Shown here piece after piece: positions 1 to 64,000 of a stretch of 64,000 nt of DNA (position 1 is the first letter of the stretch; the number at the start of each line of letters is the position of its first letter). The notes beneath the pieces were generated by a model that was given only the letters and a program-made list of their open reading frames with translations, ran no database searches and was not told where the DNA came from. The stretch spans positions 4,194,201 to 4,258,200 of the forward strand of contig OZ242383.1 of assembly GCA_965209155.1 (NCBI GenBank). The letters run 5' to 3'. The translations under genes were made by a program, and so were the position numbers. This stretch comes from a bacterium. Lineage in GTDB: Bacteria; SAR324; NAC60-12.

Positions 1-253
1 CCAGTGAGCAAGTGGCCCTGGCTCTGGAGGGCGTCTTGACCTGTTCCAAGCGGAGCGACATTCTTTGACAACACGAAACGTGTCTTTAGCCCGTCTCAAA
101 AAATTGACGGCAAAAAGGGGCATTCATTATCATTCATTTTTTATTTTTCGTGGCCTTTCTGCAAAAAAACTGCTGAACATAAAAGGAGATCAAGCTGAAC
201 ATAGCCGTCTGGCGGGAGACCAGTTTTTGCCCGAGCCTCCCCAACGGCTATAT

Positions 254-1378
254 TCAGATCGACATGTCTTTCAGGTTGTAGTTTTTCAAAAGGTGCTCGC
301 GTGTGAAATCGTTCCAGCGGAGAGTATCCGGTTCATCGGCCAATGGCTGATAATGGTAGCGCGGTTCATGGGGAAATCGCTGGTGACGGGCATCAATAGC
401 CAGGGCGATGATGCGGGAACGTTCATGGATCCTCGCTTCGTCGTAGGGCTCGTCCGAAGCCCAACCCAATCCACTTTCTTTTTGGGCACCCCATCCCTTC
501 ACGCCCAGGAGGGATGCCCGGCGGTGAAAGCCAAACTGGTACGTCGCCCGCATAGCCGGTGAGATGTTGGGAAAAGAGCCATGCAACACCTGGCGGTTCA
601 TGATCACCACATCGCCCGGTTGAGACAGCATCGGGACGGCTTGCGGGAGACGGTCCGAACCCCCATTGGATTGGATCAGGGCGGCGATATCGAGCTTACC
701 CTGCAAGTGTGTCCCGGGAACCACCCACAACGCATTCATCGGATTGGTAGGGTATAGCTGGGCAAAAAAGTTGAAACCGTGGGTGCCCCGATCCAACGCA
801 GGGTTGTCCCAATGGGTTGTGCCATCCTGATGCCACGCCACCGAGGCGCCTAAGCCGGCGTGCTTGACCCAGATGGTTTCATTGAACGTTGCGAAATCAG
901 GTCCGTTGATTTGCTCCACAACCGACAAGAGTTGGGGATGAGCATAGAGCCGCAGACAAGAATCCATCAGCTGCAAAACGCCAATGATTTGTAGTACGAT
1001 TTCCCCTGGAGCGTCGGCAGGCGCTTCGAATTCCGTCATCTTCCCTCCGTATCGCCACGTGCCGCCATAGGGATCGCTTAAGGGTTTGGCGAATTTAAAG
1101 CTCGGTTTCTCAAATTCAGCACCGATCGCAGGCCGCCCTGCTGCATCGGTCGAGGCCTTACTCGATGTCGGGGCGCGTGTCATCAGGTGCTCGAATTCTG
1201 CAATCAGTTCGTCGATTTCCTCACCCTGAACTACCCCTTCGAAGACATAAAAACCCGTGCGCCAGTATGCCTCCGAAATGTCCTTTCGCAACATGCCCAT
1301 GGCATCAAATTTGATGGGACCCCGGTTGCCCAGTTCGTAAGCACGCTGTTCTCCCCCTGCAAAATAATCATCTGTCAT
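254..1378 (-). CDS. Phytanoyl-CoA dioxygenase (PhyH)-like Fe(II)/2-oxoglutarate oxygenase family protein
   Basis: 374-aa ORF; His-x-Asp type iron-binding region (VAWHQDGTTHWD) and overall PhyH-like composition; antisense ORF 65..562 judged a shadow. Confidence 0.6.
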   Translation of the reverse strand: MTDDYFAGGEQRAYELGNRGPIKFDAMGMLRKDISEAYWRTGFYVFEGVVQGEEIDELIAEFEHLMTRAPTSSKASTDAAGRPAIGAEFEKPSFKFAKPLSDPYGGTWRYGGKMTEFEAPADAPGEIVLQIIGVLQLMDSCLRLYAHPQLLSVVEQINGPDFATFNETIWVKHAGLGASVAWHQDGTTHWDNPALDRGTHGFNFFAQLYPTNPMNALWVVPGTHLQGKLDIAALIQSNGGSDRLPQAVPMLSQPGDVVIMNRQVLHGSFPNISPAMRATYQFGFHRRASLLGVKGWGAQKESGLGWASDEPYDEARIHERSRIIALAIDARHQRFPHEPRYHYQPLADEPDTLRWNDFTREHLLKNYNLKDMSI

Positions 1379-1430
1379 TCGTGTTCCTTCTGTCTGATAG
1401 GTGTTCGAGATTTTAGTTTAACATCGATAA

Positions 1431-1743
1431 GTCATCACCACCGGCAGAGCCGGTGGCTTGAAGAGGCCCCCAGTATGAGGGCAAAGCGTGTTCGTCATCG
1501 TAAGACGTGCTCGTGCTCGTGAACGAAAAAGGCTGCCATGTTAGATCATGAAAAACTCGATGTATACCAATGTTCCATCGAATTTTTAGCATTATCGGTC
1601 CATGTCATCGAAACAAATGTGCCGACGATCTCAATGACCGAGCACGAGCACTGCTAACGGACACGGATACGTTTCTCATGTCTGACCGGCAAAGCCAATT
1701 AGGTTCGCACCAGCAGAGCTGGTGGTTTAATGAGATTAATTAT
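1431..1743 (+). mobile_element. Degenerate copy of IVS-like four-helix-bundle cassette (internal deletion of ~250 bp)
   Basis: Same terminal sequences as the cassettes at 47244-47810 and 63080-63645 (palindromic CCACCGGCAGAGCCGGTGG end, GTGCTCGTGCTCGTGAACG stem arms, ACCAGCAGAGCTGGTGG end) but only the first ~25 codons of the ORF are retained. Confidence 0.6.
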
Positions 1744-1815
1744 GCATATCGATGAAATTTATAAATGATTCTTATTATACATTAACGCTCGCGGTAGTTT
1801 AATATGCCGAGGAGA

Positions 1816-2754
1816 TCAAGTCGGTGCGAGCGCTTCCAGGGTGTGTTGAATGTCGGGCGGGAGCGGTCCGGCCTGGGCGGCCACGACGCTCTCCTCAATC
1901 TCATCGGGTGTGGATGCGCCTACCAGGATGGTCGCAATCTCCCGATTAGCCATCAAGAAGCGCACACTCATCGCCGCAATCGAAAGACCCGTGGCCCGGG
2001 CCAACTCGAGGAGGCGCGCATCTTGGAAGAGTGCTCCGTTGAAGACACCTTTGCCCGGAACGCAAAAAATGCCGCCAATCACGTAAGCTATTCCCTGTTC
2101 ACGAATGACCGGGAGCATCACACGCGGAGAAGTACGGTCCCTCAACGAATACTCATTGGCAGACAGACACATGTCGAGTTTGACCCGCTGCAACACATGA
2201 GCCAGGGGCTCCGAGCGGTTGGTACTGAGCCCCAGGTAGCGGCAAAACCCCTGGGCCTTTGCCTCATGCAGGGCTTGCATCACCGGCGCATTCTCGTAGT
2301 CGAACGACTCCTCGATCTCCAGCTGCTCCCCTTCTTTCGCCTCTGGCTTCCAGAATCGTCTCTGCTCCATATCGTGGCCCAGGAGCACGTCGACCCGGTC
2401 ACGACGCAGGACACGGAGGTTGTCTCGTACATGCGCGAGACAATCTTCTACCGTATGATTGGAGGCCCGCCAGGCATTGATCTTCGTGGCCAGTAGATGC
2501 GGCTTGCTCGTCCCCTTGAGCCCCTCACCCACAATTCGCTGCGACTCACCCTGGCTGATCCATTTCCCATCAGAACCCCCGATGCCGTACCCAGGAGAGG
2601 TATCAAAATAGCTGATCCCCAGATCCAGCGCATGTTTGACGGTGGCCAGCCCATGCTGATAGCTGTGCTTATGGAGCGCGGCGCCACCCAGCCCGATGAG
2701 GCTGACCGTCTCCCCTGTACGCCCGAAGGGGCGTTGTTCCAGTGTCCCTGTCAT
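1816..2754 (-). CDS. Aldo/keto reductase family oxidoreductase
   Basis: ORF 1816..3042 trimmed to the internal ATG at 2754 (AGGA SD upstream; avoids overlap with the upstream gene); AKR-like N-terminus MTGTLEQRPFGRTGETVSLIGLGG. Confidence 0.7.
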   Translation of the reverse strand: MTGTLEQRPFGRTGETVSLIGLGGAALHKHSYQHGLATVKHALDLGISYFDTSPGYGIGGSDGKWISQGESQRIVGEGLKGTSKPHLLATKINAWRASNHTVEDCLAHVRDNLRVLRRDRVDVLLGHDMEQRRFWKPEAKEGEQLEIEESFDYENAPVMQALHEAKAQGFCRYLGLSTNRSEPLAHVLQRVKLDMCLSANEYSLRDRTSPRVMLPVIREQGIAYVIGGIFCVPGKGVFNGALFQDARLLELARATGLSIAAMSVRFLMANREIATILVGASTPDEIEESVVAAQAGPLPPDIQHTLEALAPT

Positions 2755-2764
2755 AGAAAGTCCT

Positions 2765-3220
2765 CTAATGGGTTTCGTCCAGTCTCTCGTACATCTGATA
2801 GACGCTGGAGGGGAAGACGACGATCTGGTTCCCGTCCGGGTCCCTGAACCAGCGAGCTGGATTAGTCGGGTGCGCCGAATGGACTTCGATGCCTTTACTC
2901 TCGAGATAGGCAATCGCTTCGTCCATGTCGTCAACTTCAAGCGCGAGAAGCCGAAAGCCGGTCTGCTCCAGGGCAGGTTCCTTGTAATCGGGATTGGCCG
3001 GTGCATCCGGGTCGATCGAAAACAGCTCGACGATCGAGCCATCTTCCCCGGCCTTCGGGGCGTTGAGTGAAAGGTTGGCCACCTCTTTCAACCGCTCCAT
3101 GCCTTTCACCGTCCACCGCTCCCGGACTTCAAAGCCGAGGATTCCGCAGTAGAAATCGAGGAATCTTTCGGAATCGGCCGTTGCTAATCCGATGTGATCC
3201 AATCGTTTGAACTTGAACAT
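2765..3220 (-). CDS. VOC (glyoxalase/bleomycin resistance/dioxygenase) family protein
   Basis: 151-aa ORF with typical VOC N-terminus (RLDHIGLATADSERFLDFY) and matching size. Confidence 0.6.
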   Translation of the reverse strand: MFKFKRLDHIGLATADSERFLDFYCGILGFEVRERWTVKGMERLKEVANLSLNAPKAGEDGSIVELFSIDPDAPANPDYKEPALEQTGFRLLALEVDDMDEAIAYLESKGIEVHSAHPTNPARWFRDPDGNQIVVFPSSVYQMYERLDETH

Positions 3221-3355
3221 TGCTCACCTCTTAAATATGATACTTTACATGACTTTCGGCTCAATAAATATTCGCGAAATTGAAATAAAACCCTCAGCCA
3301 AAAGCGATTTCTTGAAATCTATCAAAAAAGAAAAAGAAAAACCAGCAGAAATTCT

Positions 3356-4291
3356 TTAATATTTGAAAGGATTGATCAGCCGGGCGAGGAGGCCTCGTTT
3401 GCGTTTCCTGGCGCCATAACTACCTTGACCGCCCCGCATCCGGGGATCGAGCAGATCCCTGAGGGCGTCGCCGAACATGTTGAGGGAGTAAACGACAATC
3501 GTCAGACAAAGCCCCGGCCAGAGCGCTAACCAAGGCGCCGCCTCCATGTATTTGCGCCCTTCCCGACTGAGCATCCCTCCCCAGCTGGGAAAGTCGACGG
3601 GCAGACCGAATCCGAGGAAGCTCAGCGACGCTTCAGACATAATCACCCCCCCGATGTTGATGGAGAAGATGATGATGAGGGGCGCCATAATATTGGGAAG
3701 CACATGGTGGACCAGGATTTGGGCTGTGGGGGTGCCCACGGCTTTGGCTGCCAGAAAATAGTCATTCTCTTTGATGTCAATCACGGCGCCTCTGACGACT
3801 CTTGAGCTGACGATGCCGCCGGCAATCCCCAGGACGACGATGATCTGGAAGACACCCCGTCCCACGATGGACATGATCGTCAACAACAGCAGCAGTCCCG
3901 GAAAAGCCATCCAGGCATCGACAAAGCGCTGCACCACCAGGTCCCATTTCCCTCCCAGAAATCCGGAAATGCCGCCGATCAGAACAGCGACCACAAGATT
4001 AAGCGTGGTCGCTGCCAGACCGACCGTTAACGAAAGACGAGCCCCGTGGATCAGGCGGCTCAATAAGTCTCGCCCCACGTAGTCGGTCCCCAGCAGATAC
4101 CGGGCTGATGAGCCCTGCATCCTGTCTACCAGGTGTATTTCCATATAGCGATAAGGAGCCAGAGCATCGGCGAAGATCGCCACCAGAATCAAGATCAATA
4201 TGATCATCCCGCAGGCAGTCCCCAAGGGCTTCTCCCTGACCAGCCTGATAAAGAATGCAGCCAGCCGGACCCGTCGCTTGGGTTCACTCAT
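3356..4291 (-). CDS. ABC transporter permease (DppC/OppC-like)
   Basis: 311 aa, multiple hydrophobic helices, permease-type conserved loop region; 8-nt overlap with upstream permease gene. Confidence 0.75.
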   Translation of the reverse strand: MSEPKRRVRLAAFFIRLVREKPLGTACGMIILILILVAIFADALAPYRYMEIHLVDRMQGSSARYLLGTDYVGRDLLSRLIHGARLSLTVGLAATTLNLVVAVLIGGISGFLGGKWDLVVQRFVDAWMAFPGLLLLLTIMSIVGRGVFQIIVVLGIAGGIVSSRVVRGAVIDIKENDYFLAAKAVGTPTAQILVHHVLPNIMAPLIIIFSINIGGVIMSEASLSFLGFGLPVDFPSWGGMLSREGRKYMEAAPWLALWPGLCLTIVVYSLNMFGDALRDLLDPRMRGGQGSYGARKRKRGLLARLINPFKY

Positions 4292-5240
4292 ACCGCACCC
4301 TGGGGTCCAAATAGGGATAAATCAAGTCGATCAGGAGATTGAACCCCACCACTCCGGTGGCGAAAAACAGGTTCACTCCGGAGACCACCGGGTAGTCTCT
4401 GACTTCGAGGGCATCCAGCAAGAGGCGACCGATCCCCGGCAGGTTAAAGATGTTCTCCATGATCACGGAGCCACCTACCAGGATCGGCAACTGCAGGCCG
4501 ACCAGGGTGACGACCGGGATGAGGGCATTTTTGATGGTGTGCCGGATAATCACGATCCGCTCCCGGAGTCCCTTGGACCAGGCGGTGCGGATATAGTCCT
4601 GCCTTAAGACCTCCAGCATCATGGTGCGCGTCATCCGCATGGTGGCAGCCGCCGAGGCCGTCCCCAGAATCAGGCTGGGAATGAGGAACATGCCGAGATT
4701 CCCCAGCGGGTCTTCGGTGAACGAAACCAGCTCCATCGAGGGCGACCAACCCCACCAGATGGCCGGGTAGATCATGACCATGAGGGCGAGCCAGAAGTTA
4801 GGAGTTGCCAGGCCGATGATGGCGATGGAGCGCCCCAGGTAGTCCGCGGCCGTATCCTGGCGGATTGCCGAGTAGATGCCGACGGGCAGCGCGATCACGA
4901 GCCCAATGAGGATGGCCAGGACGCCCAGCTCCAGGGTGACGGGCAAACGATCGAAGAGCCGCTCCTCGATCCGCCAACTCCCCACCAGGGATTCACCCAG
5001 GGTGCCGCGCAGGAGGATGCCGCCGATCCAGCGTCCATACTGCACGTAGACAGGCACGTCTAATCCCAGCATATGCTCCAGCACTTCACGGTCAATCTTG
5101 CCGGCTTGTCCTTCAGCCCTTAGCACCATTACGTCTAGTACATCGCCGGGGATGAAGCGGACCGAGAGAAAGACCAGGATGCTCAGGATGAACAGGGTGG
5201 GGAGGATCAGCAATAACCGCCTGATGATATAGGCATTCAT
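4284..5240 (-). CDS. ABC transporter permease (DppB/OppB-like)
   Basis: ORF 4284..5321 trimmed to ATG at 5240 (N-terminus MNAYIIRRLLLILPTLF typical of DppB; GAGG SD upstream). Confidence 0.75.
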   Translation of the reverse strand: MNAYIIRRLLLILPTLFILSILVFLSVRFIPGDVLDVMVLRAEGQAGKIDREVLEHMLGLDVPVYVQYGRWIGGILLRGTLGESLVGSWRIEERLFDRLPVTLELGVLAILIGLVIALPVGIYSAIRQDTAADYLGRSIAIIGLATPNFWLALMVMIYPAIWWGWSPSMELVSFTEDPLGNLGMFLIPSLILGTASAAATMRMTRTMMLEVLRQDYIRTAWSKGLRERIVIIRHTIKNALIPVVTLVGLQLPILVGGSVIMENIFNLPGIGRLLLDALEVRDYPVVSGVNLFFATGVVGFNLLIDLIYPYLDPRVRYE

Positions 5241-5341
5241 GGGACGGACCTCATCATTTTTGAAATTGGTGTGGAAACGCGGGGTATCCTGGAGTGGAGT
5301 GGGCAGTACTGCCCGCTCCACAAGTGCTTCCAGTCGGCCTA

Positions 5342-7177
5342 TTACTGGGTTCTGTCCTTCAGCTCCTGGTCAATCCAAAGGCGGGCGAGAACTTCACGTT
5401 CGCCGAACTCTTCCAGTCTCATTTCACCGCTAAAACCTTTGACCCACGGCTGGTTCGCTATAAAAATTGGAGACATAGGACCCCATATCTGATTGTGCTG
5501 CTTTAGAATGAGCATATCCCACTCTTTGTATGCCCTCAGCTGCTCCTCATGGGTGGTAGCGGCGTAAAAGGCGTCATAGGCGGCGGTCAGCTCGGGGGTC
5601 TCGACTCCCCCCACGTTGTCGCGCCATATCTGCAGCCTCTGGCGATAATTAGCTACCCAAACTACAGGGTCACTATACATGCCCCCGTCGCCATCGCTTA
5701 TGTCCCACTGAATTAGGTCTTCTTGAGGGACATCCTCGGTACGCTCGCCCACACCCCTGCGATCGAACGCCCAACCTTGCGTGTCATATATCTCAATCTT
5801 TACCTCAACGCCAATCGCCTCCCAGTAGCCGACAGCTATTTCTCGATAGCCCAAATCATATATGTCGCGGTGGTCGAGGTCGACCTTGAATCGAACACCG
5901 TCCGCGCCCCGCGGATATCCAGCTTCATCGAGCAGCTTTTCGGCACCTTCCGGGTCATAAGCATAGTATTGCTTGAGATCTTCGGGAAAGTCTTCAAATG
6001 TGTTGACATATGGCTTGCTGGCAATCCCCCCCATAGGTTCCCACCTTGCAAGCCCGCCGTAGTAGGTATCGTTAATCGTCTCGAGGTCCAGTGCCATCTG
6101 CATTGCGTGGCGCACCCTGATGTCGTCAAAGGGTGGCTTTTTAATGTTCAGACTAAAGGTGGAGTCGGACCGCAGGAAATTGCTGCTCACTTGGATATCG
6201 GGGTTGGTACGCTGGAGGCTCCTTACCACGTCGAGGTTCCTTATATGAGTGCCCTGGCTATTGAATATGTCAACCTTGCCCGTGCGTAGTGCCGAGATAC
6301 GTGTTGCTTCTTCTTCCATGTGCAGGGCCCTCATCTGGTCAATATAGGGGAGGCGGTTCTCCGGGTACTTTTCGTCGTAGCGCCAGTAGTCAGGATTCTT
6401 TTCCCAGGTGATAGAGACGCCCTCGACATAGTCAGTCAGTATAAGGGGCCCGGTGCCGACCACGTTCTTCCAATCCTCATAGTTGCCGTATTTCTCGATT
6501 ACTTCGGGGGGTAATATCCACTGCATAGCATCGATGAGGATAGCCCTTAGCGCAATGAGGGATGGCTCCGTCATCTTCATAACAACCCTATATTTGTCGG
6601 TGGCCTCGATCGATTCCCACGGCAGGTCGATCGTTTTGGCAGGGATCTGGGGACGTTCGGTAAAGTCGCCCAGAGCGTTATGACGCTGCCAGCTATATAC
6701 GACATCATCGGCTGTGAGTTCCCGCCCGTTTACTAAGCGGCTGGCCTCACTGTCTGGATCAAGGGCGTAGTGTACTCCCGAGCGGATGTGGAAGATGTAA
6801 GTCAGTGGGTCAGGCATTTCCCAACTTTCCGCCAGGCTCCCTGTTATGGCAAAATCAGGGACGTAGGAGTCTCTAAAGTCATATACCTCCCTATCTACTC
6901 CCCAGTCCCCCCAGGCGAGACGCTCATTAACCTGGGCGATTTGGTAGCCCGCATTGACCCAGCTTTTTAGCGGGTCAGTAGTCTCCCCTACAAATACGTA
7001 GGGATAGGTCAATGTCCCGCCGTATTCTGGTGCGGTCACGACCTTACCCGTGCTCGGGTCGGTCACATATTTCTGGGCGGCAGCCGGGCTGACCCAAAAA
7101 GCGGCCACCATCAGGGTGAGGGTTATCATGAATAATGATTTGAATGATCGGATTGTACTGGTTTTTATAGTTTTCAT
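5342..7177 (-). CDS. ABC transporter substrate-binding protein, family 5 (peptide/nickel type)
   Basis: 611 aa with N-terminal signal peptide (MKTIKTSTIRSFKSLFMITLTLMVAAFWVSPAAA) and SBP family 5 length/composition; heads the SBP-permease-permease operon. Confidence 0.75.
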   Translation of the reverse strand: MKTIKTSTIRSFKSLFMITLTLMVAAFWVSPAAAQKYVTDPSTGKVVTAPEYGGTLTYPYVFVGETTDPLKSWVNAGYQIAQVNERLAWGDWGVDREVYDFRDSYVPDFAITGSLAESWEMPDPLTYIFHIRSGVHYALDPDSEASRLVNGRELTADDVVYSWQRHNALGDFTERPQIPAKTIDLPWESIEATDKYRVVMKMTEPSLIALRAILIDAMQWILPPEVIEKYGNYEDWKNVVGTGPLILTDYVEGVSITWEKNPDYWRYDEKYPENRLPYIDQMRALHMEEEATRISALRTGKVDIFNSQGTHIRNLDVVRSLQRTNPDIQVSSNFLRSDSTFSLNIKKPPFDDIRVRHAMQMALDLETINDTYYGGLARWEPMGGIASKPYVNTFEDFPEDLKQYYAYDPEGAEKLLDEAGYPRGADGVRFKVDLDHRDIYDLGYREIAVGYWEAIGVEVKIEIYDTQGWAFDRRGVGERTEDVPQEDLIQWDISDGDGGMYSDPVVWVANYRQRLQIWRDNVGGVETPELTAAYDAFYAATTHEEQLRAYKEWDMLILKQHNQIWGPMSPIFIANQPWVKGFSGEMRLEEFGEREVLARLWIDQELKDRTQ

Positions 7178-7205
7178 ATTACCTTTTCTTTCTATTTGTT
7201 TTTGT

Positions 7206-7417
7206 GTAACTATTCAGGTCTCTGAAAAACCCGTTCAGTTAAATATCATTAAAAAGATTCCCGGAGAGGAACGATCGTTTTCAAATCCTCCCACGATATT
7301 GTTCCATTGATCGGGAACCCTCTCTTTCACTAAAACAACTCAGTGAAGGCATGAGTTTAGCACTACTACTACTTGCGCAATGTCAACCCCATATTAAAAA
7401 AAAATGCAGGATTCGTA
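7206..7417. repeat. Left copy of ~212-bp imperfect inverted repeat bounding the 7.2-14.3 kb accessory block
   Basis: Reverse complement of 14068-14282 aligns over ~212 bp at roughly 88-90% identity (begins GTAACTATTCAGGTCTCTGAAAAACCCGTTCAGTTAAATATCATTAAAAAGATTCCCGGAGAGG); outer end is ~29 nt upstream of the SBP start codon. Confidence 0.8.
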
Positions 7418-7660
7418 AAAAAAATGAAAAATCTATCAGTCAGGGAGATCCACGTTCTAAGCGCTCTTGCTTCCATGGCTCTCGTTCTTTTTCAAAGAGT
7501 GGACTGGCTTCTTGAAGAGCCTCGAGGTGGGGAATCGTGGTGAGAAAAGTTGATTTTCTCTGATGTCTGCGACTAATGACCTGGAAAAAGAGGCTGCTTC
7601 CTTGTTGATCCAGGACTTTGTATTTCCCGAGAGACGGAATCATCCGCCTGGCGAATCCTT

Positions 7661-8920
7661 CTAGACATCTTCATCCTTCTCAGTTTCCTGCTCCGATTCA
7701 GGAACTTCTTCATAGCTGACTCTGAATTCGGTTCCCTCTGTTTCGGGGTGTGAATTGGGGTACAAACGCAACAGGTCCCATTCATTTATCGACGCTCGGA
7801 CCTTGTATCTCATCCTGTTTCGATATCCCGCCCCACCTACCATGCTCTTTAATGGTGGGGCTTCCCATCCATAGGCAACGCTGTAGATTTCCCGAAGTTT
7901 TTCGACGGTCGCTTTCACGTCTTCTGCGGTCGGGGGTTCTAGTGCAATAGTCTCCTGCTCAAGGCTCCGCATACCCACTTCAGCTCTGTCCGCAGCGTCA
8001 ATATTTCCACGGGAACGCAAACGGGAACCTGCCGAGTCGAGGTCCCGCTTGCCAGTTAAAATGGCTGTAGCGAAGTCGTCAGTTACCGTGCCAGCAACAA
8101 CCAGTCCTGGACATGCTTTAGCAGAAACCTCTCCCAACCAGAAGGCCAGCTCTGCATAGGAACGAGCTCTTTGAAGTGGTCCATAAGAAGCGACTAATTC
8201 GACTTCGTCTAACAAAACAACCCAACCATTGTAGCCTGCCGCCTTGATCAACTCTGTTGCGAACCGTAGCCGTAGTGGAGGTAATTCTCTCGCTTTCGGC
8301 GCTTTGAAGGGAAAATTCTGTAACTGACCTATTGCTTTGAGGCCATCTTTTACCTTAGCCATCGCAATCCGCTCTCCCGACCAGAACGCTCTGACTTCAT
8401 TAATCAGTTCAAGATCGTTTGTCCTTTCATGGAGCATCAAGGTTGCCGGGAAAACAGGGTGCAGTTGTCCACTTCGATTGGCCCACTGAAAAAAATGCGC
8501 ATAAGCATCTGTTTCCTGTTCAAGACTGAGTCCGATTTCTTCCATAAGCTGCCCGGTTCGGTCTGGTATCCGGCCGTTGTCTATCGCGGATGTGAATACC
8601 TTAGCCTGGTCATAGAGCGGCGTCTCTTTGCTGATAGCTACTCTACTACACACAAAACCCCGCTTCAACGCCAGGTGTTCCAGATAGGAAAGCAGGTGAG
8701 ACTTGCCTGTGCCAAAATCTCCGGAAACCAATATCCCCAAGGAACGGGAAGGAGGATTATCCGGATCCGTACACTTGGCCAAGAGTTCAGTGAACTGACT
8801 TACTACTTGAGACTGACCACATCCCAATCGTTTTACCGATTCCTCATTGGGCACGCCACTCCGCAGGGCTTCCAATGCCTGCCTGCAAGAAAAAGCACTT
8901 TTATCTATATCGGTACCCAT
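7661..8920 (-). CDS. P-loop NTPase of unknown function (third gene of three-gene operon)
   Basis: 419 aa; Walker A GDFGTGKSHLL and Walker B-like VVLLDEVE; acidic C-terminal tail; 16 nt downstream of the preceding ORF. Confidence 0.7.
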   Translation of the reverse strand: MGTDIDKSAFSCRQALEALRSGVPNEESVKRLGCGQSQVVSQFTELLAKCTDPDNPPSRSLGILVSGDFGTGKSHLLSYLEHLALKRGFVCSRVAISKETPLYDQAKVFTSAIDNGRIPDRTGQLMEEIGLSLEQETDAYAHFFQWANRSGQLHPVFPATLMLHERTNDLELINEVRAFWSGERIAMAKVKDGLKAIGQLQNFPFKAPKARELPPLRLRFATELIKAAGYNGWVVLLDEVELVASYGPLQRARSYAELAFWLGEVSAKACPGLVVAGTVTDDFATAILTGKRDLDSAGSRLRSRGNIDAADRAEVGMRSLEQETIALEPPTAEDVKATVEKLREIYSVAYGWEAPPLKSMVGGAGYRNRMRYKVRASINEWDLLRLYPNSHPETEGTEFRVSYEEVPESEQETEKDEDV

Positions 8921-8936
8921 ACGGATTTGTCCCTTC

Positions 8937-9887
8937 TTAAAAGAGTTGCACCAAAGGAGCTATAGGATTCACCAGATTTTTATCCCGAACATCATCCATA
9001 ACTCTTGTCATAAGGGCAGGATAAATACCAAACCCCCGGGAACGAGCATCCTGCTCAAGAAATGCGCCATCCGTCACGATCACAAGTAAAGTACTAACCA
9101 ATTGCTCAGTTCTATCGATTAATTGCCTCAAAAGTTCGTAGTGATCCGTCGTCATGCTTTTAGTGTAGTATCTGAGCCCATCTACCGGATTACGGGCAAG
9201 CGTCACACGGGAATTGTCGAGCAGAATCACGGTTCCTGCATGTCCCGTATACTGGAAATAGTAAAGTGCCGATTCAATGAAATACCTCGCTGTTTTGCGG
9301 TTGATGCTGGTGTAGATCGAAAATGGCCTGACCGCGCCAAGTTTGGCCTCTCCTGTTAGCCAATCAATCAGCGCTTGACCTTCGTAGGATTGATTTCCAC
9401 GGTTGTTCTCGTATCGGCAAAGATGAGTCATAGCAACCCTGAAATCTTTAGTCATACGATATTTTTTGGTAACTTTATTTTCTATTTGAGGTCTCAGCTC
9501 CTGCAGTACGGATTCCAACTCGAGATCATTGACTTCTCCCATAGCCTTATAAATGTTATCGGTTTGATGCGAATCAATGGAATCAACCCGATAGCCAATT
9601 TCCTTGGCCATGCGTAAGAGCAAGCGACGGGCCAATTTCCGCCAGTCAACCTGCTTGGCCATCTCGAAAAAGATGTCTTGGGGCATATGGATTCTGATAT
9701 CTGACGCATCCAGCTTGACAACGACATAATCCTGTTCCTTGCCTCGATTCTCCACTGTTTCATATAAGGTCGGTTTCAAATTTTCCGGGGTCACTGCAAA
9801 TTTTATGGACGCGCCGCCCTGCGGGATGAAAGACGATAAGTATTCGGAATCGATACGTCGCAGCCAATCATGAAGGGATAGGTTCAT
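8937..9887 (-). CDS. Hypothetical protein (second gene of three-gene operon)
   Basis: 316-aa ORF with GGAGG SD ~10 nt upstream; start codon 2 nt from the stop of the upstream ORF; no motif assignable by eye. Confidence 0.6.
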   Translation of the reverse strand: MNLSLHDWLRRIDSEYLSSFIPQGGASIKFAVTPENLKPTLYETVENRGKEQDYVVVKLDASDIRIHMPQDIFFEMAKQVDWRKLARRLLLRMAKEIGYRVDSIDSHQTDNIYKAMGEVNDLELESVLQELRPQIENKVTKKYRMTKDFRVAMTHLCRYENNRGNQSYEGQALIDWLTGEAKLGAVRPFSIYTSINRKTARYFIESALYYFQYTGHAGTVILLDNSRVTLARNPVDGLRYYTKSMTTDHYELLRQLIDRTEQLVSTLLVIVTDGAFLEQDARSRGFGIYPALMTRVMDDVRDKNLVNPIAPLVQLF

Positions 9888-9889
9888 TA

Positions 9890-10681
9890 TTATTTGCCTC
9901 CAATGAATTGGATTCCGTAATATGACACCACTTGCCCGTCGGAACCTACGATGGGAAAACTGCCTCGCGCGCTCCTTGCCAATGTAGAAGAGGGAAAAGC
10001 TACGCGTGCGCCAGACTTTGTACTGGACGGACCATTGATCTCCAAGAAATAAAGGTCCTTTGCAAAATCCAGCTTTTTATAATCATTGCTGGCCCCGGGA
10101 AGAGAGGTGAATGCCTTATAGATTTCCTCTAGAGGTACCACAGGTTCTTTGATTGAAGAACCGACAGAGGAGGGTTTAGCGCAGAGTTTGTAATTAAAGT
10201 ACAAAGCCTCCAAGAAGCGGTCTGAACGAAATCGGGGTGGTTTTTTCTGGTTATTGGTCAGGATGTCAGCAAGGTAAGACGGTCTCAACGTCGATACTTT
10301 TTTCCGATCAATTCTCACTACCTGACTCTCAGGTAAGATTTGAACAATAGACGGGTGAGAAATCAATGCGCCATCTCTTTCATAGAGGTTCAATCCCTTT
10401 CTTTCCGCTGTGTCACATAGCTCGGCAGCATAGTGTTCCTTGAGGTATTCTATCTCTTTTCCATCCTCAAAAGGCCATGTTTCTACCGCGTTTTCCACCT
10501 CCTGCCTTAGAGAACATAGAGCGCTGTTTAACTTTGAAGCAGCCTTTTTTAGTGCGCTGATATCCCCTTTCTTTGCTGCATTCCGTAAAACTCCGGCCAA
10601 CTTTGCAAGTTCTAATGCAGATTTCATTGTTGAATTTGCAGCTTTTTCCGTATCACTGAAGGCCCGTTCAAAGCTCGTCAT
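9890..10681 (-). CDS. Hypothetical protein (first gene of three-gene operon)
   Basis: 263-aa ORF with AAGGGG SD upstream, helical-looking N-terminal half; no recognisable family. Confidence 0.6.
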   Translation of the reverse strand: MTSFERAFSDTEKAANSTMKSALELAKLAGVLRNAAKKGDISALKKAASKLNSALCSLRQEVENAVETWPFEDGKEIEYLKEHYAAELCDTAERKGLNLYERDGALISHPSIVQILPESQVVRIDRKKVSTLRPSYLADILTNNQKKPPRFRSDRFLEALYFNYKLCAKPSSVGSSIKEPVVPLEEIYKAFTSLPGASNDYKKLDFAKDLYFLEINGPSSTKSGARVAFPSSTLARSARGSFPIVGSDGQVVSYYGIQFIGGK

Positions 10682-11604
10682 TATCTACCCCTTTGCTTCC
10701 GTTCATTTTCCCACAACCCAGCCTTGTCATGGTTTGTTGAGTTATAACCTTGATGTCATCTCGACCGCATGGAGAGATCCCAAGATTCCTCACGTTCGTT
10801 CGAAATGACACATTTTTAAATGGGATATAACCTAACGAACCATTACATCTTAGGGACTAAAATAGTGTTTTTTATAACCGTTTTTTGAGAAAATAGGCAA
10901 GCAAAAAAATCAGAAAAAGTTTGACAGTGATTTTTGAATATTTTTTTAACTGTTCATTGATTCAAATTAGCAGTGTTGAATCTTACGCAATCTTTGCTCA
11001 GATTTAAGAACCTGTTTAAAAATTACGTACTGCGTTTTAACATGAGTCGAATCATAGCGATATAGACAATGACTTCAGCAGTGTGAGCATATCTTTCATA
11101 ATCGGTATTTTGTCGATGATACTATCCAAACCAAGAAATGGTTCTTTCCACAATCCATCACAATATGTCGTTTCCGTCCCTTCACCTTTTTTCCTCCTTA
11201 AAACCCCCGGAACCTCGCTGTTTTTCTGCATTTTGATTTTCTCACTCATCTGTCTCCTTTCTCCTTTTCATCAAATTTCCTTGCTCCTATGTCCCTCCAC
11301 AGCTGTTCAAAATTGTCCTGCAATCATTTTATAAGTCTCCACCCGATCTTTCGCATTGATTCTTTCTCGGGATCTGCGTACCTTTTTCATACGATCTCCC
11401 TTCGTTGGGTTAAAGTTTTGCGTGGTCCATGAAACCACAACATAACGAATGTGAGTTCATTTTTCAGTTTTCAACTAATTTTTGGACATTTCCTACCTTT
11501 AGTCCTTCCAGAATATTTTCTTTTGTCAGTTATTTTAAGTCAATAGCTGTTTGGCAATAAAATTGCATGTCTTTTTAATGTCCATTTTTTTAAAAAGGAG
11601 GTAG

Positions 11605-11883
11605 ATGTATCAAAGCAATTTAAGCGATCAGCAATGGTCTGAGATTGAACATTTTTTTAGACGTTCCGATCCCCGAGGTGCCAAAAGTATTCATAGCAAA
11701 CATACCATCGTCAATGCGATTTTATATGTGTTGGAAACGGGTTGTCAGTGGAGACTGCTTCCCCACGATTTTCCTCCCTGGCAAACCGTTTACGATCATT
11801 ATCGCCGCTGGAATCAAAGAGGGATTTGGCAAGAGGTTTTGGATTTCCTCAATGCCCGCACTCGCGTGAAAGAGGGTTCTTAG
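11605..11883 (+). mobile_element. IS5-family (IS4/5 DUF4096-type) transposase N-terminal fragment, IS remnant
   Basis: 92 aa with the characteristic N-terminal region (NAILYVLETGCQWRLLPHDFPPWQTVYDHYRRWNQRGIWQEVL) but no DDE catalytic domain follows. Confidence 0.7.
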
Positions 11884-11935
11884 AGTCCTTCCAATGTTTT
11901 CTTTTTTGTCAGTCTTTTGACCTTATAGATGCCTT

Positions 11936-12367
11936 ATGTCCTCAGAAACTTCTCTGATTGAAAAGCTCCAACGCATTGAGCGACTTTATGAAGGAGCCAT
12001 CACAGAAGGGGAACGCCTTGCCGCTGAAGAAGCTCTGCAACGGATCGGGGAAAGATTGCGCAAGATTCAACAGAAGGATCCTGTGGTTGAATACAAATTC
12101 ACCTTTCCCGACTTCTGGAGGCGGCGTTTGTTTGTTGCTCTGCTGAGACGTTACGGGTTTCGTCCTTATCGTTATCGAGGGCAACGTCACACGACAGTGA
12201 TGACTCGAATATCGAAATCATTTGTGGATCAAACTCTCTGGCCGGTCTTTTTAGACTTGTCTGAAGCGTTGGTTTCCCACCTGGATGAGATCACCACCCG
12301 CATCATCCAACAAGCGATTTATTCCGATAGTTCTGAGGCAGAAGAAAGAGACATGCTGCCCGGTTAA
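11936..12367 (+). CDS. Hypothetical protein
   Basis: 143-aa ORF between IS fragment and methyltransferase fragment; charged, helical composition; no family recognised. Confidence 0.35.
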   Translation: MSSETSLIEKLQRIERLYEGAITEGERLAAEEALQRIGERLRKIQQKDPVVEYKFTFPDFWRRRLFVALLRRYGFRPYRYRGQRHTTVMTRISKSFVDQTLWPVFLDLSEALVSHLDEITTRIIQQAIYSDSSEAEERDMLPG

Positions 12368-12390
12368 CCCCTTGAAGTTTTTATTGCCGA

Positions 12391-12924
12391 TTGTATGCTT
12401 TCATTAGGCGTAACTGCAGAGTCCCGGACTGTTGGGGACTGAAGGATCGTGACCTGATGGGATTGCCTTGGCGAGTAGCATTTGCATTACAAGACGACGG
12501 ATGGTTGCTGCGCTCAAAAATCACCTGGCTGAAGAAAGCTCCTATGCCCGAAAGCGTCAAGAACCGACCGTCAAACGCCACAGAGGAAATCTTTCTGTTC
12601 TCAAAAAGTGCAAAATACTACTACAACAATCAGGCAGTGCGAGAAGAAACCGGCGCCAATCTCCGGAATTACTGGCTGTTGGGGACGGATGCTGGTGACA
12701 AGCTGCATCCCGCCGTTTTTCCAAAAGAATTGGCACGGCGCTGCATAATCTTGGGTAGCCGTCCCGGAGATGTGATTCTTGACCCGTTTTCAGGGTCGGG
12801 AACTACTGGCATAGCAGCGATCGAGTCAAATCGTCGCGTCGTCCTTATTGAATTGAACGAAGAATATGCGACACAATCCGAAACCCGGATAAATAAGGGC
12901 GTACAGCAAACCTTAGCTGTTTAG
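12391..12924 (+). pseudogene. N-truncated DNA methyltransferase (beta-class N6A/N4C type), C-terminal portion only
   Basis: Contains the region preceding motif I (LHPAVFPKELARRCI) and motif I itself (DPFSGSGTT) plus the upstream ITWLKK segment, but the DPPY-type catalytic motif that lies N-terminal in this class is absent. Confidence 0.6.
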
Positions 12925-12941
12925 CTCCGATAAATTGCGCC

Positions 12942-13238
12942 ATGAGTACACTTTCAGAATTACGGCGAAGTTATCACTCCAAAATTGGCTCGCAAATAGT
13001 CCGATTCTCCGAGAGAAATCGCTTGCTTTATCCAAACTTTGCCGATGGCAGCAGTCAATCCAGCGTTTTCATTGCAAATGGAATAATAGATTGTGTATAT
13101 CACTTCGCTTTGGATGAGTTGCGCCAAGTCTGTGAAGCCATTCCCAAGGTGAAAGATCAATCAGAAATGCTGGCAGTCATGGTCGAAGGTAGTAGACTTC
13201 GTGACATAAGTGATTTGCCTTTCGATATTGTTGTTTAG
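12942..13238 (+). CDS. Hypothetical protein
   Basis: 98-aa ORF only; weak support. Confidence 0.25.
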   Translation: MSTLSELRRSYHSKIGSQIVRFSERNRLLYPNFADGSSQSSVFIANGIIDCVYHFALDELRQVCEAIPKVKDQSEMLAVMVEGSRLRDISDLPFDIVV

Positions 13239-14067
13239 AGGTCAATCGTTGCATTCATTGGATTGTTGAAAAATCCCGTGCAATGGAATCCGTCAAATCA
13301 CCACACCGTTGTATGGAGAGGAGTTTAAATCATGAGTAGCTCGATCCAACAATCCCTGCCCTTTGAAGAAGCAGTACACCTTGAAGGTCCTGGTCGACTC
13401 GGTCAGGCGAAGATCGAGTACGCCCCCGTCCAAAACATTCTGACGCGCGCAAAATGAAGCTTTTAGTGTCCTTCAAATGCACTTGCCGGATCTCGGTGAA
13501 GGAAAGGACGGCTTTGCTCCCCCTTTTGAAACCGAATGAAGGAAAATCCACGATGATTTTCAAAAAAAATTGCATGCTTGTGCTCTCAGGTCTCCACATC
13601 GTGGTCCACAAGCGTTCGATTGAAAGGCAAAGCAATGACTAAAAAGCCGAATCACTATCGCAGCGGATGGTTTATTTTCCGAGTCGGTAACATACGCCTC
13701 GGTATGTACCATCATGGTCTGGGCGATTGATAAAATTAAAGACAAGCGGGTGATACTCTCTCTTTTGCGGCATTGAATAACCCAGGAAATTCTCGCGGCT
13801 GTTTTGAGGTTTTATGAATAATGAGTCTTCCACAAGGTTTAAACCTCAAAAAACGCTATTGGGGCTGACACTTTTGGGCGAGAGGATATTTTTGCGCAAC
13901 GGCAGGTCAAGTTATTGATGAAATGATTAAAAGTTATTTGGAGCATCATTTTGAATCGAATCCTGATGATGATTTTCAGACCGAAGCCTAAACGGGTCTG
14001 AAATGACCCGTATCCGTACTTTCAGTACTTGAGTTTAAACCCTCCATCTTCGGACGGTGTTTGTTTA

Positions 14068-14282
14068 TTTTTTTTACGAATCCTGCATTTTTTCATTTGG
14101 AGGTTGACATTTTGCAAGATATATTGCCAAAATCATGCCTTTACTAAGTTGTTTTAGTGAAAGAAAAGGTTCCCGATCGATTGAGCAATATCGTGGAAGG
14201 ACTTGAAAACGATCGGTCCTCTCCGGAAATCTTTTTTAATGATATTTAACTGAACGGGTTTTTCAGAGACCTGAATAGTTAC
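14068..14282. repeat. Right copy of ~212-bp imperfect inverted repeat bounding the accessory block
   Basis: Reverse-complement match to 7206-7417; outer end ~73 nt upstream of the lipoprotein start codon at 14355. Confidence 0.8.
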
Positions 14283-14354
14283 GTTTTTACTTACTGAAAT
14301 ATAATTCATTTTAGCGTAACTTTTGTTAAAATACCTTTCCCTGGAGAAATTATT

Positions 14355-15341
14355 ATGACGGATACGCCACATGCAACTCCTCAAGATCATAATCAGGATA
14401 TGCTTCCTGCAAAGTTCGTTTTGAATAAATACCGGATCATTTTCGTAGCATTAACGCTTGTCGCGGTCGGCCTCGCCGCATGCGGCGGTGGAAAATCAGG
14501 ATCGGATCCCCTTAGTAGCCTTGAAAGCATCAGAGAACTGACTGGCATGACGGCACCGGTAGAGAAGCCCGCGGCGCAAAAAGCACGAGCACCAGGTATT
14601 GCCTCGCGATCCGACTCTCTGATCATCTCTACGACGTACGTGGAAACGAGCGACGATGAACTTCCCACTTTTAGCTTCGGGGCGCAGTGCGCCGGTACTC
14701 GGTGCACGATATCGGAGCCCAGGATCGGATACGTCAGGACCGTTACCCTGTCTGAACTCGAGACCATAACCCTGTCTGAACTCGAGATCGTGGACGGCTC
14801 TCCTGAAGCAGTTGGAACCAAGCACGGCATCACCCTGATGTCGGTAACCGGCCGGCGCATGGACGATGAGTTCACTACGTTTGGAGCATGGATGGCGCAT
14901 GGCGGGTTTCAGGTTGAGACCGCGCGTGTGGTAATCCCGGATGATATCAGGATGAACCTCGTCTCCGGCCTCGCTTTGGGTGATCTCACGGGCAGCCGTC
15001 CAAGAGGGAGCGCAACGTGGATCGGTCTTATGGTTGGAACGCCTGCCACAGGGGATAACCTCGGAGACAGGCTGCAGGGAGATGCGGCCTTGAACTACGA
15101 CATGAGCGCCGGCGGTGGGCTCGACGTCGGTTTCAGCAGTATCAAGAACATCGACCGTGGCACGGCGCACACGACATCCACAGTGCTATTCGCAGACGTT
15201 CCAATCAGTTCGAGTGGGACGTTTGAAGCAGGCCATGCTGGCAACCGCATCCAGGGCGGTTTCTACGGTCCTGATCACATTGAGGCTGCTGGAATTTTCG
15301 AGCAGTCAAACATCGTCGGAGCCTTCGGAGCAAAACGATGA
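14355..15341 (+). CDS. Surface lipoprotein with TbpB-like C-terminal beta-barrel (handle) domain
   Basis: Lipobox (VAVGLAACGGG) after a signal peptide; C-terminus NRIQGGFYGPDHIEAAGIFEQSNIVGAFGAKR matches the terminal motif of transferrin-binding-protein-B-like lipoproteins. Confidence 0.55.
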   Translation: MTDTPHATPQDHNQDMLPAKFVLNKYRIIFVALTLVAVGLAACGGGKSGSDPLSSLESIRELTGMTAPVEKPAAQKARAPGIASRSDSLIISTTYVETSDDELPTFSFGAQCAGTRCTISEPRIGYVRTVTLSELETITLSELEIVDGSPEAVGTKHGITLMSVTGRRMDDEFTTFGAWMAHGGFQVETARVVIPDDIRMNLVSGLALGDLTGSRPRGSATWIGLMVGTPATGDNLGDRLQGDAALNYDMSAGGGLDVGFSSIKNIDRGTAHTTSTVLFADVPISSSGTFEAGHAGNRIQGGFYGPDHIEAAGIFEQSNIVGAFGAKR

Positions 15342-15498
15342 TGAAAGAATCATTCACTAACGAAAATGCAAAGAAAGGGCTCAATTCTCAGAAGAAATCG
15401 GCTTGTTGGCTGGATCGATCAAAGGGTGACCGGTTGAAGAATTTGATGGTTTTTATATTTTGTGTTTCTTGGTCTCCTCGATTTTGTTGTGGTTCGTT

Positions 15499-15885
15499 TC
15501 AGTCTTTGTTTTGTTTTTCAAGATAGCGCTGAATCTCTTCCAGAGAAATCCGTTTGAGGATCTCAACGGGCGAAAGTCCTTTCAGGCGATCATCGGCCGA
15601 AAAGCGTTTGAGGACTTCATCAGTCGAAAAGCGTTTGAGGACCTCATCGGTCGAAAGCACACCCAAATGATCACGCACATAATCTTTTTGAAAATCTTCC
15701 ATCGTATAGGCCATCTCTAATCCCTCCAATTGATAGTTCTCAAAGAGTTGATTTAATATCGTACTGATTTCCCGGGTATGCCCTCGGTATTGACGCGAGG
15801 CAAATTCCACTTCTCCGGGAATGCCACTGAATAAATGCCAAATCGCATTATGCTCCGCATGAGCGATCTCACTCAGTACAATCAT
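15499..15885 (-). CDS. Hypothetical protein with tandem TDEVLKRFS-type repeats, possibly a gene fragment
   Basis: 128-aa ORF; ~30-bp tandem coding repeats at about 15540-15690; reading frame stays open upstream of the first Met, suggesting truncation. Confidence 0.3.
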   Translation of the reverse strand: MIVLSEIAHAEHNAIWHLFSGIPGEVEFASRQYRGHTREISTILNQLFENYQLEGLEMAYTMEDFQKDYVRDHLGVLSTDEVLKRFSTDEVLKRFSADDRLKGLSPVEILKRISLEEIQRYLEKQNKD

Positions 15886-16140
15886 CCGAATGAGATCACT
15901 CCCCCGCTGAATCTCATATGAAAGCGTTCTGGCTAGAAAGTTTGGAAAAGTAGCGTTTTTTTCTTATTCAAATCGATTTTACTTTCCTTTTCGCTTGTTT
16001 CTGAAAATGGCTCGTCAACCACGCCTTTACTATCCTGGCGCGCTTTAGCATGTGAATCTTCGTGGCCATGGAGGGCAAACCTTTTTTTCTGTCCTTCCTA
16101 CTATCGACAATTTTATCACTTGCTCCCAGATGGTTCCCAA

Positions 16141-16640
16141 TGCTTTGATCACCGGATTCACGCCTTTTGCTTAATGAGCAATCGTGTTCCTCCCTACTCT
16201 CTTCCTCTTTGAAGACAGATCATTCATCAAATGGATCGAGTTTATCAACTACCGGAGAATGAATTAACCCGAGTTCGACATAAATCTTCAATAATAGGAG
16301 TATTCTGGCGTTTATGTCTTTCCGGGCGCAGACCCGAAATCCAGATTTCAGTCTGGCTGCATACCTCTGGATTCCTGGTCAAGCCAGGAATGACACGTTT
16401 TCTCTACAGTCACGAAAGTCGAGTGAAGCCCGCGCGATGATTAGCCTGTTGGCTGTCGATTGGAAGTCCGCCACTATTCGAGTAGTCGGAAAATTTTAAA
16501 TTGAGATGATTTGACGATCAGCTTTGCTATGCACCAGTTGCGACAACGATTGAAGGAATCCGAGGGTCTCCAAATTCAATTAGAGGAACTAAAACGTCAA
16601 ATACTTGCTTGAAGTTTCAAACTTTCAGGCCTGACTCCTT
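16141..16640 (+). repeat. Dispersed ~500-bp repeat, element X copy 1
   Basis: Near-identical to 18060-18556 and, over its 3-prime ~240 bp, to 21961-22200; contains an embedded REP-like hairpin unit. Confidence 0.75.
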
Positions 16641-16833
16641 TTTTTTCACTCCTATAAAGAATTTCATAAGGTGAAGTAGATGTCTGGCCTATGTAGTTCT
16701 GAAAACCGCCGTTATAGCCCATGTAAAAATTCCCGTCCAAATCGCTTGAGTAACCGGGGCGACTGTCTTTCTCAACTCGCTTTTGGTTGTCTACAAAATC
16801 GGACTGTATTTTTATTTCTCGTTTCTTCGCCAT
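16597..16833 (-). CDS. Small hypothetical protein
   Basis: 78-aa ORF with AAGGGAAAG SD, just downstream of the lipoprotein gene; last codons run into element X. Confidence 0.3.
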   Translation of the reverse strand: MAKKREIKIQSDFVDNQKRVEKDSRPGYSSDLDGNFYMGYNGGFQNYIGQTSTSPYEILYRSEKKGVRPESLKLQASI

Positions 16834-16868
16834 AACACTTTCCCTTTCAATCAGAAAATAAATCTAAA

Positions 16869-17591
16869 TCAATTCTCTTTCATAGCTTTCCAACGCTTAA
16901 AAACAAAATCCACCATAAATTTATGAATCTCATATCCTCCATAATAATCATCTCTTAATTTTTGTACCATCGCAACATTAGGAGTCACAAAATTAGAAAG
17001 GTATAACTCATCAAAACGATCCAAATTTATACGATCCACAACAACTTTAATGATAGTATGTTGTTGATTGGACCCTGATAATAACACTAATTGATCATAA
17101 CCATAAGAATCTCTTCTAATATCAAAGCTAATAAAATCCAAAGAGATTAATTCTTCTTCACGTACTAAACTGATAAGTTCCTTCCACTCTCGATCATAAT
17201 AATATGCCCCTAATCCACAACGCTTATTCACATTATCACTCCATCGAGCCACTATTATCACTCTTGAATCATCAGGATATTTTTTCTCTTCGTAAAACCT
17301 TGAATGATAACCCATTATAGGTTGACCAGAAACATCATATTCCTCAATCTGTATCACGCAACCTTCAGGAAAAACTCGCTCAATTTTTTCAAAAAAAGTT
17401 AACTCCATATCAGGTTCAATTTCTGCCTCGACCACCTCAGGTAATACAGGAACTACCACTGAATCTTTGACAGTAGGAATTTGCTGAATACCATCATCCA
17501 CTTGAACACCAGCAACCGGAGCAGTCTCTTGAACCGGCATCGCACAACCAAACAAAAAGACCACTACAAATAACAAATAAAAAATTCTCAT
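16869..17591 (-). CDS. Hypothetical lipoprotein
   Basis: 240 aa; signal peptide with lipobox (FLFGCAM); AT-rich codon usage typical of this island. Confidence 0.55.
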   Translation of the reverse strand: MRIFYLLFVVVFLFGCAMPVQETAPVAGVQVDDGIQQIPTVKDSVVVPVLPEVVEAEIEPDMELTFFEKIERVFPEGCVIQIEEYDVSGQPIMGYHSRFYEEKKYPDDSRVIIVARWSDNVNKRCGLGAYYYDREWKELISLVREEELISLDFISFDIRRDSYGYDQLVLLSGSNQQHTIIKVVVDRINLDRFDELYLSNFVTPNVAMVQKLRDDYYGGYEIHKFMVDFVFKRWKAMKEN

Positions 17592-17642
17592 AAAACTCCT
17601 GTTATCGTACCATTAATAAAAAGGGATTTGTAGGCCATGTGA

Positions 17643-17990
17643 TCAATCATCAATAAACTCCCAACAAGTTGTGTTCGTTACTGCTTCAAATACATCACAA
17701 GCAAGTATTCTTGATGAACCGCCTTTATCATCTTCAATACTTAAATGATACTCTTCTCCATTCTTACATTTAACTGCAATATATAATGCAGCAGTATTCC
17801 AATCAATCCTTCTTATAAAATATTTCGTTACTGCACAAGAGACCCCAGACGCTGGACTAGCGAGCATAGTTAGAAATCGAATTTATTCTTTTTCGCTATC
17901 TCCATAAATTTGATAAAACCAGCGATTTGCATGAATTTGAGAAAACGATAATAAAATTGAAATCAACAGATAACAAATAATCTTTTTCAT
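17643..17990 (-). pseudogene. Secreted-protein gene interrupted by an in-frame TAA stop
   Basis: A 35-codon ORF starting at ~17990 encodes a signal peptide (MKKIICYLLISILLSFSQIHA) and is in the same frame as ORF 17643..17867, separated by a single TAA. Confidence 0.4.
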
Positions 17991-18009
17991 AACACATTCT
18001 AAAGGAACT

Positions 18010-18556
18010 GAAACGTCCAATACCTACTTGAAGTTTCAAACTTTCAGGCCTGACTCCTTTTTCATTATCACCGGATTCACGCTTTTTACTTAATGAGCAA
18101 TCATGTTCCTCCCTGCTCTCTTCCTCTTTGAGGACGGATCATTCATCAAGAGGCTCGAGTTTATCAACTACCGGAGAATGAATTAACCCGAGTTCGACAT
18201 AAATCTTCAATAATAGGAGTATCCTGGCGTTTATGTCATTCCGGGCGAAGACCCGGAATCCAGGTTTCAGTCTGGCTGCATACCTCTGGATTCCTGGTCA
18301 AGCCTGGAATGACACGTTTTCTCTGCAGTCACGAAAGTCGAGTGAAGCCCGCGCGATGATTGACCTGTTGGCATTCGATTGGAAGTCCGCAACAATTCGG
18401 GAGGTCGGAAACGTTTTCAATCGAGATGATTAAACGATTAGGTTTGGAGTGCACCGCTTGAGACCACGATTGAAGGAATCCGAAAGTCTCCAAATTCAAT
18501 TAGAGGAACTGAAACATCAAATACTTGCTTGAAGTTCCAAACTTTCAAACCAGACC
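18010..18556 (+). repeat. Dispersed repeat, element X copy 2 (with tail of an additional copy at its 5-prime end)
   Basis: Aligns with 16141-16640 along nearly the full length; the tail motif CTTGAAGTTTCAAACTTTCAGGCCTGACTCC is present at both ends. Confidence 0.75.
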
Positions 18557-18713
18557 TTGGTACTCACCAATCCCCGCGATATCTGACCGGGTGGAACGAT
18601 ATTCCTTCATCCGGCATTATTTCCAATTTATTTAAATGTTCCTATTATTGAATCAGTCTTTTTATCATAGACCTCAATTGTAGTTGCCAAAATAAACATT
18701 CTGAAATTTTCAT

Positions 18714-19040
18714 CTAATTCACTTCACCTGATAAAATAATTATACAATCATTACTACTGAATAGTCCTGAACGGCAATTTTTATTAAAATAATCCATAAA
18801 ATTTTTTCGGCCAATTCGGCTTAATATATCGGCACTTGCTCGAAGTGTATATCCATCAGATTGTACATCAAAATAATCATTTACTGATAATTTATCAGCA
18901 AAATAACTTGTTGTTCCTGCAAATTTAATCTCGTATCCTATTGACGCAAAATCAAAGGTATAGTCCTTTAATGTGGTTCTAAAAGGTTCGGCTTGAATAA
19001 TATTTACAAAAATTAAACCGATTAAAATATTTAAAGACAA
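18714..19040 (-). CDS. Small secreted hypothetical protein
   Basis: 108 aa with N-terminal signal peptide (MSLNILIGLIFVNIIQA). Confidence 0.45.
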   Translation of the reverse strand: MSLNILIGLIFVNIIQAEPFRTTLKDYTFDFASIGYEIKFAGTTSYFADKLSVNDYFDVQSDGYTLRASADILSRIGRKNFMDYFNKNCRSGLFSSNDCIIILSGEVN

Positions 19041-19104
19041 ATAAACGTTTCATATTGTATTCTCCATATTGAAGGTATTTCAAAATCGATCCAAAATTAT
19101 CAAT

Positions 19105-19455
19105 TCAAACTGAGATTGATTCTTTTTTTTTCTTAGGTTCAATTATTGCCAGGACACCACCTATAAAAGCTAAAACCATAAAAATCGCTACTATCGTACC
19201 ACCTAAAATTGCACCTACAATCGCACAAAGACATGTTATAATTCCCGGGATTCGGCTGTTTGAAGTTAAAGTAATTGCTCCCATAACTATGGTAAGAAAA
19301 GAAAAGAGAACTCCACCCCAGCCGAGACCGATTACTGTATTCGCCCCTTCCGCTTGAAAGGCACCGCCTATTCCACCTATGAATAAAGTTGCACCGGCAG
19401 CAAATACACTGAAAATACCTGCAATTATTGCAATAATTCCTCCTGCTTTTCTCAT
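19105..19455 (-). CDS. Glycine-rich small integral membrane protein
   Basis: 116 aa, three to four hydrophobic segments rich in small-xxx-small glycine motifs, lysine-rich C-terminal tail. Confidence 0.5.
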   Translation of the reverse strand: MRKAGGIIAIIAGIFSVFAAGATLFIGGIGGAFQAEGANTVIGLGWGGVLFSFLTIVMGAITLTSNSRIPGIITCLCAIVGAILGGTIVAIFMVLAFIGGVLAIIEPKKKKESISV

Positions 19456-19525
19456 ATCATCTCCTTTCTGTTATTTTTGCGTCAATAGAATCCATTCGAT
19501 TCTGCCAGAAGTTCTACTTCACGAA

Positions 19526-19822
19526 TTATTTTCTCCTTTTGAAATCTTCTTTGATGACCCGGAACACGTATCTCATCTCGTCCTCAGACTTTTTCCCGAA
19601 ACGTTTTGCCATCCTGTAACCGAGATTAGTCCACGTCAATTTTTTTAATGCCAGTTTCCCAATTTCTTTTTTATTTAAAATTAGATTATTCCAAGAAAAA
19701 ATAAAATTTTCTAAATGCTTATTAGTTGGATTTTTGTTCGTAACATCCTTTACAAACTCTTTATCCAAAGCCAAGCGTTCCAGTTCAGCCAACACTTGCA
19801 GGTGAGTCACTTCTCGATTCAA
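19526..19822 (-). CDS. Small protein, member of local paralog family (LTW-x-LGY-x-M motif)
   Basis: 98 aa; shares a conserved C-terminal core with ORFs 20760..21020 and 21020..21286; a fragment of its 5-prime end is repeated at ~20490-20600. Confidence 0.5.
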   Translation of the reverse strand: MNREVTHLQVLAELERLALDKEFVKDVTNKNPTNKHLENFIFSWNNLILNKKEIGKLALKKLTWTNLGYRMAKRFGKKSEDEMRYVFRVIKEDFKRRK

Positions 19823-19834
19823 TTTGACCTCTTT

Positions 19835-20326
19835 TCACAATTCATTTTTTACTATTTCCTGAATAATTTTTTTAAATCTCTTAAATTCAATCTTTAATTC
19901 TTGTATAGTTTTATCTAATTCAACCATGTTCTTTCTGGAATTCATTTTAAATTCTTCATACGTCATATCAGGATCATATGTAGGTGATAATCGGACACTA
20001 ATAAAAAGAAGAACAAATGAACAAATAAAAACAACAAATGCTCGCTTTCGAGTTGGCAAGTACAAACGAGAAATGGGGTACAACATACAAATAAACGATA
20101 TTATACTAATGATCATAAAGACAAATACTAAAATAATACTTATTTCTTCCATTGTAGGTGGTAATTGGACACTAATAAAAAAAAGAACAAATGAACAAAT
20201 AAAAACAACAAATGCCCGCTTTCGAGTTGGCAAGTACAAACGAGAAATGGGGTACAACATACAAATAAACGATATTATACCAATGATCATACAGACAAAT
20301 ACTAAAATAATGCTTATTTCTTCCAT
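19835..20326 (-). CDS. Membrane protein with internal tandem duplication
   Basis: 163 aa; a ~58-aa unit with a transmembrane helix (MEEISIILVFV...RKRAFVVFICSFVL) occurs twice, from a direct ~186-bp DNA tandem repeat; opposite-strand ORF 19926..20594 judged a shadow. Confidence 0.45.
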   Translation of the reverse strand: MEEISIILVFVCMIIGIISFICMLYPISRLYLPTRKRAFVVFICSFVLFFISVQLPPTMEEISIILVFVFMIISIISFICMLYPISRLYLPTRKRAFVVFICSFVLLFISVRLSPTYDPDMTYEEFKMNSRKNMVELDKTIQELKIEFKRFKKIIQEIVKNEL

Positions 20327-20759
20327 AAATTACCTGTTTTTATTACAACCTAAATTGAGCGATTCTTTTCAAGAAATGGATTTTTCAGATGATTATTGTG
20401 CCCAAGGAATCGAATCATTGAGATATAAGCATTTGATCATCAAATTCATGGAAGTTCGGGTCAGAATGGATCTCAAGTTGATGTTTTCGGCTGTGGGGAA
20501 ACTTCATTTCTCATGCTATGCACACACTCATCCTCAGCCAGGCGTTCCAGTTCAGCCAACACTTGCAGGTGAGTCACTTTTCGATGCATTTTGACCTCTT
20601 TTCACAATTCATTTATTAGTATTTCCTGAATAATCTTTGCTTCACGGCATTCTTTATCTCGTGTTACTTCTTCCAAGCGCTTTAATTCTTTTATCGTGGA
20701 GACAGCGAAAATGACTTATTTCCCGGTGAATTTGAATTCCGTTCTTTTCAGGTATATAT

Positions 20760-21020
20760 TCATGATTTATCTGAATATTCATCAGCCAGGATGCGATAGG
20801 CATAGTCAATGTCTTCCGGATCTTGAGTTTTAAAATACCTGCCCATTTCGTAACCCAGACTGATCCACGTAATATAATTTAAATCAACCGTATCCAATCT
20901 TTTCCCTTTCCAGCCATCACGGAATGCTGATTGTTTATCCTCCGTAGGTGGCTCACGATTATCGGCAAATTTTTCCTCTTGTAATTCCCGAAGACGATTT
21001 AATACATTTTGATATCTCAT
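20760..21020 (-). CDS. Small protein, paralog family member
   Basis: 86 aa; NLTWxSLGYEMG...DPEDIDY...RILADEY core shared with its tandem neighbour. Confidence 0.5.
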   Translation of the reverse strand: MRYQNVLNRLRELQEEKFADNREPPTEDKQSAFRDGWKGKRLDTVDLNYITWISLGYEMGRYFKTQDPEDIDYAYRILADEYSDKS

Positions 21021-21286
21021 TATTCCCTATTATTTTTTGAATATTCATCAGCCAGGATGCGATAGACATAGTCAATATCTTCCGGATCTTGAGTTTTAAA
21101 ATACTTGCCCATTTCGTAACCCAGACTTTTCCACGTGAGGTTATTCGGATTTAATCTTGATATTCCTTTTCCAAACCATGCTTGTCGAAATGCTGATTGT
21201 TTATGCTCCGTAGGTGGCTCACGCTTTTCGACAGGCTTTTCCTCTTTTAATTCCTGAAGACGATTTAAGATTTCTGAATATTTCAT
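21020..21286 (-). CDS. Small protein, paralog family member
   Basis: 88 aa; tandem with 20760..21020, overlapping stop/start (translational coupling). Confidence 0.5.
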   Translation of the reverse strand: MKYSEILNRLQELKEEKPVEKREPPTEHKQSAFRQAWFGKGISRLNPNNLTWKSLGYEMGKYFKTQDPEDIDYVYRILADEYSKNNRE

Positions 21287-21383
21287 AATTCTCCTTTATC
21301 TTTAAGATTTTTCCTTAGGATTTTAAGCAGATATAAAACGTTTTGATATCTGCTTGGTACTCCTTAGAATTAAGATTTGAATA

Positions 21384-21700
21384 TAAAAAAACACTTGAAA
21401 AAATTTGCAAAAGGAGATTGAGCTGGGTTAGTATTTTTGATTGCCGAAAGGAGGATATAAAAAAAGCCCGTCTTCCCTCATGGGAAAATTCTTGAAAAAC
21501 ATTGCCGTGTTTCTCAAGGATATGATGGGTGTCCTGCTCCTCCTTTGGCCTTCTTGCTTTCCTGTCATTTCCTCCCTTTCATCGATGACCGGGCGGCCAA
21601 CTCACTGGGTCTTTCCCTTTTTACCAGGTTATCGATGACGCCAGCAAACTTGGTTTCCGTGTTGGTGAACCTTTTGTTAAGGAAAAAGAAGTTAAGAAAT
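21384..21700 (+). repeat. Dispersed ~320-bp repeat, element Y copy 1 (promoter-like)
   Basis: Shares with 22915-23250 and 25317-25650 a TTGCAA-N17-TAGTAT-like motif followed by an 11-bp inverted repeat CCAAAGGAGGA ... TCCTCCTTTGG about 85 nt apart. Confidence 0.65.
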
Positions 21701-21960
21701 CTGGTTCAATTTATCTTTCAGATCCGATACCTGTTCCGATGAAATTGGAATTGAAAATTCCCCATAAGGAATATTTGACATGGGTACAGGATGAGAGAGT
21801 GGCTTCCTGGGCCGAATCAAAAGCATTTTAGAATTTTCTTCATCTTCTTTAATACTGACATCTGCTTCAAATTTAACATTCAACGTTACTTGTGAATTTT
21901 TATCCATATTTATCTTCTTTTTTTTTGAAATCGATATTGATTAATTTTTCTCTGTACTTT

Positions 21961-22200
21961 TGAAGGAGTTGAGTAAAACCCGCACGATGATTGGCTCGTT
22001 GGCTTTCGATTGGAAGTCCGCAACGATTTGGGAGATCAAAAAATTTGCAATCGAGATGATTCTATGATCAGCATTGGAATTCGTCGGTTGAGACCAAGAT
22101 TGAAGGAATCCGAGGGTCTCCAATTTCAATTAGAGAAACTGAAACGTCAAATACTTGCTTGAAGTTTCAAACTTTCTGGCCTGCCCCCTTTTCAATATGA
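21961..22200 (+). repeat. Element X copy 3 (3-prime ~240 bp only)
   Basis: Aligns with the 3-prime half of 16141-16640. Confidence 0.65.
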
Positions 22201-22213
22201 AAACTAAAGAGAT

Positions 22214-22891
22214 TTAAAGACCTGTAATGAATAGAATGAAATAACCATCATATTTAATTAATTTTTCAATTCCATAAGTAGGGATGCCTATAGTAAAATC
22301 AGAACGAACCTCCATAGAATTTGTTTGAGTAGGAACGTCATTAATATAAACACCAAAATAACCGATTGATAGAGGTCTTTCATACGGAATTATTTTGAAT
22401 CGGATTTTAAAATCTGATAATTGAATAAATGATGCAGCAGATGATTCAAAAAAACTTTCCATTTTCACACGTAGTTCGGGGGGGAAATGTAAACCTAGCG
22501 TCCTAACGCCTTCATCATTAGGGAAATAAGTAATATTAATTATTTCTTCATCAACATATTTACCATCCCTTTCTTTATCTAAAAAAGCGGGAATCGAAAA
22601 AGAGACCATATGTTTAAATAGTCCTTTTTCTTCACATCCTAAATATTCTGCCCCTTTGAAAATAAAAGGAATTTTTGCTTGTAATTCAAAAACTGTATCT
22701 TCTGGCAAATTACTTTTGCTCTTAGTACATCCCTGAACTTCAATATTCATAATTCCATTAACCTCTATCGGATCTGTCCCTTCTTTAGCAAAATTAGCGA
22801 GGTCGATTTCCATAAATAAATCTAGATCACAACCTGAAATCAAAACTACAATTAATAACAAACCCAATATGCTGAAAATTGACTTTTTCAT
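22214..22891 (-). CDS. Hypothetical lipoprotein (paralog of 23258..23911)
   Basis: ORF 22214..22903 trimmed to MKKSIFSILGLLLIVVLISGC (lipobox); GGAG SD upstream. Confidence 0.55.
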   Translation of the reverse strand: MKKSIFSILGLLLIVVLISGCDLDLFMEIDLANFAKEGTDPIEVNGIMNIEVQGCTKSKSNLPEDTVFELQAKIPFIFKGAEYLGCEEKGLFKHMVSFSIPAFLDKERDGKYVDEEIINITYFPNDEGVRTLGLHFPPELRVKMESFFESSAASFIQLSDFKIRFKIIPYERPLSIGYFGVYINDVPTQTNSMEVRSDFTIGIPTYGIEKLIKYDGYFILFITGL

Positions 22892-22914
22892 ATCAAACTC
22901 CAAATATAATTTAT

Positions 22915-23250
22915 CAAATAATACTTAAAAAGTTTGCAAAACAGGATTGACAGGGTTAGTATTTTTGGTTGCCAAAGGAGGAAATAAAAAAGCCCGTCCT
23001 CCCTCTTTGGGAATTTCTTGAAAAACATTGCCGTGTTTCTCAAGGATATGATGGGTGTCCTGCTCCTCCTTTGGCCTTCTTGCTATCCTGTCATTTCCTT
23101 CCTTTCCTTAAAGACCGGGCGGTAAACTCACCGTGTCTTTCCCTGTTTACCAGGTTATCGATGTTGCCAGCAAACTTGGCTTCCATCTTTGTAAATCTTT
23201 CGCAATCTCTTCCGCTTTCCGATGAATCATTTCAGAAATTTTCTGTCATT
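22915..23250 (+). repeat. Element Y copy 2
   Basis: See 21384-21700; lies between the two paralogous lipoprotein genes. Confidence 0.65.
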
Positions 23251-23257
23251 GAAATTG

Positions 23258-23911
23258 TTAAAAATTGTATGATTGAGTACTGAATACGACAAATTCCTTC
23301 ATTTCATTTGATAACAAAACCCTTGTCCCGTAATGGGGTATTCTTACAGAGAACTCAGAATTCAGTGTAGTATCTATAAATTGGTATGGTTTATCATTCA
23401 AATACACTCCCATTCCTTTTACATTCAATGGAGTCAAATCGGGTAAGATTTGGAATTTTATATTAATATCATCCATTTTTATTTCATCAGACGCAGATAT
23501 TAACAAATTCAATTTCCCTTTTAATCCTGGAGGAAATGAAAAAATTAATTCTCTTTCACCATTTTCAAGTTTAAAATATTCTAAATTTGATATTTCATCA
23601 TCCACTGGTTTGTCATTGTCATTATTATCAATATAAACTGGAATTTCAAATAACAAGTAATAGTCAAAACCCGAACGATCACAATCCTCATATTTTGCCC
23701 ATTTGAAGACATAAAGTAATTGTTCTTTTAATTTACTGACATCATCACTATCACACACATTAACTTCCACTGCCAATCGACCTTTTATAAGAGTTGATTT
23801 ACCATCATCAGTAAATAGATTGAGATTAACTGGTATATCAATAAAAATATCACAACTGGCTATAACTAAAGATATTACTAGTAATTTTATACAACAAACA
23901 ATCTTCCTCAT
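23258..23911 (-). CDS. Hypothetical lipoprotein (paralog of 22214..22891)
   Basis: ORF 23258..23956 trimmed to MRKIVCCIKLLVISLVIASC (lipobox); shares domain order and several motifs with the neighbouring lipoprotein. Confidence 0.5.
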   Translation of the reverse strand: MRKIVCCIKLLVISLVIASCDIFIDIPVNLNLFTDDGKSTLIKGRLAVEVNVCDSDDVSKLKEQLLYVFKWAKYEDCDRSGFDYYLLFEIPVYIDNNDNDKPVDDEISNLEYFKLENGERELIFSFPPGLKGKLNLLISASDEIKMDDINIKFQILPDLTPLNVKGMGVYLNDKPYQFIDTTLNSEFSVRIPHYGTRVLLSNEMKEFVVFSTQSYNF

Positions 23912-24106
23912 AAGACATTCTCCATGAAAATAATTGCAAATGAATATGGTCAGCATAGTAAAAATTGAAATTGTTCTTGAAGCTATTCAATTTGAAGAAA
24001 AAATTATTTTTGGCTGAGCTGCTTGAAATCGGATTCGCCCAACGTTTAGCTTCAATTGTTTTTTTTTGGAAAAATCCCCAGCTCAATCAACAAACTATCA
24101 TCTCCT

Positions 24107-25159
24107 CTAAGACGAATGCATTTGCCAAGCAAGCATCAACTGCAATGCGCGCTTCTGCAAAACCGGATCTTTAGGAGCTTTTATCCTTCCTTCAGAATCA
24201 AATACAATTCCTAATGATGGATATTGAAAAAATCTCTCCAAATCTGGATCAAAATCAGGCTTAAGATCGCCTTTATAACCATCCCACAGGACCAAAGGCG
24301 GTAGATCCGCGTTCAATTCAAGCTCCGTCCACATGGGCGAGTGATCGCTCACCCCCGACTTCCGGTATTTGTGGCAGTAACCGCAGGCTTTGAGATCGAA
24401 ATGTCTCGATACGAAAGTGTGGTCGTAACATTTCGGAGAGCCTTTTGTGACGTGGGTGACTGGGGTTCTGGCAAAACCGTGGAGAGCGCGATAGGCGTCG
24501 CGCAGACCATGCCGTGATGCGCCGGCGAGGACGGAACGCACAGGGTCGTCCCATTCCTTACCCGAACCCCTGCGACCGTAACCGTCTGCCCATTCTTTGC
24601 AAAGGTATGGGACCCCATTTTTGTCTATATTTTCGCCCCAAGTCACAACCTGTCCGGAACTGCGAAATTCTCGCGGCTCATTGAAATCACCGGTCAGGAT
24701 TCGTGGCGAGTCGTTCCCCTCGCGAAGCGCCGCCAACAAGACGTTGAAGGTGTCGATTTTCGACCAGCCATTGCCGGAACCATTGGGGATGTGGACCGTG
24801 AAGAGCTCGACGTCTCCCTCCGGTAGTTCGATCATCGCTCGCCCCAGTATCTCCGGGTAAGGCGCACCCTTGCGCCATGTATCGTCGACAGGACTTAATG
24901 GCCACTTGCTCGCGATGAGACATTGATATTTCTTCTTATACTTAATCAGCCATTTTGGATTATCAGGCGCATCTTTGCCGCTGTTCAAGGAGTGTTTGAG
25001 TCCAAGTCCGGCGAGGCACTTCGCCATCTCATCCGCGAGCTCCGACTTGACCTCCTGCAATGTGACCAGGTCCGGCTTTACGGCGCCAATGGCTTTAACA
25101 ACCAGATGTAAGTTTTTAGGCAAGGTATTAAATTTAACGTTCCAGGAAAGTAGTCTCAT
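24107..25159 (-). CDS. Endonuclease/exonuclease/phosphatase (EEP) family protein
   Basis: 350 aa; EEP-type N-terminus (LLSWNVKFNT...DLVTLQEV) and conserved C-terminal SDHSP; ~100-aa C-terminal extension of unknown function. Confidence 0.6.
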   Translation of the reverse strand: MRLLSWNVKFNTLPKNLHLVVKAIGAVKPDLVTLQEVKSELADEMAKCLAGLGLKHSLNSGKDAPDNPKWLIKYKKKYQCLIASKWPLSPVDDTWRKGAPYPEILGRAMIELPEGDVELFTVHIPNGSGNGWSKIDTFNVLLAALREGNDSPRILTGDFNEPREFRSSGQVVTWGENIDKNGVPYLCKEWADGYGRRGSGKEWDDPVRSVLAGASRHGLRDAYRALHGFARTPVTHVTKGSPKCYDHTFVSRHFDLKACGYCHKYRKSGVSDHSPMWTELELNADLPPLVLWDGYKGDLKPDFDPDLERFFQYPSLGIVFDSEGRIKAPKDPVLQKRALQLMLAWQMHSS

Positions 25160-25316
25160 GAAAGGCTCACGTGCTTATCCAGTGAAATTCCATGGCTGTT
25201 TGTATGCAAAGAATTCAGGGTTCCCATCCAATCATCGATACGATATTCTCCCGCCAATACAGGCGAGGGATTCTTTTTTCTCATCACTTAGCGACCTTTC
25301 TTGCAACTCGGAAAAC

Positions 25317-25650
25317 TATAAAAAGTTTGCAAAACAGGATTGAGAGGGTTAGTATTCTTGGTTGCCAAAGGAGGAAATAAAAAAGCCCGTCCTCCCTCAT
25401 GGGGAAATTCTTGAAAAACATTGCCGTGTTTCTCAAGGATATGATGGGTGTGCTGCTCCTCCTTTGGCCTTCCTATTATCCTGTCATGCCTTTCCTTTCA
25501 TTGAAGACTGGGTGCCAAACTCATCTGGTTTTGATCTGGTTGCCAGGTTATTGATGAGGCCAGCCAACCTGATTTCAATGTTGGCGAAGCTTTTGTTTGA
25601 GGTTTTGTCACCTGGTCCCATATTGTCAAACTTGTCACCCAATCGTCGGA
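25317..25650 (+). repeat. Element Y copy 3
   Basis: See 21384-21700; located upstream of and divergent from the EEP gene. Confidence 0.65.
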
Positions 25651-26189
25651 ATCCCTGATCCGAGTTGGCTGTCCCACCGACCGAGTGTTTCCCTTTGAAG
25701 ATGGCATACGTGGTTCATGCGCGTGTATCTTCTTCCTGGAATTTCATTTTTACGTGGCAATCTGTTTCTCGATGGCGCTGTGATAAAAAGGTTGCATTCG
25801 ACGTCCGTATGGGGACGCCGGGTTATAGCAACGCAACCTAATCTAGGAGGAAGGCCCGACTATTTGTCCAGAATGGAGTGGCCAAACTCCAATCAGATTA
25901 GGGACTATTCTATTCATCGGGTAACCCGACAAATAAATTAAGTCGCGTTGCTGTTCACACTATGAATGAATGATTTAGAGATGTCAATATACTTTTCCAA
26001 AAAAATATAATCTTTATTTTACGAAAAGACGCTCGACTCCGGTGAGCATTACTGAGTGGAAGGCAATTGCCTGGAAATATCAATGTCCCGGGGCCTATGG
26101 ACTCCGCAGACGGTCGTTTACATATTATCCATTACATTCCCTATGATTTGATCCTGGTACGCTTTGGTGTGAGTCCGTAGATCCTCTCT

Positions 26190-26650
26190 ATGTCATTCCT
26201 GTGCAAGTGGGAATCCAGGGAATCGAAATGACCCCTGGATTCCGGGTCTTCGCAAGGAATGACACATTCTTGGATTCGGGGTCTTCGCCTGGAATGACAT
26301 CCTCCTGGATTAGCGGTATTCGTTTGGAAAGACACGTTCATGGATTCCTGGTCTGTGCAAGGAATGACACATTCTTGGATTACTGGTCTGTGCCAGGAAT
26401 GACACATTCTTGGATTACTGGTCTTCGCCAGGAATGACACATTCTTGGTGTGGTGTTTTTCGCTTGGAATGACACGTTCCTGGATTACTGGTCTTCGCCA
26501 GGATTGACATCCTCCTGGATTAGTGGTATTCGCCAGGAATAACACATTCTTGGATTAGTGGTATTCGTTTGTAATGACATGTTCCTGGATTTCTGGTCTT
26601 CGCAAGGAATGACACGTTCCTGGATTCCTGATCTGTGCAAGGAATGACAA
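26190..26650 (+). repeat. Tandem array of ~12 REP-like 35-bp hairpin units
   Basis: Contiguous degenerate units of consensus TGGATTCCGGGTCTTCGCCAGGAATGACACATTCT, each with an internal inverted repeat; no unique spacers. Confidence 0.8.
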
Positions 26651-26679
26651 CGCTGCGAATAGCCGGAAGGGTTTCTGCC

Positions 26680-27906
26680 TCAGCGGACGAATTTGCGGAC
26701 GAGATTGAGGGGTTGCGCGTTGCCGGCGGTTGGAAGCACCACCAGGCTGCTCGCCTGGCAGTTGGGAATCGGTTGGTGGCGGATATTCTTCAAGTCACCC
26801 GCGGGCAAAGGGATGGTGCTTCCATCAAAGGAAAGAATTTCAAGAAAGTCCTGGTAGCAGAACGGATTTTGCGCGAGCAGGGTCATGTAACGAGATTTTA
26901 CTTCAACCAGGGTTCCCGCCATTTCATAGCGTGCATTGTTTATTCCCAGCCCTTCATTGTCGTTATAAATACTGTCCGCACCTGCAGGCTGCGTCAAGGA
27001 GCCTTGCGTATACGGGCGGTGAGGGACTTTTTCCAGTTCCGCGGACAGGGGGGGCAGGTCGACCTCCATTTCCCCTGGTCGTTCCCGGTACTTTCTCAAT
27101 GCGGCGGCATAGGTCCGGACGGTCGTGGCCACGTAGAGATTGCTTTTCATGCGTCCTTCAATTTTGAGACTGCAAACCCCCGCCTTCACGAATCGAGGGA
27201 GGAGTGCCAGACCCTGTAAATCTTTGGAACTCATGAAAGTCGTTTTCTCGAATGAAGGGTCCCGTCCGCGCTCTTGATCTTTTTTATTCTCCCGGATGGA
27301 ATAAGAAAAGCGGCAGCTTTGCGCGCAACCTCCTCGATTGCTGTCCCGGCCCAGGGTGTAATTGGAAATGGTGCAGTTGCCGGAATAGGCCATGCACATC
27401 GAGCCGTGGATGAACATTTCCACTTCGATGCCGGCTCGTTCCCGGATGACCCGCGCCTGGTCGATGGAAAGTTCACGTCCCAGAACAATACGCTTCACTC
27501 CCAGGTTTTTCCATAGCACGGCCGCCTGGGAGTTCAAACAGGAAGCCTGGGTGGAGAGGTGGATGGCGAGGTTGGAATGGCGTTGCGCCACCGAAAGCAT
27601 TCCCGCATCCGAAACGATCACGGCGTCGACACCGCAAGATTCCAGAAATTTGACGTAATCCGGGAGATCGAGCAACTCTTCATCGTGGGGGAAGGAATTC
27701 AAAGTAACGTAAACTTTCACGCCTCGTTGTTGGGCAAACGCGACTCCTTCCTCCATGTCCTCGTCCGAAAAATTATCCGTCCCGGCACGCAAGCCGAAGC
27801 AAGGCCCGGCCAGGTAGACCGCATCCGCTCCGTACAATACGGCAATTTTCAATTTTTCCAGGTTGCCGGCCGGTGCCAGCAATTCGGGGATTGCCTGGGG
27901 CTTCAT
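26680..27906 (-). CDS. Peptidase U32 family protein
   Basis: 408 aa; N-terminus ELLAPAGNLEKLKIAVLYGADAVYLAG typical of the U32 family; conserved cysteine-containing core. Confidence 0.75.
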   Translation of the reverse strand: MKPQAIPELLAPAGNLEKLKIAVLYGADAVYLAGPCFGLRAGTDNFSDEDMEEGVAFAQQRGVKVYVTLNSFPHDEELLDLPDYVKFLESCGVDAVIVSDAGMLSVAQRHSNLAIHLSTQASCLNSQAAVLWKNLGVKRIVLGRELSIDQARVIRERAGIEVEMFIHGSMCMAYSGNCTISNYTLGRDSNRGGCAQSCRFSYSIRENKKDQERGRDPSFEKTTFMSSKDLQGLALLPRFVKAGVCSLKIEGRMKSNLYVATTVRTYAAALRKYRERPGEMEVDLPPLSAELEKVPHRPYTQGSLTQPAGADSIYNDNEGLGINNARYEMAGTLVEVKSRYMTLLAQNPFCYQDFLEILSFDGSTIPLPAGDLKNIRHQPIPNCQASSLVVLPTAGNAQPLNLVRKFVR

Positions 27907-28088
27907 TCCAAGTCTCGATTGTCGGCGTAATTTAACCTGGGTTCGATGTTACTCTTCGAATCCGAGTGTCCTTTTGAGTATGTCATTCTCTCCCAATCGG
28001 GAAAGCAGATTTTGGTTGCGCTGAATCTCCCTGGATTCCTGGTCAAGCCAGGAATGACACGGAATAAGAAAACAAACCGGCCCACGGC

Positions 28089-29096
28089 CTACTCGAACGA
28101 TTCCTGCGCAGACAGCAATTGGTGGAGTCGTGTTCGCAAATCCCCTTGGAAGCGAGGTCCGAGTTGGCTGATGACCAAGGCCGCCATGGCCGCCGCAATT
28201 CTTCCGCTTTCCAGGATGTTCTTGTTTTGCGTGATTCCATATAAAAACCCGGCGGCAAAGGCGTCTCCCGCTCCCGTGCTGTCCACCACCGGCAAAGAAA
28301 AGGGGTCGACATAGGTGATCCGACCCCGGTGAGCAATCAAGGCGCCCCGGGAACCCATCGTCATGGCCACCGTTTCGACGTGTTCATTCAAGCGTTGCAA
28401 CGCATCCTGTGAAATCGCGCTCCCCGTCAAACCAAAGGCCTCTTCCTGGTTGCAAAACAACAACTCCACGCAGTCCCGGCACAGTTTATTGAATTCGACC
28501 GCATTACGTTCCACGCAAAAAGGGTCGGAGAGGCTGAGGGAAATCTTCACGCCATATTCCCTGGCTTGGTCGATGGTACGGAGGATTGCTTCTTTTTGCG
28601 CGTCCGTGTCCCAGAGATAGCCTTCGATGTACAGGATTTGAACCGCCTTCAGCAAATCCCGGGAAATATCGCGGAACTGAAAATTTTGCGAAATCCCCAA
28701 GTGCGTGTTCATGGTTCGCGAAGCATCATCCGTTACCAGGATGAGACTGCTCCCCGTCGCTCCTTCGCTTTCTCCCAAGGAGGGAACCACCTCCGCTTTG
28801 ACCAGCCTGGTCTTGTAAATCGTTCCGTATTCATCCCTGGCGATTTTCCCGCCAAAAACCGTGGCTCCTCCGAGTTGCGCCATTCCGATCATGCTGTTGG
28901 CGCAAGAACCACCGGGCGTGTACAAGACTTCCAGGTCGTTTTTCTTCAATTCTGAAAGGATCTTTTGCTGTCTTTCCAAATCGACCAGGTACATGCGGTT
29001 TTTCTCCAACCCCTGCGCATCCAGAAATTGATCGGGAACGTGAGCGAGCAAGTCGACCAGGGGATTGCCTATACCAAATACGTCGAATGTTTTCAT
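28089..29096 (-). CDS. PfkB-family carbohydrate/nucleoside kinase (adenosine kinase-like)
   Basis: ORF 28089..29168 trimmed to ATG at 29096 (MKTFDVFGIGNPLVDL); PfkB signature DSTGAGDAFAAGFLYG near C-terminus. Confidence 0.75.
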   Translation of the reverse strand: MKTFDVFGIGNPLVDLLAHVPDQFLDAQGLEKNRMYLVDLERQQKILSELKKNDLEVLYTPGGSCANSMIGMAQLGGATVFGGKIARDEYGTIYKTRLVKAEVVPSLGESEGATGSSLILVTDDASRTMNTHLGISQNFQFRDISRDLLKAVQILYIEGYLWDTDAQKEAILRTIDQAREYGVKISLSLSDPFCVERNAVEFNKLCRDCVELLFCNQEEAFGLTGSAISQDALQRLNEHVETVAMTMGSRGALIAHRGRITYVDPFSLPVVDSTGAGDAFAAGFLYGITQNKNILESGRIAAAMAALVISQLGPRFQGDLRTRLHQLLSAQESFE

Positions 29097-29204
29097 GGAT
29101 GGTTGAACCGGTATGTCTCGGGAATGGGATAGCGCATTACGGCAAGAGCCGGGAAGAACGGTACCCACCGATGCGCCGGGTTACCCTGCCGTCCCCGCGA
29201 GCGC

Positions 29205-30461
29205 TCAACCCGCCCTGGCCCGTCTGCCTGTGGATTTGTGCATGACCAGTTTGGGGGATGCTTTTTGAGAAATGGTCGATTCCGTCACCACGCATTCCTT
29301 GATATCCGGGTTCGATGGGATGTCATACATGATGTCGAGCATGATGTTTTCCAGGATGGAACGAAGTCCCCGGGCTCCTGTTTTTCGCTTGATGGCTTCC
29401 CGGGCGATCGCCTGGATCGCGTTTCGAGTGAAGGTCAACTCCGCATCCTCCAATTCAAAAAGTTTCTGGTACTGTTTCAAAATGGCATTTTTGGGCTCTT
29501 GAAGGATTTGAACCAGGTGGTGCTCTCCCAAGTCTTCCAGGGTGGTAATGACCGGCAAGCGTCCGATGAATTCGGGAATCAGTCCATATTTCAGCAAATC
29601 TTCGGGTTCCAGATGCTCGAAGGTTTCATAGTTGGATTGTCCTTTCGTGTTGGGAATCGACGCGCCGAAGCCGATGGAATGGTCTCCGATCCGTTTGTTG
29701 ATAATCGTGTCCAAACCAATAAAGGCCCCTCCACAGATGAAAAGGATATTGGTGGTGTCCACTTGCAGGTATTCTTGTTGGGGGTGTTTGCGCCCTCCCT
29801 GGGGAGGGATGTTGGACACCATGCCTTCTATGATTTTCAGCAAGGCTTGTTGCACTCCTTCGCCGGACACGTCCCGGGTGATGGAGGGGTTTTCGGTTTT
29901 ACGCGTGATTTTGTCGATTTCATCGATATAAACGATTCCTTGTTCCGCCCGTTCGATATCGTAATCGGCATTCTGCAGCAATTTGAGGATGATATTTTCG
30001 ACGTCCTCTCCCACGTAACCCGCCTCCGTCAAAGTCGTCGCATCGGCCATGGCGAAAGGCACGTTGAGAATCTTGGCCAGGGTTTGAGCTAACAACGTTT
30101 TCCCGGTACCCGTCGGACCAATGAGGAGAATGTTGCTTTTTTGCAGTTCGACGTCGTTTCTGTTGAAATTCGCCTGACAGCGTTTGTAATGGTTGTGGAC
30201 GGCAACGGCCAGCACTTTTTTCGCTTTTTCCTGTCCCACCACGTAGTTGTCCAGCACCGATTTGATCTCGACCGGAGTCATCAGGAGTTGACGACGGTCG
30301 ATGACCTGGTCCCGGTGCCATTCCTCTTCCATGATGTCGTTGCAAAGCTCGATACATTCGTCGCAAATGTAAACCGTCGGTCCGGCAATGATTTTCTTCA
30401 CTTCATCCTGGTTTTTTCCACAAAATGAACAGCGCAGGTGGTTGTCTTTTTGGTTTTTCAT
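29205..30461 (-). CDS. clpX: ATP-dependent Clp protease ATP-binding subunit ClpX
   Basis: ORF trimmed to ATG at 30461; N-terminal zinc-binding CSFCGK...CDECIELC, Walker [10 protein letters not shown], full-length similarity to ClpX; directly downstream of clpP. Confidence 0.95.
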
Positions 30462-30499
30462 AAATCGAATTTCCTTTCCACGCATTCGCGGAGATCAGT

Positions 30500-31102
30500 T
30501 CAATCCTTATTCCTCGGAATATCCCGGCTCACCATGACCGCGTCGACCAGGCCATAAGATCTGGCTTCTTCGCTGGAGAAATAATAATCACGCATGGTAT
30601 CGCTTTCAATTTCCCTCAGGGTCTTGTCGGTATGCCTGGCCAGGACTTCGTTCACCGTCGTTTTCAAGCGTATCATTTCTTTGGCTTGAATGTCGATATC
30701 TTCCGCCTGCCCCGAAAATCCCCCGGTGAGTTGGTGGATCATGATTCGCGCATGGGGCAACGCATACCGCTTGCCTCGCGTACCCGCCGCCAGGAGAATC
30801 GCTCCCATGCTCGCCGCTTGTCCCAAGCAAATGGTCTGGATGTCCGGCCTAAGATATTGCATCGTGTCATAAATGGCAAGCCCGGCGGTGACGAATCCCC
30901 CCGGACAATTGATGTAGAGAAAAACGTCACTTTCCGGATCTTCCGCTTCCAGAAAAAGCAACTGGGCGATCATCAGGTTGGCGATGTTGTCATCCACGGG
31001 CGTCCCCAGGAAGATGATACGATCTTTCAGCAAACGCGAATAAATATCATAAGCGCGTTCGCCACGATTCGTTTGTTCCACCACCATCGGCACTAAAGAC
31101 AT
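30500..31102 (-). CDS. clpP: ATP-dependent Clp protease proteolytic subunit ClpP
   Basis: 200 aa; close match throughout to canonical ClpP ([28 protein letters not shown] catalytic Ser region, HQ motif). Confidence 0.95.
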
Positions 31103-31123
31103 AGGGTTTTCTCCTTCCCGGTT

Positions 31124-32386
31124 TTACTCCGCAGACCGTCCCTGAAGACGATCGACTATGAAATCGAGCACTTGCTCTTCGGAAATCTGTTGATAGATTT
31201 GACGATAAAAATAAGGACCGACCGCACTTTCGAAGAATTCATTGGGATGGACCCCCCAAAGCTGCGCCATTGCCGTGTATCGCTTGGCAACCGCCTCTTC
31301 ATCGGGTTGCAAAGACTCCGCCATGGCGATGTTTTGAAGGATATACTCCGTGCGCAACTGCTTTTTGTAACGATCCAATTCCTCCTCTTCCGATTCCCTC
31401 GGCTTCGCTTCGTCGTCCTCCTTCTCCGACTTGCGCCGCTCCTTTTCGATATCTTTTTTCCGGTTCTCGATCAATTGTTCCGGCAATTCGAATTCATCAT
31501 AACACTCGAGCAATTGCTTTTTCAATTCCTGGTGATTCGTAAAACGCCATGCACTCGCCTTTTCTTCTTTCATATTATTGATCACGTACTGTCGGAATTC
31601 TTCTTCATTTTCCGAGTCTTCAAAGCGCCTGAAAAAGTCGGCATTCAATTCCGGAAGGATCACCTTTTCCACTTTTTTCAAGGTCACATCAAAACTGGCA
31701 GTTTCTCCGATATGTTCCGGCGTGGAGTCATCGGTGATTTCAAACGAGAAAGTCTTGCGTTCCCCGGACTTCATGCCAATCACATTGTTTTTGAATTCGT
31801 GTACGGCGGATTCATTCAGTTTGAGCGTGAGATCTTTTTCTTCCCTGATTTCATCTCCAATCTTCCGGGTCATGTCGAATGTGATCTGGTCTCCTTCTTC
31901 CGCTGTGCTGTCTTCGGGTTTGGTTTCATAAATGCTGTGGGCGTCTCGCAAATCGGCAATCGATTTCTCTATTTCTCCAGGTTCCAGGACGATCTCCTGC
32001 TTCTCCAGTTGCAGTTTTTTATAATCGACGATTTCGAGTGCGGGTTGCACTTCGAAGGTCAATTTGAAATTCATTGGTTTTTTCGCGGCAAATGACAGGT
32101 CTGAAATGATTGCCTGCGTTGCCGGGTGCAGCTTCATTTCGTCGACAACCTGGTTGAAGTATCGTGGGATCACATTTTCCCGCGCTTCCACGGCCATTTG
32201 TTCGCTGAAGCGTTTCAAAAGCCATCCCTTGGGGAATTTTCCAGGACGGAACCCACGCAGGGTGACGGTTTTCAATTGGGAAAAAACCTCGTCATAAGAG
32301 GGCTTTATCTCCTCAAAGGGAATCTCGATGACGAGTTCTCGTTTCAGTTTTCCTAAATCGTTCAGCGTTTTGGTCATACCTTTCAC
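31124..32386 (-). CDS. tig: Trigger factor
   Basis: 420 aa; ribosome-binding N-terminal region with GFRPGK motif; classic tig-clpP-clpX gene order. Confidence 0.85.
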   Translation of the reverse strand: MKGMTKTLNDLGKLKRELVIEIPFEEIKPSYDEVFSQLKTVTLRGFRPGKFPKGWLLKRFSEQMAVEARENVIPRYFNQVVDEMKLHPATQAIISDLSFAAKKPMNFKLTFEVQPALEIVDYKKLQLEKQEIVLEPGEIEKSIADLRDAHSIYETKPEDSTAEEGDQITFDMTRKIGDEIREEKDLTLKLNESAVHEFKNNVIGMKSGERKTFSFEITDDSTPEHIGETASFDVTLKKVEKVILPELNADFFRRFEDSENEEEFRQYVINNMKEEKASAWRFTNHQELKKQLLECYDEFELPEQLIENRKKDIEKERRKSEKEDDEAKPRESEEEELDRYKKQLRTEYILQNIAMAESLQPDEEAVAKRYTAMAQLWGVHPNEFFESAVGPYFYRQIYQQISEEQVLDFIVDRLQGRSAE

Positions 32387-32648
32387 TGGGAGAATAGAGT
32401 CTGGCGCGTTATCCTCTCGGACCAGGCCTCGGAATTAATTATAATGATAATTGCTCCAAAAAATGCATTAAGCTAACACGAACTCGACAAACTGCCAAAC
32501 AGAACTGCGTTTCTTCATTATTTATTGCTTTGCATCGCTGGTGAGGATCGGTTATATTTTTACCAACACCGACGTGGCAAGGATCCCGTCGGGAGCGGAG
32601 CTTTCTAATCGTGGAAAAACGCGTCACGCGTAACAAGGGGATGGTTGT

Positions 32649-33125
32649 ATGAAACTCGATACGCGAGAATTGAGAAACACGCTGGGGTGTTTTGCTACGG
32701 GCGTAACCATCGTCACCACCGCCCCGGAAGGCCTTGACCCGATCGGAATCACGGCCAATTCCTTCGCCTCCGTCTCATTGGAACCTCCCCTCGTTTTGTG
32801 GAGCCTGGCGCGGGATTCGTCCTCTTACGAGACCTTTGCGATCGCCACCCACTACACGGTCAATATCCTCCGTGAATCCCAAGTGGCGCTATCCGTCCGA
32901 TTCGCGGATCCCGACAACCACCGTCACCTCAACGGACTTTCCTGGCGATATGGAGAGAACGGATGTCCGACCATACCGGGTTCTCTGGCTACCCTCGAAT
33001 GCGAAATCCGCACGCGTATTGATGGGGGAGATCACGTGATCCTGCTGGGACGGGTGTTACGATTTGAACAGGGAGAAGGCAAGCCCTTGCTGTTCGCGCA
33101 AGGTAAATATGCCAACCTGGCGTAG
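32649..33125 (+). CDS. Flavin reductase family protein (FMN-binding split barrel)
   Basis: 158 aa; GCFATGVTIVTT...PPLVLWSL pattern typical of HpaC-like flavin reductases. Confidence 0.75.
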   Translation: MKLDTRELRNTLGCFATGVTIVTTAPEGLDPIGITANSFASVSLEPPLVLWSLARDSSSYETFAIATHYTVNILRESQVALSVRFADPDNHRHLNGLSWRYGENGCPTIPGSLATLECEIRTRIDGGDHVILLGRVLRFEQGEGKPLLFAQGKYANLA

Positions 33126-33155
33126 GGATGGACGACTCTCCAACCCTCGAAGATT

Positions 33156-33617
33156 TCAATCGCCATCATAACCGTGACGACGGGCGTTGTCCAAACAGGC
33201 TTCCCGGGTGGGAAAACCGGTATGAGAAGACCCGACAATCTGGTCATCCAGGTCGGATCGACGCCAGCGCCATTTCTGCGAAGTGTCCTGGTAAAAATTC
33301 CAATGATCCCGGAAAGAGATGCCTTCTTTTCTGAACTGGTTGATGGCTTTACCGAAATGCTGGCTCAAATCTTCCCATGCTTCTTCAAAACTGCTGGCTA
33401 TTTCCTGCCATGCGGCCTTGCTTCCGATTTTTTCCAGGCTTCCTCGAGCCGTTTCCCATTTATTCTCCAGGACGGACAAATCCTTCTTCACCCGTTCCTG
33501 GGCCTCCGTCAACATGGTCTGGGAAATCACGGTCAATTTTCCTATCCGCTCCTTCATGTTGTGCAAGACCGTTTCTTTTTCCTTTTTAATTTTATCTTTT
33601 GCTTCGTGCTCACTCAT
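33156..33617 (-). CDS. Coiled-coil protein with C-terminal YegP/DUF1508-like domain
   Basis: 153 aa; C-terminal WNFYQDTSQKWRWRRSDLDDQIVGSSHTGFPTREACLDNARRHG resembles the YegP (UPF0339) repeat. Confidence 0.5.
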   Translation of the reverse strand: MSEHEAKDKIKKEKETVLHNMKERIGKLTVISQTMLTEAQERVKKDLSVLENKWETARGSLEKIGSKAAWQEIASSFEEAWEDLSQHFGKAINQFRKEGISFRDHWNFYQDTSQKWRWRRSDLDDQIVGSSHTGFPTREACLDNARRHGYDGD

Positions 33618-33853
33618 AAATGCTCCTGGTTCTGATGATTATCCGAGAATCCCGTTTTTTCAACGAATGCTGACATTTTATCAAATCCCCTGGGAATTCC
33701 AAGCATGAACTTCATAAGAACGGAGACGCTTCATGGACCAATGCCGAATGCTCTTCCTGAAATCGGTTACCTCGCCTTGTCCTCCCATCAGCACGGTCGT
33801 TCTGTCCTCCCATCGCGAACCTCTCCTTGTGCTCCCATCGGCATCGTCGCCTT

Positions 33854-34075
33854 GTCATTCCTGGCTTGACCAGGAATCCAGTGTTGGTAAGGATTTCCTG
33901 GATTCCGGGTCTGCGCCAGGAATGACACACTCCTGGATTCCCGATTGCAGGGGCCAGGACATTTTCGTTCCCCTGGATTCCGGGTCTGGGCCAGGAATGA
34001 CTCACTCTTAGATTCCTGGTCTGCGCCAGGAATGACTCACTCTTGGATTCCGGGTCTGGGCCAGGAATGATACTC
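33854..34075. repeat. Tandem array of REP-like hairpin units (about 6 units, mixed orientation)
   Basis: Units such as GTCATTCCTGGCTTGACCAGGAATCCAG and CTGGATTCCGGGTCTGCGCCAGGAATGAC. Confidence 0.8.
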
Positions 34076-34094
34076 TCCCGAAAACGTCCTTTAC

Positions 34095-34913
34095 TCAGCT
34101 TTTTTCCCGGGTCACCCGGATAAAAGGTTGTACCAGCAATCCGGGTAATTTCAGGGAACCGGGTTCACGGAACTCTTTCAGCCCGATGCTCATTCCTTCA
34201 TGACCCGCTTCCGGTTGATCCCGGTAGGTGCCGAACAAACGGTCCCACCATGGAAAATTGAATCCATAGTTGCTGTCGGTCTCGTATGGAACGACGGAGT
34301 GATGAACCCGGTGCATGTCCGGAGTGACAATGAATTTCCGCGCGATACGATCCACGTTCAATGGAAGAAAGAAGTTGCTGTGATTGAACATGGAGGAGCC
34401 ATTGAGCAGGATTTCAAAAATCAAGACGGCCAGGACCGGGGCGCCGATGAGAATTATCGCCACTATTTTGATCAACAGGGAAAGCAATATTTCAAAGGGA
34501 TGGAAACGCACTCCCGTCGTCAAATCAAAATTCAAATCCGTATGGTGGACCCGGTGCAGTCTCCAACAAAGCGGTATTTTGTGGAAGAGCACGTGCTGCC
34601 CATAGATCAAAAAATCCAGGAAAAGAATAGCAACCACAATTTTGATGGGTTCCGCTGCCTCCACTTGTTGCAGGAGACCCCACTGCCGCTGTTCGGCAAG
34701 GTGGGCGACCACAACGGGAGTGATCCAACCCAGAAACCAGACCAACAATGCGTTCAACAGCGTCAATCCCAGGTTGCTGCGCCAACGGGATGCTTTGGAA
34801 ACCGTCGGAACCAGGCGAGGCTTCAGTAATTCACCGAGGGCCAGTATGAAAAAAAGCCCCAAAAAGCAGCCCAGGCGGATTGCGCTTTGATGGTCCGTGA
34901 TATAGATTTCCAC
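34095..34913 (-). CDS. Fatty acid hydroxylase / sterol desaturase family membrane protein
   Basis: 272 aa; histidine boxes (HRVHH and HRVHHS) in a membrane protein. Confidence 0.75.
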   Translation of the reverse strand: MEIYITDHQSAIRLGCFLGLFFILALGELLKPRLVPTVSKASRWRSNLGLTLLNALLVWFLGWITPVVVAHLAEQRQWGLLQQVEAAEPIKIVVAILFLDFLIYGQHVLFHKIPLCWRLHRVHHTDLNFDLTTGVRFHPFEILLSLLIKIVAIILIGAPVLAVLIFEILLNGSSMFNHSNFFLPLNVDRIARKFIVTPDMHRVHHSVVPYETDSNYGFNFPWWDRLFGTYRDQPEAGHEGMSIGLKEFREPGSLKLPGLLVQPFIRVTREKS

Positions 34914-35168
34914 TGCGTTCTTTTCAATTTGGCAAGAATGTCGATGAATACTAAATATCGAACCGATCCACCTTTGTCAAAATCCACCCCTGTGGAGAAT
35001 CGACTCGATTGGCTACTTCGTATTTCTTCATGATAGCATTTCCACTCAGAATTGTCGCAAGAGTGATGATCTGGAAAATTTTCTTGAATTTTTTTTAAAA
35101 ATCACCAATAGTAATTCTTCTAAATTCTAATCTCGAACTCGGGTTAAATACATAGGAATCGACGAAAA

Positions 35169-36617
35169 ATGGTAGGAATCACTTCGTTTGGCGGTTACAT
35201 CCCCCGTCTCCGTTTGACGCGCAAATCCATCGTGGACGCGCACTTGTGGTCGGACCCTTCGCTCCGTGGTAAAGCCAGGGATGAACGTTCCATGTGCAAT
35301 TGGGACGAGGATTCGGTGACGATGGGTGTGGAAGCGGCCCGTGATTGTTTGTCGACAGGAGTGGCAAATCCCGATGCGATTTATTTCGCCTCGACCAGTA
35401 TGCCTTTCCAGGACCGGCAAAATGCGGGAATCCTGGTAGAGGCTTTGACTCTTGGAGAAAATATGGCCTCCCTGGACGTGACGGCTTCCCAACGGGCAGG
35501 CACTTCGGCCTTGATGCAAGCGCTCGCTGCCGTGAAAGGGGAAACCTACCGCAACATTATGGTAGTCGCTTCGGAACACAGGAAAACCAAAGCAGCCAGT
35601 CCCCAGGAGTTGACCTTCGGAGATGGAGCGGCTGCCGTCACCGCAGGCCATGAACGGGTCCTCCTCGAATACGTGGGTGGGCATTCCACCACGGTTGATT
35701 TCGTAGACCATTTCCGTGGAGAAGGGCAATCTTACGACTATGCCTGGGAAGAGCGCTGGATCCGGGACGAAGGGTACGGAAAACTCATACCCCGCGCCAT
35801 CGACGAAGCACTGGCCAAAACCAATTTAACGTCCTCCGCTGTCTCTCGTTTCGTCCTTCCCGGCGCCATCCGCCGCGCGGTGGACTCGGTCGCCAGAAAG
35901 ACGGGCATTTCCATGGAATCCGTTTGTGACAACTTGAGCAAAACTTGTGGAGACACCGGGGTGGCGCATCCCTTTCTCATGCTTTTACATGCCCTCGAAG
36001 AGGACCTTCAAGCAGGCGAAATCATTATGGTTGTTGGGTTTGGCCAGGGCTGTGACGTGTTGATTTTCCGGGTCAGTGAACACCTCGCTTCCTTTCAAAA
36101 AGCAGGAGGCATTCAAGCTTCCCTCTTGAATCGCCAGCAAGAGAACAACTACCAACGCTTCCTGGCTTTCAACGGATTGATTGCCCTGGAAAAAGGTATG
36201 AGGGCGGAGCGGGACAATAAAACCGCCTTGAGCGTACTCTACCGCAAACGGGATATGCTCCTCGGACTGACAGGCGGCCTCTGCTCAAAATGCGGCACTC
36301 CTCAATTTCCGCGCAGCGAAGTCTGCGTGAATCCGGATTGTAACGCGCCGCATTGTCAGGAACCCTACAGTTTCGTCAATGAAACCGCCACCATCCAAAG
36401 TTGGTCTGCGGACTATTTGACCTATACCATCGATCCCCCCTCTCATTATGGTATGATAGTGTTTGACAAAGGCGGGCGATTTATGACAGATTTTACGGAT
36501 GTTCAGGTGGGTGAAGTCGAAGTCGGTATGCCAGTCAGGATGGTTTTCAGAATCAAAGGTTTTGACGAACGCCGGAATTTTGTAAGTTACTTCTGGAAAG
36601 CGGTACCAATCCGTTAA
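35169..36617 (+). CDS. HMG-CoA synthase-like (thiolase-fold) protein fused to DUF35 zinc-ribbon/OB-fold domain
   Basis: 482 aa; N-terminus MVGITSFGGYIPRLRL resembles archaeal-type HMG-CoA synthases; C-terminus has Cys4 ribbon (CSKCGTPQF...CVNPDC) followed by an OB-fold-like region. Confidence 0.7.
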   Translation: MVGITSFGGYIPRLRLTRKSIVDAHLWSDPSLRGKARDERSMCNWDEDSVTMGVEAARDCLSTGVANPDAIYFASTSMPFQDRQNAGILVEALTLGENMASLDVTASQRAGTSALMQALAAVKGETYRNIMVVASEHRKTKAASPQELTFGDGAAAVTAGHERVLLEYVGGHSTTVDFVDHFRGEGQSYDYAWEERWIRDEGYGKLIPRAIDEALAKTNLTSSAVSRFVLPGAIRRAVDSVARKTGISMESVCDNLSKTCGDTGVAHPFLMLLHALEEDLQAGEIIMVVGFGQGCDVLIFRVSEHLASFQKAGGIQASLLNRQQENNYQRFLAFNGLIALEKGMRAERDNKTALSVLYRKRDMLLGLTGGLCSKCGTPQFPRSEVCVNPDCNAPHCQEPYSFVNETATIQSWSADYLTYTIDPPSHYGMIVFDKGGRFMTDFTDVQVGEVEVGMPVRMVFRIKGFDERRNFVSYFWKAVPIR

Positions 36618-36644
36618 TTGATCATCATTGAAAAAGGAGAAAAA

Positions 36645-37841
36645 ATGGCAAGTGGAATAAAAGACAAAGTGGCCATCCTGGGGATGGGATGTTCAAAATT
36701 TGGAGAGCGCTGGGACGCAGGAGCGGATGAATTGATGGTGGAGGCATACCTGGAAGCTATCTCGGATGCGGGGATCGAAACCTCGCAACTGGATGCCGCC
36801 TGGTTTTCCACTGCCATTGAAGACGTGCATGTCGGTAAATCCGGCCTGCCGCTTTCCATGGCGCTCCGGTTGCCCAATATTGCCGTGACCCGCGTGGAAA
36901 ATTTTTGCGCCAGCGGATCGGAGGCCTTCCGGGGCGCGGTCTATGCGGTGGCTTGCGGGGCAGCGGACATCGCCCTTGCCCTCGGAGTCGAAAAACTGAA
37001 GGATACCGGTTATGGAGGATTGCCTGCCAGTGGAACCGGCACGCTCTCCCCCCAGTGGCAAGCCACGGGTTCCGCCCCGGGGAATTTTGCTCAATTGGCC
37101 AGCGCTTATCGAGCAAAACACGGAGTGAAGAAAGAAGATCTCAAGCAAGCCATCGCCCATGTCTCGGTGAAGAGTCATGCCAATGGCGCAAAAAATCCGA
37201 AAGCGCATTTACGGAAAGAGATCACGGAAGAACAAGCAATCAACGCTCCGATGATCGCCGAGCCCCTGGGGCTCTTTGATTGTTGCGGGGTCAGCGATGG
37301 CGCGGCGGCGGCAATTGTCACCACTCCCGACATCGCCCGTAGTCTGGGAAAAGAAAATATCATCACCGTGAAGGCCCTGCAACTCGCTTTGTCCAGTGGA
37401 AGTGAAACGGGTCACAATTCCTGGGATGGCAGTTATTTTCATACCACCCGGATTGCGGCGAAAAAAGCATACGAGGAAGCCGGGATTGAAAATCCTCGTG
37501 AAGAAATCGACATGTTCGAAGTACACGATTGCTTTTCCATCACCGAAATGGTGACCATGGAAGACCTTTATATTTCCCCGGAAGGCGGAGCGATCAAAGA
37601 TGTGATGGAGGGATTCTATGATGCGGACGGCCAAATCCCCTGCCAGATAGACGGTGGGTTGAAGTGTTTCGGTCATCCTATTGGAGCTTCCGGCCTGCGC
37701 ATGCTTTATGAAATGTATTTGCAACTCAATGGTCGCGCCGGGAAACGTCAATTGGCCAGTCCTGCGATGGGACTGACGCACAATTTAGGGGGTGCGCCCC
37801 ACCAGAACGTGGCAGCGATTTGCATTATCGGCGCAAGCTGA
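36645..37841 (+). CDS. Thiolase family protein (SCP-x type / DUF35-associated acetyl-CoA acetyltransferase-like)
   Basis: ORF trimmed to ATG at 36645 (GGAG SD); N-terminus KDKVAILGMGCSKFGERW and C-terminal GHPIGASGLRMLYE thiolase signatures. Confidence 0.8.
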   Translation: MASGIKDKVAILGMGCSKFGERWDAGADELMVEAYLEAISDAGIETSQLDAAWFSTAIEDVHVGKSGLPLSMALRLPNIAVTRVENFCASGSEAFRGAVYAVACGAADIALALGVEKLKDTGYGGLPASGTGTLSPQWQATGSAPGNFAQLASAYRAKHGVKKEDLKQAIAHVSVKSHANGAKNPKAHLRKEITEEQAINAPMIAEPLGLFDCCGVSDGAAAAIVTTPDIARSLGKENIITVKALQLALSSGSETGHNSWDGSYFHTTRIAAKKAYEEAGIENPREEIDMFEVHDCFSITEMVTMEDLYISPEGGAIKDVMEGFYDADGQIPCQIDGGLKCFGHPIGASGLRMLYEMYLQLNGRAGKRQLASPAMGLTHNLGGAPHQNVAAICIIGAS

Positions 37842-37884
37842 TTCCTGCAATTCAGTTCCTGGTTACCGATTAATTCGAGACATC

Positions 37885-39441
37885 GTGTATCTCACGCAAG
37901 GGCTTAAGAACGCAATTCAACTGAAAGGTAATGCGGTTGCCACCATCGACGGCAAGCGTAGACGGACCTGGAAGGAACTGGGGACTCGCGTAGCGAGATT
38001 CGCGGGAGCTTTGAAAGCGTTGGGGCTGTCTGAAGGAGGCCGCGTTGCCATTTTGTCTTTGAATAGCGATCGCTATTTCGAGTATTACTACGCCGTGCCT
38101 TGGGCCGGAGGTGTTTTTGTCCCCTTGAACTTCCGGCTCGCTCCTGCCGAACTGGTATTCCTCTTGAATGATTCCGGCACGGATATTCTTTTGGTGGACG
38201 ACGAATTCGCTTCAATGCTGCCCCTGATGGTGGAAAAATTGGAGACGGTACGCTGTATCGTTCGTATCAGCGACCAAACCACGCAAGAAGGCGCCTTCGA
38301 TTACGAAACGATCCTGGGTGCTGCCGATCCCATACCGGATGCGCTTATCGGGGGTTCGGAGCTGGCAGCAATCTATTACACGGGTGGAACCACCGGACTG
38401 CCCAAGGGGGTCATGCTCAGCCACGACAACCTGGTTTTCAATGCCCTCAACGCCCTGATCGTATCCGACTATTGTTCGGATTCGCTTTATTTGCACACCG
38501 CCCCCATGTTCCACATGGCGGACGCCACTTCCGTCTATGGTCTCACCATGGTACAGGGAGTCCACGTTTTTATACCAAAATACAGTTCTGAAACCACTTT
38601 GCAAACGATTGAGGAGGAAAAGATTACCAATGTGACGCTGGTACCCACCATGATCAATATGTTGGTGAACTTTCCACGAGTCGAAGACTATGATTTGTCA
38701 TCCCTGAAAAGAATCTGGTATGGCGCTTCTCCCATGCCCACGGAGATTTTGAAAAAGTCGATGGAAGTCATGCCGGGATGCCGCTTTGCCCAAAGTTACG
38801 GGATGACGGAGCTTTCTCCAATTGCAACGATACTCGAAGAAAAATATCACCAGTTGGAAAATCCTTCTCCCAGGATGAGATCCGTGGGAAGGGCCGTCCC
38901 TTCCGTCGAAATACGCATCGTGGACGAGCAGGGCCGGGAAGTCCCTCGAAATACGGTGGGCGAAGTGGCGGTACGCGGGGACAATGTCATGCTTGGCTAC
39001 TGGAACCGGGCTGAAGAAACGGCCAATGCCCTGCGAGGGGGTTGGATGCGCACCCAGGATTTGGGTTACATGGATGAAGATGGTTTTATTTTTCTCACCG
39101 ACCGGATGAAGGACATGATCATTTCCGGAGGAGAAAACGTTTATTCCGCGGAGGTGGAAAACGTTATCTATGAATACCCTGCGGTCGAATCATGCGCCGT
39201 CATCGGAATCCCGGATGATCAATGGGGTGAAAAAGCGCATGCCGTCATCACGCTCAAAGCAGGTCATTCCGCAACGGAAGCGGAACTCATCGCATTCTGT
39301 AAGGAACGGCTGGCAGGCTACAAATGTCCGCGCAGCGTGCGCTTTCAAAGCGAACCTCTGCCTCTCAGCGGGGCAGGTAAAATCCTCAAGAGCCAGCTGC
39401 GCGAACCCTATTGGAGAGGGAAAAAAAAGCGTGTGAATTAA
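37885..39441 (+). CDS. Acyl-CoA synthetase (AMP-forming ligase)
   Basis: AMP-binding motif YTGGTTGLPKGVMLSH; start placed at in-frame GTG 37885 (listed ORF begins at GTG 37792, which overlaps the thiolase gene); start uncertain. Confidence 0.75.
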   Translation: MYLTQGLKNAIQLKGNAVATIDGKRRRTWKELGTRVARFAGALKALGLSEGGRVAILSLNSDRYFEYYYAVPWAGGVFVPLNFRLAPAELVFLLNDSGTDILLVDDEFASMLPLMVEKLETVRCIVRISDQTTQEGAFDYETILGAADPIPDALIGGSELAAIYYTGGTTGLPKGVMLSHDNLVFNALNALIVSDYCSDSLYLHTAPMFHMADATSVYGLTMVQGVHVFIPKYSSETTLQTIEEEKITNVTLVPTMINMLVNFPRVEDYDLSSLKRIWYGASPMPTEILKKSMEVMPGCRFAQSYGMTELSPIATILEEKYHQLENPSPRMRSVGRAVPSVEIRIVDEQGREVPRNTVGEVAVRGDNVMLGYWNRAEETANALRGGWMRTQDLGYMDEDGFIFLTDRMKDMIISGGENVYSAEVENVIYEYPAVESCAVIGIPDDQWGEKAHAVITLKAGHSATEAELIAFCKERLAGYKCPRSVRFQSEPLPLSGAGKILKSQLREPYWRGKKKRVN

Positions 39442-39453
39442 TAAAAAATCGCA

Positions 39454-40149
39454 TCAATCCTGCTTCACGCTTTCCAGGTTGATGGCGCTACTGAGATCGA
39501 CTGCCTCCAACTCCACCTGGTGCAGGTCCACTTCTTCCAAATCCGTTCCTTTGAGATCCGCGCCGAGCAGTCTGGCGCCGCTGAGGTCGGCTCTTCTCAG
39601 GTAGGTACCGGTCAGGTTGGCTCCTCGCATATCCGCATGAGCCAGGTAAGCGTCGCCGAGGTAAGCCTGCCTGAGATCGGCTTGCTGCAGGTTCGCCCCT
39701 TTGAGGTCCGCATTGCTCAAATTGATTTTGTTGAGGTCGCTGCCCTCGAGGTTGGCCTCTTCGAGATTCGCATTGTTCAAATCGACTCCAACGAAATGCA
39801 CGCCGCTGAGATTGCTGCCCTTGAGGTTGGCATAGCGAAGATTCGTGTTTTTCAGGATGGCGCGCCTCAAATCCGCGTGGGCGAGATTGGCTTTGCGCAG
39901 GTTCGTGCTTTCCAGGTTGGAATCACTCAAATTGGCTTTACGCAGGTCGGCATGGTTGAGATCGGTCTGGCTCAGGTTGGCCCCTTGAAGGTCGGCCTCC
40001 TGCAGGTTCGCTTCCTGGAGGTTCACCTGCCGCAAGTCCGCTTTTTTCAAATCGAGACCACTGAAATCGGCTCGACGTCCTTCCACTTTTTTCGTCTCGA
40101 GCCATCGTTGGTGGGCATCGACCATGACTTGGAACTCTTTTTTTTCCAT
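39454..40149 (-). CDS. Pentapeptide repeat-containing protein
   Basis: 231 aa made almost entirely of A(D/N)LxxANL-type pentapeptide repeats. Confidence 0.85.
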   Translation of the reverse strand: MEKKEFQVMVDAHQRWLETKKVEGRRADFSGLDLKKADLRQVNLQEANLQEADLQGANLSQTDLNHADLRKANLSDSNLESTNLRKANLAHADLRRAILKNTNLRYANLKGSNLSGVHFVGVDLNNANLEEANLEGSDLNKINLSNADLKGANLQQADLRQAYLGDAYLAHADMRGANLTGTYLRRADLSGARLLGADLKGTDLEEVDLHQVELEAVDLSSAINLESVKQD

Positions 40150-40199
40150 AGGGCTCCTCCTCCGCTCTCTTGAGGGTTAATCGTGTGGGAACCTGCTTT

Positions 40200-41180
40200 T
40201 CAGACCGTCAGGATGATCTTGCCGATATTTTCATTCGCTTCGATCGCCGTATGGGCGGCTGCCACCTCCTCCAAGGGCAGCACTCGATCGATGACCACTT
40301 TCAGTTCCCCCGTTTCAAACTTGCTTAAATAGGATTGCGCGAATTCCCGGGTCAGTGAAATTTTGTAATCGATGGGGCGATTCCGTAAAGTGGAGCCCAT
40401 CAATTTGATACGTTTTCGCATCAGGAGACCCAACTCGAACGATTCCACTTGCGCGCCACCCAGCATGGCCAGGAAGACGAGACGACCATCCTGCGCGATA
40501 CAGCTCAGGTTTTGCCGGAAATGGGGTTCTCCAACAAAATCGATAATCACGTCCGCGCCATGACCTCGGGTCGCCTCCAAAACCGCCTCCGCGAATCCGG
40601 AGTCTCGATAATTGACGGCCAGGTCGGCCCCGAGTTCGCGGCAGACTCGTAACTTGGCTTCGGAGCCTGCCGTGGTCATCACGGTACATTGCTCCACTTT
40701 GGCGGTTTGGATCGCTGCGGTTCCCACTCCGCTGGCCCCTGCATGAATCAAGACCTTTTCCCGGGGATGCAATTCTCCCAGCCAGATTAGGGATTGGTAG
40801 GTGGTTAGGTACGTTTCAGCAATTCCGGCTCCCTCTTCAAAGCTCAGGTTTTCGGGAACCGGCATTGCCATTTCCTCGGGAACAGCCACGAATTCCGCAT
40901 AACCCCCGCCCGGTAATAAGGCGAAAACACGGTCACCCTTAGTCCATTTTTTGACCTTTGCCCCCACGCTTTCCACTTCGCCTGCCATTTCCAATCCCAA
41001 AATAGAACTGGCACCCGGGGGAGGCGGGTACATTCCCCGGCGCTGCGCCGTATCGGCGCGATTGATGGCAGTGGCCTTGACTTTGACCATGATTTCGTTT
41101 TCCTCGCATTCCGGCAACGGCGCATCACCCAAATAAAGTTGTTCGGGACCTCCGGGTTCTTTTAACAAAACGGCTTTCAT
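40200..41180 (-). CDS. NAD(P)H:quinone oxidoreductase (zinc-independent MDR family)
   Basis: 326 aa; MDR-family pattern with nucleotide-binding HAGASGVGTAAIQ. Confidence 0.8.
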   Translation of the reverse strand: MKAVLLKEPGGPEQLYLGDAPLPECEENEIMVKVKATAINRADTAQRRGMYPPPPGASSILGLEMAGEVESVGAKVKKWTKGDRVFALLPGGGYAEFVAVPEEMAMPVPENLSFEEGAGIAETYLTTYQSLIWLGELHPREKVLIHAGASGVGTAAIQTAKVEQCTVMTTAGSEAKLRVCRELGADLAVNYRDSGFAEAVLEATRGHGADVIIDFVGEPHFRQNLSCIAQDGRLVFLAMLGGAQVESFELGLLMRKRIKLMGSTLRNRPIDYKISLTREFAQSYLSKFETGELKVVIDRVLPLEEVAAAHTAIEANENIGKIILTV

Positions 41181-41280
41181 ATTAATCTTTGAATATTTAT
41201 ACAGGTATTTGAGTTTTTTAAATTATTACGAAAAATCCCAGAATCGCGTCTGGTATTTCAAGGCTTCAGGAGTCGAGTGA

Positions 41281-43008
41281 TTAAAATTGCGAGGAGACTT
41301 CCATGAACGTGAATTTTTTTGAAGTGACCACGTCCAACACGACGGGGACCTCACTCCCCTCAGTGTCTTTCAAGGTAGTTTCCAGGATTCCGGGTTCTTC
41401 GATGCGAAATCCACGACAACCCAAACTTTTTGCAATGCCGGCATAATCGATGTCTGAAAATTCGGAAGCGATCTTTCGCTCCCCTTGCCCACTGCGAACC
41501 CATCCCAAGGCGCTGTTGTTGAAGATGACAACCGTGATGGGAATATTTTCCTCACAGGCCGTGATCAGTCCGTTCATCGACATGGGAAAACCTCCATCCC
41601 CGCACACTGCCACGGCACGTCGAGTCGGATTTGCCAGTTTCGCTCCCATCGCAGCGGGGATTGCGTATCCCATGCCTCCGGTGGCCGCGGGTGATATCAG
41701 GGTTCCGGCCTGTCGTGTTTGAAACCAGTGGGTCATGAAGAGGCGATTTTCACCGGCATCGCAAGTCACGATCGCGTCATCGGCCAGTCCATTGCGGATC
41801 TCGTTGATGATGCGTTGTGGCAGCAAGGGAACTTCTTCGGAAATCGCTTCCTGGCTGTCGAAGAAACCATATTCTTTCCGGTTGCTTGCTTGTCGGGTTT
41901 TCCTTGCCTGGAGCATTTCCCCAGGGGGCGGTCCCAGTTCATGGATACGCCGGCAAAGCTGTTGCAGCGCCAGTCTGGCGTCTCCGATGACGACATGATC
42001 ACAGGGGAAAGTCCAACTGGCGTTTTTCGCTTCGATGTCCAACTGGATGAAATTTTGACGGGTCGCGTCGAGAAATCGAGGATTTTGACCCGCCGTATCA
42101 CTCGGTGATAATTTCGAACCGACTACGAAAATCGTATCGGCGGCCGCCATCGTCCGGTTGGCTACGCGTTGGCCGAAATTACCGAAGACGCCAAGCGCCC
42201 GGGGATGGTTTTCAGGGAAGACCCCTTTGCCGGAGGCGGTGGTGGCCACCGGAGCGGCAATCAACTCAGCCAGTTCCTGCAGGGGATCATAAGCGCCGCT
42301 GATGCGCACTCCATTTCCTGCGAGAATAACGGGAGATTCGGCAGACAACAAGGCCCGGGCGGCGTTCTCGATACTTTCCGCATCGGCGGGCGCCGGGGGT
42401 GGTGGTAAATAAGACCGGCCTGCATACAGTTTCGGCACGGAGTCCGGACCCACCCGGCTCTTCAGCGCCGTTCCATGATAAAGCAATGCCACCGGCCCAC
42501 GCTCCCCCGTCAGGGCATGCTTGATGGCCAGTTGCGTACTTTGCACGGTTTCAGCCGGCCCATGTGGAAGAAAGGTCGCTTTCGTCAAGCCTTTGAATAC
42601 CGATTTCGCATCCCATGTACGGTAATCGCCGGTTCCGGATTGATAAGGAGCGTGGTGGGAAAAGGGCGCCCCGTCGGACAGGTCGGTTAATATCAGCAAG
42701 GGCGAACTGCCGCAAAAAGCCTCCAGGGTTCCAAGCATGCTGTTGGAAAGCATGAACATTCCCTGCCCTACGGCGACTGCGGGCTTTCCGGTGAATCGTC
42801 CATACACTTCCGCCATGATGCTTGCCAACGTTTCCTGTCTCACGAGGACCGTGCGGATCGTGGACCGATGATCGTGCAGCGCATTGAATAAAATACCCGT
42901 GTTGCCGCCCGGGATGCCAATTACCAGGTCCACTCCCATCTCTTCGATGGCACGTATGATCGCTTCGCTGACCGGTACTTCTTCCTCCAACAATAGTTTA
43001 TTTCCCAT
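41281..43008 (-). CDS. Thiamine pyrophosphate-dependent enzyme (acetolactate synthase large subunit-like)
   Basis: 575 aa; N-terminal TPP pyrimidine-binding region and C-terminal GDGGF-type TPP-binding motif (VCGDGGFPMSMNGL). Confidence 0.8.
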   Translation of the reverse strand: MGNKLLLEEEVPVSEAIIRAIEEMGVDLVIGIPGGNTGILFNALHDHRSTIRTVLVRQETLASIMAEVYGRFTGKPAVAVGQGMFMLSNSMLGTLEAFCGSSPLLILTDLSDGAPFSHHAPYQSGTGDYRTWDAKSVFKGLTKATFLPHGPAETVQSTQLAIKHALTGERGPVALLYHGTALKSRVGPDSVPKLYAGRSYLPPPPAPADAESIENAARALLSAESPVILAGNGVRISGAYDPLQELAELIAAPVATTASGKGVFPENHPRALGVFGNFGQRVANRTMAAADTIFVVGSKLSPSDTAGQNPRFLDATRQNFIQLDIEAKNASWTFPCDHVVIGDARLALQQLCRRIHELGPPPGEMLQARKTRQASNRKEYGFFDSQEAISEEVPLLPQRIINEIRNGLADDAIVTCDAGENRLFMTHWFQTRQAGTLISPAATGGMGYAIPAAMGAKLANPTRRAVAVCGDGGFPMSMNGLITACEENIPITVVIFNNSALGWVRSGQGERKIASEFSDIDYAGIAKSLGCRGFRIEEPGILETTLKDTEGSEVPVVLDVVTSKKFTFMEVSSQF

Positions 43009-43370
43009 TTTTTTCCTTTCTGTTGTTTTTACTTACGTGCGAAGTATTGAAGTATAAATGATTGCAGGAAAAATTGTCAATATTTACGGAGTCTTATTTT
43101 CAGAAAAATGCTTGACCTCGATTATCGGGTACGATAGGCTTTGACGGCAAGTTAAAAACTGATGTCAGGTGAACAAATTTTGCATTAAGAGCGCCTATGC
43201 GCATTCCAGGAAACGGTCAATTTGCATTAGCGGGACAAGCTCCTTTGCGCCTTTGTACCTTCTTTCTGAAGAGCTTCAGGAATAAAATCGATCTTCTGCA
43301 AGTTCCATACGCCTGACATGAGTTAAAAAATGTTTTTTCAAGTCATTCAGTCAATTCACGGGAGAATATT

Positions 43371-43790
43371 ATGACACTGGATACCTATCTCAACTTCAAC
43401 GGCAATTGTCGGGAAGCCTTCAATTTTTATCGCTCCGTGTTCGGTGGTGAGTTTACCACGATACAAACTTTCAGGAACGGCCCCCCTGATATGGGAGTGG
43501 CCGAAGAGGAGCTGGATAAAATATTACACGTTTCGCTACCAATAGGAACCAGCGTCCTGATGGGCAGCGACATGCCTTCCAATTTTGGTCCGGAACGTGT
43601 TTTCGGCAACAATTTTTCAATATCCGTGAGCCCGGAAAGTAAGGAAGAGGCGGACCGGCTCTTCACTGAGCTTTCCGGAGGTGGGTCGGTCACCATGCCC
43701 ATACAGGACGTTTTTTGGGGTTCCTATTTCGGTTCGCTCACCGACCAGTTCGGCATAAACTGGCAGGTCAATTTTGACCGGCAAACATAA
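43371..43790 (+). CDS. VOC family protein (PhnB-like glyoxalase fold)
   Basis: 139 aa; YLNFNGNCREAFNFY N-terminus and GxxWG motif (DVFWGSYFGSLTDQFGINWQVN) typical of the PhnB-like subgroup. Confidence 0.7.
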   Translation: MTLDTYLNFNGNCREAFNFYRSVFGGEFTTIQTFRNGPPDMGVAEEELDKILHVSLPIGTSVLMGSDMPSNFGPERVFGNNFSISVSPESKEEADRLFTELSGGGSVTMPIQDVFWGSYFGSLTDQFGINWQVNFDRQT

Positions 43791-43835
43791 AAGCGCAAGC
43801 CGTCCTCGAATTCCCAAAGAGAGAAGCCCAACATC

Positions 43836-44042
43836 CCCTGGATTCCGGGTCTGTGCCCGGAATGACAACACTAACGCCGCCTGGATTCCGGGTCTGCGCC
43901 CGGAATGACAACACTGACATCCCCTGGATTCCGGGTCTGTGCCCGGAATGACAACACTGACATCCCCTGGATTCCGGGTCTGTGCCCGGAATGACAACAC
44001 TGACATCCCCTGGATTCCGGGTCTGTGCCCGGAATGACAACG
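43836..44042 (+). repeat. Tandem array of five 43-bp REP-like hairpin units
   Basis: Near-identical units CCTGGATTCCGGGTCTGTGCCCGGAATGACAACACTGACATCC, each with inverted repeat ATTCCGGG / CCCGGAAT; no spacers. Confidence 0.85.
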
Positions 44043-44399
44043 CAGCAAATAGCATGAACGAGAAAACCTCGTACGCCCTTCAGCCCTACGGTATTTTCAT
44101 TGAAATTCGAGGATCAAAAAATAAGCAGGCGTCTTAAAAAATAATCACTTCTTTGAAAACAAGTTCGGGACGATGGATTTTGAGAAATTATTTTAATCAA
44201 TCATTTCAGCGACTTCCTTTGTTTTTCCCATAAATAACGCGCTTGGTATGGCTTTTGTAGAAAGAACATTGACTGTTGAAATTCCCATCCCACCGGTTTC
44301 AGCCGGGGTTGCGCTTTTGAACAAGCGAGCTCCAGACAAAGAAAGGGTGGAAGGGAAATCGCTATTACCATATATCTTGCCATGAAATAAGGGGATGAA

Positions 44400-45818
44400 A
44401 TGTCTGATAAAACGAAGTTGCATTTGCATGATCACACAAATCACGAAGTGGACAGCGAACTGAAAAAAGATTTCGAACAAAACCTGGAAAATGATTTCAC
44501 GGAAATGGAATGTTATTCCAGCCATCCTGATGAAGATCATCATGAAGAACACGCCCGGTCACCCGAAGCGATCATGGGAGACGTGATTGAAGATTCTATC
44601 ATGAAAGCCGTGATACCGGATGCGATGACTCGCAGAACGTTGATCGACCGCCTGGGAAAAGGAGCGGCAGCGGCGTTGGTCGCTTCTTTTTTTCCGTTGG
44701 ACGCGGCCAGGACCCTGGCAACGGAACCGGTAAAAGATATCGAAAAGAAAGATCTCAGCATTGGATTCATCCCCATTACCTGCGCCACGCCCATCATTAT
44801 GGCGGAACCGATGGGATTTTATGAAAAGTATGGATTGAATGCCAAAGTCCGGCGCGCAGCCGGGTGGGCCATGGTGAGAGACTGGGCCATCAATAAAGAC
44901 GTGGACGCCGCACACATGCTCAGCCCGATGCCGCTGTCCATTTCCTTGGGGGCAGGGTCTAAAAAAGTGCCTTTCTTCATGCCTGCCGTGGAGAACATCA
45001 ACGGACAGGCGATTACCCTCCACAAGAAGCATTCCGGAGTGAAGGAAGCCAAAGACATGAAAGGATTTCGATTCTGCGTCCCCTTTCGTTATTCGATGCA
45101 CAACTACTTGTTGCGCTACTACCTGGCGGAAGGTGGAGTTCACCCGGACAAAGACGTACAAATCCGCGTGGTCCCCCCTCCGGAAATGGTGGCCAACCTG
45201 AAAGCGGAAAACGTGGACGGTTACCTCGCGCCGGATCCTTTCAACCAAAGGGCCGTCTATGAAAATGTGGGTTACATTTACAAACTGACGAAAGACATTT
45301 GGGATGGACATCCTTGTTGCGCCTTTGCCATTTCAAAAGAATTCACGACCACCTATCCCAATACCTTCCATGCCCTTTTTAAATCGATTGTCGATGCCAC
45401 TCATTTTTCCTCGGACAAATCCAACCGGAGGGATATCGCCAAAGCAATTGCTCCCAAAAATTATTTGAACCAGCCCGTCATTGTCCTCGAACAAGTGTTG
45501 ACCGGGCGTTTTGCCGATGGATTGGGCAAAATTCAAAACGTACCGGATCGTATCGATTTCGATCCCTTCCCCTGGCATTCGATGGCCGTCTGGATTCTGA
45601 CCCAAATGAAACGTTGGAAACACGTCGAAAGCGATTTTGACTATCACCAGGTGGCGGAACAGGTCTACCTGGCTGGCGAGTGTGATCAATTTATTGAAGA
45701 ACTCGGTTACGAAAAACGGGGAAAGACTTACCGGAAACACGTCATCATGGGCAAAGAGTTCGATCCGGGCAAACCCGAAGAGTATATGAAGAGTTTTCCG
45801 ATCAATAATTTATCTTGA
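44400..45818 (+). CDS. Nitrate/cyanate/bicarbonate-type ABC transporter substrate-binding protein (NrtA/CynA-like) with Tat signal
   Basis: 472 aa; twin-arginine motif (TRRTLIDRLGKGAAAALVA) preceded by a ~75-aa His/acid-rich extension; first gene of the cluster with permease, cynS and ATPase. Confidence 0.7.
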   Translation: MSDKTKLHLHDHTNHEVDSELKKDFEQNLENDFTEMECYSSHPDEDHHEEHARSPEAIMGDVIEDSIMKAVIPDAMTRRTLIDRLGKGAAAALVASFFPLDAARTLATEPVKDIEKKDLSIGFIPITCATPIIMAEPMGFYEKYGLNAKVRRAAGWAMVRDWAINKDVDAAHMLSPMPLSISLGAGSKKVPFFMPAVENINGQAITLHKKHSGVKEAKDMKGFRFCVPFRYSMHNYLLRYYLAEGGVHPDKDVQIRVVPPPEMVANLKAENVDGYLAPDPFNQRAVYENVGYIYKLTKDIWDGHPCCAFAISKEFTTTYPNTFHALFKSIVDATHFSSDKSNRRDIAKAIAPKNYLNQPVIVLEQVLTGRFADGLGKIQNVPDRIDFDPFPWHSMAVWILTQMKRWKHVESDFDYHQVAEQVYLAGECDQFIEELGYEKRGKTYRKHVIMGKEFDPGKPEEYMKSFPINNLS

Positions 45819-45874
45819 GAGGGATCGCACTTCTTCCTGCAATCCATCAAATCGTACCATAGAGAAGCCCTGTC

Positions 45875-46774
45875 ATGCAATATTTGATAAAAATATATAA
45901 AGAGTATCTCGGTCCATTGTTGCTTTCACTCGTCATCTTATTGGTTTTCCTGGGAACCTGGCATGTCGTGACCAAGGCACCGGCCTTCGATCCATCCGGC
46001 TACACGGAAGAAGAACTGGTGACGATGGAATTCAATGGCGACCTCGTTCGTGACGCGAACGACCAGTATATTTATAACCCAGATAAGCCTCGAGGAATCC
46101 CGGGACCGGCCAAGGTTTATGAAAAGTCGGTGGAGGAACTGCAGGAACCCTTTCACAAAAAAGGGACGAATGATCACGGGATTGGCTTTTTGATGCTATA
46201 CACCATTCAACGTTTCCTGAGCGGATTCGTGGCGGCCTCCGTGGTTGCGGTCATTTTAGGGGTGATCATTGGTTTGTCCAAGGCTCTTTTCACGGCGCTC
46301 AATCCTTTTATTCAAATCCTCAAACCCATCTCGCCCCTGGCTTGGATGCCATTGTTGCTCTACAGCGTGCAAGATCCGGTTTGGACCGCAATCCTGGTGG
46401 TTTTCATGGCAGCCTTGTGGCCCACTGTCGCCAACACCGCATTCGGCGTCAGTACGATGCGGCAAGATTATCTCCGTGTTGCCAGTCTGCTCGAGATGAA
46501 TTTTTTTCGCCGGCTTTTTTTAGTCATCCTCCCTGCGGCAGCCCCTGCCATTATCGCAGGTCTGCGAATCTCGTTTGGTAGCGCGTTGGTCGCGGTCGTC
46601 CCTGCCGAGATGCTCTTGGGAGAACTGGGCATTGGATATCTCAGCTGGATTGAATGGAATAACCTGGACATCAGCGGCGTGATCTTTGCCATCATCATGG
46701 TGGGCGCCATGGGATTTCTCTTGGATAGCGCCTTTGTCAAAATGGCAAACGCAGTGAGCTATCCTGAATCTTAA
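45875..46774 (+). CDS. ABC transporter permease (NrtB/CynB-like)
   Basis: 299 aa, multi-pass membrane protein with permease-type loop, directly downstream of the SBP. Confidence 0.75.
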   Translation: MQYLIKIYKEYLGPLLLSLVILLVFLGTWHVVTKAPAFDPSGYTEEELVTMEFNGDLVRDANDQYIYNPDKPRGIPGPAKVYEKSVEELQEPFHKKGTNDHGIGFLMLYTIQRFLSGFVAASVVAVILGVIIGLSKALFTALNPFIQILKPISPLAWMPLLLYSVQDPVWTAILVVFMAALWPTVANTAFGVSTMRQDYLRVASLLEMNFFRRLFLVILPAAAPAIIAGLRISFGSALVAVVPAEMLLGELGIGYLSWIEWNNLDISGVIFAIIMVGAMGFLLDSAFVKMANAVSYPES

Positions 46775-46799
46775 TAATGAAATAATAGAAAGAGGAACT

Positions 46800-47243
46800 A
46801 TGTCGAGACAAGAAGTAACTGAAAAATTGTTGGACGCGAAAAAGAAAAAAGGCGTCACTTTTGAAGAAATCGCAGCTGTGGTCGGAGGAGACAAAGTGTG
46901 GATCGCGTCGGTGATGTTCGGACAAAACAGCATGGAAGCGGAACAAGCGAGGAATCTCGCGGAATACCTGGAGCTGGGAAGCGACGTTGCCGAATCGATC
47001 CAGGAATGTCCGATGAAAGGGGACCTGAACCAGACGGTTCCCATCGATCCCCTCATTTATCGTTTTTACGAAATCACCCAGTGCTATGGGAGCAGTATGA
47101 AAGCCATCATACATGAAATGTTCGGGGACGGTATCATGAGCGCAATCGATTTCAGTATCGATATCAGCAAAAAAGAAGATCCCAAAGGAGACCGGGTGGT
47201 GGTCACCTTTGATGGAAAATTTTTACCCTATCGTAAATGGTAA
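46800..47243 (+). CDS. cynS: Cyanase (cyanate hydratase)
   Basis: 147 aa; C-terminal half (IDPLIYRFYE...GDGIMSAIDF...KFLPY) matches CynS closely. Confidence 0.9.
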   Translation: MSRQEVTEKLLDAKKKKGVTFEEIAAVVGGDKVWIASVMFGQNSMEAEQARNLAEYLELGSDVAESIQECPMKGDLNQTVPIDPLIYRFYEITQCYGSSMKAIIHEMFGDGIMSAIDFSIDISKKEDPKGDRVVVTFDGKFLPYRKW

Positions 47244-47810
47244 GTCATCACCACCGGCAGAGCCGGTGGCTTGAAGAGGCCCCCAGTATGAGGGCAAAAC
47301 GTGTTCGTCATCGTAAGACGTGCTCGTGCTCGTGAACGAAAAAGGCTGCCATGTTAGATCATGAAAAACTCGATGTATACCAATGTTCCATCGAATTTTT
47401 AGCGTTATCTGTCCAAGTCATCGAAACATTGCCAAAAGGATACTCAGCCTTAGTTGACCAACTGAAAAGGGCCTCATGGTCGATTCCTCTCAATATCGCA
47501 GAAGGCTGTGGAAAAAATTCCTTTGCTGACAAGCAACGATTCTATGCATTGGCCCGAGGTTCCGCAATGGAATGCGCTGCTATTCTCGATGTTTTAAACG
47601 TGTTGAAGATCATCCAGCCTCCTTTATTTGACGAAGGGAAACAGTTACTTCATCGCATTGTTTCTATGTTAACCAAAATGTGCCGTCAAATTCACTGACC
47701 GTTCACGAGCACGAGCACGGCTAACGGACACGGATACGTTTCTCATGTCTGACCGGCAAAGCCTATTAGGTTCGCACCAGCAGAGCTGGTGGTTTAATGA
47801 GATTAATTAT
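47244..47810 (+). mobile_element. IVS-like cassette carrying four-helix-bundle protein gene (copy 2, intact)
   Basis: Begins immediately after the cynS stop; palindromic ends (CCACCGGCAGAGCCGGTGG and ACCAGCAGAGCTGGTGG) and long inverted stem arms GTGCTCGTGCTCGTGAACG / CGTTCACGAGCACGAGCAC flanking the ORF. Confidence 0.7.
47351..47698 (+). CDS. Four-helix-bundle protein (23S rRNA intervening-sequence protein family)
   Basis: 115 aa; hallmark motifs LDVYQ, QLKRASWSIPLNIAEG, ARGSAMECAAILDVL. Confidence 0.8.
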   Translation: MLDHEKLDVYQCSIEFLALSVQVIETLPKGYSALVDQLKRASWSIPLNIAEGCGKNSFADKQRFYALARGSAMECAAILDVLNVLKIIQPPLFDEGKQLLHRIVSMLTKMCRQIH

Positions 47811-47868
47811 TGAAGACATACACCGAATTCAGGTTGGTTACTTCACGATAAATAAAGGAGAGAATCCG

Positions 47869-48750
47869 ATGTCATTTTTAAATATCGATCATGTCACCAA
47901 GGTCTTTCCACTCTTGGATAGTAAAATCAATCAAGGTGAGACCTTCGTGGTTTTCCAGGACGTCGACTTGAAGATCAAGGAGGGTGAATTCGTCACCATG
48001 ATCGGCCATTCCGGCTGTGGCAAAAGTACCTTGCTCAACATCATTGCAGGTTTTGACAGCGCCACGGAAGGAGGAATTGTTTTGGACGACAAGGAAATTA
48101 CCAAACCCGGTTTGGATCGCATGGTGGTCTTTCAAAACTTTGCCTTGATGCCATGGATTTCAACCTTCGAGAACGTTCGCATCGCGGTGCGTTCGGCCCA
48201 CCCGGATTGGAGTAAAACCAAAGTGAGAGACTGGACGCAAAAATATATCGACATGATGAGTCTCAAAGGCGCGGAGCGCAAGAAGCCCGCCTTTTTGTCG
48301 GGGGGAATGCGACAACGGGTCGGTTTGGCCAGGGCATTTGCAGTGGAACCCAAAGTGCTGCTCCTCGATGAACCCTTTGCGCAAATCGATGCTTTGACTC
48401 GAGGAGCCATTCAAGAGGAATTGATTCGTATGTGGACCGCAACCCGGAACACAGTCTTTATGGTCACTCATGACGTGGATGAAGCCATTTTGCTTTCCGA
48501 CCGTATCGCTTTGATGACCAATGGTCCCAATGCTGAATTGGCCGAAACCCTGGAAGTCACCATCCCCCGGCCTCGCTCCCGGGAACGCCTGATCGACTCA
48601 CAGGATTACATCGAGATCCGCAGCCATATTCTTCGTTTTCTGGTAAAGGGTTCCAAACGAGTGGATTTTGATTTAACAGCGCCACCTCCGCCTGCAGAAC
48701 CCGAAAAGGATTGCTCCGGAGAGAAAATCGCCATTCCTTCAGCAGCTTGA
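47869..48750 (+). CDS. ABC transporter ATP-binding protein (NrtD/CynD-like)
   Basis: ORF trimmed to ATG at 47869 (AAAGGAG SD); Walker A GHSGCGKST, ABC signature LSGGMRQR, Walker B LLLDEP. Confidence 0.8.
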   Translation: MSFLNIDHVTKVFPLLDSKINQGETFVVFQDVDLKIKEGEFVTMIGHSGCGKSTLLNIIAGFDSATEGGIVLDDKEITKPGLDRMVVFQNFALMPWISTFENVRIAVRSAHPDWSKTKVRDWTQKYIDMMSLKGAERKKPAFLSGGMRQRVGLARAFAVEPKVLLLDEPFAQIDALTRGAIQEELIRMWTATRNTVFMVTHDVDEAILLSDRIALMTNGPNAELAETLEVTIPRPRSRERLIDSQDYIEIRSHILRFLVKGSKRVDFDLTAPPPPAEPEKDCSGEKIAIPSAA

Positions 48751-49107
48751 TTGCACGTCGTCCGGATTCCTGTTCAATCCAGGAATGACACATAGAAAAT
48801 TGTCATACCGGACTGGATCCGGTATCCGGGTTTCGTGCCGCTTTCCTGCAATCCCCTTTGCGCCTTTGCGCCTCTCCTTTGTGCCTGGCACCTGACGTCA
48901 GTTTTCCAACTGTCAATAAAAGGAGCCCTCTCGTTCAAAAGAATTGAATTTGCAATTTCAAGTGTGCTACAAATTATTCTTCTTCTAGTCGGTTCTGAAC
49001 CAGTAAACCATTTCGTTTCCCGCAGGAAGTCCCAGAGTGTTTCTCGTATGGATAACGGTTTTTTACTGACAGGACCCCGGTAAAATATGAATAATGAGGA
49101 GTAATTT

Positions 49108-50148
49108 ATGAAAAAAACATGGATATTGGCGGGTTTGATTTTATTTTTCTCTGCGCAAATTTGGGCCGAAACCAAAGTGGCTCTTATTTTTGATGCAGGT
49201 GGAAAATTCGACAAGAGCTTCAACCAGTCTGCTTGGGAGGGGGCAGTCAAGGCAAGAGACGAATTGGGGATCACGTTGAAAGACGTAGAGCCCGGAGACA
49301 CGAGCGCGATTGAAGAAGCGTTCCGTGCTTTCGCAGGGCAAGGTTACGACATATTGTTTGGCGTTGGTTTTGCCAATGCCCCCAGTGTCGAGAAAGTGGC
49401 CATGGAATTCCCCAACGTCAATTTTGCCATCGTGGACAGCGTGGTCGATTTACCAAACGTGGCGTCCCTGGTCTTCAAGGAACACGAAGGTTCATTCCTG
49501 GTTGGGATGATTGCCGCCATGCGTTCCCGGGAAATCGAGGGCAAACGAATGGTGGGTTTTATCGGAGGGATGGACATTCCCTTGATTCACAAATTCGAGC
49601 AAGGTTATCGTCAAGGGGCGGAATTAGTGCAACCGGGTATCGAGGTGATTGCCAATTACGTGGGAAACACGCCGACTGCCTGGAATGATCCGGCCAAGGC
49701 CAAAGAGATCGCCAATTCGCAAATATCGAAAGGCGCCTCCGTCATTTATGCGGCAGCCGGCGCTTCCGGAAATGGGTTGTTCGATGCGATCAAAGAAACC
49801 AATCCCAAAGGACCCTGTCTTCCCGAATCAGAGAATATGAAACGCATGGATGCTTGCGTCTACGCCATTGGAGTCGATGCCAATCAAAATTACATCGTCC
49901 CCGGGCAGGTGCTGACCTCCATGCTCAAACGCGTGGACGTTGCCGTATTCGAAACCATCCGGCGCGTGGACGACGGGAGCTTCCAGGGTGGTATCAATGT
50001 CTTTGATTTGACGAACAACGGAGTGGGTTATGCCTTGGATGAGCACAATCGACGCCTGGTGAGCAAAAAAATGCAGGAAGTGGTGGACCAGTACCGGATG
50101 AAAATCATCAATGGTGAAATCATGGTCCATGACCCCACTGCCGAATAG
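49108..50148 (+). CDS. BMP-family (PnrA/Med-like) ABC transporter substrate-binding lipoprotein, nucleoside-type
   Basis: 346 aa with signal peptide; BMP-family pattern (KVALIFDAGGKFDKSFNQSAWEG). Confidence 0.75.
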   Translation: MKKTWILAGLILFFSAQIWAETKVALIFDAGGKFDKSFNQSAWEGAVKARDELGITLKDVEPGDTSAIEEAFRAFAGQGYDILFGVGFANAPSVEKVAMEFPNVNFAIVDSVVDLPNVASLVFKEHEGSFLVGMIAAMRSREIEGKRMVGFIGGMDIPLIHKFEQGYRQGAELVQPGIEVIANYVGNTPTAWNDPAKAKEIANSQISKGASVIYAAAGASGNGLFDAIKETNPKGPCLPESENMKRMDACVYAIGVDANQNYIVPGQVLTSMLKRVDVAVFETIRRVDDGSFQGGINVFDLTNNGVGYALDEHNRRLVSKKMQEVVDQYRMKIINGEIMVHDPTAE

Positions 50149-50255
50149 CTCAGGCGCGGTAGCCGGGCCATTGGAAGGGGCGCTCGTGCGGAGCGCTCCT
50201 TCCCTCTTATCGAGTTCCAGGCAGTTGAAGTGAGTTGTCAAGAGCAGGGGGATCC

Positions 50256-51773
50256 ATGTATGCCGTCGAAATGAAATCCATCAGCAAAAATTTTGGAGAA
50301 GTGAGGGCCAACGATGCGGTGGACTTGAACGTCAAAGCGGGGCAGATCCATGCCATCGTTGGTGAAAACGGGGCCGGGAAGACCACCATAATGGAAATCC
50401 TCTATGGTTTCTATCAAGCGGATTCCGGGGAAATCAGTATATTCGGCAAACCCGTCCGCATCGAAAATTCGCACAAAGCGATTGACCTGGGCATTGGAAT
50501 GGTCCACCAGCATTTCATGCTGATTCCACCCTTGACGGTTACCGAAAATATAATATTGGGGATGGAGCCGATCCACCATGGCGGGTTGCTGAAAATGCAG
50601 GAAGCCGTGGAAAAAATCAAGGAAATCTCGAAAGAATATGGTCTGCAAATCGACCCTTCGACCAAAGTAGAAACGCTGCCCGTGGGTCTGCAGCAACGGG
50701 TTGAAATTCTCAAAGCCCTTTACCGCGGGGCCGAGATCCTGATTTTGGACGAACCGACCTCCGTGCTCACGCCGCTGGAAGTCCGAAGTTTTTTCCACAT
50801 CCTGAGTCGCTTGGTGGAGCAGGGAAAAACGATCATCATCATTACCCATAAATTGAACGAGGTGCTGGAAATTTCCCATGAAGTGACCGTGATGCGTGGT
50901 GGCAAAAAAGTGGCGCAGCTGTCTACCCAAGACGCGAACCCGGAATTGTTGGCGACGATGATGGTCGGACGGGACGTCCTGCTGCAAGTGGACAAAAAAC
51001 CGGTTAATCCCGGAGAGGCGCTCCTCAAGGTGGAAAACGTCTCGGTGGAAGTGGAAGGTCAGGCACGGTTGAAAAATATTTCATTTGAAGTACGAGCAGG
51101 AGAAGTCCTGGGGATTGCTGGAGTGGAAGGCAACGGTCAGACTGAAATTGTTGAAATCCTCACGGGCCTGCGTGCCTCGGATTCCGGTAGAATTTTGTAC
51201 CGGGAGCGGTCGATCACCAACGTCTCCGCCCGGCAAATCAAGGAACGCAAAATCGGCCACGTGCCGGCAGATCGAAAAACGCACGGCTACGTACCCGGTT
51301 ACAGCAATGCCCAAAATCTGATTCTCGGATTTCATTACCTGCCCCCTTGTTGTCGAAAAAATGGTTTTTTTGATTTCGAGGCCATCGAAAACAATGCCCG
51401 GCAGCTGATCCAGGAATACAATATCCAGCCTCCTTTCAGCGAATTGCCCACCGACAAATTGTCGGGAGGCAACCAGCAAAAATTGATCGTCGCCCGCGAA
51501 TTCAGCCGGGACCCGGAGTTGTTGATCGTTTCCCAACTCACCCGGGGAGTGGATATTGGCGCTATTGAGTTCATTCATCAAAAAATTCTCGACTTGAGGG
51601 ACCAGGGAAAGGCGGTGCTGCTGATTTCCGCGGAACTCGAAGAAATCCGCTCTTTGTCGGACCGGGCCCTGGTATTCTTCGAAGGTAACATCACGGGCGA
51701 AATCGACCTGGAGCATTTTGACGAAAAGGAAATAGGGCTCATGATGACCGGACAAATGAAAAAGATTGCATGA
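50256..51773 (+). CDS. ABC transporter ATP-binding protein with two tandem ABC domains
   Basis: ORF trimmed to ATG at 50256; two nucleotide-binding domains (GENGAGKTT ... LSGGNQQK). Confidence 0.8.
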   Translation: MYAVEMKSISKNFGEVRANDAVDLNVKAGQIHAIVGENGAGKTTIMEILYGFYQADSGEISIFGKPVRIENSHKAIDLGIGMVHQHFMLIPPLTVTENIILGMEPIHHGGLLKMQEAVEKIKEISKEYGLQIDPSTKVETLPVGLQQRVEILKALYRGAEILILDEPTSVLTPLEVRSFFHILSRLVEQGKTIIIITHKLNEVLEISHEVTVMRGGKKVAQLSTQDANPELLATMMVGRDVLLQVDKKPVNPGEALLKVENVSVEVEGQARLKNISFEVRAGEVLGIAGVEGNGQTEIVEILTGLRASDSGRILYRERSITNVSARQIKERKIGHVPADRKTHGYVPGYSNAQNLILGFHYLPPCCRKNGFFDFEAIENNARQLIQEYNIQPPFSELPTDKLSGGNQQKLIVAREFSRDPELLIVSQLTRGVDIGAIEFIHQKILDLRDQGKAVLLISAELEEIRSLSDRALVFFEGNITGEIDLEHFDEKEIGLMMTGQMKKIA

Positions 51774-51893
51774 CTTTGAAAAACTGACTGAAAAGACAGG
51801 GGAAGAGGATGACAGGTACGCCAGGATATTCCCATCATTGCAGATTTATGTCGAATTCAGCTTGAATCAGTATTTTCCCGAACCGGAATAAGA

Positions 51894-52937
51894 ATGTTTC
51901 AAAAATATGAAGTGATCATCCTTCCGCTACTGGCGGTGTTGGTGTCCTTGGTCGTAGGGGCCGTCTTGATCCTTGCCGTGGGAGAAAATCCACTGGAAGC
52001 CTACTGGTTTTTCTTGCAGAATTCACTTTTATCCCTGAGCGGCATCGGCTACACCTTGTTTTATGCCACCCCCTTGATTTTCACGGGGCTGGCGGTCGCT
52101 TTCGGTTTCCATTGCGGCCTGTTCAACATCGGGGGCGAAGGTCAACTGTACATGGGTACCATGATGCTGGCCCTGGTAGCGATCTGGCTGAATGGAGCGT
52201 CGGCATGGATCCTGGTCCCACTTTGTTTTCTCACCGCATTCCTCGCAGGAGGGATCTGGGGAGGAATTCCAGGATATTTGAAAGCCAGGTTCGGGGGGCA
52301 TGAAGTGATCAACACGATCATGATGAATTTCATTGCCTTCGGTCTGACCAACTACCTGGTGGTCGGACCTTTCCATCGCAAGGGAACGCAGGTTCTGGAA
52401 ACCGAATTTATCCCGGAAGAAGCACGGATCCCGCGACTGCACGACTGGATTCCCAGCGTCCCGGAATCGTTACCGCTCAACCTGGGCTTCCTGGTAGCGC
52501 TGGCGATGTGCGTGGTGGTTTATTTGATGTTGTGGAAAACCAGGTGGGGCTACGAAATTCGCGCAGTGGGGACCAGCAATTCGGTTGCGGAATATGCGGG
52601 GATCCCCGTCAAGCGAAATATGATTCTCGCCATGTTTCTCTCCGGCGGTTTTGCCGGGTTGGTCGGGGTGCATGAAGTGATGGGATATCGCTTCACCTAC
52701 CATGACAATTTTTCCAATGGCGCAGGATTCATCGGCATTGCGGTAGCGCTCTTGGGGAGAAATCACCCGGTGGGAATTATTCTCGCATCGTTGCTCTTCG
52801 GCGCGCTCAGCCGGGGAGGTTTGTTCCTGGATTTGCAGTTCGAAAGCCTCTCCCGGGATTTCGTCATGGTCTTGCAAGGAGTGATCGTCCTCTTCGTGGC
52901 CACAGACCAGTTGTTTAAAAAATTATTCCGCTTGTAA
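51894..52937 (+). CDS. ABC transporter permease (BMP-associated)
   Basis: 347 aa, polytopic membrane protein in operon with the BMP SBP and ATPase. Confidence 0.75.
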   Translation: MFQKYEVIILPLLAVLVSLVVGAVLILAVGENPLEAYWFFLQNSLLSLSGIGYTLFYATPLIFTGLAVAFGFHCGLFNIGGEGQLYMGTMMLALVAIWLNGASAWILVPLCFLTAFLAGGIWGGIPGYLKARFGGHEVINTIMMNFIAFGLTNYLVVGPFHRKGTQVLETEFIPEEARIPRLHDWIPSVPESLPLNLGFLVALAMCVVVYLMLWKTRWGYEIRAVGTSNSVAEYAGIPVKRNMILAMFLSGGFAGLVGVHEVMGYRFTYHDNFSNGAGFIGIAVALLGRNHPVGIILASLLFGALSRGGLFLDLQFESLSRDFVMVLQGVIVLFVATDQLFKKLFRL

Positions 52938-52952
52938 ATACGCAATGGCTCC

Positions 52953-54185
52953 ATGAAAGAAAATGTTTCATCAAATCTCCGGGAAATCATCAAACGGCTT
53001 CCGAAAAGCGACCTCCACGTCCACCTCGATGGTTCGATCCGTTTGGAAACCCTGATCGAAATTTCCAGGAAAGAGAAGCTCGATCTTCCCAGTTTCACGG
53101 GGGAGGGGCTGAACGAAATGTTATTCAAATCCCGCCATGAAAACCTGGAAGGATACCTGGAGACCTTCGCTTATTCATGCGCGGTGATGCAGAAGCCGGA
53201 ATATTTGGAACAAATTGCCTATGAATTCGCATTGGACAATCAAAACGAAGGGGTGCGCTACGTGGAAGTGCGTTTTGCGCCTCAATTGCTGGTCAACCGT
53301 CACCAGGACCTGGAGACGGTCCTCGAGCGCGTCAACAAAGGATTGTCGAAAGCGCAGCAAGAATTCAATCACCGGCCCGAGGTGCGTTGCGGGCAGGCTC
53401 CCCCATTTTACTTTGGCCTGATAGCCTGCGCGATGAGAAACTTTGGTCCCGTTTCGGATTATTATAAGACCCTCATCGAGTTACTTGCGCATTCGGAGAT
53501 GCTGGAAATCCGCAAACTGGCGTCTATGGAACTGGCCAGGGCGGTCGTGCGGATTCGCGACGAACGGGCCATTCCCATTGTCGGGTTCGACCTGGCAGGA
53601 GCGGAAACGGGTTACCCGGCCAAGGAGCACTGGGAAGCTTATCAATATGCGCATGAATCCTTTATGCACAAGACGGTGCACGCGGGGGAGGCTTATGGGC
53701 CCGAATCCATTTTCCAGGCAATAACCGAGTTGCACGCAGACCGCATCGGCCATGGATACTATCTCTTCGATTCCTCGAAAATCAGGGATCCGCGCATTCA
53801 TGACAAGGAACGATATATTTCGGATTTGTGCCAGTATATCGCCGACCGGCGGATTTCCATCGAAGTTTGTCTCAGCAGCAACTTGCAAACCAACCCGACG
53901 ATTGGCAGGGTGGAAAATCACAATTTTCGTAAAATGCTGGATAACAAGTTGAGCACTTCCCTCTGTACGGACAATCGCACGGTCAGTAAAACAACGGTTA
54001 CGGATGAAATATGCCTGGCAATGGAAGGATTCGGTTTAGAAAAAAACTCCTTGAAAAATTGCATCACTTATGGCTTCAAACGGAGTTTTTTTCCGAAAAG
54101 CTATCTGGAGAAACGTCAATACGTCCGTCGATGCATCGACTACTATGAACAGTTAACGGAAGGAATTCCCGAATTGGAAGCTTGA
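52953..54185 (+). CDS. add: Adenosine deaminase family protein
   Basis: 410 aa; metal-binding LHVHLDGS near N-terminus and downstream HAGE motif; located between the two permease genes. Confidence 0.75.
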   Translation: MKENVSSNLREIIKRLPKSDLHVHLDGSIRLETLIEISRKEKLDLPSFTGEGLNEMLFKSRHENLEGYLETFAYSCAVMQKPEYLEQIAYEFALDNQNEGVRYVEVRFAPQLLVNRHQDLETVLERVNKGLSKAQQEFNHRPEVRCGQAPPFYFGLIACAMRNFGPVSDYYKTLIELLAHSEMLEIRKLASMELARAVVRIRDERAIPIVGFDLAGAETGYPAKEHWEAYQYAHESFMHKTVHAGEAYGPESIFQAITELHADRIGHGYYLFDSSKIRDPRIHDKERYISDLCQYIADRRISIEVCLSSNLQTNPTIGRVENHNFRKMLDNKLSTSLCTDNRTVSKTTVTDEICLAMEGFGLEKNSLKNCITYGFKRSFFPKSYLEKRQYVRRCIDYYEQLTEGIPELEA

Positions 54186-54189
54186 AGGT

Positions 54190-55116
54190 ATGTGGGAAAT
54201 ATTCGATTTGGAGTTAATCAGTTCCGGCGTACGGTTGTCGACTCCATTGATCCTGGCAGCATTGGGTGGGATGTTTTCGGAGCGCTCGGGCGTGGTCAAC
54301 ATCGCCTTGGATGGGATCATGATTTTCGGGGCATTCGCTGCGGCTTCAGTGGCCTATGAGTTGAATAACCCCTGGATGGGTTTGTTGGCGGCAGTCATCG
54401 TGGGGGGATTGATCGCCCATTTGCATGGGGTGACGAGCATCCGCTACCAGGCCGATCAAATCGTCAGTGGAACCGCCATCAACTTGCTGGCAATCGGAGT
54501 GCCGGCCATGTTGGCGAACGCATTATATGGTTCGACCAGCATCACCCCTAACCTGGAGCTGCCCTTGCCGGTTATCGAACTCCCTTTGATTTCGGAAATT
54601 CCGGTATTGAACGTATTGATCGGAAAATATTCCTTCCTGGTTTATTTCGCCTTTTTGATGGTGCCTCTTTCCTGGTTCGTTTTGTTCAAGACGAGTTTTG
54701 GGTTGCGTCTTCGTTCCGTGGGGGAAAACCCGGATGCTGCGGCAACAGCAGGAGTGAACGTCTACCTGATGCGCTTCTACGGAGTGTGGCTCAGCGGTAT
54801 CCTGGCGGGATTGGGAGGAGCCTTCCTCTCCATTGCGCACGGCAGCGCTTACGTACGTGATATTTCCGCAGGAAGAGGATTCATTGCCCTGGCCGCCTTG
54901 ATTTTCGGAAGATACAACCCCAAATTGACCCTGGTGGGTTGTCTCTTGTTCGGAATTGCCGACGCATTTCAAATCCGCGTTCAAGGGGCCGTGGACATTC
55001 CCGTACAGTTTATCCAGATATTTCCATACGTCTTGACGATGATCGTGTTGGCCGGTCTGATTGGCAGGGCCCGGGTCCCGGCAGCCGATGGAATACCCTA
55101 TACGCAGTCGAAATAG
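54190..55116 (+). CDS. ABC transporter permease (second permease of nucleoside transporter)
   Basis: 308 aa, polytopic membrane protein. Confidence 0.75.
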   Translation: MWEIFDLELISSGVRLSTPLILAALGGMFSERSGVVNIALDGIMIFGAFAAASVAYELNNPWMGLLAAVIVGGLIAHLHGVTSIRYQADQIVSGTAINLLAIGVPAMLANALYGSTSITPNLELPLPVIELPLISEIPVLNVLIGKYSFLVYFAFLMVPLSWFVLFKTSFGLRLRSVGENPDAAATAGVNVYLMRFYGVWLSGILAGLGGAFLSIAHGSAYVRDISAGRGFIALAALIFGRYNPKLTLVGCLLFGIADAFQIRVQGAVDIPVQFIQIFPYVLTMIVLAGLIGRARVPAADGIPYTQSK

Positions 55117-55123
55117 GTACGAT

Positions 55124-55723
55124 ATGCAACCCCTGAAAAGTTTTCTGGTCTTCCTCTTTTGCCTGTTCCTGTACGGAGAAAATGTGCTCCCGCAAACCAA
55201 ATCTTCGCAACCCCTTACGGAAAATCAATCCACAGGCAGCGGAGAAAAACAAGTCGATGTCGAATTGTCGGAAATGGACTGGGATGCGGAGGAGAACGAA
55301 GACAGCGGAACTACCCCTGTCAGCGACCTGCAAAACATCAACTGGGACCAGGAAGATCCCGAGGAAGCGGCTGTCGAAGACGCGACCTCCGGCACGCTGG
55401 ATGAATCCTCGACTTCCGGCTTGCAAAGTATCAATTGGGATGACGAAGGGAGTGACGATGAACCGGCTGACTTCATTCAACCCCCGCCATCCCGGGAGGC
55501 AAGCGAAGCATTGTCGGAAGGACGAATCTTGTTCATTCACTGGAGCGGCGCCCTCCTCTTCTTACTTTACGTCACCGGAAGTCTGGGGAGCGGGTATTTT
55601 CTCAGAAATTCGACGCTGTCTGCTCGTTTCCCACCCGATATCCTGATCGTATTGCACACCTTCTGGCCTTTGGAGTGGGCAATGCTACCTTTTTTCAGGC
55701 AAAAGAAAGACGTTGATGAATGA
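55124..55723 (+). CDS. Hypothetical acidic secreted/membrane-anchored protein
   Basis: ORF 55061..55723 trimmed to ATG at 55124 (signal peptide MQPLKSFLVFLFCLFLYG); acidic Ser/Asp/Glu-rich middle, hydrophobic C-terminal segment. Confidence 0.4.
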   Translation: MQPLKSFLVFLFCLFLYGENVLPQTKSSQPLTENQSTGSGEKQVDVELSEMDWDAEENEDSGTTPVSDLQNINWDQEDPEEAAVEDATSGTLDESSTSGLQSINWDDEGSDDEPADFIQPPPSREASEALSEGRILFIHWSGALLFLLYVTGSLGSGYFLRNSTLSARFPPDILIVLHTFWPLEWAMLPFFRQKKDVDE

Positions 55724-55750
55724 TCATTGCCAACAACGCGGAAAGGTTGA

Positions 55751-56341
55751 ATGAGAAGCGATCGATTGAAGGAGCAACTGGCTTTTCTCGTAGAAATCGA
55801 TAAATTGAAGAGCATCGTGAGGCAAACCCATTTACTGGATACGCCTCGTCGTGAAAATTCTGCGGAGCATAGTTGGCACGTCGCCATGATGGCCATCTTG
55901 CTCTGCGAATATGCGAGGGAAGCCATCGACCCACTCCGGGTTCTCCAAATGCTCTTGATCCACGATATCGTGGAAATCGACGCAGGAGACACTTTTTGTT
56001 ATGATCCGCAAAGCGCTTTGGATAAAGAACAACGCGAAAAAGAAGCAGCCGATCGGATTTTCGGCTTACTGCCCGACGACCAGGGAGACGAGTTGCGAGC
56101 GCTTTGGGAGGAATTCGAGGCGAAACGAACCCCGGAAGCGAAATTTGCGAGCGCCATGGATCGACTGATGCCTTTGTTGCACAACTACCATAGCCAGGGC
56201 AAGGGATGGAAAGAGCATGCGATCACTCGATCACAGGTCATGGGACATAACGGGCAAATTCAAGCCGGTTCGACAAAGCTCTGGCATTTGGCCATTGAAA
56301 TAATTGATGAATCCGTGCAAAAAGGATATTTGGCTCCCTGA
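55751..56341 (+). CDS. HD-domain phosphohydrolase (YfbR-like 5-prime-deoxynucleotidase family)
   Basis: 196 aa; HD motif (NSAEHSWHVAMMA ... LIHDIVEIDAGD). Confidence 0.75.
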   Translation: MRSDRLKEQLAFLVEIDKLKSIVRQTHLLDTPRRENSAEHSWHVAMMAILLCEYAREAIDPLRVLQMLLIHDIVEIDAGDTFCYDPQSALDKEQREKEAADRIFGLLPDDQGDELRALWEEFEAKRTPEAKFASAMDRLMPLLHNYHSQGKGWKEHAITRSQVMGHNGQIQAGSTKLWHLAIEIIDESVQKGYLAP

Positions 56342-56545
56342 AAACCATTGGAAATGCCGACGTAATTGTTGACGGGCATTCCCAGAATCCCCTTTTCGAT
56401 CCGGGCGTCCAAAATCGAACGATGATCGTTCAAGCGCATGAATGGGGATCGATGCTGGCGCTTCTCGAGCCTTACCGGAAAATTGGAAAAAAAAATTGGA
56501 ACGCATTGTCGACCGGAGTATTGAAAAAAATGAGTCCTTATCGAA

Positions 56546-57679
56546 TTGAAGCCCTGGTCCACACGGAATGGCCACTCCCGGCTTCTCCCCCTTCCACCTG
56601 GAAAATCCTCCATGCTTTTATCGACCCTTGAAGAATCTTCGGACCTGGTCGCATTGCTCCATCGAGTGCGTTGCCTGGTATTCGATCTCAACAGCTTGCC
56701 AGCCATGCAATCCGGAGGAGAGTGGGAATTCCTCACGCCATTTTTTCAGGTATTGCTCGAGCGGGATTATCATTTGACCGTCGTTTGGGAGAATCCCGAT
56801 TATCCCGCAGAGTGGCGCAATCAAAAAAAATTAACGGTGGTTCGTATTCCTCGCAGCAAGGCGACCCTGATCTTTGAAAACCAGATCCTCTTTTCCCCGG
56901 AGTATTTCTGGGTTACCGAAAATCCGGACATCCAATCGTACCTGGCCGGGAAAAAATGTTTGTTCGCGTATGACAGTCTCCGCTCCGAGCAGGCGCCGGG
57001 GATTCACTACAAGCACCTCAGGGATTTGCTCGAGCTTTTCAATCCAAGCCAGCATACGGTGATGCGGTTGAGTGAAAGGATTGTCGAGCTGAAATCTCGA
57101 GCCCCTCGACAACCCTTGATCGTTGGCATCGGGGGACCGGATGAATGCGGGCACGCCTATTTTATCGAGGCCCTGATCGATGCATTGGAAAAACGCGATG
57201 TCCTGGTCGAAGGACTGGATTTGACGGAACTGGTTTCCACGGAGTTCCATGCCCGCCATTACTGGCGTTCGGATGAGATCGAGCAATGGATGATGCAGGA
57301 GTGCCTGCTTCCTTTTTCAGAAGGACGTCGCGTATTCATGGAGAATCCGCCTGCGTTCCTGGAACCCTATGAAACCAATGTTTACCCCTTCTTCCTGGCC
57401 CCTGAAATGGTTTTGGTGGTTTGGGGGACTGCACTCTTTGTCCCACCCCTGCAGCATATCATGGATACCGGGATTTTATTGGAAATGTCGCCAAAGGCAG
57501 CCACCGCCCGGCTTTTTGGCCTCGATGAACGGGAAAATTTCGATCCTGAATTTATCCGCAAGTACGAGCGCAATGACGGGCGGTTGTATGAAGATTACCT
57601 GCAGAAATACAAAGTGCGAGACTGGGTGACGCAACGGGTGGATTTTGACAACTTCCATGCATTCCAACTGAAACCCTAG
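56546..57679 (+). CDS. Hypothetical protein, possibly nucleoside/nucleotide kinase-like with degenerate P-loop
   Basis: 377 aa; glycine-rich loop IVGIGGPDECGHAYF lacks the Walker A lysine; start codon uncertain. Confidence 0.4.
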   Translation: MKPWSTRNGHSRLLPLPPGKSSMLLSTLEESSDLVALLHRVRCLVFDLNSLPAMQSGGEWEFLTPFFQVLLERDYHLTVVWENPDYPAEWRNQKKLTVVRIPRSKATLIFENQILFSPEYFWVTENPDIQSYLAGKKCLFAYDSLRSEQAPGIHYKHLRDLLELFNPSQHTVMRLSERIVELKSRAPRQPLIVGIGGPDECGHAYFIEALIDALEKRDVLVEGLDLTELVSTEFHARHYWRSDEIEQWMMQECLLPFSEGRRVFMENPPAFLEPYETNVYPFFLAPEMVLVVWGTALFVPPLQHIMDTGILLEMSPKAATARLFGLDERENFDPEFIRKYERNDGRLYEDYLQKYKVRDWVTQRVDFDNFHAFQLKP

Positions 57680-57834
57680 CACTTCACCGGTATTAGAACC
57701 ACTGCATATCCGCGCCTCCCGGCATGTCATTCCCGCGAAAGAGGGAATCCAGAGTCCTTCGCCGCAGGTCCGCGCCATCCCTGCGAGTCCTTCCCGGCTT
57801 GCCCTGGAATCCAGATCCCTATGGTCCTGGCAGT

Positions 57835-58320
57835 TCACTGATTTTGGAACCGGTGCATATCTTTTTCCAGGATATTTTCTTCTTCAGGCGTCAGTGGGAG
57901 GTCTTGGCGCAGTTCATCTTCTTGTTGTTTTTTTGCCCATTGCCGGCTTTTATGGAACAAGAAGGCCATCCCCCCGGTCATCCCCAGTGCAGGCAGAATC
58001 CAGAGGAGCAAGTTGAAACCGCGCTTGGGAGGACTGCGCAGGATCCATTCGCCGTAACGTTCGACGAAATATGCGCGAATTTCGTCATCCGTGGCCCCGG
58101 ATTGCAGCATTTCTTCGATCTTATGGCGGATCTGTACGGAAAAACCAGCCTCGGAATCTTTCACGGACAATCCCTGACAGGTGGGACAACGGAATTGATT
58201 GAATAAATCTTTCAATCTCGATTCCATTTCGGCTTCCGTGAGGGCAGTTGCTTCAAAGACGAAGGCCACCAGGAGTCCTGCCATCCATACGAATAAACGC
58301 GTCATGAGCTGTGTCGACAA
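57835..58320 (-). CDS. ccmH: Cytochrome c-type biogenesis protein CcmH
   Basis: 161 aa; signal/anchor then CPTCQ motif, second transmembrane segment; follows ccmF-ccmG. Confidence 0.8.
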   Translation of the reverse strand: MSTQLMTRLFVWMAGLLVAFVFEATALTEAEMESRLKDLFNQFRCPTCQGLSVKDSEAGFSVQIRHKIEEMLQSGATDDEIRAYFVERYGEWILRSPPKRGFNLLLWILPALGMTGGMAFLFHKSRQWAKKQQEDELRQDLPLTPEEENILEKDMHRFQNQ

Positions 58321-58335
58321 AAAGTTAAAATCGCT

Positions 58336-58890
58336 TTAATTAGCGGGAGTCGTCGCTTCCAGGAGCGCTTGCACCTCTTGCGCCATCACGGCTTCAGTCA
58401 GTTCACCGACATGTTTGTCCTGGACGATTCCCCGGGCATCGATGAAAAAAGTTTCGGGAACCCCATAAATGCCATAATCGAGCGCGATGCTTCCTTTCTC
58501 GTCATCCAATGCGAGAAAATATTCTTTCCCAAAACGAAGGGCAAAGGCACGCGCTGTTGAGAGTTGGTCCTGTATGGCAATACCGAGCACGCGAATACGA
58601 CCCTCCTGCTTATCAAATTTCAGGTGATAGGATTTCAGGATCCTGGCCTCGGTTTGACAGGCAAGGCACCAGGAAGCCCAAAAATTGAGGACGACCGGTT
58701 TCCCTCGGAGATCACTGAGTCGCAGGGAAGCCTTGCCGTCCATTGAGACTACCGTGAATTCCGGAGCCGGCTTACCGACCAGGGGAGACGGCACGTGTTT
58801 GGGGTTGGAAGTCAGGCCAAAAGCCAGCAATCCGATAAAACCGAGAACGACGGCAATCGCGCACCAGAATTTCAGAGATTGGAACCACAT
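58336..58890 (-). CDS. ccmG: Thiol:disulfide interchange protein CcmG/DsbE
   Basis: 184 aa; membrane anchor plus thioredoxin fold with WCxxC (WASWCLAC) and GVPETF motif. Confidence 0.85.
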   Translation of the reverse strand: MWFQSLKFWCAIAVVLGFIGLLAFGLTSNPKHVPSPLVGKPAPEFTVVSMDGKASLRLSDLRGKPVVLNFWASWCLACQTEARILKSYHLKFDKQEGRIRVLGIAIQDQLSTARAFALRFGKEYFLALDDEKGSIALDYGIYGVPETFFIDARGIVQDKHVGELTEAVMAQEVQALLEATTPAN

Positions 58891-58912
58891 CCTGAATAAG
58901 CACTAAATTGAT

Positions 58913-60910
58913 TCAAACAGGCCGCTTCGTTCCTGGAAGATAGGGCAGACCCGCCGCTTCTTGCGGCACCTTCATGGTTTGGGGACGATACGTCATCGAC
59001 AAGGCCACTCCCAAGGTGAAGAAAGGCAATGCCATCCAGGCCCAACCCACCAGGGGATTGACGCGTACTTTGAGCACGGCCCTCTGCATTTCCGGGTTTT
59101 CGTCGTGCAGGACCAGGTACAAGTCTTCCCAAAAACTTCGCCGGATCGCCACTTCCGTCAGGGGGTCCGGTTGAGTCGGATAAAAACTCTTGGCGGGTTT
59201 CATTACTTCCAATTTCCGGCCGTCCCGGAACACTTCAACAACGGCAGCTCGATGGGTCGCGTTACGGACCTGGAATTCTTCCATTCCACGGAATACGAGT
59301 TGGTAACCCGCCGCCATTTCGGAGCGATTCAATTCCATGGAAATGTCTTTTTCAAAGTCGAAAAAACTGCCGGCAAACCCGATGAACATCAACACGATTC
59401 CCAAGTGGATCGTCAATCCTCCGTAACGCCGGGAATTACGCAGGATGACGTACAGGAAAGCGGTTCCGATGTTCACCGATAGCTGTCGAACCTTGAGCAA
59501 AGTCGCTTTGTACAATTCGATAACGATGGTCAGAGTCACAAAAAACGCAATCCAGAAAATCAACAACGTTTGCCATTTCCAGGTAATGAATATGGCAAGA
59601 ACCAAGGTGCCTGCTGCGGCCAGCAGCATGGGGGTTTGGAAGTTTTTTCGTAAACTGGTGAAACTGCTCCTTCTCCAGGCAATCAAAGTCCCGATTCCCA
59701 TTAAAAAAAACAAGAGATAGCCCATCGGCGCGGTCACAGTATTGAAGAAAGGCGCCTGGATGGAAAGTTTGGTGCCCCGGATGGCTTCTGCGATGAGTGG
59801 GAATGTCGTCCCCAGCAGCACGGTGAATGCGATACCAACAAAAAGGATGTTTTGGGCGAGGAAGGCGTTTTCCCGGCAAAGAACGGACTCGAGCCGGTGG
59901 TCCGATTCCAGCACGCGGATTCGCTTGAAAAGCAAGACCATGGCAAAAAGAAGCACAAAGGCGAGGAATCCCAGGAAAAAAGGACCGATTTCGGACTGGG
60001 TGAAGGAATGGACCGAATTCACGATCCCGGAACGAGTGAGAAAGGTGCCGAGGATGCTCAAGCCGAAAGTCATAATAATCAACACCACGTTCCAGATCTT
60101 GAGCATGTTCCGTTTTTCCTGCACCATCACCGAATGCAAAAATGCGGTACCCGTGAGCCATGGCATCAAGGCGGCATTTTCCACCGGATCCCATGCCCAG
60201 TAGCCACCCCATCCCAGCTCTTCATAAGCCCATTGTCCCCCCAGGATCAATCCCAAAGAGAGAAAATACCAGGAAAACAGCGTCCAACGCCGTGTGGTGA
60301 CAATCCATTCGTTGTCCAGTTTTCCCCGCATCAACCCGGCCATTGCGAAAGCGAAGGGTACGCTGAAACCAATATACCCCAGGTACAAAGACGGAGGATG
60401 AGCGATCATGGCCAGGTGTTGCAGTAAGGGATTCAATCCCCGGCCTTCCAGGGGAGCAATCGCTTGCAATGCGAAGGGGTTGGACCAGACCACCAGTAAG
60501 GCGAGCAGGAAAACCATGATGAAATTGAGCACGGCGATGACATAGGGAATGACCTGACGGTTGGTATGCTGGTACCGGCAGGCCACGATCATGGCGAATC
60601 CACTCTGCACGAATGCCCAGAGGAGCAAGGAACCATCGAGTCCCCCCCAAAACGCGGTGACCTTGTAAAACAAGGGCATGTCGGTGCTCGAATTTTCCCA
60701 GACGTAAATCAGTCTGAAATCATTGTTCACGAAAGCATGGACCAGCAGGACGCTGCTGCAAAGCAGTAAGAAAAAATTGAAGGTTGTGGCATACTGGGCA
60801 GAGCGAACCAGGTTCCAATTGTTGCGTCGCACCCCGACACAGGGAACGATGCTGCCATATAAAGCGACGGCCAATGCCATCACCATCATCATGTATCCAA
60901 TATCTGCCAT
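58913..60910 (-). CDS. ccmF: Cytochrome c-type biogenesis heme lyase CcmF
   Basis: 665 aa polytopic protein; WWD domain (WGGYWAWDPVENAALMPW). Confidence 0.9.
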   Translation of the reverse strand: MADIGYMMMVMALAVALYGSIVPCVGVRRNNWNLVRSAQYATTFNFFLLLCSSVLLVHAFVNNDFRLIYVWENSSTDMPLFYKVTAFWGGLDGSLLLWAFVQSGFAMIVACRYQHTNRQVIPYVIAVLNFIMVFLLALLVVWSNPFALQAIAPLEGRGLNPLLQHLAMIAHPPSLYLGYIGFSVPFAFAMAGLMRGKLDNEWIVTTRRWTLFSWYFLSLGLILGGQWAYEELGWGGYWAWDPVENAALMPWLTGTAFLHSVMVQEKRNMLKIWNVVLIIMTFGLSILGTFLTRSGIVNSVHSFTQSEIGPFFLGFLAFVLLFAMVLLFKRIRVLESDHRLESVLCRENAFLAQNILFVGIAFTVLLGTTFPLIAEAIRGTKLSIQAPFFNTVTAPMGYLLFFLMGIGTLIAWRRSSFTSLRKNFQTPMLLAAAGTLVLAIFITWKWQTLLIFWIAFFVTLTIVIELYKATLLKVRQLSVNIGTAFLYVILRNSRRYGGLTIHLGIVLMFIGFAGSFFDFEKDISMELNRSEMAAGYQLVFRGMEEFQVRNATHRAAVVEVFRDGRKLEVMKPAKSFYPTQPDPLTEVAIRRSFWEDLYLVLHDENPEMQRAVLKVRVNPLVGWAWMALPFFTLGVALSMTYRPQTMKVPQEAAGLPYLPGTKRPV

Positions 60911-61124
60911 ATTAATTCTTTATTCAATGAAGTAGCATTGAGTGTGAATCCCCGACTTTGAAGGAAACCCGACCCCTTCCTTATGGTATGGCGGCGATGC
61001 CGGGCTTCGAATTCCCGGGAAGTTCCCGGATATCTCAGAGCAACCTTGTCCTTTACACCAGGATACTCCTCTTATTGAAGACTCATGTCGAATATAGCTT
61101 AACTAACAAAAAGAATGCATAAAA

Positions 61125-61955
61125 TCAATACTTTTTATTGCGCCGGAGCGGCAGCCTCGCCGGCAGTAAACCCAATCCTCCTCTTTTCATCCGTTCGGGC
61201 AGGAAGGTGATGCGCAACTTCCCCGTATTCCGCAGAGGACGCACCTCGGCATGAACCCCGTAAACTTTCTCGATCAAGCGGGGCGTCAGGATTGCCTGCG
61301 GCTCCCCTCCGCAAACCATCTTTCCTTCTTTGAGTACGTAGATATGGTCACAATAAAGCGCTGCCAGGTTCAAGTCGTGCAAGGCCACCAAGGCCGTGAT
61401 GTTCAGTTGTTTGATCAAATCGAGAATTTCCAGTTGGTGGTAAATGTCCAGGTGGTTGGTCGGTTCATCCATCAGCAGCAGTCGGGGTTGTTGCGCCAGG
61501 GCCCGTGCGATGAGGACCCGTTGCTTTTCACCACCGGATAAGGAAAGAAAACGACGACTGGCGAATTGCCATAAATCCACCCGCCTCAACGCCTCTTCCG
61601 TTATCGACAAATCCTCTTCCGATTCGGTTTCAAAAGTCTTTTTGAAAGGCAAGCGTCCCATCATTACCATTTCATGGACGTTGAAATCAAACTCCGTTTC
61701 CGACTCCTGGACGACAACCGCCATCCTTTGCGCCACGTCACGCGATTTCAATCGCCATACGGCCTTGCCATCGATGTCGATCCGACCGGAATCGGGTTTC
61801 AGGACGCGATAGATTGTTTTCAACAAGCTGGTTTTGCCGCTGCCGTTGGGACCGATCAGTCCCACGAATTGCCGGGGTCGTACTTCCATGGAAAGGTCTT
61901 GAATGATGCGTTTTTCTTCCCTGGAGCAATTGACCTTTTGTAATTCCAACCTCAT
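61125..61955 (-). CDS. ABC transporter ATP-binding protein (iron-siderophore/heme/B12 type)
   Basis: Walker A GPNGSGKTS, signature LSGGEKQR, Walker B LLLMDEP; start set at second Met (61955). Confidence 0.8.
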   Translation of the reverse strand: MRLELQKVNCSREEKRIIQDLSMEVRPRQFVGLIGPNGSGKTSLLKTIYRVLKPDSGRIDIDGKAVWRLKSRDVAQRMAVVVQESETEFDFNVHEMVMMGRLPFKKTFETESEEDLSITEEALRRVDLWQFASRRFLSLSGGEKQRVLIARALAQQPRLLLMDEPTNHLDIYHQLEILDLIKQLNITALVALHDLNLAALYCDHIYVLKEGKMVCGGEPQAILTPRLIEKVYGVHAEVRPLRNTGKLRITFLPERMKRGGLGLLPARLPLRRNKKY

Positions 61956-61986
61956 CACGCCTCTCCTTGTCGCATGTAACGCCGCT

Positions 61987-63060
61987 TCAGCTCCGCTGTA
62001 GCATTTTGCCTTTGAAACGCATCAACCAGATAAAAAAAGGTGCTCCCGAAAAAGCAGTGAGGATGCCGATCGGGAGTTCCTCGGGCGATAAGATCACCCG
62101 GGCCAGCACGTCTACCCAGATAAGAAAGATCGCACCAAACAAAAAGCCGATGGGCAGCACTTTTTTGTGGTCGGAGCCGAAGCACAATTTGACGATATGG
62201 GGCACCAGCAGTCCGACGAATCCAATTGTGCCGCTAACGGCCACCAACACGCCTGTCAGTAGAGCGCTGATAACGAAGAGCAGGTTGCGCAAGCGCGGTA
62301 CGTCGACTCCCAACGTAGACGCCGTTTCCGGACCAATGAGCAAGGCATTCATCGCCCGGGAACGGGTCATCAAAAAAAAAGCGGCCAGCGCCAATGCCAG
62401 CAACGGGACTCCCAATTGTTCCCATTGCGCGTTGCCCAACCCCCCCAACATCCAAAACAGGACCTGACGCGCGGCACTGTGGTTACTCGCTTGGAAAATC
62501 AGAAAATTGGTGACCGATGAAAACACGAATGCCGTCGCAATCCCTGCCAGGATCAATCGAACGGGGGAAAGTTGTCCGGACTGTTGGGCAATCAGGAATA
62601 CCACCACCAGGGCCAGCAATGCGCCTGAAAAGGCAGCGAGAGGAAGCGCGAATGGCCCGAGCATCGAGGCGCCGAAAAGAATCACGCAAACGGCGCCCAC
62701 CGAAGCCCCGGAGGAGATTCCCAACAAGTAGGGATCGGCCAGGGGATTGCGCACCAGCGTTTGCATGGTGATTCCCACCAACGTCAAACCCGCCCCGACA
62801 ATGGCCCCTAAGAATACCCGGGGCAAGCGAATATTCCAGACAATCCCATCCTGAAAATCCGGCCAGTCTTTTGCGATCCAATCCGGAAAAAACGGGTACA
62901 GTACGATTTCCCAAACCCGGACGACCGGAATAGAGACCGAGCCGATGGCGACGGCCAGTGAAAATGACAACAACAACCCGATTACCAATACCGCAGTCAC
63001 CTTTGCGCCTTTGTGCCTTTGCGCCTTTGCGCCTTTGTGCCTGGCAAAAAAATGTTCCAT
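61987..63060 (-). CDS. FecCD-family ABC transporter permease
   Basis: 357 aa polytopic protein with FecCD-type sequence; the listed N-terminus is encoded by a simple GCGCAAAGG repeat, so the true start is probably further downstream. Confidence 0.75.
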   Translation of the reverse strand: MEHFFARHKGAKAQRHKGAKVTAVLVIGLLLSFSLAVAIGSVSIPVVRVWEIVLYPFFPDWIAKDWPDFQDGIVWNIRLPRVFLGAIVGAGLTLVGITMQTLVRNPLADPYLLGISSGASVGAVCVILFGASMLGPFALPLAAFSGALLALVVVFLIAQQSGQLSPVRLILAGIATAFVFSSVTNFLIFQASNHSAARQVLFWMLGGLGNAQWEQLGVPLLALALAAFFLMTRSRAMNALLIGPETASTLGVDVPRLRNLLFVISALLTGVLVAVSGTIGFVGLLVPHIVKLCFGSDHKKVLPIGFLFGAIFLIWVDVLARVILSPEELPIGILTAFSGAPFFIWLMRFKGKMLQRS

Positions 63061-63079
63061 GAATCCCGAATGGAGCTCT

Positions 63080-63645
63080 TAATTGATCTCATTAAACCAC
63101 CAGCTCTGCTGGTGCGAACCTAATAGGCTTTGCCGATCAGACATGAGAAAGGTATCCGTGTCCGTGAGCCGTGCTCGTGCTCGTGAACGGTCAGTGAATT
63201 CGACGGCACATTTTGGTTAACATTGAAACAATGCGATGAAGTCACTGTTTCCCTTCGTCAAATAAAGGAGGCTGGATGATCTTCAACACGTTTAAAACAT
63301 CAAGAATAGCAGCGCATTCCATTGCGGAACCTCGGGCAAATGCATAGAATCGTTGCTTGTCAGGAAAGGAATTTTTTCCACAGCCTTCTGCGATATTGAG
63401 AGGAATCGACCATGAGGCCCTTTTCAGTTGGTCAACTAAGGCTGAGTATCCTTTTGGCAATGTTTCGATGACTTGGACAGATAACGCTAAAAATTCGATG
63501 GAACATTGGTATACATCGAGTTTTTCATGATCTGACATGGCAGCCTTTTTCGTTCACGAGCACGAGCACGTCTTACGATGACGAACACGTTTTGCCCTCA
63601 TACTGGGGGCCTCTTCAAGCCACCGGCTCTGCCGGTGGTGATGAC
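63080..63645 (-). mobile_element. IVS-like four-helix-bundle cassette (copy 3, reverse orientation)
   Basis: Same terminal palindromes and stem arms as 47244-47810, in inverted orientation. Confidence 0.7.
63242..63538 (-). CDS. Four-helix-bundle protein, C-terminally truncated by nonsense codon
   Basis: 98 aa, near-identical to 47351..47698 but a TTA to TGA change ends it 17 codons early. Confidence 0.6.
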   Translation of the reverse strand: MSDHEKLDVYQCSIEFLALSVQVIETLPKGYSALVDQLKRASWSIPLNIAEGCGKNSFPDKQRFYAFARGSAMECAAILDVLNVLKIIQPPLFDEGKQ

Positions 63646-63666
63646 TGGTTCACCGGACGTCAGTGA

Positions 63667-64000
63667 TTAAAACAATTCCGGGTAAAAAGCTTTCGCGAGC
63701 TCCACAATGGCGTCGGCATTACGAATCCCGGGAGTGGCCGCCGCATAAGGGAGGACCACGAATCGTTTGTGTCGAATCGCCTCCACCCCCTGCAACGCAT
63801 AGTGCTCCAGTAAAAAATTTTTCTTTGCTCCGGCGTCCGGTCTTCCATAGTCGACAATCACAATCACTTGCGGGTTACGGCTCACGATTTGCTCCCAACT
63901 CACCGTGGTCCAATTCTGGTCCAGGTTCTTGAAAATATGGTCACCCCCCGCAAGCCGGATCAACGTGTCGGGAATGCCAAAGCCTCCGGATGTAAAAGGC
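63667..64000 (-). CDS. Periplasmic substrate-binding protein of iron/B12-type ABC transporter (partial, 5-prime end beyond window)
   Basis: C-terminal region typical of FecB/BtuF-like binding proteins; frame stays open to the window edge; upstream of the FecCD permease and ATPase. Confidence 0.55.
   Translation of the reverse strand, partial: PFTSGGFGIPDTLIRLAGGDHIFKNLDQNWTTVSWEQIVSRNPQVIVIVDYGRPDAGAKKNFLLEHYALQGVEAIRHKRFVVLPYAAATPGIRNADAIVELAKAFYPELF

Follow-up and report, generated by a model that had tools for sequence, protein, structure and literature searches.

In a 64-kb stretch of bacterial DNA, referred to here as the window, two inverted copies of a non-coding sequence bound 6.6 kb of accessory DNA, and each copy lies upstream of an outward-facing gene. 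The arrangement raises the question of whether the repeats delimit a segment that can move or invert, or belong instead to the genes that they precede. An earlier note on this DNA had offered three readings: a duplicated promoter/leader, a substrate for inversion, and the scar of a foreign insertion. The first of these is the best supported, in view of the polarity of the copies, their proximity to start codons, an invariant −10-like motif, the folding of the sense strand and a conserved core. It is considered probable (at about 0.55) that the arms are paralogous copies of a ~225-bp non-coding 5′ module, a putative promoter plus leader, placed before two unrelated genes.

The repeat pair and the genes that it faces

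The features of the locus are collected in Table 1. An inverted match of ~212 bp at 88–90 % identity had been described previously. That match is real: in a blastn comparison, window positions 7206–7431 aligned with the reverse complement of 14061–14282 at 87.3 % identity over 228 columns (E~1e–71), which extends the distal end by ~14 nt. A repeat search had returned the same alignment as four colinear inverted arms, namely a gene-proximal arm of 50 nt with 100 % identity (7206–7255/14233–14282), one of 115 nt with 88 % identity (7251–7365/14122–14236), and the pairs 7372–7402/14088–14118 and 7399–7431/14061–14093, the last at 94 %. Only these two copies were found in the window with an nhmmer profile built from four copies. 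The window as a whole is very repeat-rich; self-blast gives ~50 repeat pairs, among them several whose length and similarity exceed those of the pair described here.

Table 1. Features of the locus (window coordinates)
Feature	Position	Strand	Remarks
Permease genes (two) following the SBP gene	4284–5321, 3356–4291		
SBP gene	5342–7177	−	Family-5 ABC substrate-binding protein; SBP_bac_5, Pfam E=1.4e–56
Module, left copy (~225 bp)	7206–7431	−	Reads to SBP gene; 96 % in close relative L001, same position
45-nt core, left copy	7206–7250	−	
Extended −10-like motif TGCTAAACT	7354–7362	−	TTGACA at 7381–7386, 21 nt upstream; (AGT)4 in spacer
Breakpoint between the halves of the enclosed block	11494–11514		Halves with separate histories; adjoins IS5 fragment
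IS200-type Y1 transposase, C-terminal fragment	13866–13991	+	PF01797, E=1.7e–4, profile positions 96–120 of 121
Module, right copy	14061–14282	+	Reads to TbpB-like gene; 91 % in L004; part-copy in L088
Extended −10-like motif TGCCAAAAT	14125–14133	+	TTGACA 18 nt upstream, at 14104–14109
Predicted leader hairpins	H1 14140–14161, H2 14162–14237	+	H2: A-tract/U-tract pairing with GGGAGGA/UCCUCUCC inside
Near-invariant proximal core, 45 nt (AATGATATTTAACTGAACGGGTTTTTCAGAGACCTGAATAGTTAC)	14238–14282	+	Hairpin H3 14247–14281; CTGAA-N7-TTCAG-N4-CTGAA
Own proximal 5′ region of the TbpB-like gene	14283–14354	+	Kept in three aligned homologue loci without the repeat (L087, L086, L005)
TbpB/HphA-fold single-lobe lipoprotein gene	14355–15341	+	Lipobox; weak TbpB_B_D/slam_lipo match

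Each copy points at its own adjacent gene with the start codon close by, the distance from the repeat end to the ATG being 28 nt for the SBP gene and 72 nt for the annotated start of the TbpB-like gene. Both flanking genes are as previously described, i.e. genes for exported binding proteins, and their products are unrelated (BLASTP E=0.24). An AlphaFold model of the TbpB-like protein (pLDDT 76) has structural matches to the TbpB C-lobe, HphA haemophores, LbpB and fHbp. The nearest named relatives of both proteins are from sponge-associated MAGs, and the bacterium is uncultured and probably sponge-associated. The neighbours on the far side of the copies are likewise non-homologous, a BrxD-like gene on the left versus the Y1_Tnp fragment and a radical-SAM remnant on the right. 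The proximal 5′ region of the TbpB-like gene itself holds TGTTAAAAT (14324–14332, extended −10-like) and a GGAG ribosome-binding site.

Some other identities of the repeat were rejected. The mismatches are ordinary transitions and not adenine-specific, which rules out the template/variable-repeat pair of a DGR. A 23-codon ORF inside the repeat (MPLLSCFSE...) was not counted as a gene, because its ATG is missing in L004. Integron attC arrays consist of an IntI integrase and attC sites in direct orientation with R″/R′ cores; attC was ruled out here, as no integrase was found, the copies are inverted, and GTTACGT/GTTACAC agree with GTTRRRY at 6 of 7 positions.

Occurrence of the module in related sequences

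Among the related loci compared, the SBP copy accompanies the SBP gene in L001 and the TbpB copy accompanies the TbpB gene in L004 and L088. The module is absent from the TbpB homologue loci of L086, L087, L005 and L089 and from the SBP homologues of L002 and L003. The copies tend to cluster by locus. When the left copy is compared with that of L001, 4.6 % of positions outside the core differ, versus ~1.5 % in the flanks, which suggests weak constraint on that part of the module.

The nhmmer profile and scans for degenerate motifs detected no additional copies in 89 related sequences (831 kb). Two conserved cores, used as exact queries, were likewise without a match in GTDB representative genomes, JGI metagenomes and IMG/VR, as was blastn in plasmid and phage collections; the source species is in none of these collections. 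To reveal copies over which spurious ORFs had been called, six-frame peptides of the repeat were concatenated and compared with 5.8 billion proteins, which gave no match.

This distribution bears on the reading that the module is a non-autonomous mobile element, or a solo end such as an IS200/IS605-type right end, which landed before both genes and whose promoter activity is incidental. Its presence or absence among TbpB loci would be expected of such an element, and so would the sharp proximal boundary that is seen in L087, in which homology to the window restarts at 14284. The best-conserved part of the module is its terminus, an imperfect hairpin ending in TTAC. IS remnants abound in this genome, and in L004, as in the window, the right copy is preceded at a distance of 70 nt by the Y1_Tnp fragment. 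The left copy, however, has no such fragment, and the 70 nt between fragment and right copy are not shared with it. Terminal inverted arms were absent from both copies (repeat search, seed 6), inspection of their flanks revealed neither duplicated bases nor a common target sequence, and the searches described above yielded no further copy. In addition, L005 and L089 hold the last 13–14 nt of the repeat within the TbpB upstream region, and the terminus may therefore be native to the TbpB locus. No full-length IS200/IS605 element copy was present in the related loci compared. A mobile element is considered unlikely.

The enclosed segment

The two halves of the enclosed DNA are inherited independently. 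Positions 7432–11497 move with the SBP copy and are colinear with the related metagenome contigs L001 and L088; positions 11514–14060 move with the TbpB copy, with 11514–13910 colinear with L086. Beyond ~11497, three contigs each continue in a different way, and L001 shows no linkage at all between the SBP copy and the TbpB copy. It is apparent that the enclosed 6.6 kb is a mosaic, not one unit.

This result tells against the reading that the repeats terminate a composite transposon or are the scar left by one foreign block when it inserted. The content of the block (the BrxD-like operon, the IS5 fragment and restriction-modification remnants, at a G+C content below that of the left flank) is indeed accessory in character. 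Nevertheless, low-GC accessory DNA runs past the right copy to ~25 kb, the transposase sequences at the block are IS5 and IS200 fragments with no intact gene among them, and there are no target-site duplications. A comparison of relatives, suggested in the earlier note as a check, did not turn up an empty site, in which 7205 would be followed immediately by 14283. This reading is regarded as barely credible.

The same note had proposed recombination between the repeats, by which the enclosed 6.6 kb would flip and change the genes that receive read-through from a three-gene operon. The inverted copies share a perfect 50-nt tract, which makes inversion physically possible, and the operon (7661–10681) reads toward the left copy, no terminator having been detected in the interval. 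Nonetheless, the orientation is the same in all four haplotypes of this small sample (window, L001, L004 and L088). No invertase or integrase gene occurs within ~10 kb, nor were resolvase/integrase domains found in the ORFs scanned over 1–32 kb of the window. The identity of 87 % and the tendency of copies to group by locus argue against frequent exchange; in L001 the copies are not even on linked DNA. The fimS switch and the Bacteroides invertons have repeats of 10–30 bp, an adjoining dedicated recombinase and both orientations in populations. The locus resembles them in that inverted repeats bound a segment beside genes for surface or exported proteins; short repeats, a neighbouring recombinase and dual orientation were not seen here. 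Inversion is considered very unlikely.

Promoter-like motifs

A promoter-motif scan flagged the right copy, in which TTGACA is followed after 18 nt by CAAAAT, with TG preceding the second hexamer. The pattern TGC-nAnAnT is kept in all six copies or part-copies; none of these copies departs from the TG or from A2 and T6 of the −10-like hexamer. The adjoining spacer is hypervariable and of low complexity, and its length is 18, 21, 21, 23 and 28 nt in those five copies where TTGACA is still present. As this spacing is not conserved, a classical −35/−10 promoter is doubtful.

A Fur box was ruled out, its best match (10–11 of 19 positions) being lower than that given by shuffled sequence. The core contains TGA-N9-TCA, the RirA-type pattern, which has just six specified bases.

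The predicted leader and its core

Conservation of the repeat is concentrated in the 45 gene-proximal nucleotides. Variable columns number 2 of 45 in this core versus 46 of 183 elsewhere in the repeat (Fisher p=0.0017), and the chance of a perfect run of at least 50 nt in the repeat is P=0.008. The strand in gene direction folds better than shuffled controls in both copies (z=−2.25, right; z=−3.54, left), against z=−1.0 for the antisense strand. Hairpin H2 terminates in a U-tract at 14225–14232, and alternative pairings are possible: either GAGAGG or GGGAGGA may pair with UCCUCUCC, and CTGAA/TTCAG/CTGAA may pair in two ways.

Such strand-specific folding, together with the alternative pairings, the U-tract and the invariant core, is what a new cis-regulatory RNA (a riboswitch or attenuator) would display, in which case the similarity would have been kept by function and not arisen by recent duplication. 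Against this, a search of Rfam 15 with the whole window gave no match at the gathering score, and each copy gave only noise at E≤10. Of the 51 predicted pairs, none has a double, compensatory change in a comparison limited to five near-identical sequences, and the covariation term is unfavourable. Moreover, the 87 % identity spans unstructured and low-complexity parts, a signature of common descent, and close homologues of both genes occur without the module upstream. A regulatory RNA of this kind is judged improbable.

Comparison with known systems

Putative mobile promoters (PMPs) have been defined as sequences of at least 50 nt with at least 80 % identity, within ~150 nt upstream of the starts of non-homologous CDSs (PMC3488235). 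In the survey of Matus-Garcia, Nijveen & van Passel (2012), 50–100 nt were scored and families of two were the smallest size; in a Treponema example, the conserved stretch begins a few tens of nucleotides before the start codon and fades upstream (PMC3488235). At the present locus, positions −50 to −150 lie within the repeat entirely for the SBP gene and over 78 nt for the TbpB-like gene, and both the downstream and the upstream CDSs are unrelated. With an 87 % non-coding match near the starts of non-homologous CDSs, the module is therefore a putative mobile promoter in the sense of this operational class, which names no mechanism. Like PMPs, it is closely similar non-coding DNA before non-homologous genes with non-homologous upstream neighbours, in a family of two, and, as in the Treponema case, its conservation starts a few tens of nucleotides before the ATG and weakens upstream. 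It differs in its length (~225 nt versus 50–100 nt), its long predicted structured leader and its unusually conserved proximal core.

The Correia elements of Neisseria are promoter-bearing MITEs that can supply a neighbouring gene with a promoter and an RNA hairpin and differ in presence between strains. The module is similarly short, AT-rich, intergenic and variably present but, unlike MITEs, has no terminal inverted repeats; its flanks show no duplicated bases, and two copies were seen in the window. The ends of IS200/IS605 elements, with their derivatives (PATEs and omega-RNA scaffolds), lack terminal inverted repeats and have a subterminal imperfect hairpin. The module shares these two properties and also has a sharp boundary and a Y1 fragment beside one copy; in contrast to IS200/IS605, its left copy is without tnpA/tnpB, no target motif is common to the two sites, and there was no Rfam match to IS605-related RNA motifs.

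Discussion

The reading of the repeats as a duplicated promoter-leader module may be set out as follows. Each copy would provide an extended −10 promoter (TGC-nAnAnT), from which transcription would start ~175 nt before the ATG of the SBP gene and ~218 nt before that of the TbpB-like gene. The transcript would begin with a long structured leader, in which a hairpin at the 5′ end is followed by a long one of paired A- and U-tracts and, close to the gene, by the near-invariant hairpin or palindrome of 45 nt. This core would be the likely control site, either bound by protein or acting as RNA, and the SBP and TbpB-like genes would come under one shared input. The inverted layout and the 'block' of 6.6 kb would be incidental, the outcome of an IS-associated rearrangement by which the loci came to lie head to head. 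The sequence comparisons establish the repeat and its orientation, its distribution among relatives, the mosaic make-up of the block, and the conservation of motif and core; promoter activity, the transcript, co-regulation and the route of copying are inferred. Several findings speak against this reading: the TbpB-like gene has a conserved promoter-like region of its own, homologues of both genes do without the module, the distance from TTGACA to the −10-like motif varies, the sequence outside the core seems weakly constrained, and the predicted hairpins lack compensatory changes.

A more specific form of this proposal, in which the module is a portable regulatory cassette, its invariant core a sensor or operator that joins a TbpB/HphA-type lipoprotein and the SBP of an ABC importer in a nutrient-acquisition regulon, is improbable. 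If true, it would represent a new cis-regulatory element caught while being copied between genes.

For the scanning of genomes, the locus illustrates that, where a genome is mosaic and full of repeats, two long inverted repeats with accessory genes between them do not necessarily signal a unit that moves or inverts, and that comparison of close haplotypes quickly decides whether a block bounded by such repeats is a unit. Should expression and control of both genes indeed depend on the module, the locus would be a clear example from nature of how the copying of a promoter-leader can rewire regulation. The TbpB-like lipoprotein family occurs in many sponge-associated MAGs of several phyla, and the module would, if this reading is true, offer an entry point to the regulation of the family in these organisms.

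A duplicated module upstream of two exported binding proteins

The inverted repeat proposed in the earlier note was confirmed. A repeat search of the window recovered four colinear inverted arm pairs linking the two copies of a non-coding module, and one pair (7206-7255/14233-14282) is perfect over 50 nt; the chance of a perfect run of at least 50 nt, given the observed mismatches, is 0.008. The arms are united by blastn in a single alignment of 228 columns (87.3% identity, E~1e-71), with which a MAFFT alignment of the two copies agrees. The gene-distal end reaches about 14 nt further than had been claimed. No third copy was found in the window with a profile built from four copies.

As the note had stated, each copy lies upstream of an outward-facing gene. 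It reads in the direction of that gene and ends 28 nt (left, SBP) or 72 nt (right, TbpB-like) before the ATG. The two proteins are not related to each other. The SBP gene, whose substrate was not resolved by NCBIfam, is followed by two permease genes. An AlphaFold model of the other protein (pLDDT 76) matches the TbpB C-lobe, HphA haemophores, LbpB and fHbp with a Foldseek probability of 1.0; given this and the lipobox, 'TbpB-like lipoprotein' is a fair label. Its gene contains a 24-nt tandem duplication adding eight residues (TLSELETI) that are absent from 23 of 23 aligned homologues. The single-lobe TbpB/HphA-fold family to which it belongs was found in 80 loci (L006-L085), nearly all from MAGs, many visibly sponge-associated, labelled as Alpha-, Gamma- and Deltaproteobacteria, Chloroflexota, Bryobacterales, Binatia and Poriferihabitaceae. 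Several copies are present in some genomes. The distribution suggests a surface protein that is linked to symbiosis and has spread horizontally.

Features of the window and their positions
Feature	Position	Strand	Description
SBP gene	5342-7177	-	Family-5 ABC substrate-binding protein; Pfam SBP_bac_5, E=1.4e-56
Left module copy	7206-7431	-	Spacer tract 7363-7374
BrxD-like operon	7661-10681	-	Two BrxC/BrxD-family P-loop proteins (419, 316 aa); 263-aa protein without family hit
N6_N4 methylase and NgoMIV-type endonuclease genes	12391-13238		Truncated remnants
Right module copy	14061-14282	+	Spacer tract 14110-14124
AGTTAC...GTAACT stem	14277-14321		Upstream of TbpB-like gene
TbpB-like gene	14355-15341	+	Lipobox; TbpB_B_D and slam_lipo matches, both sub-threshold
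Tandem duplication	14738-14785		24 nt, in TbpB-like gene
Low-GC island	15500-25600		31-40% vs ~52%
Island repeat family	16148-16635/18067-18555/21946-22192		~230-490 bp
Island repeat family	21382-21674/22912-23200/25319-25593		~230-490 bp
~567-bp dispersed repeat	47243-47809; 63080-63646 (inverted); 1428-1743 (partial)		97-98% identical
Intergenic repeat arrays	26232-26650; 33895-34078; 43831-44041		Related, tandem or dispersed; 72-83% identity (self-blast)

The window is unusually repeat-rich: its self-comparison gave some 50 repeat pairs, of which several exceed the module pair in both length and similarity. The ~567-bp repeat, also present in contig L001 (14875-15444), includes a 23S_rRNA_IVP-family gene of 115 aa; its partial copy has an internal deletion relative to L001. 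The low-GC island holds two paralogues with DUF7424, one Exo_endo_phos gene and small ORFs of unknown function, and is syntenic with contig L004 at an identity of just 84-92%.

Structure of the module

Read in gene direction, from the distal to the proximal end, the module opens with a T-run (in the right copy, the tail of a terminator-like hairpin of an upstream remnant). A conserved box, TTTTTACGAATCCTG, and TTGACA come next, and then a low-complexity spacer that is hypervariable: its length is 18, 21, 21, 23 or 28 nt and it consists of (AGT)4, (TA)n or (TG)4. After the spacer stand a -10-like TGC-nAnAnT-CAT and about 150 nt with a predicted fold of three hairpins. None of the six copies or part-copies departs from the TG or from the A and T at hexamer positions 2 and 6, and a promoter scan flags the right copy. 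The microsatellite-like tract between TTGACA and the -10-like element differs in sequence between almost all copies, the L004 and L088 equivalents included; slippage there could alter the geometry of the putative promoter.

Folding z-scores were -2.25 (right copy) and -3.54 (left copy) for the sense strand and -1.0 for the antisense. The last 45 nt form predicted hairpin H3, with CTGAA-N7-TTCAG-N4-CTGAA, and are nearly invariant, having 2 variable columns of 45 as against 46 of 183 elsewhere (Fisher p=0.0017). Compensatory changes were seen in 0 of 51 predicted pairs, a test with almost no power on five near-identical sequences. The module has no Rfam match, terminal inverted repeats, conserved small ORF or Fur box.

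The main rival explanation is that the module is the solo end of a mobile element. Its sharp boundary, the terminus being its most conserved part, and the fragment of a Y1 transposase that precedes the right copy by 70 nt speak for this; the left copy, however, has no transposase fragment, no target sequence is common to both copies, and no full-length element was found in related loci.

Composition of the enclosed block

Related ENA metagenome contigs were recovered by protein-anchored look-ups; the source species was not found in the GTDB representative or JGI collections. Contig L001 matches window 1-11494 at 98% identity, with the left copy (96%) before the SBP gene. Beyond ~11497 it carries unrelated genes (YbeY and others), and the TbpB locus is not linked there. 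L086 matches 11514-13910 and, from 14302 on, the TbpB gene; the module is missing from it, its place being taken by 1.2 kb of other DNA. In L004 the match covers 13323-15537 and extends further, and the right copy is kept at 91% identity. L088, from the same sample as L001, has the head-to-head arrangement of the window, except that the 11497 junction is longer by 400 nt. Deletions in L088 have taken away the SBP 5′ end along with most of the left copy, and 55 nt from the distal side of the right copy. The stretch 7432-11497 therefore goes with the SBP copy, and the TbpB copy is accompanied by 11514-14060.

The junction adjoins an IS5 (DUF4096) fragment. Shared sequence runs up to ...GGACATTTCC and is followed by three different continuations (window ~11497, L001 ~5623, L088 5900-6304); this site borders the BrxD-like operon on its upstream side and has the look of a hot spot for recombination or insertion. 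The operon, truncated in L088, matched no complete PADLOC system. The methylase and endonuclease are both full-length in L086 (5524-7280; 290 and 288 aa), as is the methylase in L088 (10132-11004). Identity between L088 and the window is ~98% over 7454-12395 but only 92% over the TbpB locus (14116-15918); the lipoprotein locus therefore diverges, or is exchanged, much faster than its surroundings.

The block contains the three-gene operon, IS5 and IS200 fragments and the truncated methylase and NgoMIV genes, with no recombinase or intact transposase. These contents, the separate partners of its halves and the three continuations remove the reading of a foreign block bounded by the repeats. The suggestion that the repeats serve inversion of the enclosed segment is weakened by the same split, by the single orientation seen in four of four haplotypes, and by the divergence of the copies. 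These are 87-88% identical to each other, as against 95% between the left copy and its L001 counterpart and 92% between the right copy and its L004 counterpart, and so show no sign of frequent exchange.

Occurrence of the module among homologous loci

At four loci with TbpB homologues (L087, L086, L005 and L089; 70-83% aa identity), homology to the window starts at 14284, 14302 or ~14311, at or just past the proximal repeat boundary. The last ~55 nt before the ATG, with an extended -10-like motif TGTTAAAAT and a GGAG ribosome-binding site, are common to five aligned loci (window, L004, L087, L086, L005). The SBP homologues in L002 (86% aa) and L003 (73% aa) have an unrelated GC-rich 5′ region, from within the signal peptide. 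The module is an optional add-on. Its last 13-14 nt (ACCTGAATAGTTA[C]) are also found in L005 and L089 at the same position, which hints that it may have originated in the TbpB upstream region. The AGTTAC...GTAACT stem is kept across alleles with different loops (L005/L089 9936-9975), and in L089 two changes result in G-U wobbles, a hint that the TbpB 5′ region contains an RNA hairpin.

Of the three readings offered initially, that of a duplicated promoter/leader is favoured, the other two being contradicted or lacking support: the best-supported interpretation is a 5′ regulatory module duplicated before the genes of two exported binding proteins that are unrelated. Transcription from an extended -10 promoter would yield a long leader with secondary structure, and the conserved core at its proximal end would be the probable control site; promoter activity, transcript and co-regulation are what we infer. 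The module fits the operational definition of a putative mobile promoter, which spans several copying mechanisms, i.e. IS ends, non-autonomous elements, recombinational duplication and horizontal transfer (PMC3488235). As a new member of that known class, which is defined operationally, it is of modest interest, unless its conserved core turns out to be a new regulatory element.

Follow-up and report, generated by a model that had tools for sequence, protein, structure and literature searches.

Three adjacent genes, here named A, B and C, are best explained, on balance, as the core of an undescribed and horizontally mobile conflict module, probably directed against phages or plasmids, that falls into one design class with the BrxD-BrxHI pair and the SngB-SngC pair of Shango. 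The genes lie in the 64,000-nucleotide stretch of bacterial DNA that was analysed, referred to below as the window, and their positions are listed in Table 1 together with those of the neighbouring features.

Table 1. Features of the trio locus in the window.
Feature	Position	Strand	Length	Remarks
Inverted repeat, left arm	7206..7431
IstB (IS21 helper ATPase) pseudogene fragment	7440..7643	minus		directly downstream of C
Gene C	8920-7661 (7661..8920)	minus	419 aa	ORF listing
Gene B	9887-8937 (8937..9887)	minus	316 aa	ORF listing
Gene A	10681-9890 (9890..10681)	minus	263 aa	ORF listing
IS4/IS5 transposase N-terminal fragment	11605..11883	plus		PF13340/DUF4096, E=2.5e-28
Decayed type II R-M pair	12391..13238	plus		Pfam matches
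N6_N4 DNA methyltransferase, 5'-truncated	12391-12924	plus		profile positions 61-219 only
NgoMIV-type endonuclease, C-terminal stub	12942-13238	plus		adjoins the methyltransferase
Inverted repeat, right arm	14061..14282

Gene organization and protein families

The original prediction described three co-directional ORFs with 2-nt and 16-nt spacers and individual SD sites, and the ORF list and the gene junctions bear this out. The TAA stop codon of A is followed by the dinucleotide ta and by the ATG of B, which has a GGAGG 9 nt upstream as its own SD; between the TAA of B and the ATG of C lies the 16-nt spacer gaagggacaaatccgt, the SD of C is GAAGGGA, and AAAGGGG precedes the start of A. Hundreds of full-length homologues exist for each of the three proteins, and comparison of the window trio with a second copy, which is 85-91% identical and occupies a different chromosomal site (L032-34), gives a dN/dS of 0.09-0.16 at a dS of ~0.45-0.5; A, B and C are therefore real genes and not chance ORFs. 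Neither of these two copies has a linked helicase, and between them the trio is under purifying selection. All three ORFs are intact in both of them, as well as in L031, a 99%-related strain.

Gene C is predicted to encode an active-type BrxD/SngB-like AAA+ ATPase of the ORC/Cdc6 clade. The Walker A (GDFGTGKSHLL) and Walker B (VVLLDEVE) motifs that had been read from its sequence are both present, and the G-x-F-G-x-G-K-S-H and D-E signatures are invariant in the alignment (21/21 homologues). Its suspected relationship with BrxD/DUF2791-like NTPases was also confirmed, since C matches PF10923 in Pfam (E=1.7e-23, 83.7 bits, gathering threshold 22.2 bits) and the PADLOC models of BrxD (E=2.5e-17) and SngB (7.6e-11, 39.7 bits); this last match, weaker than that to BrxD and made of two partial stretches, indicates a related family rather than clear SngB membership. 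With the NCBIfam equivalog BREX_BrxD (NF033438) C reaches 62.7 bits, below the curated cutoff of 350. Searches of PDB sequences with the three proteins, both singly and as profiles, returned P-loop noise only: the best profile matches of C (E ~0.05) cover only the P-loop of BrxC-BrxB (9zn5), TnsC and DnaI, and no solved structure of C was found.

The first two proteins had been considered unassignable, which holds for A; B, conversely, matches PF10923 (E=8e-13, 48.5 bits, cutoff 22.2) over profile positions 65-331, and its 42.9 bits with the NF033438 BrxD model are again below the 350-bit cutoff. B has 698 homologues of ~318 aa, none of them named, and PF10923 is found in all 120 among the matches listed. 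The GK[ST] motif and the Walker-B Glu are missing from B, and the same loss extends to actinobacterial homologues at 29% identity. In a profile-profile alignment (hhalign), B and C are colinear over 216 columns with E=0.002 and an HH-suite probability of only 13.8%; here, TPE--NLKP of B lies opposite the P-loop GDFGTGKS of C, and LLDNSR opposite LLDEVE. An earlier hhalign comparison on small alignments gave a 36-column match only, and pairwise BLAST of B against C detected no similarity. At the profile level the B-C homology is weak, resting mainly on the fact that both proteins match PF10923. On these grounds B is predicted to be a catalytically dead AAA+ paralogue of the BrxC/BrxD family, that is, a pseudo-enzyme belonging to PF10923 by homology.

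No family match was obtained for A in Pfam or PADLOC; TerB, TerB_N and TerB_C were absent in Pfam, and SngA in PADLOC at E<=0.1. Its structural model contains a long N-terminal helical hairpin (residues 4-68), a small beta-meander (~100-129) and a C-terminal helical/beta region, which is weakly winged-helix-like and for which a Foldseek search of the PDB gave nothing significant. The model suggests a coiled-coil protein with, more weakly, a winged-helix-like C-terminus. Among PHROGs, A has a weak match to a family of unknown function only, and B and C have none.

All three proteins are "hypothetical" or nameless in every source. The trio had been proposed to be undescribed, and indeed it is absent from PADLOC v2 (PADLOC-DB 2023), NCBIfam, PHROGs, PDB sequences and the literature searched, with no defence, Pfam or NCBIfam model to represent it, while the family comprises hundreds of 50%-identity clusters.

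Conserved synteny and variable helicase partners

Whether the synteny recurs in unrelated genomes had been raised in the original prediction, and it does: in all the ~27 independent loci with enough sequence, drawn from 10 or more phyla or classes, the order A-B-C and the strand are invariant and the genes overlap or nearly abut, with identities of A down to 28%. The three genes can be regarded as one operon-like, conserved unit, as had been supposed. The idea of a three-gene system stands for the conserved core, but in its commonest full form the system has a fourth gene, since an SF2 helicase is attached in ~60% of the loci; the remaining ~40%, including the window, have no linked helicase. 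The helicase is an SNF2 protein encoded directly after C in 13 loci, to which one remnant and one interrupted copy can be added, and directly before A in L036; after C, L035 has an XPB-like protein (DEAD/ResIII/ERCC3_C) and L019 a DruE-like one. The top PADLOC matches of the linked SNF2 proteins are the cores of ZorD, DpdE and DrmD, SngC being outside the top 25. The N-terminal domain of the helicase, of ~180-250 aa, is sometimes encoded by a separate ORF. What changes between loci is the SF2 motor, which can be exchanged; the ATPase core stays the same.

These data also bear on the possibility that the window trio is a disabled remnant of a four-gene A-B-C-SNF2 system, which lost its helicase, possibly through an IS21 event, and is now decaying like the R-M pair nearby. 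No trace of a helicase was found by tblastn within the 64-kb window, and the IstB fragment sits exactly at the position of the relatives' SNF2 gene; this fragment has only a weak match to PF01695 (E=0.002), and 77 nt of it are 97% identical to the IstB of the IS21 copy present in strain L031. In addition, the adjoining methyltransferase and endonuclease genes are visibly decaying, and degradation of the helicase is seen in other lineages (L018 and L027). However, the three reading frames show no disruption in the window, in L031 or in the helicase-less L032-34, the dN/dS reported above at dS ~0.5 was obtained between helicase-less copies, and trios of this kind recur in at least 12 loci from several phyla, including the actinobacterial L037; moreover, another part of the 4.26-Mb genome could carry a helicase gene. 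A disabled remnant is therefore considered unlikely, and a conserved core that is still at work in the window is preferred.

Horizontal transfer and genomic context

The close clade of the family apparently comes from MAGs of sponge or coral symbionts and a distant branch from soil Actinomycetota. The tree of C conflicts with taxonomy: copies from Nitrospirales and Entotheonella share 82%, those from Chloroflexi and Nitrospira 78%, and those from two Nitrospira-type bins only 64%. This contradiction indicates that A-B-C has spread by horizontal transfer. The distribution of the trio is patchy, and its location differs between close relatives.

In the window, the GC content is 0.40-0.49 between 7 and 14 kb, the left flank having 0.52-0.60, in agreement with the lower GC that had been noticed by eye, and the IS5 fragment and truncated methyltransferase predicted to be nearby were both identified by Pfam; the endonuclease stub was absent from the earlier description. 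In strain L031 longer forms of the methyltransferase (290 aa) and of the endonuclease (237 aa) are found, split by the IS21 insertion. Inverted repeats are present too, but their arms measure ~226 nt and not the ~212 bp first given; they are 87% identical overall, with identical outer 50 nt. Nothing in the analysis shows that they are ends of a mobile element. An exact 38-mer of the repeat has no match in JGI metagenomes, the RNA folding z-scores of the arms (-2.4 and -1.2) are not convincing, and Rfam gave 0 matches on the whole window.

A mobile genetic element could in principle be served by the trio, which would then be an AAA+ device for target selection, replication initiation or partition, comparable to IstB, TnsC, MuB or the DnaC/ORC-type loaders, accompanied by an accessory DNA-binding protein and carried as selfish cargo. 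Its transfer across phyla, the frequent transposase or IS fragments near the loci and the inverted repeats bounding the block in the window would agree with such a function, as would the nearest PDB sequence neighbours, which are AAA+ proteins of the ORC/Cdc6 and DnaC/IstB/TnsC types (E ~0.05-0.2). These PDB matches, however, cover the P-loop only, the specific HMM matches being to BrxD and SngB, which are defence families, and the inverted repeat is absent from all surveyed loci except strain L031. Across the ~27 loci the trio has no consistent link to a transposase, integrase, relaxase or replication gene, and a tblastn search of 72,556 plasmids and 50,697 phage genomes found no homologue of A. 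A role in transposition was rejected on the lack of a consistently linked transposase and on the BrxD/SngB matches, and service to a mobile element in the wider sense is held to be rather improbable.

The defence-island context claimed in the original prediction is real but modest. Defence, toxin-antitoxin or mobile-element genes occur within 8 kb in 7 of the 8 independent neighbourhoods with Pfam annotation (a raw count), and include R-M, Septu-like AAA_15+HNH, GmrSD, toxin-antitoxin, Fic, HNH/Vsr and transposase genes. On the other side, an ORF survey of 22 GTDB loci (123 neighbour ORFs) returned mostly housekeeping neighbours, and the only defence neighbours in the window are the decayed R-M pair and IS scraps. 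The trio of L032-34 is flanked by housekeeping genes. PADLOC matches to mad3 and AriA near the loci were discarded as ABC-transporter ATPases, following a control on the window.

The many loci found among housekeeping genes would also suit an accessory of host DNA metabolism, for instance a loader or regulator of an SF2 translocase for repair or coupled to transcription, with no part in conflicts; SNF2 and XPB-like helicases occur in repair and transcription as well, and the trio has no domain that is obviously an effector, such as a nuclease or a toxin. Nevertheless, a patchy distribution, a gene tree that does not match the species tree and a location that varies between close relatives are not features of a housekeeping function. 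Moreover, the closest sequence families are specific to defence: within PADLOC, NCBIfam and the literature searched, the PF10923-related BrxD and SngB families are found only in phage-defence systems. A purely housekeeping role seems, accordingly, quite improbable, and a function in conflict remains the preferred one.

Known systems and a candidate mechanism

Shango is a validated anti-phage system that consists of SngA, a TerB-like protein, the ATPase SngB and the DEAD/DEAH helicase SngC (10.1101/2022.11.11.516204; 10.1101/2022.05.11.491447). The trio and its relatives share its gene grammar, in which a small non-enzymatic partner, a BrxD/DUF2791-type AAA+ ATPase and an SF2 helicase are found in one operon, and C matches the SngB model. 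Conversely, A has no TerB, TerB-N or TerB-C domain, the trio has the additional ATPase paralogue B, predicted to be catalytically dead, and the relatives' helicase is SNF2 or XPB-like and dispensable or absent in ~40% of the loci. Membership in Shango was rejected on the missing SngA/TerB features of A, on the lack of an SngC-type helicase in the window and on the SNF2 proteins of the relatives.

The second term of comparison is BrxD of BREX types 2 and 6, an ORC/Cdc6 AAA+ protein tightly paired with the helicase BrxHI and proposed to be its loader or activator (PMC12839542). Both cases present a stand-alone PF10923 ATPase of the ORC/Cdc6 clade linked to an SF2 helicase; differently from BREX, the trio combines the novel protein A with two ATPase paralogues, of which one is dead. 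That the trio is an orphan piece of BREX type 2 or 6, namely BrxD with accessory genes, is suggested by the top matches of B and C, which are PF10923 and the BrxD models of PADLOC and NCBIfam, but is effectively refuted, and hence highly improbable, given that C falls far under the BrxD equivalog threshold, that PglZ, PglX, BrxC/PglY, PglW and BrxHI are absent from the 64-kb window and from the vicinity of the trio at ~27 loci, and that the partner helicase, where present, is SNF2 or XPB-like and not Lhr/Ski2-like as BrxHI.

For the conflict module favoured here, a mechanism can be outlined. C would be the working ORC/Cdc6-type ATPase, and B, its dead paralogue, would co-assemble with it in a hetero-oligomer, providing interfaces and no hydrolysis; A may supply a DNA- or trigger-binding surface, which is missing from stand-alone BrxD-type ATPases. 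After sensing of foreign DNA or of a phage cue, the ATP-bound complex would load or activate the SF2 translocase of the SNF2/XPB type, encoded next door in most relatives, which would interfere with the invader DNA. Since the window copy has no linked helicase, it would use one encoded elsewhere in the genome or act by ATP-dependent DNA binding alone. The resemblance to the eukaryotic and archaeal loaders of replicative helicases, ORC/Cdc6 and Cdt1, is an analogy only, with no sequence relationship detected beyond the AAA+ core; in the trio the winged-helix-like domain, a weak structural match for which Foldseek found nothing, would be on a separate coiled-coil protein, and the proposed motor would be an SF2 translocase and not MCM.

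If the trio is a defence system, a widespread family has been wholly missed by the current annotation tools, and the reading of defence repertoires in sponge symbionts would be affected. It would also offer a natural dissection of the BrxD/SngB-type partnership between ATPase and helicase, whose mechanism is unsolved in both BREX and Shango, because the helicase is swapped (SNF2, XPB-like), moved or absent around an ATPase core that does not change. The obligatory combination of an active AAA+ protein, its dead paralogue and a separate WH-like subunit would be, in turn, a testable parallel to loaders of the ORC/Cdc6/Cdt1 type.

A bolder version, put forward tentatively and possible rather than probable, is that A-B-C is by itself a sufficient immune sensor-motor. 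In this version the coiled-coil/winged-helix protein, together with the active and the dead AAA+ protein, would make up an ORC-like clamp on invader DNA, gated by ATP and free of nucleases, which would act alone or load interchangeable SF2 motors. Horizontal transfer would have carried the module through the holobiont communities of sponges and corals and through soil Actinomycetota. In a 2016 report a "Pgl/BREX" signal of PF10923 was found to be sponge-specific (PMC5099237), and if the sensor-motor reading were true the trio would explain part of that signal.

Gene structure and protein families

The trio consists of three packed genes, A, B and C, which the ORF listing places on one strand exactly where the original prediction had put them (table). 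The predicted short spacers and separate SD sites were also read directly from the sequence: A and B are joined by TAA-ta-ATG, a 2-nt spacer with GGAGG 9 nt upstream, B and C by TAA-N16-ATG with GAAGGGA within the spacer, and AAAGGGG stands ahead of the A start. C carries the two Walker motifs noticed earlier (GDFGTGKSHLL and VVLLDEVE), and the guess of a BrxD/DUF2791-like NTPase proved sound, since a profile search assigns it to the PF10923 AAA+ ATPases (BrxC_BrxD, formerly DUF2791; E=1.7e-23); its top PADLOC models are BrxD (2.5e-17) and SngB, the Shango ATPase (7.6e-11). The first two proteins had been left without a family; this holds for A, unnamed everywhere, but not for B, which also belongs to PF10923 (48.5 bits, cutoff 22.2), with coverage of profile positions 65-331 only.

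Pairwise BLAST found no similarity between B and C. Their profiles (22 and 21 sequences, respectively) are colinear over 216 columns (E=0.002, HH-suite probability only 14%), with "TPE--NLKP" of B opposite the C P-loop "GDFGTGKS" and "GTVILLDNSRV" opposite "GWVVLLDEVEL"; in B homologues down to 29% identity both GK[ST] and the Walker-B glutamate are lost. Because of the PF10923 match, the profile alignment and the conserved loss of catalytic motifs, B is a predicted pseudo-ATPase paralogue of C, conserved as such. PDB sequence and profile searches returned no solved structure for any member of the three families.

Features of the window
Feature	Position	Strand	Details
A	10681-9890	minus	263 aa; ORF listing
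B	9887-8937	minus	316 aa; ORF listing
C	8920-7661	minus	419 aa; ORF listing
IstB (IS21 helper) pseudogene fragment	7440-7643	minus	between C and left repeat arm
DUF4096 IS4/IS5 fragment	11605-11883		Pfam match
143-aa ORF	11936-12367	plus	no family match
N6_N4 methyltransferase without N-terminus	12391-12924		Pfam match
NgoMIV-type endonuclease, 98-aa C-terminal stub	12942-13238		Pfam match
Inverted-repeat arms	7206-7431 and 14061-14282		~226 nt, 87% identical; outer 50 nt identical
DUF7424 paralogues, two	22214-22903 and 23258-23956	both minus	
~570-bp element, two copies	47241-47810 and 63080-63646		with 23S_rRNA_IVP gene
23S_rRNA_IVP (PF05635) gene	47351-47698		inside ~570-bp element

Recurrence, linked helicases and transfer

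A has 252 close homologues, none of them named; its profile matched 831 of 1.84 billion cluster representatives at E<=1e-3, with 261 of these reaching E<=1e-30. Almost all of the matches stand alone as proteins with 250-280 aa. B has 698 homologues. Among the 37 loci collected, about 27 are independent and offer room to judge gene order, and in every one the A-B-C order is kept on a single strand, where the stop codon of one gene mostly overlaps the start of the next; the three-gene order is thus shared by unrelated genomes.

In 13 loci a SNF2 helicase of 560-760 aa directly follows C; only its C-terminal remnant is left in L018, and its gene is interrupted in L027. The first ~180 aa of the helicase matched no Pfam family and are encoded as an ORF of their own in four genomes (L001, L008, L022, L026; about 13065-13640); this piece may be an adaptor to the A-B-C core. 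Elsewhere the gene for a 1198-aa SNF2 protein immediately precedes A (L036), and C is followed by a 497-aa XPB-like DEAD/ResIII/ERCC3_C helicase (L035) or a 1914-aa DruE-like helicase (L019). In L020 a second, N-terminally truncated helicase copy (13164-17146) stands right behind the first.

A neighbouring helicase is missing at about 12 loci (the window, L031, the 85-91% identical relative L032-34, L002, L007, L009-11, L013, L014, L016 and L037), and no trace of the SNF2 gene was found anywhere in the 64-kb window. The IstB fragment, 77 nt of which are 97% identical to an intact IS21 copy splitting the restriction-modification (R-M) pair of L031, a 99% identical strain, shows past IS activity where relatives hold the helicase. 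The trio could then be a disabled remnant deprived of its helicase; this is rather unlikely, given the recurrence of the helicase-less form and signs of selection. Because dN/dS between the window and its relative L033 is 0.16 for A, 0.09 for B and 0.14 for C (dS 0.44-0.50), this form appears not to be simply decaying. In two helicase-less Nitrospira loci the nearest upstream neighbour of A is a divergently oriented DSHCT-domain (Ski2/HelY-like) protein (L009 7862-9922, L011 7886-9910, both minus), which could be a coincidence or an alternative helicase partner.

GTDB matches are MAGs only, from Nitrospirota, Dehalococcoidia, Caldilineaceae, Vicinamibacteria, Latescibacterota, Binatia, Desulfurellaceae, Entotheonella and Rhodobacteraceae; the bin names (Plut_, SB06xx, RHO1, IRC1, CO36xxx, Aplysina bins, Entotheonella) presumably denote sponge or coral holobiont projects. 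A distant branch in soil-type Actinomycetota MAGs (A ~28%, C ~40% identical) retains the trio. The C tree conflicts with taxonomy (Nitrospirales/Entotheonella 82%, Chloroflexi/Nitrospira 78%, two Nitrospira-type bins only 64%), which indicates spread by horizontal transfer. Service to a mobile element, for instance in transposition-target selection or replication, is unlikely, since no linked transposase or replicase was found and the plasmid and phage collections searched hold neither the trio nor any A homologue. A role as host DNA-metabolism accessory is quite unlikely in view of the patchy, transferred distribution.

Comparison with known systems

BrxD is classed in the ORC/Cdc6 clade of AAA+ proteins and lacks a DNA-binding domain; its close partner is BrxHI, the helicase that it is proposed to load or activate (PMC12839542). 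Shango, a validated anti-phage system, combines a TerB protein, an ATPase and a DEAD/DEAH helicase (bioRxiv 10.1101/2022.11.11.516204; 10.1101/2022.05.11.491447). The present module has the same grammar. However, in place of TerB its small partner A is a novel protein of coiled-coil/WH-like type; differently from both systems, its ATPase is duplicated into one live and one dead copy, and its SF2 motor, of SNF2 or XPB type, can change position or be left out. That the trio is an orphan BREX part is highly improbable, as C scores only 62.7 bits against the NCBIfam BrxD equivalog (cutoff 350 bits) and no BREX core genes occur in the window, the rest of which is housekeeping.

The trio is absent from PADLOC v2.0.0 (PDC candidates included), NCBIfam and PHROGs, and A, B and C are unnamed in every source searched. 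We rate it as a new version among BrxD/SngB-type ATPase-helicase conflict modules, with a putative role in defence. B and C would form a hetero-oligomeric AAA+ assembly, A would recognize DNA or a trigger, and the complex would load or activate an SF2 translocase on invader DNA. PF10923, counted as a Pgl gene, was found in sponge metagenomes and was absent from seawater (PMC5099237); since each A-B-C locus holds two PF10923 genes, part of this signal may come from the module.

The surrounding island and other window features

GC across 7-14 kb is 0.40-0.49, against 0.52-0.60 leftward, in agreement with the lower GC judged by eye. The IS5 fragment and truncated methyltransferase reported nearby are both present, and the endonuclease stub can be added. 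In L031 the same island is fuller (methyltransferase 290 aa, NgoMIV-type endonuclease 237 aa, IS21 and IS66 insertions), while the window version carries deletions; therefore, it is a decaying R-M locus alongside an intact trio. L031 also conserves the 143-aa ORF, flanked there by the IS4/5 fragment on one side and an IS66 fragment on the other.

By Pfam, defence-type neighbours include Septu-like AAA_15/21 and HNH (L001), a NgoFVII-like endonuclease (L002), GmrSD and a methyltransferase (L004) and a SLFN-like helicase, HNH and Vsr (L037); L035 has Gp49/HTH, PIN and Fic, L036 transposases and AbiEii/DUF5615, and L032-34 housekeeping genes only. Housekeeping families predominate among 123 neighbour ORFs of 22 GTDB loci (a cruder survey). 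PADLOC mad3, mad8 and AriA matches in that survey were discounted because in the window three ordinary ABC-transporter ATPase ORFs (PF00005) give the same matches (E 1e-10 to 1e-33); in this way surveys of gene neighbourhoods can call defence genes falsely. As an argument, the defence island is real but carries modest weight: the decaying R-M locus and the defence-type genes at several loci sustain it, the mainly housekeeping neighbours do not. The original observation is confirmed, its interpretation partly supported.

The inverted repeats proposed round the block are real, but ~226 nt long instead of ~212. Just outside each arm starts a gene that faces outward, SBP_bac_5 on the left (start 7177, minus) and a TbpB-like lipoprotein on the right (start 14355, plus), and each arm contains an outward-reading promoter-like motif (TTGACA-N17/18-TAAACT or CAAAAT); GTTTTT is common to both flanks. 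The arms have no Rfam match, weak folding z-scores and no copies elsewhere apart from L031. Instead of transposon ends, they may represent a promoter/leader that was duplicated.

At 16000-24000 GC falls to 0.33-0.41 (against about 0.52), far more extreme than at the trio, and long ORFs are few. Long direct repeats are many: stretches of 226-300 nt recur about every 1.9 kb, copies of 174 nt stand in tandem, and a 63-nt unit is present four times. This tract, which holds the DUF7424 paralogues, looks like a separate, repeat-structured gene-cassette region; its ~140-nt repeats at 16266-16406 and 18185-18324 are also found in L033. Finally, the ~570-bp element has a third copy in L031, at the equivalent of window position 1615, where the window is empty, and is a small mobile unit with insertion polymorphism.

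Follow-up and report, generated by a model that had tools for sequence, protein, structure and literature searches.

In the 64,000-nt stretch of DNA analysed here (the window), the remnant of an insertion sequence (IS) transposase gene and the 3' part of a DNA methyltransferase gene lie within the same 1.3 kb, which raises the question of what these two fragments are the remains of, whether either of them still serves a function, and how they came to share one locus. The first-pass annotation had read them as a decayed restriction-modification (R-M) or mobile module in a fast-turnover spot, and comparison with sister alleles of the locus directly supports this reading. With a probability of about 0.9, window positions 11491-13238 are two dead modules, the stump of an IS66-family element (hereafter ISX) and an R-M operon, which were joined via a deletion.

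The methyltransferase ORF (12391-12924, plus strand) has a TTG start and encodes 177 aa: five codons derived from ISX precede residues 119-290 of a Type II enzyme of the beta class (N4C/N6A), which is 290 aa long when complete. It matches the Pfam profile N6_N4_Mtase (PF01555) over positions 61-219 of 221 (E 6.7e-35) and retains the AdoMet-binding motif I (FxGxG) as DPFSGSGTT. Residues 1-118 are gone from the window copy, motif IV (SPPY, aa 42-45) among them. The earlier description of an N-truncated enzyme that keeps motif I and has lost its catalytic motif therefore holds, except that the lost motif, expected to be DPPY, is SPPY in the intact allele. A non-ATG start further upstream that would restore the methyltransferase is ruled out: an in-frame TGA at 12373-12375 closes the frame upstream of the ORF, the upstream sequence is IS-derived, and neither SPPY nor DPPY occurs in any frame, the motif [DSN]PP[YFW] being absent from all six frames of 10600-13300. 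Relocation of the missing half within the window is likewise ruled out, as tblastn detected no copy of the N-terminus in the whole 64 kb.

Sister contigs were obtained by an exact-protein look-up of a 143-aa ORF located upstream of the methyltransferase fragment, which returned three: L001, a syntenic 78-kb metagenome contig, and two short scaffolds from Tara, L002 and L003. Over window positions 3681-12405, L001 and the window are collinear; L001 then carries 2,032 extra bp (L001 10471-12502) and resumes at window position 12406 with 99.8% identity. The extra DNA contains IS66-type transposase remnants of ISX with its right inverted repeat (IR), an 80-aa ORF and methyltransferase codons 1-118, all of which are missing from the window at the junction 12405/12406 (...GCTTTCATT to its left and AGGCGTAAC... 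to its right). The anatomy of the locus, its breakpoints and the existence of less-decayed alleles can thus be read from direct comparison, and the 2,032-bp deletion runs from inside ISX into methyltransferase codon 118. No microhomology was detected at 12405/12406 by blastn against L001 and in the junction sequences, and neither breakpoint lies at an IS terminus; an IS-end-mediated adjacent deletion is accordingly unsupported as the cause of the truncation. The full 290-aa methyltransferase is present in L001 and in a further allele, L173. In L001 its motif IV reads TSPPYW (aa 41-46), and the protein matches the PADLOC model MTase_II with an E value of 1.3e-90. The SPPY form of motif IV is typical of N4-cytosine methyltransferases.

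We considered whether the deletion junctions might be assembly artefacts, with intact R-M genes in the real genome. Repeats and IS copies abound in the region, the related long-read contigs are of low coverage, and the second large junction, in the endonuclease gene described below, is unique to the window's assembly. However, L002 and L003, two independent Tara short-read scaffolds, have exactly the same bases at the methyltransferase junction, neither junction falls within repeated sequence, and the alignment to L001 around the junctions is collinear at 98-99.8% identity. An artefact is therefore very unlikely, and we treat both junctions as real deletions.

A further question is whether the 177-aa fragment works as the C-terminal half of a split methyltransferase or has been repurposed as an AdoMet-binding protein. 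Its frame is open over 177 codons, motif I and the C-terminal AdoMet-binding region are kept, and the truncated allele is found in several natural populations. On the other side, the N-terminal half that a split enzyme would need is nowhere in the 64-kb window, the fragment opens with five IS-derived codons next to a deletion junction, and one Tara allele, L002, has an additional deletion (about window 12583-12975) that has already removed the motif I region together with the start of the endonuclease gene. The fragment is identical to L001 12503-13021 at 519 of 519 nt, and these zero substitutions are evidence of selection neither way. We regard such a residual role as highly improbable and the fragment as a pseudogene.

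The methyltransferase had also been called an orphan with no endonuclease partner. It is not an orphan, because an ORF matching Pfam NgoMIV_restric adjoins it directly downstream. This ORF (12942-13238, plus strand) starts 17 nt after the methyltransferase stop and encodes 98 aa, which match the last 57 positions of the profile (219-275 of 275, E 3.2e-19). It also bears the true N-terminus of an NgoMIV-family enzyme: codons 1-48 run in frame into the last ~50 codons across the junction 13085/13086. Codons 49-238, which are absent in frame, hold all the catalytic and CCGG-recognition residues, namely PD138, K189-x13-E203 and RSDR193-196 in the numbering of the reconstructed enzyme. All of these are conserved in the reconstructed endonuclease of L001, which comprises 289 codons after correction of a 1-nt frameshift near codon 58 and aligns end to end with NgoMIV (PDB 1fiu, E 1.2e-75). 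In CCGG-family endonucleases, the active site follows the pattern PD-x(46-53)-K-x13-E and the RxDR stretch reads the CCGG core (PMC3413111). The L001 segment missing from the window endonuclease, 16899-17469, is 571 bp long rather than 570, and the reading frame is kept across the deletion solely on account of the L001 frameshift near codon 58, which could be a genuine mutation or an error of the low-coverage (7x) assembly. No assembly other than that of the window shows the internal deletion, whose product forms a singleton cluster, and neither microhomology nor an IS end was found at the breakpoints of either large deletion, in the methyltransferase or in the endonuclease gene. Because the methyltransferase is without SPPY and the endonuclease without PD...K-x13-E and RxDR, we infer that neither R-M gene is functional.

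Both families are intact at an independent locus, L093, where a 291-aa methyltransferase (72% identical) is followed after a 3-nt gap by a 291-aa endonuclease (57%) that has the PD...K-x13-E active site and the RxDR stretch. An NgoMIV-type endonuclease was found beside none of 79 more distant methyltransferase loci (0/79). The methyltransferase and the NgoMIV-type endonuclease are a genuine cognate system.

The endonuclease gene has been disabled independently, and in mutually exclusive ways, in three alleles. The window copy was killed by the internal deletion. In L001, the ATG is occupied by a 3.7-kb IS21-family insertion, which encodes IstB and a transposase of that family (NCBIfam, 231 bits; cut-off 160) and has a 7-bp duplication CATGAGT. 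In L173, whose flanks are 98% identical to the window, the endonuclease sequence is replaced from about codon 69 onwards, its first ~57-70 residues being fused to an unrelated SNase/HHH ORF. A fourth allele, L174, is without any IS or R-M DNA at the corresponding position. L001 and L173 still have a whole methyltransferase gene, and the window and the Tara contigs have a truncated one; on this comparison, the endonuclease would have died before the methyltransferase was truncated, an order taken from the sister alleles and not directly observed in this lineage. R-M systems are known to decay, usually with the endonuclease first, and insertion sequences accumulate at such spots.

The left part of the feature is the truncated ISX (11491-12405, plus strand), which is 94-98% identical to the copies in L090, L091 and L092. 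The complete element, at L091 7265-10280, is 3,016 bp long, has perfect 23-bp IRs GTAAATATTCGCTTAACCCCGTT and an 8-bp duplication TTTGATTG, and encodes the 143-aa ORF and a 555-aa transposase, which scores 270 bits against the NCBIfam IS66 equivalog (cut-off 180) and has a Pfam match too. The window copy extends from ISX position 46 (11491) to 38 nt past the stop codon of the 143-aa ORF (12405); the first 45 nt with the left IR, which L173 keeps, are missing, and the transposase gene is gone after its first ~11 nt. Within the window, the ISX inverted repeat gave 0 matches at up to 3 mismatches, and tblastn gave no match to an IS66 transposase (DDE_Tnp_IS66). An 8-bp duplication and a multi-ORF layout are traits of the IS66 family (PMC3281130).

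Nested in the 5' leader of ISX sits a second, doubly deleted element of the IS5 family (IS427-like, two-ORF), 337 bp long (11543-11879, plus strand), which was aligned with the complete copies in L004 and L092 (3788-4625). The complete copies, of ~840 bp, have AGAnCTGTTTGG-type inverted repeats, (T)TA/TAA flanks and two overlapping ORFs that match model positions 1-122 and 120-256; the size and the two overlapping ORFs are as described for IS427-group elements (PMC3281130). The nested copy in the window retains its left IR (11543-11560), and of its right end only ~8 nt are left, GAGGGTTC, followed by TTA (11880-11882). Its left flank reads TCA against TTA on the right, so there is no clean target duplication. 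Members of the IS5 family have terminal inverted repeats and a short (2-3 bp) target duplication. Of the two internal deletions in the nested copy, one is common to the L090, L091 and L092 copies, and the other removed 239 bp that are present in those copies, between 7-nt repeats AAGAGGG.

The transposase ORF of this nested copy (92 aa, 11605-11883, plus strand) had been described as an N-terminal part without a DDE domain, and the profile searches agree. It is a fragment of OrfA whose sole Pfam match is DUF4096 (E 2.5e-28), the N-terminal DNA-binding part, and it covers positions 1-86 of 258 of the NCBIfam IS5 transposase model NF033580. The protein shares 89% identity with residues 1-91 of OrfA from the complete L092 copy, and its DNA shares 85-90% identity with the 5' segment of IS5-family copies from a related MAG. 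A tblastn search with a complete two-ORF IS5 copy found no DDE part (OrfB homology) downstream of the 92-aa ORF in any frame, which rules out a programmed frameshift that would restore a full IS5 transposase. The two routes to an intact gene that the first-pass annotation had named, an upstream start for the methyltransferase and a frameshift for the transposase, were thus both looked for, and neither rescues the genes. Because it is without a DDE domain and has almost no right end, the IS5 stump would be unable to transpose alone.

A truncated transposase could still be kept as a regulator, that is, as a DNA-binding inhibitor of IS5 transposition. The DUF4096 frame is open in many copies, as variants of 92, 108, 139 and 153 aa, active-looking IS5 relatives are present in sister genomes, and the window and L001 versions of the 92-aa ORF differ by 4 synonymous and 1 nonsynonymous codons. 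However, five differences are not enough to demonstrate selection, the end-point of the ORF shifts with each deletion, and the copies spread as ISX passengers, not on their own. The stop codon of the 92-aa ORF is itself a chance product of the IS end, being made by the IS5 right end plus flank (TTAG). Retention as a regulator is in our view quite unlikely, and we read the ORF as the open frame left in a defective IS5 copy.

A 35-nt direct repeat flanks the IS5 stump (11501-11535 and 11884-11918). A target duplication was rejected as its origin because the repeat is too long for one, and the sequence is single copy in un-nested ISX (L176 and others). Judged from these sequence comparisons, the repeat reflects a duplication of the ISX leader that accompanied the nesting of the IS5 element.

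Directly to the left of ISX lies an older, heavily deleted IS5-family remnant (11026-11490, minus strand), recognised by a tblastn match and by a weak match to NCBIfam IS5 positions 219-258 of 258 (E 3e-5). Its minus-strand frames read GGKKVKGRKRHIVMD (11197-11153) and WIVERTISWFG...IAMIRLMLKRST (11157-11026). The outer terminus of this remnant, ...GGACATTTCC at 11490, is a recurrent rearrangement breakpoint, and three different continuations follow the ...CATTTCC terminus, one in the window and L001, one in L173 and one in L174. In L173 the terminus is followed by 359 bp and then by the intact ISX left repeat; therefore, 403 bp have been lost from the window and L001, and the loss begins precisely at the IS end (11490/11491).

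The transposase fragment had been placed next to the methyltransferase fragment. In fact, the 143-aa ORF (11936-12367, plus strand) intervenes, and the IS5 piece belongs to ISX, in which it is nested. The 143-aa ORF is the first gene of ISX and the only intact gene within 11491-13238. Searches with Pfam, NCBIfam and PADLOC gave no match to it, and its AlphaFold model (pLDDT 79.7) gave no informative fold match. It belongs to a conserved family, with 535 homologues of ~60% identity across cyanobacteria, Verrucomicrobia, Deltaproteobacteria and others, all annotated as hypothetical. Although the genes of the window, L001 and L003 show 5-8 synonymous differences between them, they encode the same protein, and dN/dS among eight copies is 0-0.3, values that point to purifying selection. 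The ORF is full length in most decayed ISX copies (L001, L092, L173 and L175-L184), in which only pieces of the transposase are left (L001, L175-L184) or most or all of its gene is gone (L092, L173); the exception is L090, in which the C-terminus of the 143-aa ORF is replaced. Distant members of the family stand alone, without an IS. We regard the 143-aa ORF as an accessory or cargo gene of the IS66-family element; the fuller proposal, that it is a selected cargo or accessory gene which outlives its transposase, appears unlikely. Its role could be that of a transposition regulator; alternatively, the protein might be a small DNA-binding factor associated with loci for methyltransferases or defence, acting for instance in anti-restriction or addiction. 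The ORF lies just upstream of N6_N4 DNA methyltransferases at two independent loci, that of the window and L001 and the RlmN-linked locus of L175-L184.

The feature is part of a variable block that, as had been noted before, is bounded by an inverted repeat, and this repeat consists of two copies of a ~225-bp sequence. Self-blast gave 87% identity over 228 bp between 7206-7431 and 14282-14061. The left copy (7206-7431) ends 29 nt upstream of a minus-strand SBP_bac_5 gene, encoding a transporter component, and the right copy (14061-14282) lies 73 nt upstream of a gene for a TbpB-like lipoprotein; each contains a TTGACA-like box just upstream of its outward-facing gene. The repeat has no Rfam match and a fold z of -0.7, and IS ends or a structured RNA are unsupported as explanations for it. 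It looks like a duplicated promoter-leader placed before the two outward-facing genes. No tRNA gene that would mark an integration site was found. Apart from the R-M remnant, the defence-like genes of the block (7206-14282) encode two ATPases with weak BrxD-like matches (E 2.5e-17 and 1.4e-11) and a 263-aa protein without a match. Of the 'fast-turnover defence island' proposed in the first-pass annotation, the first half stands, as a structurally hypervariable spot is well supported by five alleles, whereas 'defence island' is overstated because the block offers, besides the R-M remnant, just the two weak ATPases and the unmatched protein.

These observations can be arranged into a history of the locus, in which the order of events is the part that we infer. 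The left module would be an IS66-family ISX stump that had earlier acquired a defective IS5 copy in its 5' leader; its survivors would be the ISX leader, the IS5 stump with the 92-aa DUF4096 ORF as its open frame, and the intact 143-aa first gene. The right module would have been a Type II R-M operon, in which a beta-class methyltransferase of the N4-cytosine type preceded an NgoMIV-family endonuclease directed at a CCGG core. First, ISX would have inserted ~0.9 kb upstream of the methyltransferase. A ~570-bp in-frame deletion would then have stripped the endonuclease of its catalytic core and made the methyltransferase dispensable. Finally, the 2,032-bp deletion would have taken the ISX transposase, the intergenic region and methyltransferase codons 1-118.

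The locus is a case of ordinary decay of R-M genes and IS debris at a structurally hypervariable spot of a marine SAR324-type bacterium, and its members are pseudogenised representatives of known families, an NgoMIV-type Type II R-M system, IS5 and IS66. The window also encodes a ClpX (29205-30485) that shares 86% identity with the ClpX of SAR324-cluster MAGs, and the contig from which it was taken measures 4.26 Mb. The finding is routine, and its modest value lies in an unusually well-resolved natural decay series, with at least five structural alleles of one locus in populations that are ~98% identical. The series leads from an intact methyltransferase with three independently killed endonucleases to the truncated methyltransferase and on to further deletion. 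It may be of use as a teaching or benchmark case for the annotation of pseudogenes in metagenome-assembled genomes. The point of wider interest is the conserved 143-aa ORF of an IS66-family element.

Among known systems, BREX has as its core genes the methyltransferase PglX, PglZ and BrxC. None of these three was found with Pfam, NCBIfam and PADLOC, which gave, as BREX-like matches, only the two weak BrxD-like ATPases; the truncated methyltransferase is not PglX but a small enzyme of Type II. With IS427-like IS5 elements, the ~840-bp complete copies agree in size and in their two overlapping ORFs; the window copy shares DUF4096 and the left IR but differs in its length of 337 bp, in the missing DDE domain (DDE_Tnp_1) and in the ~8 nt that are left of its right end. 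With the IS66 family, the complete ISX of L091 shares GTAA-initiated 23-bp IRs, the 8-bp target duplication and an IS66 transposase. It differs from that family in its upstream 143-aa ORF, which lies outside known families, including the IS66 accessory families TnpA and TnpB, and the window ISX differs further in being without both inverted repeats and the transposase. NgoMIV recognises G/CCGGC, and its CCGG-family Type IIF/IIP relatives include Cfr10I, Bse634I and SgrAI (PDB 1fiu/4abt). The less-decayed L001 allele resembles this family in having PD...K-x13-E and RSDR and in the position of the gene directly downstream of the methyltransferase, whereas the window copy, with codons 49-238 deleted, is without every defining residue. 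NgoMIV's own partner is a C5-cytosine methyltransferase; in contrast, the partner here is N6_N4-type (SPPY), and the CCGG core is the extent of the specificity that we assign. Finally, the intact methyltransferase allele matches PF01555 and MTase_II over its full length and shares the motif order of the beta-class Type II methyltransferases (M.PvuII, 1boo; TTHA0409, 2zie), with SPPY before FxGxG, whereas the window copy, which begins at residue 119 and has lost motif IV, is a pseudogene of this class.

Between the IS5-family transposase fragment and the methyltransferase pseudogene lies an intact 143-aa ORF (11936-12367, + strand), which was absent from the first-pass annotation and is the first gene of the IS66-family element ISX, present here as a truncated copy. 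Its family comprises more than 500 unannotated proteins with approximately 60% identity across phyla, and the dN/dS of the ORF was 0-0.3. No assignment was obtained for its product in domain and fold searches. A second decayed ISX copy was observed in sister MAGs, within a variable region at an RlmN-linked locus (L175-L184). That copy keeps the left inverted repeat and an intact 143-aa ORF and retains only residues 169-302 of the transposase, and genes for an N6_N4 methyltransferase of about 640 aa, a DUF6161 protein and Vsr lie downstream. This locus is a second case of ISX associated with a methyltransferase locus.

An IstB gene fragment of 87 bp is also present in the window (7536-7622, - strand); it shares 97% identity with the IS21-family insertion located at the endonuclease start codon in the less-decayed sister allele L001. 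Therefore, the IS21 element formerly resided in, or transited, the window lineage too. At 13452/13453 the window lacks 198 bp found in L001 (17837-18034), which cuts a 107-aa ORF just downstream of the endonuclease pseudogene to 41 aa, so this junction represents an additional deletion within the R-M module. In sister allele L173, a fusion ORF (3012-4070 of that allele) joins the endonuclease N-terminus to an SNase/helix-hairpin-helix ORF, and beyond it the neighboring genes (1-2768) encode a radical-SAM protein followed by a 1,701-aa DEAD/UvrD helicase; thus, alternative nuclease/helicase cargo fills the same spot.

The variable block is bounded by an inverted duplication of approximately 225 bp (7206-7431 and 14061-14282, 87% identical), each copy of which lies just 5' of an outward-facing secreted-protein gene, namely an SBP_bac_5 gene (5342-7177, - strand) adjoining the first copy and a TbpB-like lipoprotein gene (14355-15341, + strand) adjoining the second. 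Both copies contain a TTGACA-like box; an Rfam search with the duplication returned no match and a structure signal was absent. The duplication looks like a shared promoter-leader.

Elsewhere in the window, a 567-bp repeat forms an inverted pair 15 kb apart (47243-47809 and 63646-63080, 98% identical), and a third, partial copy (1428-1743) stands where sister allele L174 has the full repeat. A low-GC stretch (~16100-26000; GC 29-38% versus 45-60% in its neighbors) encodes a DUF7424 protein and is rich in dispersed repeats (16148-16635 versus 18067-18555, a 90% match; 21382-21674, matching 22912-23200 and 25312-25597), with a tandem repeat at 19979-20326. This stretch was probably acquired separately. 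Short tandem-like repeats of a related kind form three patches (26232-26649, 33895-34073 and 43831-44041; mutual identity 70-96%) in or near ORFs.

A three-gene operon (7661-10681, - strand) within the block was kept in all four alleles. It encodes a 263-aa protein that had no match and two ATPases of 419 aa and 316 aa, for which PADLOC reported weak BrxD-like matches (E 2.5e-17 and 1.4e-11, respectively). Other BREX genes were absent from its vicinity, and the 419-aa ATPase also weakly matches SngB. The operon may be an uncharacterised defence module.

Follow-up and report, generated by a model that had tools for sequence, protein, structure and literature searches.

The dispersed repeat designated element X in the original prediction is best explained as a set of fossils left by a non-autonomous TIRtron derivative with an internal deletion, a reading to which we assign a probability of about 0.9. 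TIRtrons and TIRYTs, the terminal-inverted-repeat-associated tyrosine transposases, were described by Di Nocera et al. (2013; PMC3733652) and correspond to TnpA(Y1) class 2, subclass 2.1.2, of Quentin et al. (2018; PMC6006769). The parent element appears to be an IS-like unit of ~1.06 kb that is bounded by terminal inverted repeats (TIRs) and encodes a 312-aa TIRYT protein, and this unit is found intact in related metagenome contigs and in one MAG. The copies in the window (the whole 64-kb stretch of DNA that was analysed) carry stops, frameshifts and decayed TIRs, show ~89% identity to their orthologues in the syntenic contig L009, and are dead.

For the window itself, the finding is an annotation matter of little wider import. 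Transposase pseudogenes and mobile-element relics are the appropriate annotation for the repeat, which should not be labelled a regulatory RNA or UTR module, and the ORFs that overlap it (16231-16440, 16314-16499, 18233-18433, 22010-22162 and the 3′ end of 16597-16833) are suspect. Little work has been done on TIRYT/TIRtron elements, whose mobility is a matter of conjecture; transposition of TIRtrons has been deduced and never demonstrated experimentally (Di Nocera et al., 2013, PMC3733652; Quentin et al., 2018, PMC6006769). The related loci are testable material in this respect, comprising near-identical multi-copy full-length units with defined ends, strain polymorphisms at the element ends, and a natural mini-element of ~600 bp with both TIRs and no catalytic core that suits trans-mobilisation assays.

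Layout and decay of the copies in the window

A repeat search of the whole window and a blastn comparison with a reference element establish that the repeat copies are real and far beyond chance. The repeat search delimited a 300-nt pair at 94% identity (16148-16447 / 18067-18366; family D6), a three-member family (16417-16642 / 18337-18562 / 21967-22192; D5) and a 63-nt unit that occurs four times in the window (at 16581, 18000, 18501 and 22131; D9). The reference element is 1062 nt long, is the reverse complement of L005:578-1639 and holds an ORF at 91-1029. Copies A, B and C and an isolated right end, here called the tail, all align on the + strand to this ~1,060-bp parent unit, and every copy lies in the same (direct) orientation within an island of 33-39% GC (Table 1). 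Copy A matches the reference in three blastn pieces (15928-16187, 16192-16267 and 16407-16642, corresponding to ref 12-272, 736-811 and 823-1059), and its full extent follows from the TIRs that are found at both of its ends. With the 312-aa protein as the query, tblastn recovers aa 1-61, 216-240 and 245-312 from copy A and aa 49-61, 216-240 and 245-312 from copy B. The spacing between the tail and copy B is 5 nt.

Table 1. Repeat features in the window and the segments that correspond to the related locus L009 (ref, position in the 1062-nt reference element).
Feature	Position in window	Strand	Description
Copy A	15921-16646	+	Both TIRs present, decayed; probable internally deleted TIRtron derivative
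Left TIR, copy A	15921-15947	+	Decayed, AAAGCGTTCTGGCTAGAAAGTTTGGAA; TIR pattern match with 3 mismatches
TIRYT pseudogene, copy A	16007-16612	+	Start 16007; in-frame stop at codon 14; frameshifts; original TGA 16610-16612
Deletion junction, copy A	16188-16191	+	In-frame loss of ref 277-735 (459 bp, codons 63-215 = 153 codons)
REP-doublet insertion, copy A	16268-16406	+	139 bp in place of ref 812-822; ~50-nt "head", then two inverted REP units, REPIN-like
Right TIR, copy A	16615-16641	+	TTTCAAACTTTCAGGCCTGACTCCTTT
Tail	18000-18061	+	Isolated right end, 62 nt; ref 998-1059; last 10 codons, stop and right TIR
Copy B	18067-18556	+	5′-truncated; ref 233-272, 736-811, insertion, 821-1053; without left TIR
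Deletion junction, copy B	18107-18110	+	Matches copy A junction
REP-doublet insertion, copy B	18187-18323	+	Matches copy A insertion
Copy C	21967-22192	+	5′-truncated, frameshifted; ref 833-1059; aa 247-312 and right TIR
Flank	14347-15884		L009 1-1502
Copy A and orthologue	15921-16643		L009:3437-4159; 89% identity, orthologous
Segment holding copy C	21292-22196		L009 5303-6211; 89% identity
Flank	22916-29307		L009 7367-14129

These alignments redraw the element that had been proposed. The original prediction described near-identical copies of about 500 bp; the repeats do exist, but a gapped alignment of copies A and B gives 89% identity overall, and identity of 94-95% is reached only across the first ~300 nt. 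Position 16141, which had been taken as the start of copy A, is merely where the truncated 5′ end of copy B begins, and copy A extends 215 nt further upstream. What appeared as a conserved 5′ end (ATCACCGGATTCACGC) lies inside the coding sequence and encodes DHRIHAF, and the supposed conserved 3′ end is made up of the stop codon and the right TIR. The partial copy and the extra tail are both real, within the limits of copy C and the tail in Table 1.

Six-frame translation identifies the repeat as decayed coding sequence of the + strand, of which the translated pieces read MARQPRLYYPGAL*HVNLRGHGGQ, DHRIHAFCLMSN and ...EARAMISLLAVDWKSATIR...LRQRLKESEGLQIQLEELKRQILA*, with stops shown as asterisks. 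Searches of the raw decayed fragments against Pfam and NCBIfam gave no Y1_Tnp match and only a weak match to the DnaA C-terminus (E = 0.002), and the identification consequently needed a homologue search. A search with the stitched translation retrieved 11 relatives from metagenomes, which are 60-77% identical; P0008, one of them, carries both PF01797 (Y1_Tnp) and PF08299 (Bac_DnaA_C). Relative to the full-length protein, the 459-bp deletion shared by copies A and B leaves the first His of HUH in place but eliminates the second, together with the Y---NP tyrosine motif and the remaining catalytic core. A stop codon in the context "PL*" is common to copies A and B and the copy at L009, and the projected translations of all window copies contain further stops or frameshifts within the HTH region.

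The copies in the window are inactive today, being devoid of the catalytic domain and of an intact HTH frame, and offer at most passive homology. Nor do they qualify as an active or mobilisable element, since the core is deleted and only copy A has both ends, which an inverted-repeat search pairs over 27 nt (15921-15947 with 16615-16641) at 74% complementarity. No intact TIRYT gene was found in the 64-kb window by tblastn, which limits the case for trans-mobilisation in this genome. A Y1-like tblastn match at 39576-39614 was dismissed as a chance match inside a pentapeptide-repeat gene.

The original prediction was right that a REP-like hairpin is embedded in the repeat. Copies A and B harbor a REP doublet, which in copy B forms a long hairpin of -25.5 kcal/mol (z = -7), and the orthologue of copy A at L009 (L009A) carries the same insertion. 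The REP family itself (GGATTCCNGG-N6-CCNGGAATGA) is abundant: 21 matches occur in the window where 0.12 would be expected, and tandem arrays at 26.2, 33.9 and 43.8 kb account for most of them. It is unrelated to the TIR of the element and occurs inside element X only as a secondary insertion; copy C is without it. Among A, B and L009A, the insertion is 93-95% conserved as against 85-91% for the remaining element, an observation that counts against the reading preferred here and is left unexplained by it.

The age of the copies can be judged from L009, which is syntenic with the window at ~90%. The flanks are 89-91% identical to L009 and the element is no better conserved than they are; the orthologue of copy C (L009:5980-6209) has the same truncation point. 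The segment holding copy B is missing from L009. Copies A and B and L009A are equidistant (25/22/26 informative sites), and therefore copy B is as old as the strain split; a recent duplication of copy A as its source is ruled out by the same equidistance. On either side of copy A, the sequence differs among the window, L008 and L009 as far as the very ends of the element. The island of 33-39% GC, which is populated by small hypothetical genes, lies between flanks of 45-55% GC; the setting of the copies is a low-GC, strain-variable island.

A history that would accommodate these features can be outlined. The deletion may have arisen once, at a weak microhomology; full-length copies could then have mobilised the deleted element, which retained both TIRs, in trans. 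In the lineage of the window, one copy would have gained the REP-doublet insertion and the stop codon, followed by the duplication that gave rise to A and B at about the time when this lineage and the L009 strain parted (~11% divergence). The 5′ parts of copy B, copy C and the tail may have been lost via illegitimate recombination or aberrant end-joining. Copy B was not delivered in its present form by ordinary transposition, because its left TIR is missing.

The parent element and its relation to known systems

The intact 312-aa gene P0026 (L003:14720-15658) displays the HUH motif as NHVH (HVH) and the tyrosine motif as YIHLNP. Pfam recognises Y1_Tnp (PF01797) at E = 1.2e-14 on a composite near-identical to P0026, and Bac_DnaA_C (PF08299) at E = 1.2e-6 to 2.8e-9, the weaker value being that on a composite near-identical to P0026. 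The C-terminal assignment is joined by a match to the DnaA C-terminus (TIGR00362, E = 5e-10) and by matches to the PDB structures of DnaA domain IV, 3pvp and 1j1v (E ~1e-3). The TIRYT protein is therefore predicted to combine an N-terminal Y1/HUH single-stranded DNA transposase domain of the RAYT-like type with a C-terminal HTH resembling DnaA domain IV.

The limits of the unit are defined by its TIRs. Homology to the L003 gene region begins ~80 bp upstream of the ATG and ends ~30 bp past the stop, at the same bases across independent loci; the gap between the left repeat and the start codon is ~60 bp, and that between the stop codon and the right repeat only a few bases. Intact TIRs are 22-31 nt long and 90-95% complementary (L002, L003 and L005). 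In the intact relatives, the left end is AAAGGGGGTCAGGCTTGAAAGTTTGG and the right end CCAAACTTTCAAGCCTGACCCCATTT; the intact TIR opens with GGGGTCAG, and the TIR of the parent unit can be written AAA-GGGGTCAGGCTTGAAAGTTTG. The GGGGWSAS-type motif is mutated in copy A, on the left to GCGTTCTG and on the right to GGAGTCAG (reverse complement). In a census of the window, A, the tail, B and C each contribute a right end and copy A alone a left end, against 0.03 expected. The ends do not fold on themselves significantly (z = -0.4 to -1.3 for the right-end hairpin relative to shuffled sequence). In related loci, a group II intron targets the inverted repeat.

The search for target-site duplications that was proposed with the original prediction gave no consistent duplication across a handful of insertions: TCTAAAA stands on both sides in L002 but not in L004, L005 or L007a. 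The A-run on the left and the T-run on the right more plausibly belong to the TIR than to a target duplication. No empty-site/filled-site pair was found, and the termini, the target site and the missing duplication are all read from that handful of insertions. A missing target duplication would fit an HUH enzyme.

TIRtrons/TIRYTs are defined by a RAYT-like Y1 protein with Y---NP, a C-terminal HTH (Bac_DnaA_C, HTH_23 or HTH_28) and flanking repeats with GGGGWSAS (Di Nocera et al., 2013, PMC3733652; Quentin et al., 2018, PMC6006769). All of these architectural features are found in the present family, which on its sequence belongs to this class: intact P0026 is a Y1/HUH RAYT-like protein with Y---NP and a C-terminal HTH of the Bac_DnaA_C type, the gene is flanked by TIRs in place of REP hairpins, and GGGGTCAG in the intact copies fits the published GGGGWSAS motif. 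There are also differences. Class-2 genes have a low copy number and low conservation between the copies in a genome, which is a stated property and not a strict definition (Quentin et al., 2018, PMC6006769); by contrast, the MAG contig holds at least five full-length copies, and tandem and many partial or deleted copies occur, in the manner of an IS. The window, for its part, holds only dead, transposase-less deletion derivatives. Furthermore, what the earlier papers report are families consisting of TIRs alone, not internal-deletion derivatives that keep both TIRs (Di Nocera et al., 2013, PMC3733652; Quentin et al., 2018, PMC6006769).

Two neighbouring groups were considered and rejected. 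REPtrons (RAYT/TnpA(REP) with REPIN partners) share with the family the Y1/HUH fold, the location of the gene between inverted copies of a short repeat and the existence of non-autonomous derivatives. However, the NCBIfam model REP_Tyr_transpos (NF047646) scores only 70.4 bits (E = 1.5e-19), below its 80-bit cut-off; nor do the flanks form self-complementary REP hairpins or show any relation to the REPs of the window. IS200/IS605 elements are likewise small, have a PF01797 transposase, occur as multiple near-identical and partial copies and show no consistent target duplication. Their own features are subterminal hairpins without TIRs, a TnpA of ~130-150 aa, Y---Q and no HTH, whereas the present family has TIRs of 22-31 nt, end hairpins that are not significant, a 312-aa protein with Y---NP and a DnaA-like HTH.

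MITEs, the miniature inverted-repeat transposable elements that derive from IS by internal deletion, offer a comparison for the deleted form, which resembles them in its internal deletion, its retention of both TIRs, the want of a working transposase, the occurrence of one junction at different loci and a length of ~410-720 bp. It differs from them in that the parent enzyme is a tyrosine HUH rather than a DDE transposase, no target duplication is evident, the in-frame deletion leaves a potential ORF of 160 aa, and the copy numbers seen are modest.

Alternative readings of the repeat

The original prediction allowed for three identities, a non-autonomous mobile element, a shared 3′ UTR or terminator module and a small RNA gene, of which the mobile element comes closest, as the same junction is present at unrelated loci; the decayed + strand coding nature of the copies and their true ends had been missed. 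The other two can be treated together as a functional non-coding module at the 3′ ends of convergent minus-strand genes, and such a module is scarcely credible. Every copy is tail-to-tail with a minus-strand ORF, copies A and B contain the very stable REP-doublet hairpin, and a passage in Di Nocera et al. (2013; PMC3733652) has REPs affecting mRNA stability. The placement directly 3′ of three minus-strand genes, however, stands only for copy C, which is at most 22 nt from a supported gene (DUF7424); copy A overlaps a 78-aa ORF without support (16597-16833), which itself overlaps the right TIR, and copy B ends 158 nt from the stop at 18714, so that the gap to the upstream stop codon ranges from overlap to 158 nt. 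Convergence with the downstream neighbor is seen in ~6/10 of the related copies, as against roughly half by chance, and is not distinctive. A terminator scan detected no terminator-like site in any copy, the right-end hairpin folds no better than shuffled sequence, and Rfam gave no gathering-threshold match anywhere in the window. The covariance analysis that had been suggested as a check was equally unfavourable to a conserved RNA: RNAalifold on 14 copies returned a covariation term of +1.99, with 1/64 pairs compensatory. In addition, copy C does without the REP doublet, conservation relative to the L009 orthologues is no higher than that of the flanks, and decayed coding DNA accounts for the sequence base for base.

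It is very unlikely that the in-frame deletion has created a working gene, such as a transposition repressor or a domesticated DNA-binding regulator, in the form of the short ORF of ~160 aa (the N-terminal 62 aa joined to the DnaA-like HTH), and that the window copies belong to such a gene family. Truncated transposases do act as inhibitors in other transposons (Tn5 Inh and P-element KP), the deletion amounts to exactly 153 codons, the frame is kept open in the relatives P0001 (177 aa), P0002 (160 aa) and P0004 (139 aa), and short forms are numerous. Many of the short ORFs, however, begin at internal methionines of truncated copies, and the HTH region is interrupted by stops or frameshifts in each of the three window copies. 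Ka/Ks likewise gives no sign of the short ORF being maintained: the deletion derivatives (0.5-0.8) equal the plainly dead window copies (0.5-0.6) and stand above the full-length copies (0.32-0.35). Unlikely, if less so, is a role of the copies as recombination anchors, direct repeats that mediate gain, loss or exchange of minus-strand gene cassettes like an integron without an integrase. Copy A is indeed an island of homology, with both flanks differing in the window, L009 and L008 up to the TIR ends; the copy B segment is missing from L009; all copies are in direct orientation within the 33-39% GC island; and the loci L012, L015 and L016 differ beside their elements though 99.5% identical. 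Yet among the three genomes compared, the breakpoints are seen at element ends and none inside a copy, which transposase action or independent insertions would fit equally well, and any dispersed repeat does as much passively, as a consequence and not a function.

Spread of the family

The reading of the copies as remnants of a mobile deletion derivative draws on the distribution of its junction. The direct joining of ref 276 to ref 736 is found in copies A and B, at L003 (twice), L008, L009, L010 and L011 (twice); the junction-bearing contigs differ and have different neighbours, and the other loci lie on four unrelated contigs. Further copies were also sought in viral contigs and in JGI metagenome contigs, and none was found in either. 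An identical junction at other loci on unrelated contigs implies the dispersal of the deleted form as a non-autonomous element. The junction shows only weak microhomology, and the deletion is therefore more likely to have originated once and then been dispersed than to have arisen repeatedly. The deletion derivative accordingly appears as a MITE-like non-autonomous element in its behaviour.

The full-length element also shows signs of mobility. On contig CBDBHR010000029.1 of the MAG CBDBHR01, at least five full-length copies are present in unrelated flanks, at 99.3-100% identity to a reference that was itself taken from one of those copies; this MAG is the only species-representative genome with the right-end pattern. 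The loci L012, L015 and L016 have flanks that are 99.5% identical, yet the DNA beside their elements differs. They exhibit tandem copies, with a DDE IS inside one copy; L015 has three copies within 7 kb, and L016 has a 440-bp deletion that ends exactly at a left inverted repeat. Near-identical strains differ in element content. An excess of 5′-truncated copies with the right end retained, a possible rolling-circle signature, was not significant among the non-seed copies (~6 right-end-only vs 3 left-end-only or solo repeats).

Many near-identical copies together with partial copies are the IS200 signature of Quentin et al. (2018; PMC6006769), and the present family displays it. On a slight balance of probability, the TIRYT family may be a currently active, autonomous IS, in which an undomesticated RAYT-like (class 2) transposase would move the whole unit and mobilise the deletion derivative in trans, and which would serve as the homing target of a group II intron. 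This IS-like behaviour of a class-2 family, which comes from side evidence, is the most interesting part of the findings. If the family is such an active IS, TIRtrons would connect IS200-type elements with domesticated RAYT/REP systems as a living intermediate that is open to experiment, and the DnaA-like HTH would be a candidate module for recognition of the TIRs. In public assemblies, the 312-aa protein is represented by 40 distinct variants at 90% identity or above, and the short forms by 34.

Junctions at TIRtron ends

In three independent copies, a truncated inverted repeat of the TIRtron (the ~1,060-bp unit with terminal inverted repeats from which element X derives) adjoins a group II intron at the identical base (...TACGGTGAC^TGAAAGTTTGG, junction at the caret). 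These introns, which lie in related loci on other contigs (L006, L007, and L008), score 156-171 bits to RF02005 (Rfam), and L008 has an RVT_1 ORF. Since the same-base junction recurs in all three copies and involves both the left end (two copies) and the right end (one copy), the TIRtron inverted repeat appears to be the homing site of the group II intron.

At two other, independent junctions, one in the window and one in the related locus L015, a TIRtron right end runs straight into the interior of another copy, and the internal side begins ...TTT(T/G)^ATCAC at both. Such fusions could have arisen by microhomology-mediated deletion between tandem copies or by aberrant end-joining by the transposase.

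REP-like units and the "head" sequence

The REP-like hairpin GGATTCCNGG-N6-CCNGGAATGA forms tandem arrays without spacers, with periods of 35 nt and 43 nt, and also occurs as single units. Across the whole window 21 matches were observed versus 0.12 expected, and no RAYT gene was seen within these 64 kb. The orthologous array in L009, the locus syntenic with the window, differs in unit number.

In the decayed TIRtron copies A and B, a ~50-nt "head" (…TTCGACATAAATCTTCAATAATAGGAGTATTCTGGCGTTTATGTC) lies 5′ of a REP doublet. The head is also found without the doublet in further intergenic stretches, such as the one separating the two ABC-transporter genes at 51.8 kb, and may represent a small dispersed repeat in its own right. 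Identity of the REP-doublet insertion among copy A, copy B, and the L009 orthologue of copy A is 93-95% versus 85-91% for the surrounding pseudogene, a small gap (7-10 differences in 140 columns).

Other repeats and duplications

Minus-strand lipoprotein-like paralogues are directly preceded by a 275-nt repeat (75-85% identity), of which L009 likewise holds three copies. The region's sole strong terminator-like hairpin lies within this repeat, which could represent a shared 5′ region or a cassette boundary. Further local duplications, including a tandem one of 174 nt within an ORF and two adjacent paralogous genes (86/88 aa) with homologues in L009, lie within the low-GC island, which is evolving through duplication and cassette shuffling.

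Two inverted repeat pairs were also observed. One, which matches at 100% over 50 nt and at 88% over 115 nt, encloses ~6.8 kb a short way upstream of the element X region, and similar sequence is present in the MAG locus L004. The other (567 nt, 98%) encloses ~15 kb and has a third, partial copy near the window start; it belongs to a further family of repeats or mobile elements that has no relation to element X, and inside each copy are 42-nt inverted repeats with abundant CGTGCTCGTGCTCGTGAACG.

Coordinates of the repeats, junctions, and associated genes (window positions unless a locus is named; ref, position in the 1062-nt full-length element)
Feature	Position	Strand	Remark
Group II intron with truncated inverted repeat	L006:~4460-6400; L007:~5560-6250; L008:~10490-12420		
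Right-end/internal junctions	L015:5880-5990; 18037-18075		internal points ref 196 and ref 233
REP-like tandem arrays	26200-26720; 33895-34110; 43830-44055		
Single REP-like units	near 28030-28061, 48761-48791, 57784-57815		
Head	16268-16318		copy A
Head	18187-18237		copy B
Head	51818-51869	-	alone
Head	61055-61092	-	
Head	~27930-27985		
REP-doublet insertion	16268-16406; 18187-18323; L009:3784-3922		
275-nt repeat	21400-21674; 22926-23200; 25319-25593		
Lipoprotein-like paralogues	22214-22903; 23258-23956	-	first, DUF7424
Terminator-like hairpin	21488-21471	-	
Local duplications	19979-20326; 20767-21303; 19763-19871/20530-20638		
ORF with tandem duplication	19835-20326		
Adjacent paralogous genes	20760-21020; 21020-21286		
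Upstream inverted pair	7206-7365/14122-14282		similar: L004:3532-3746
567-nt inverted pair	47243-47809/63080-63646		partial copy: 1430-1743
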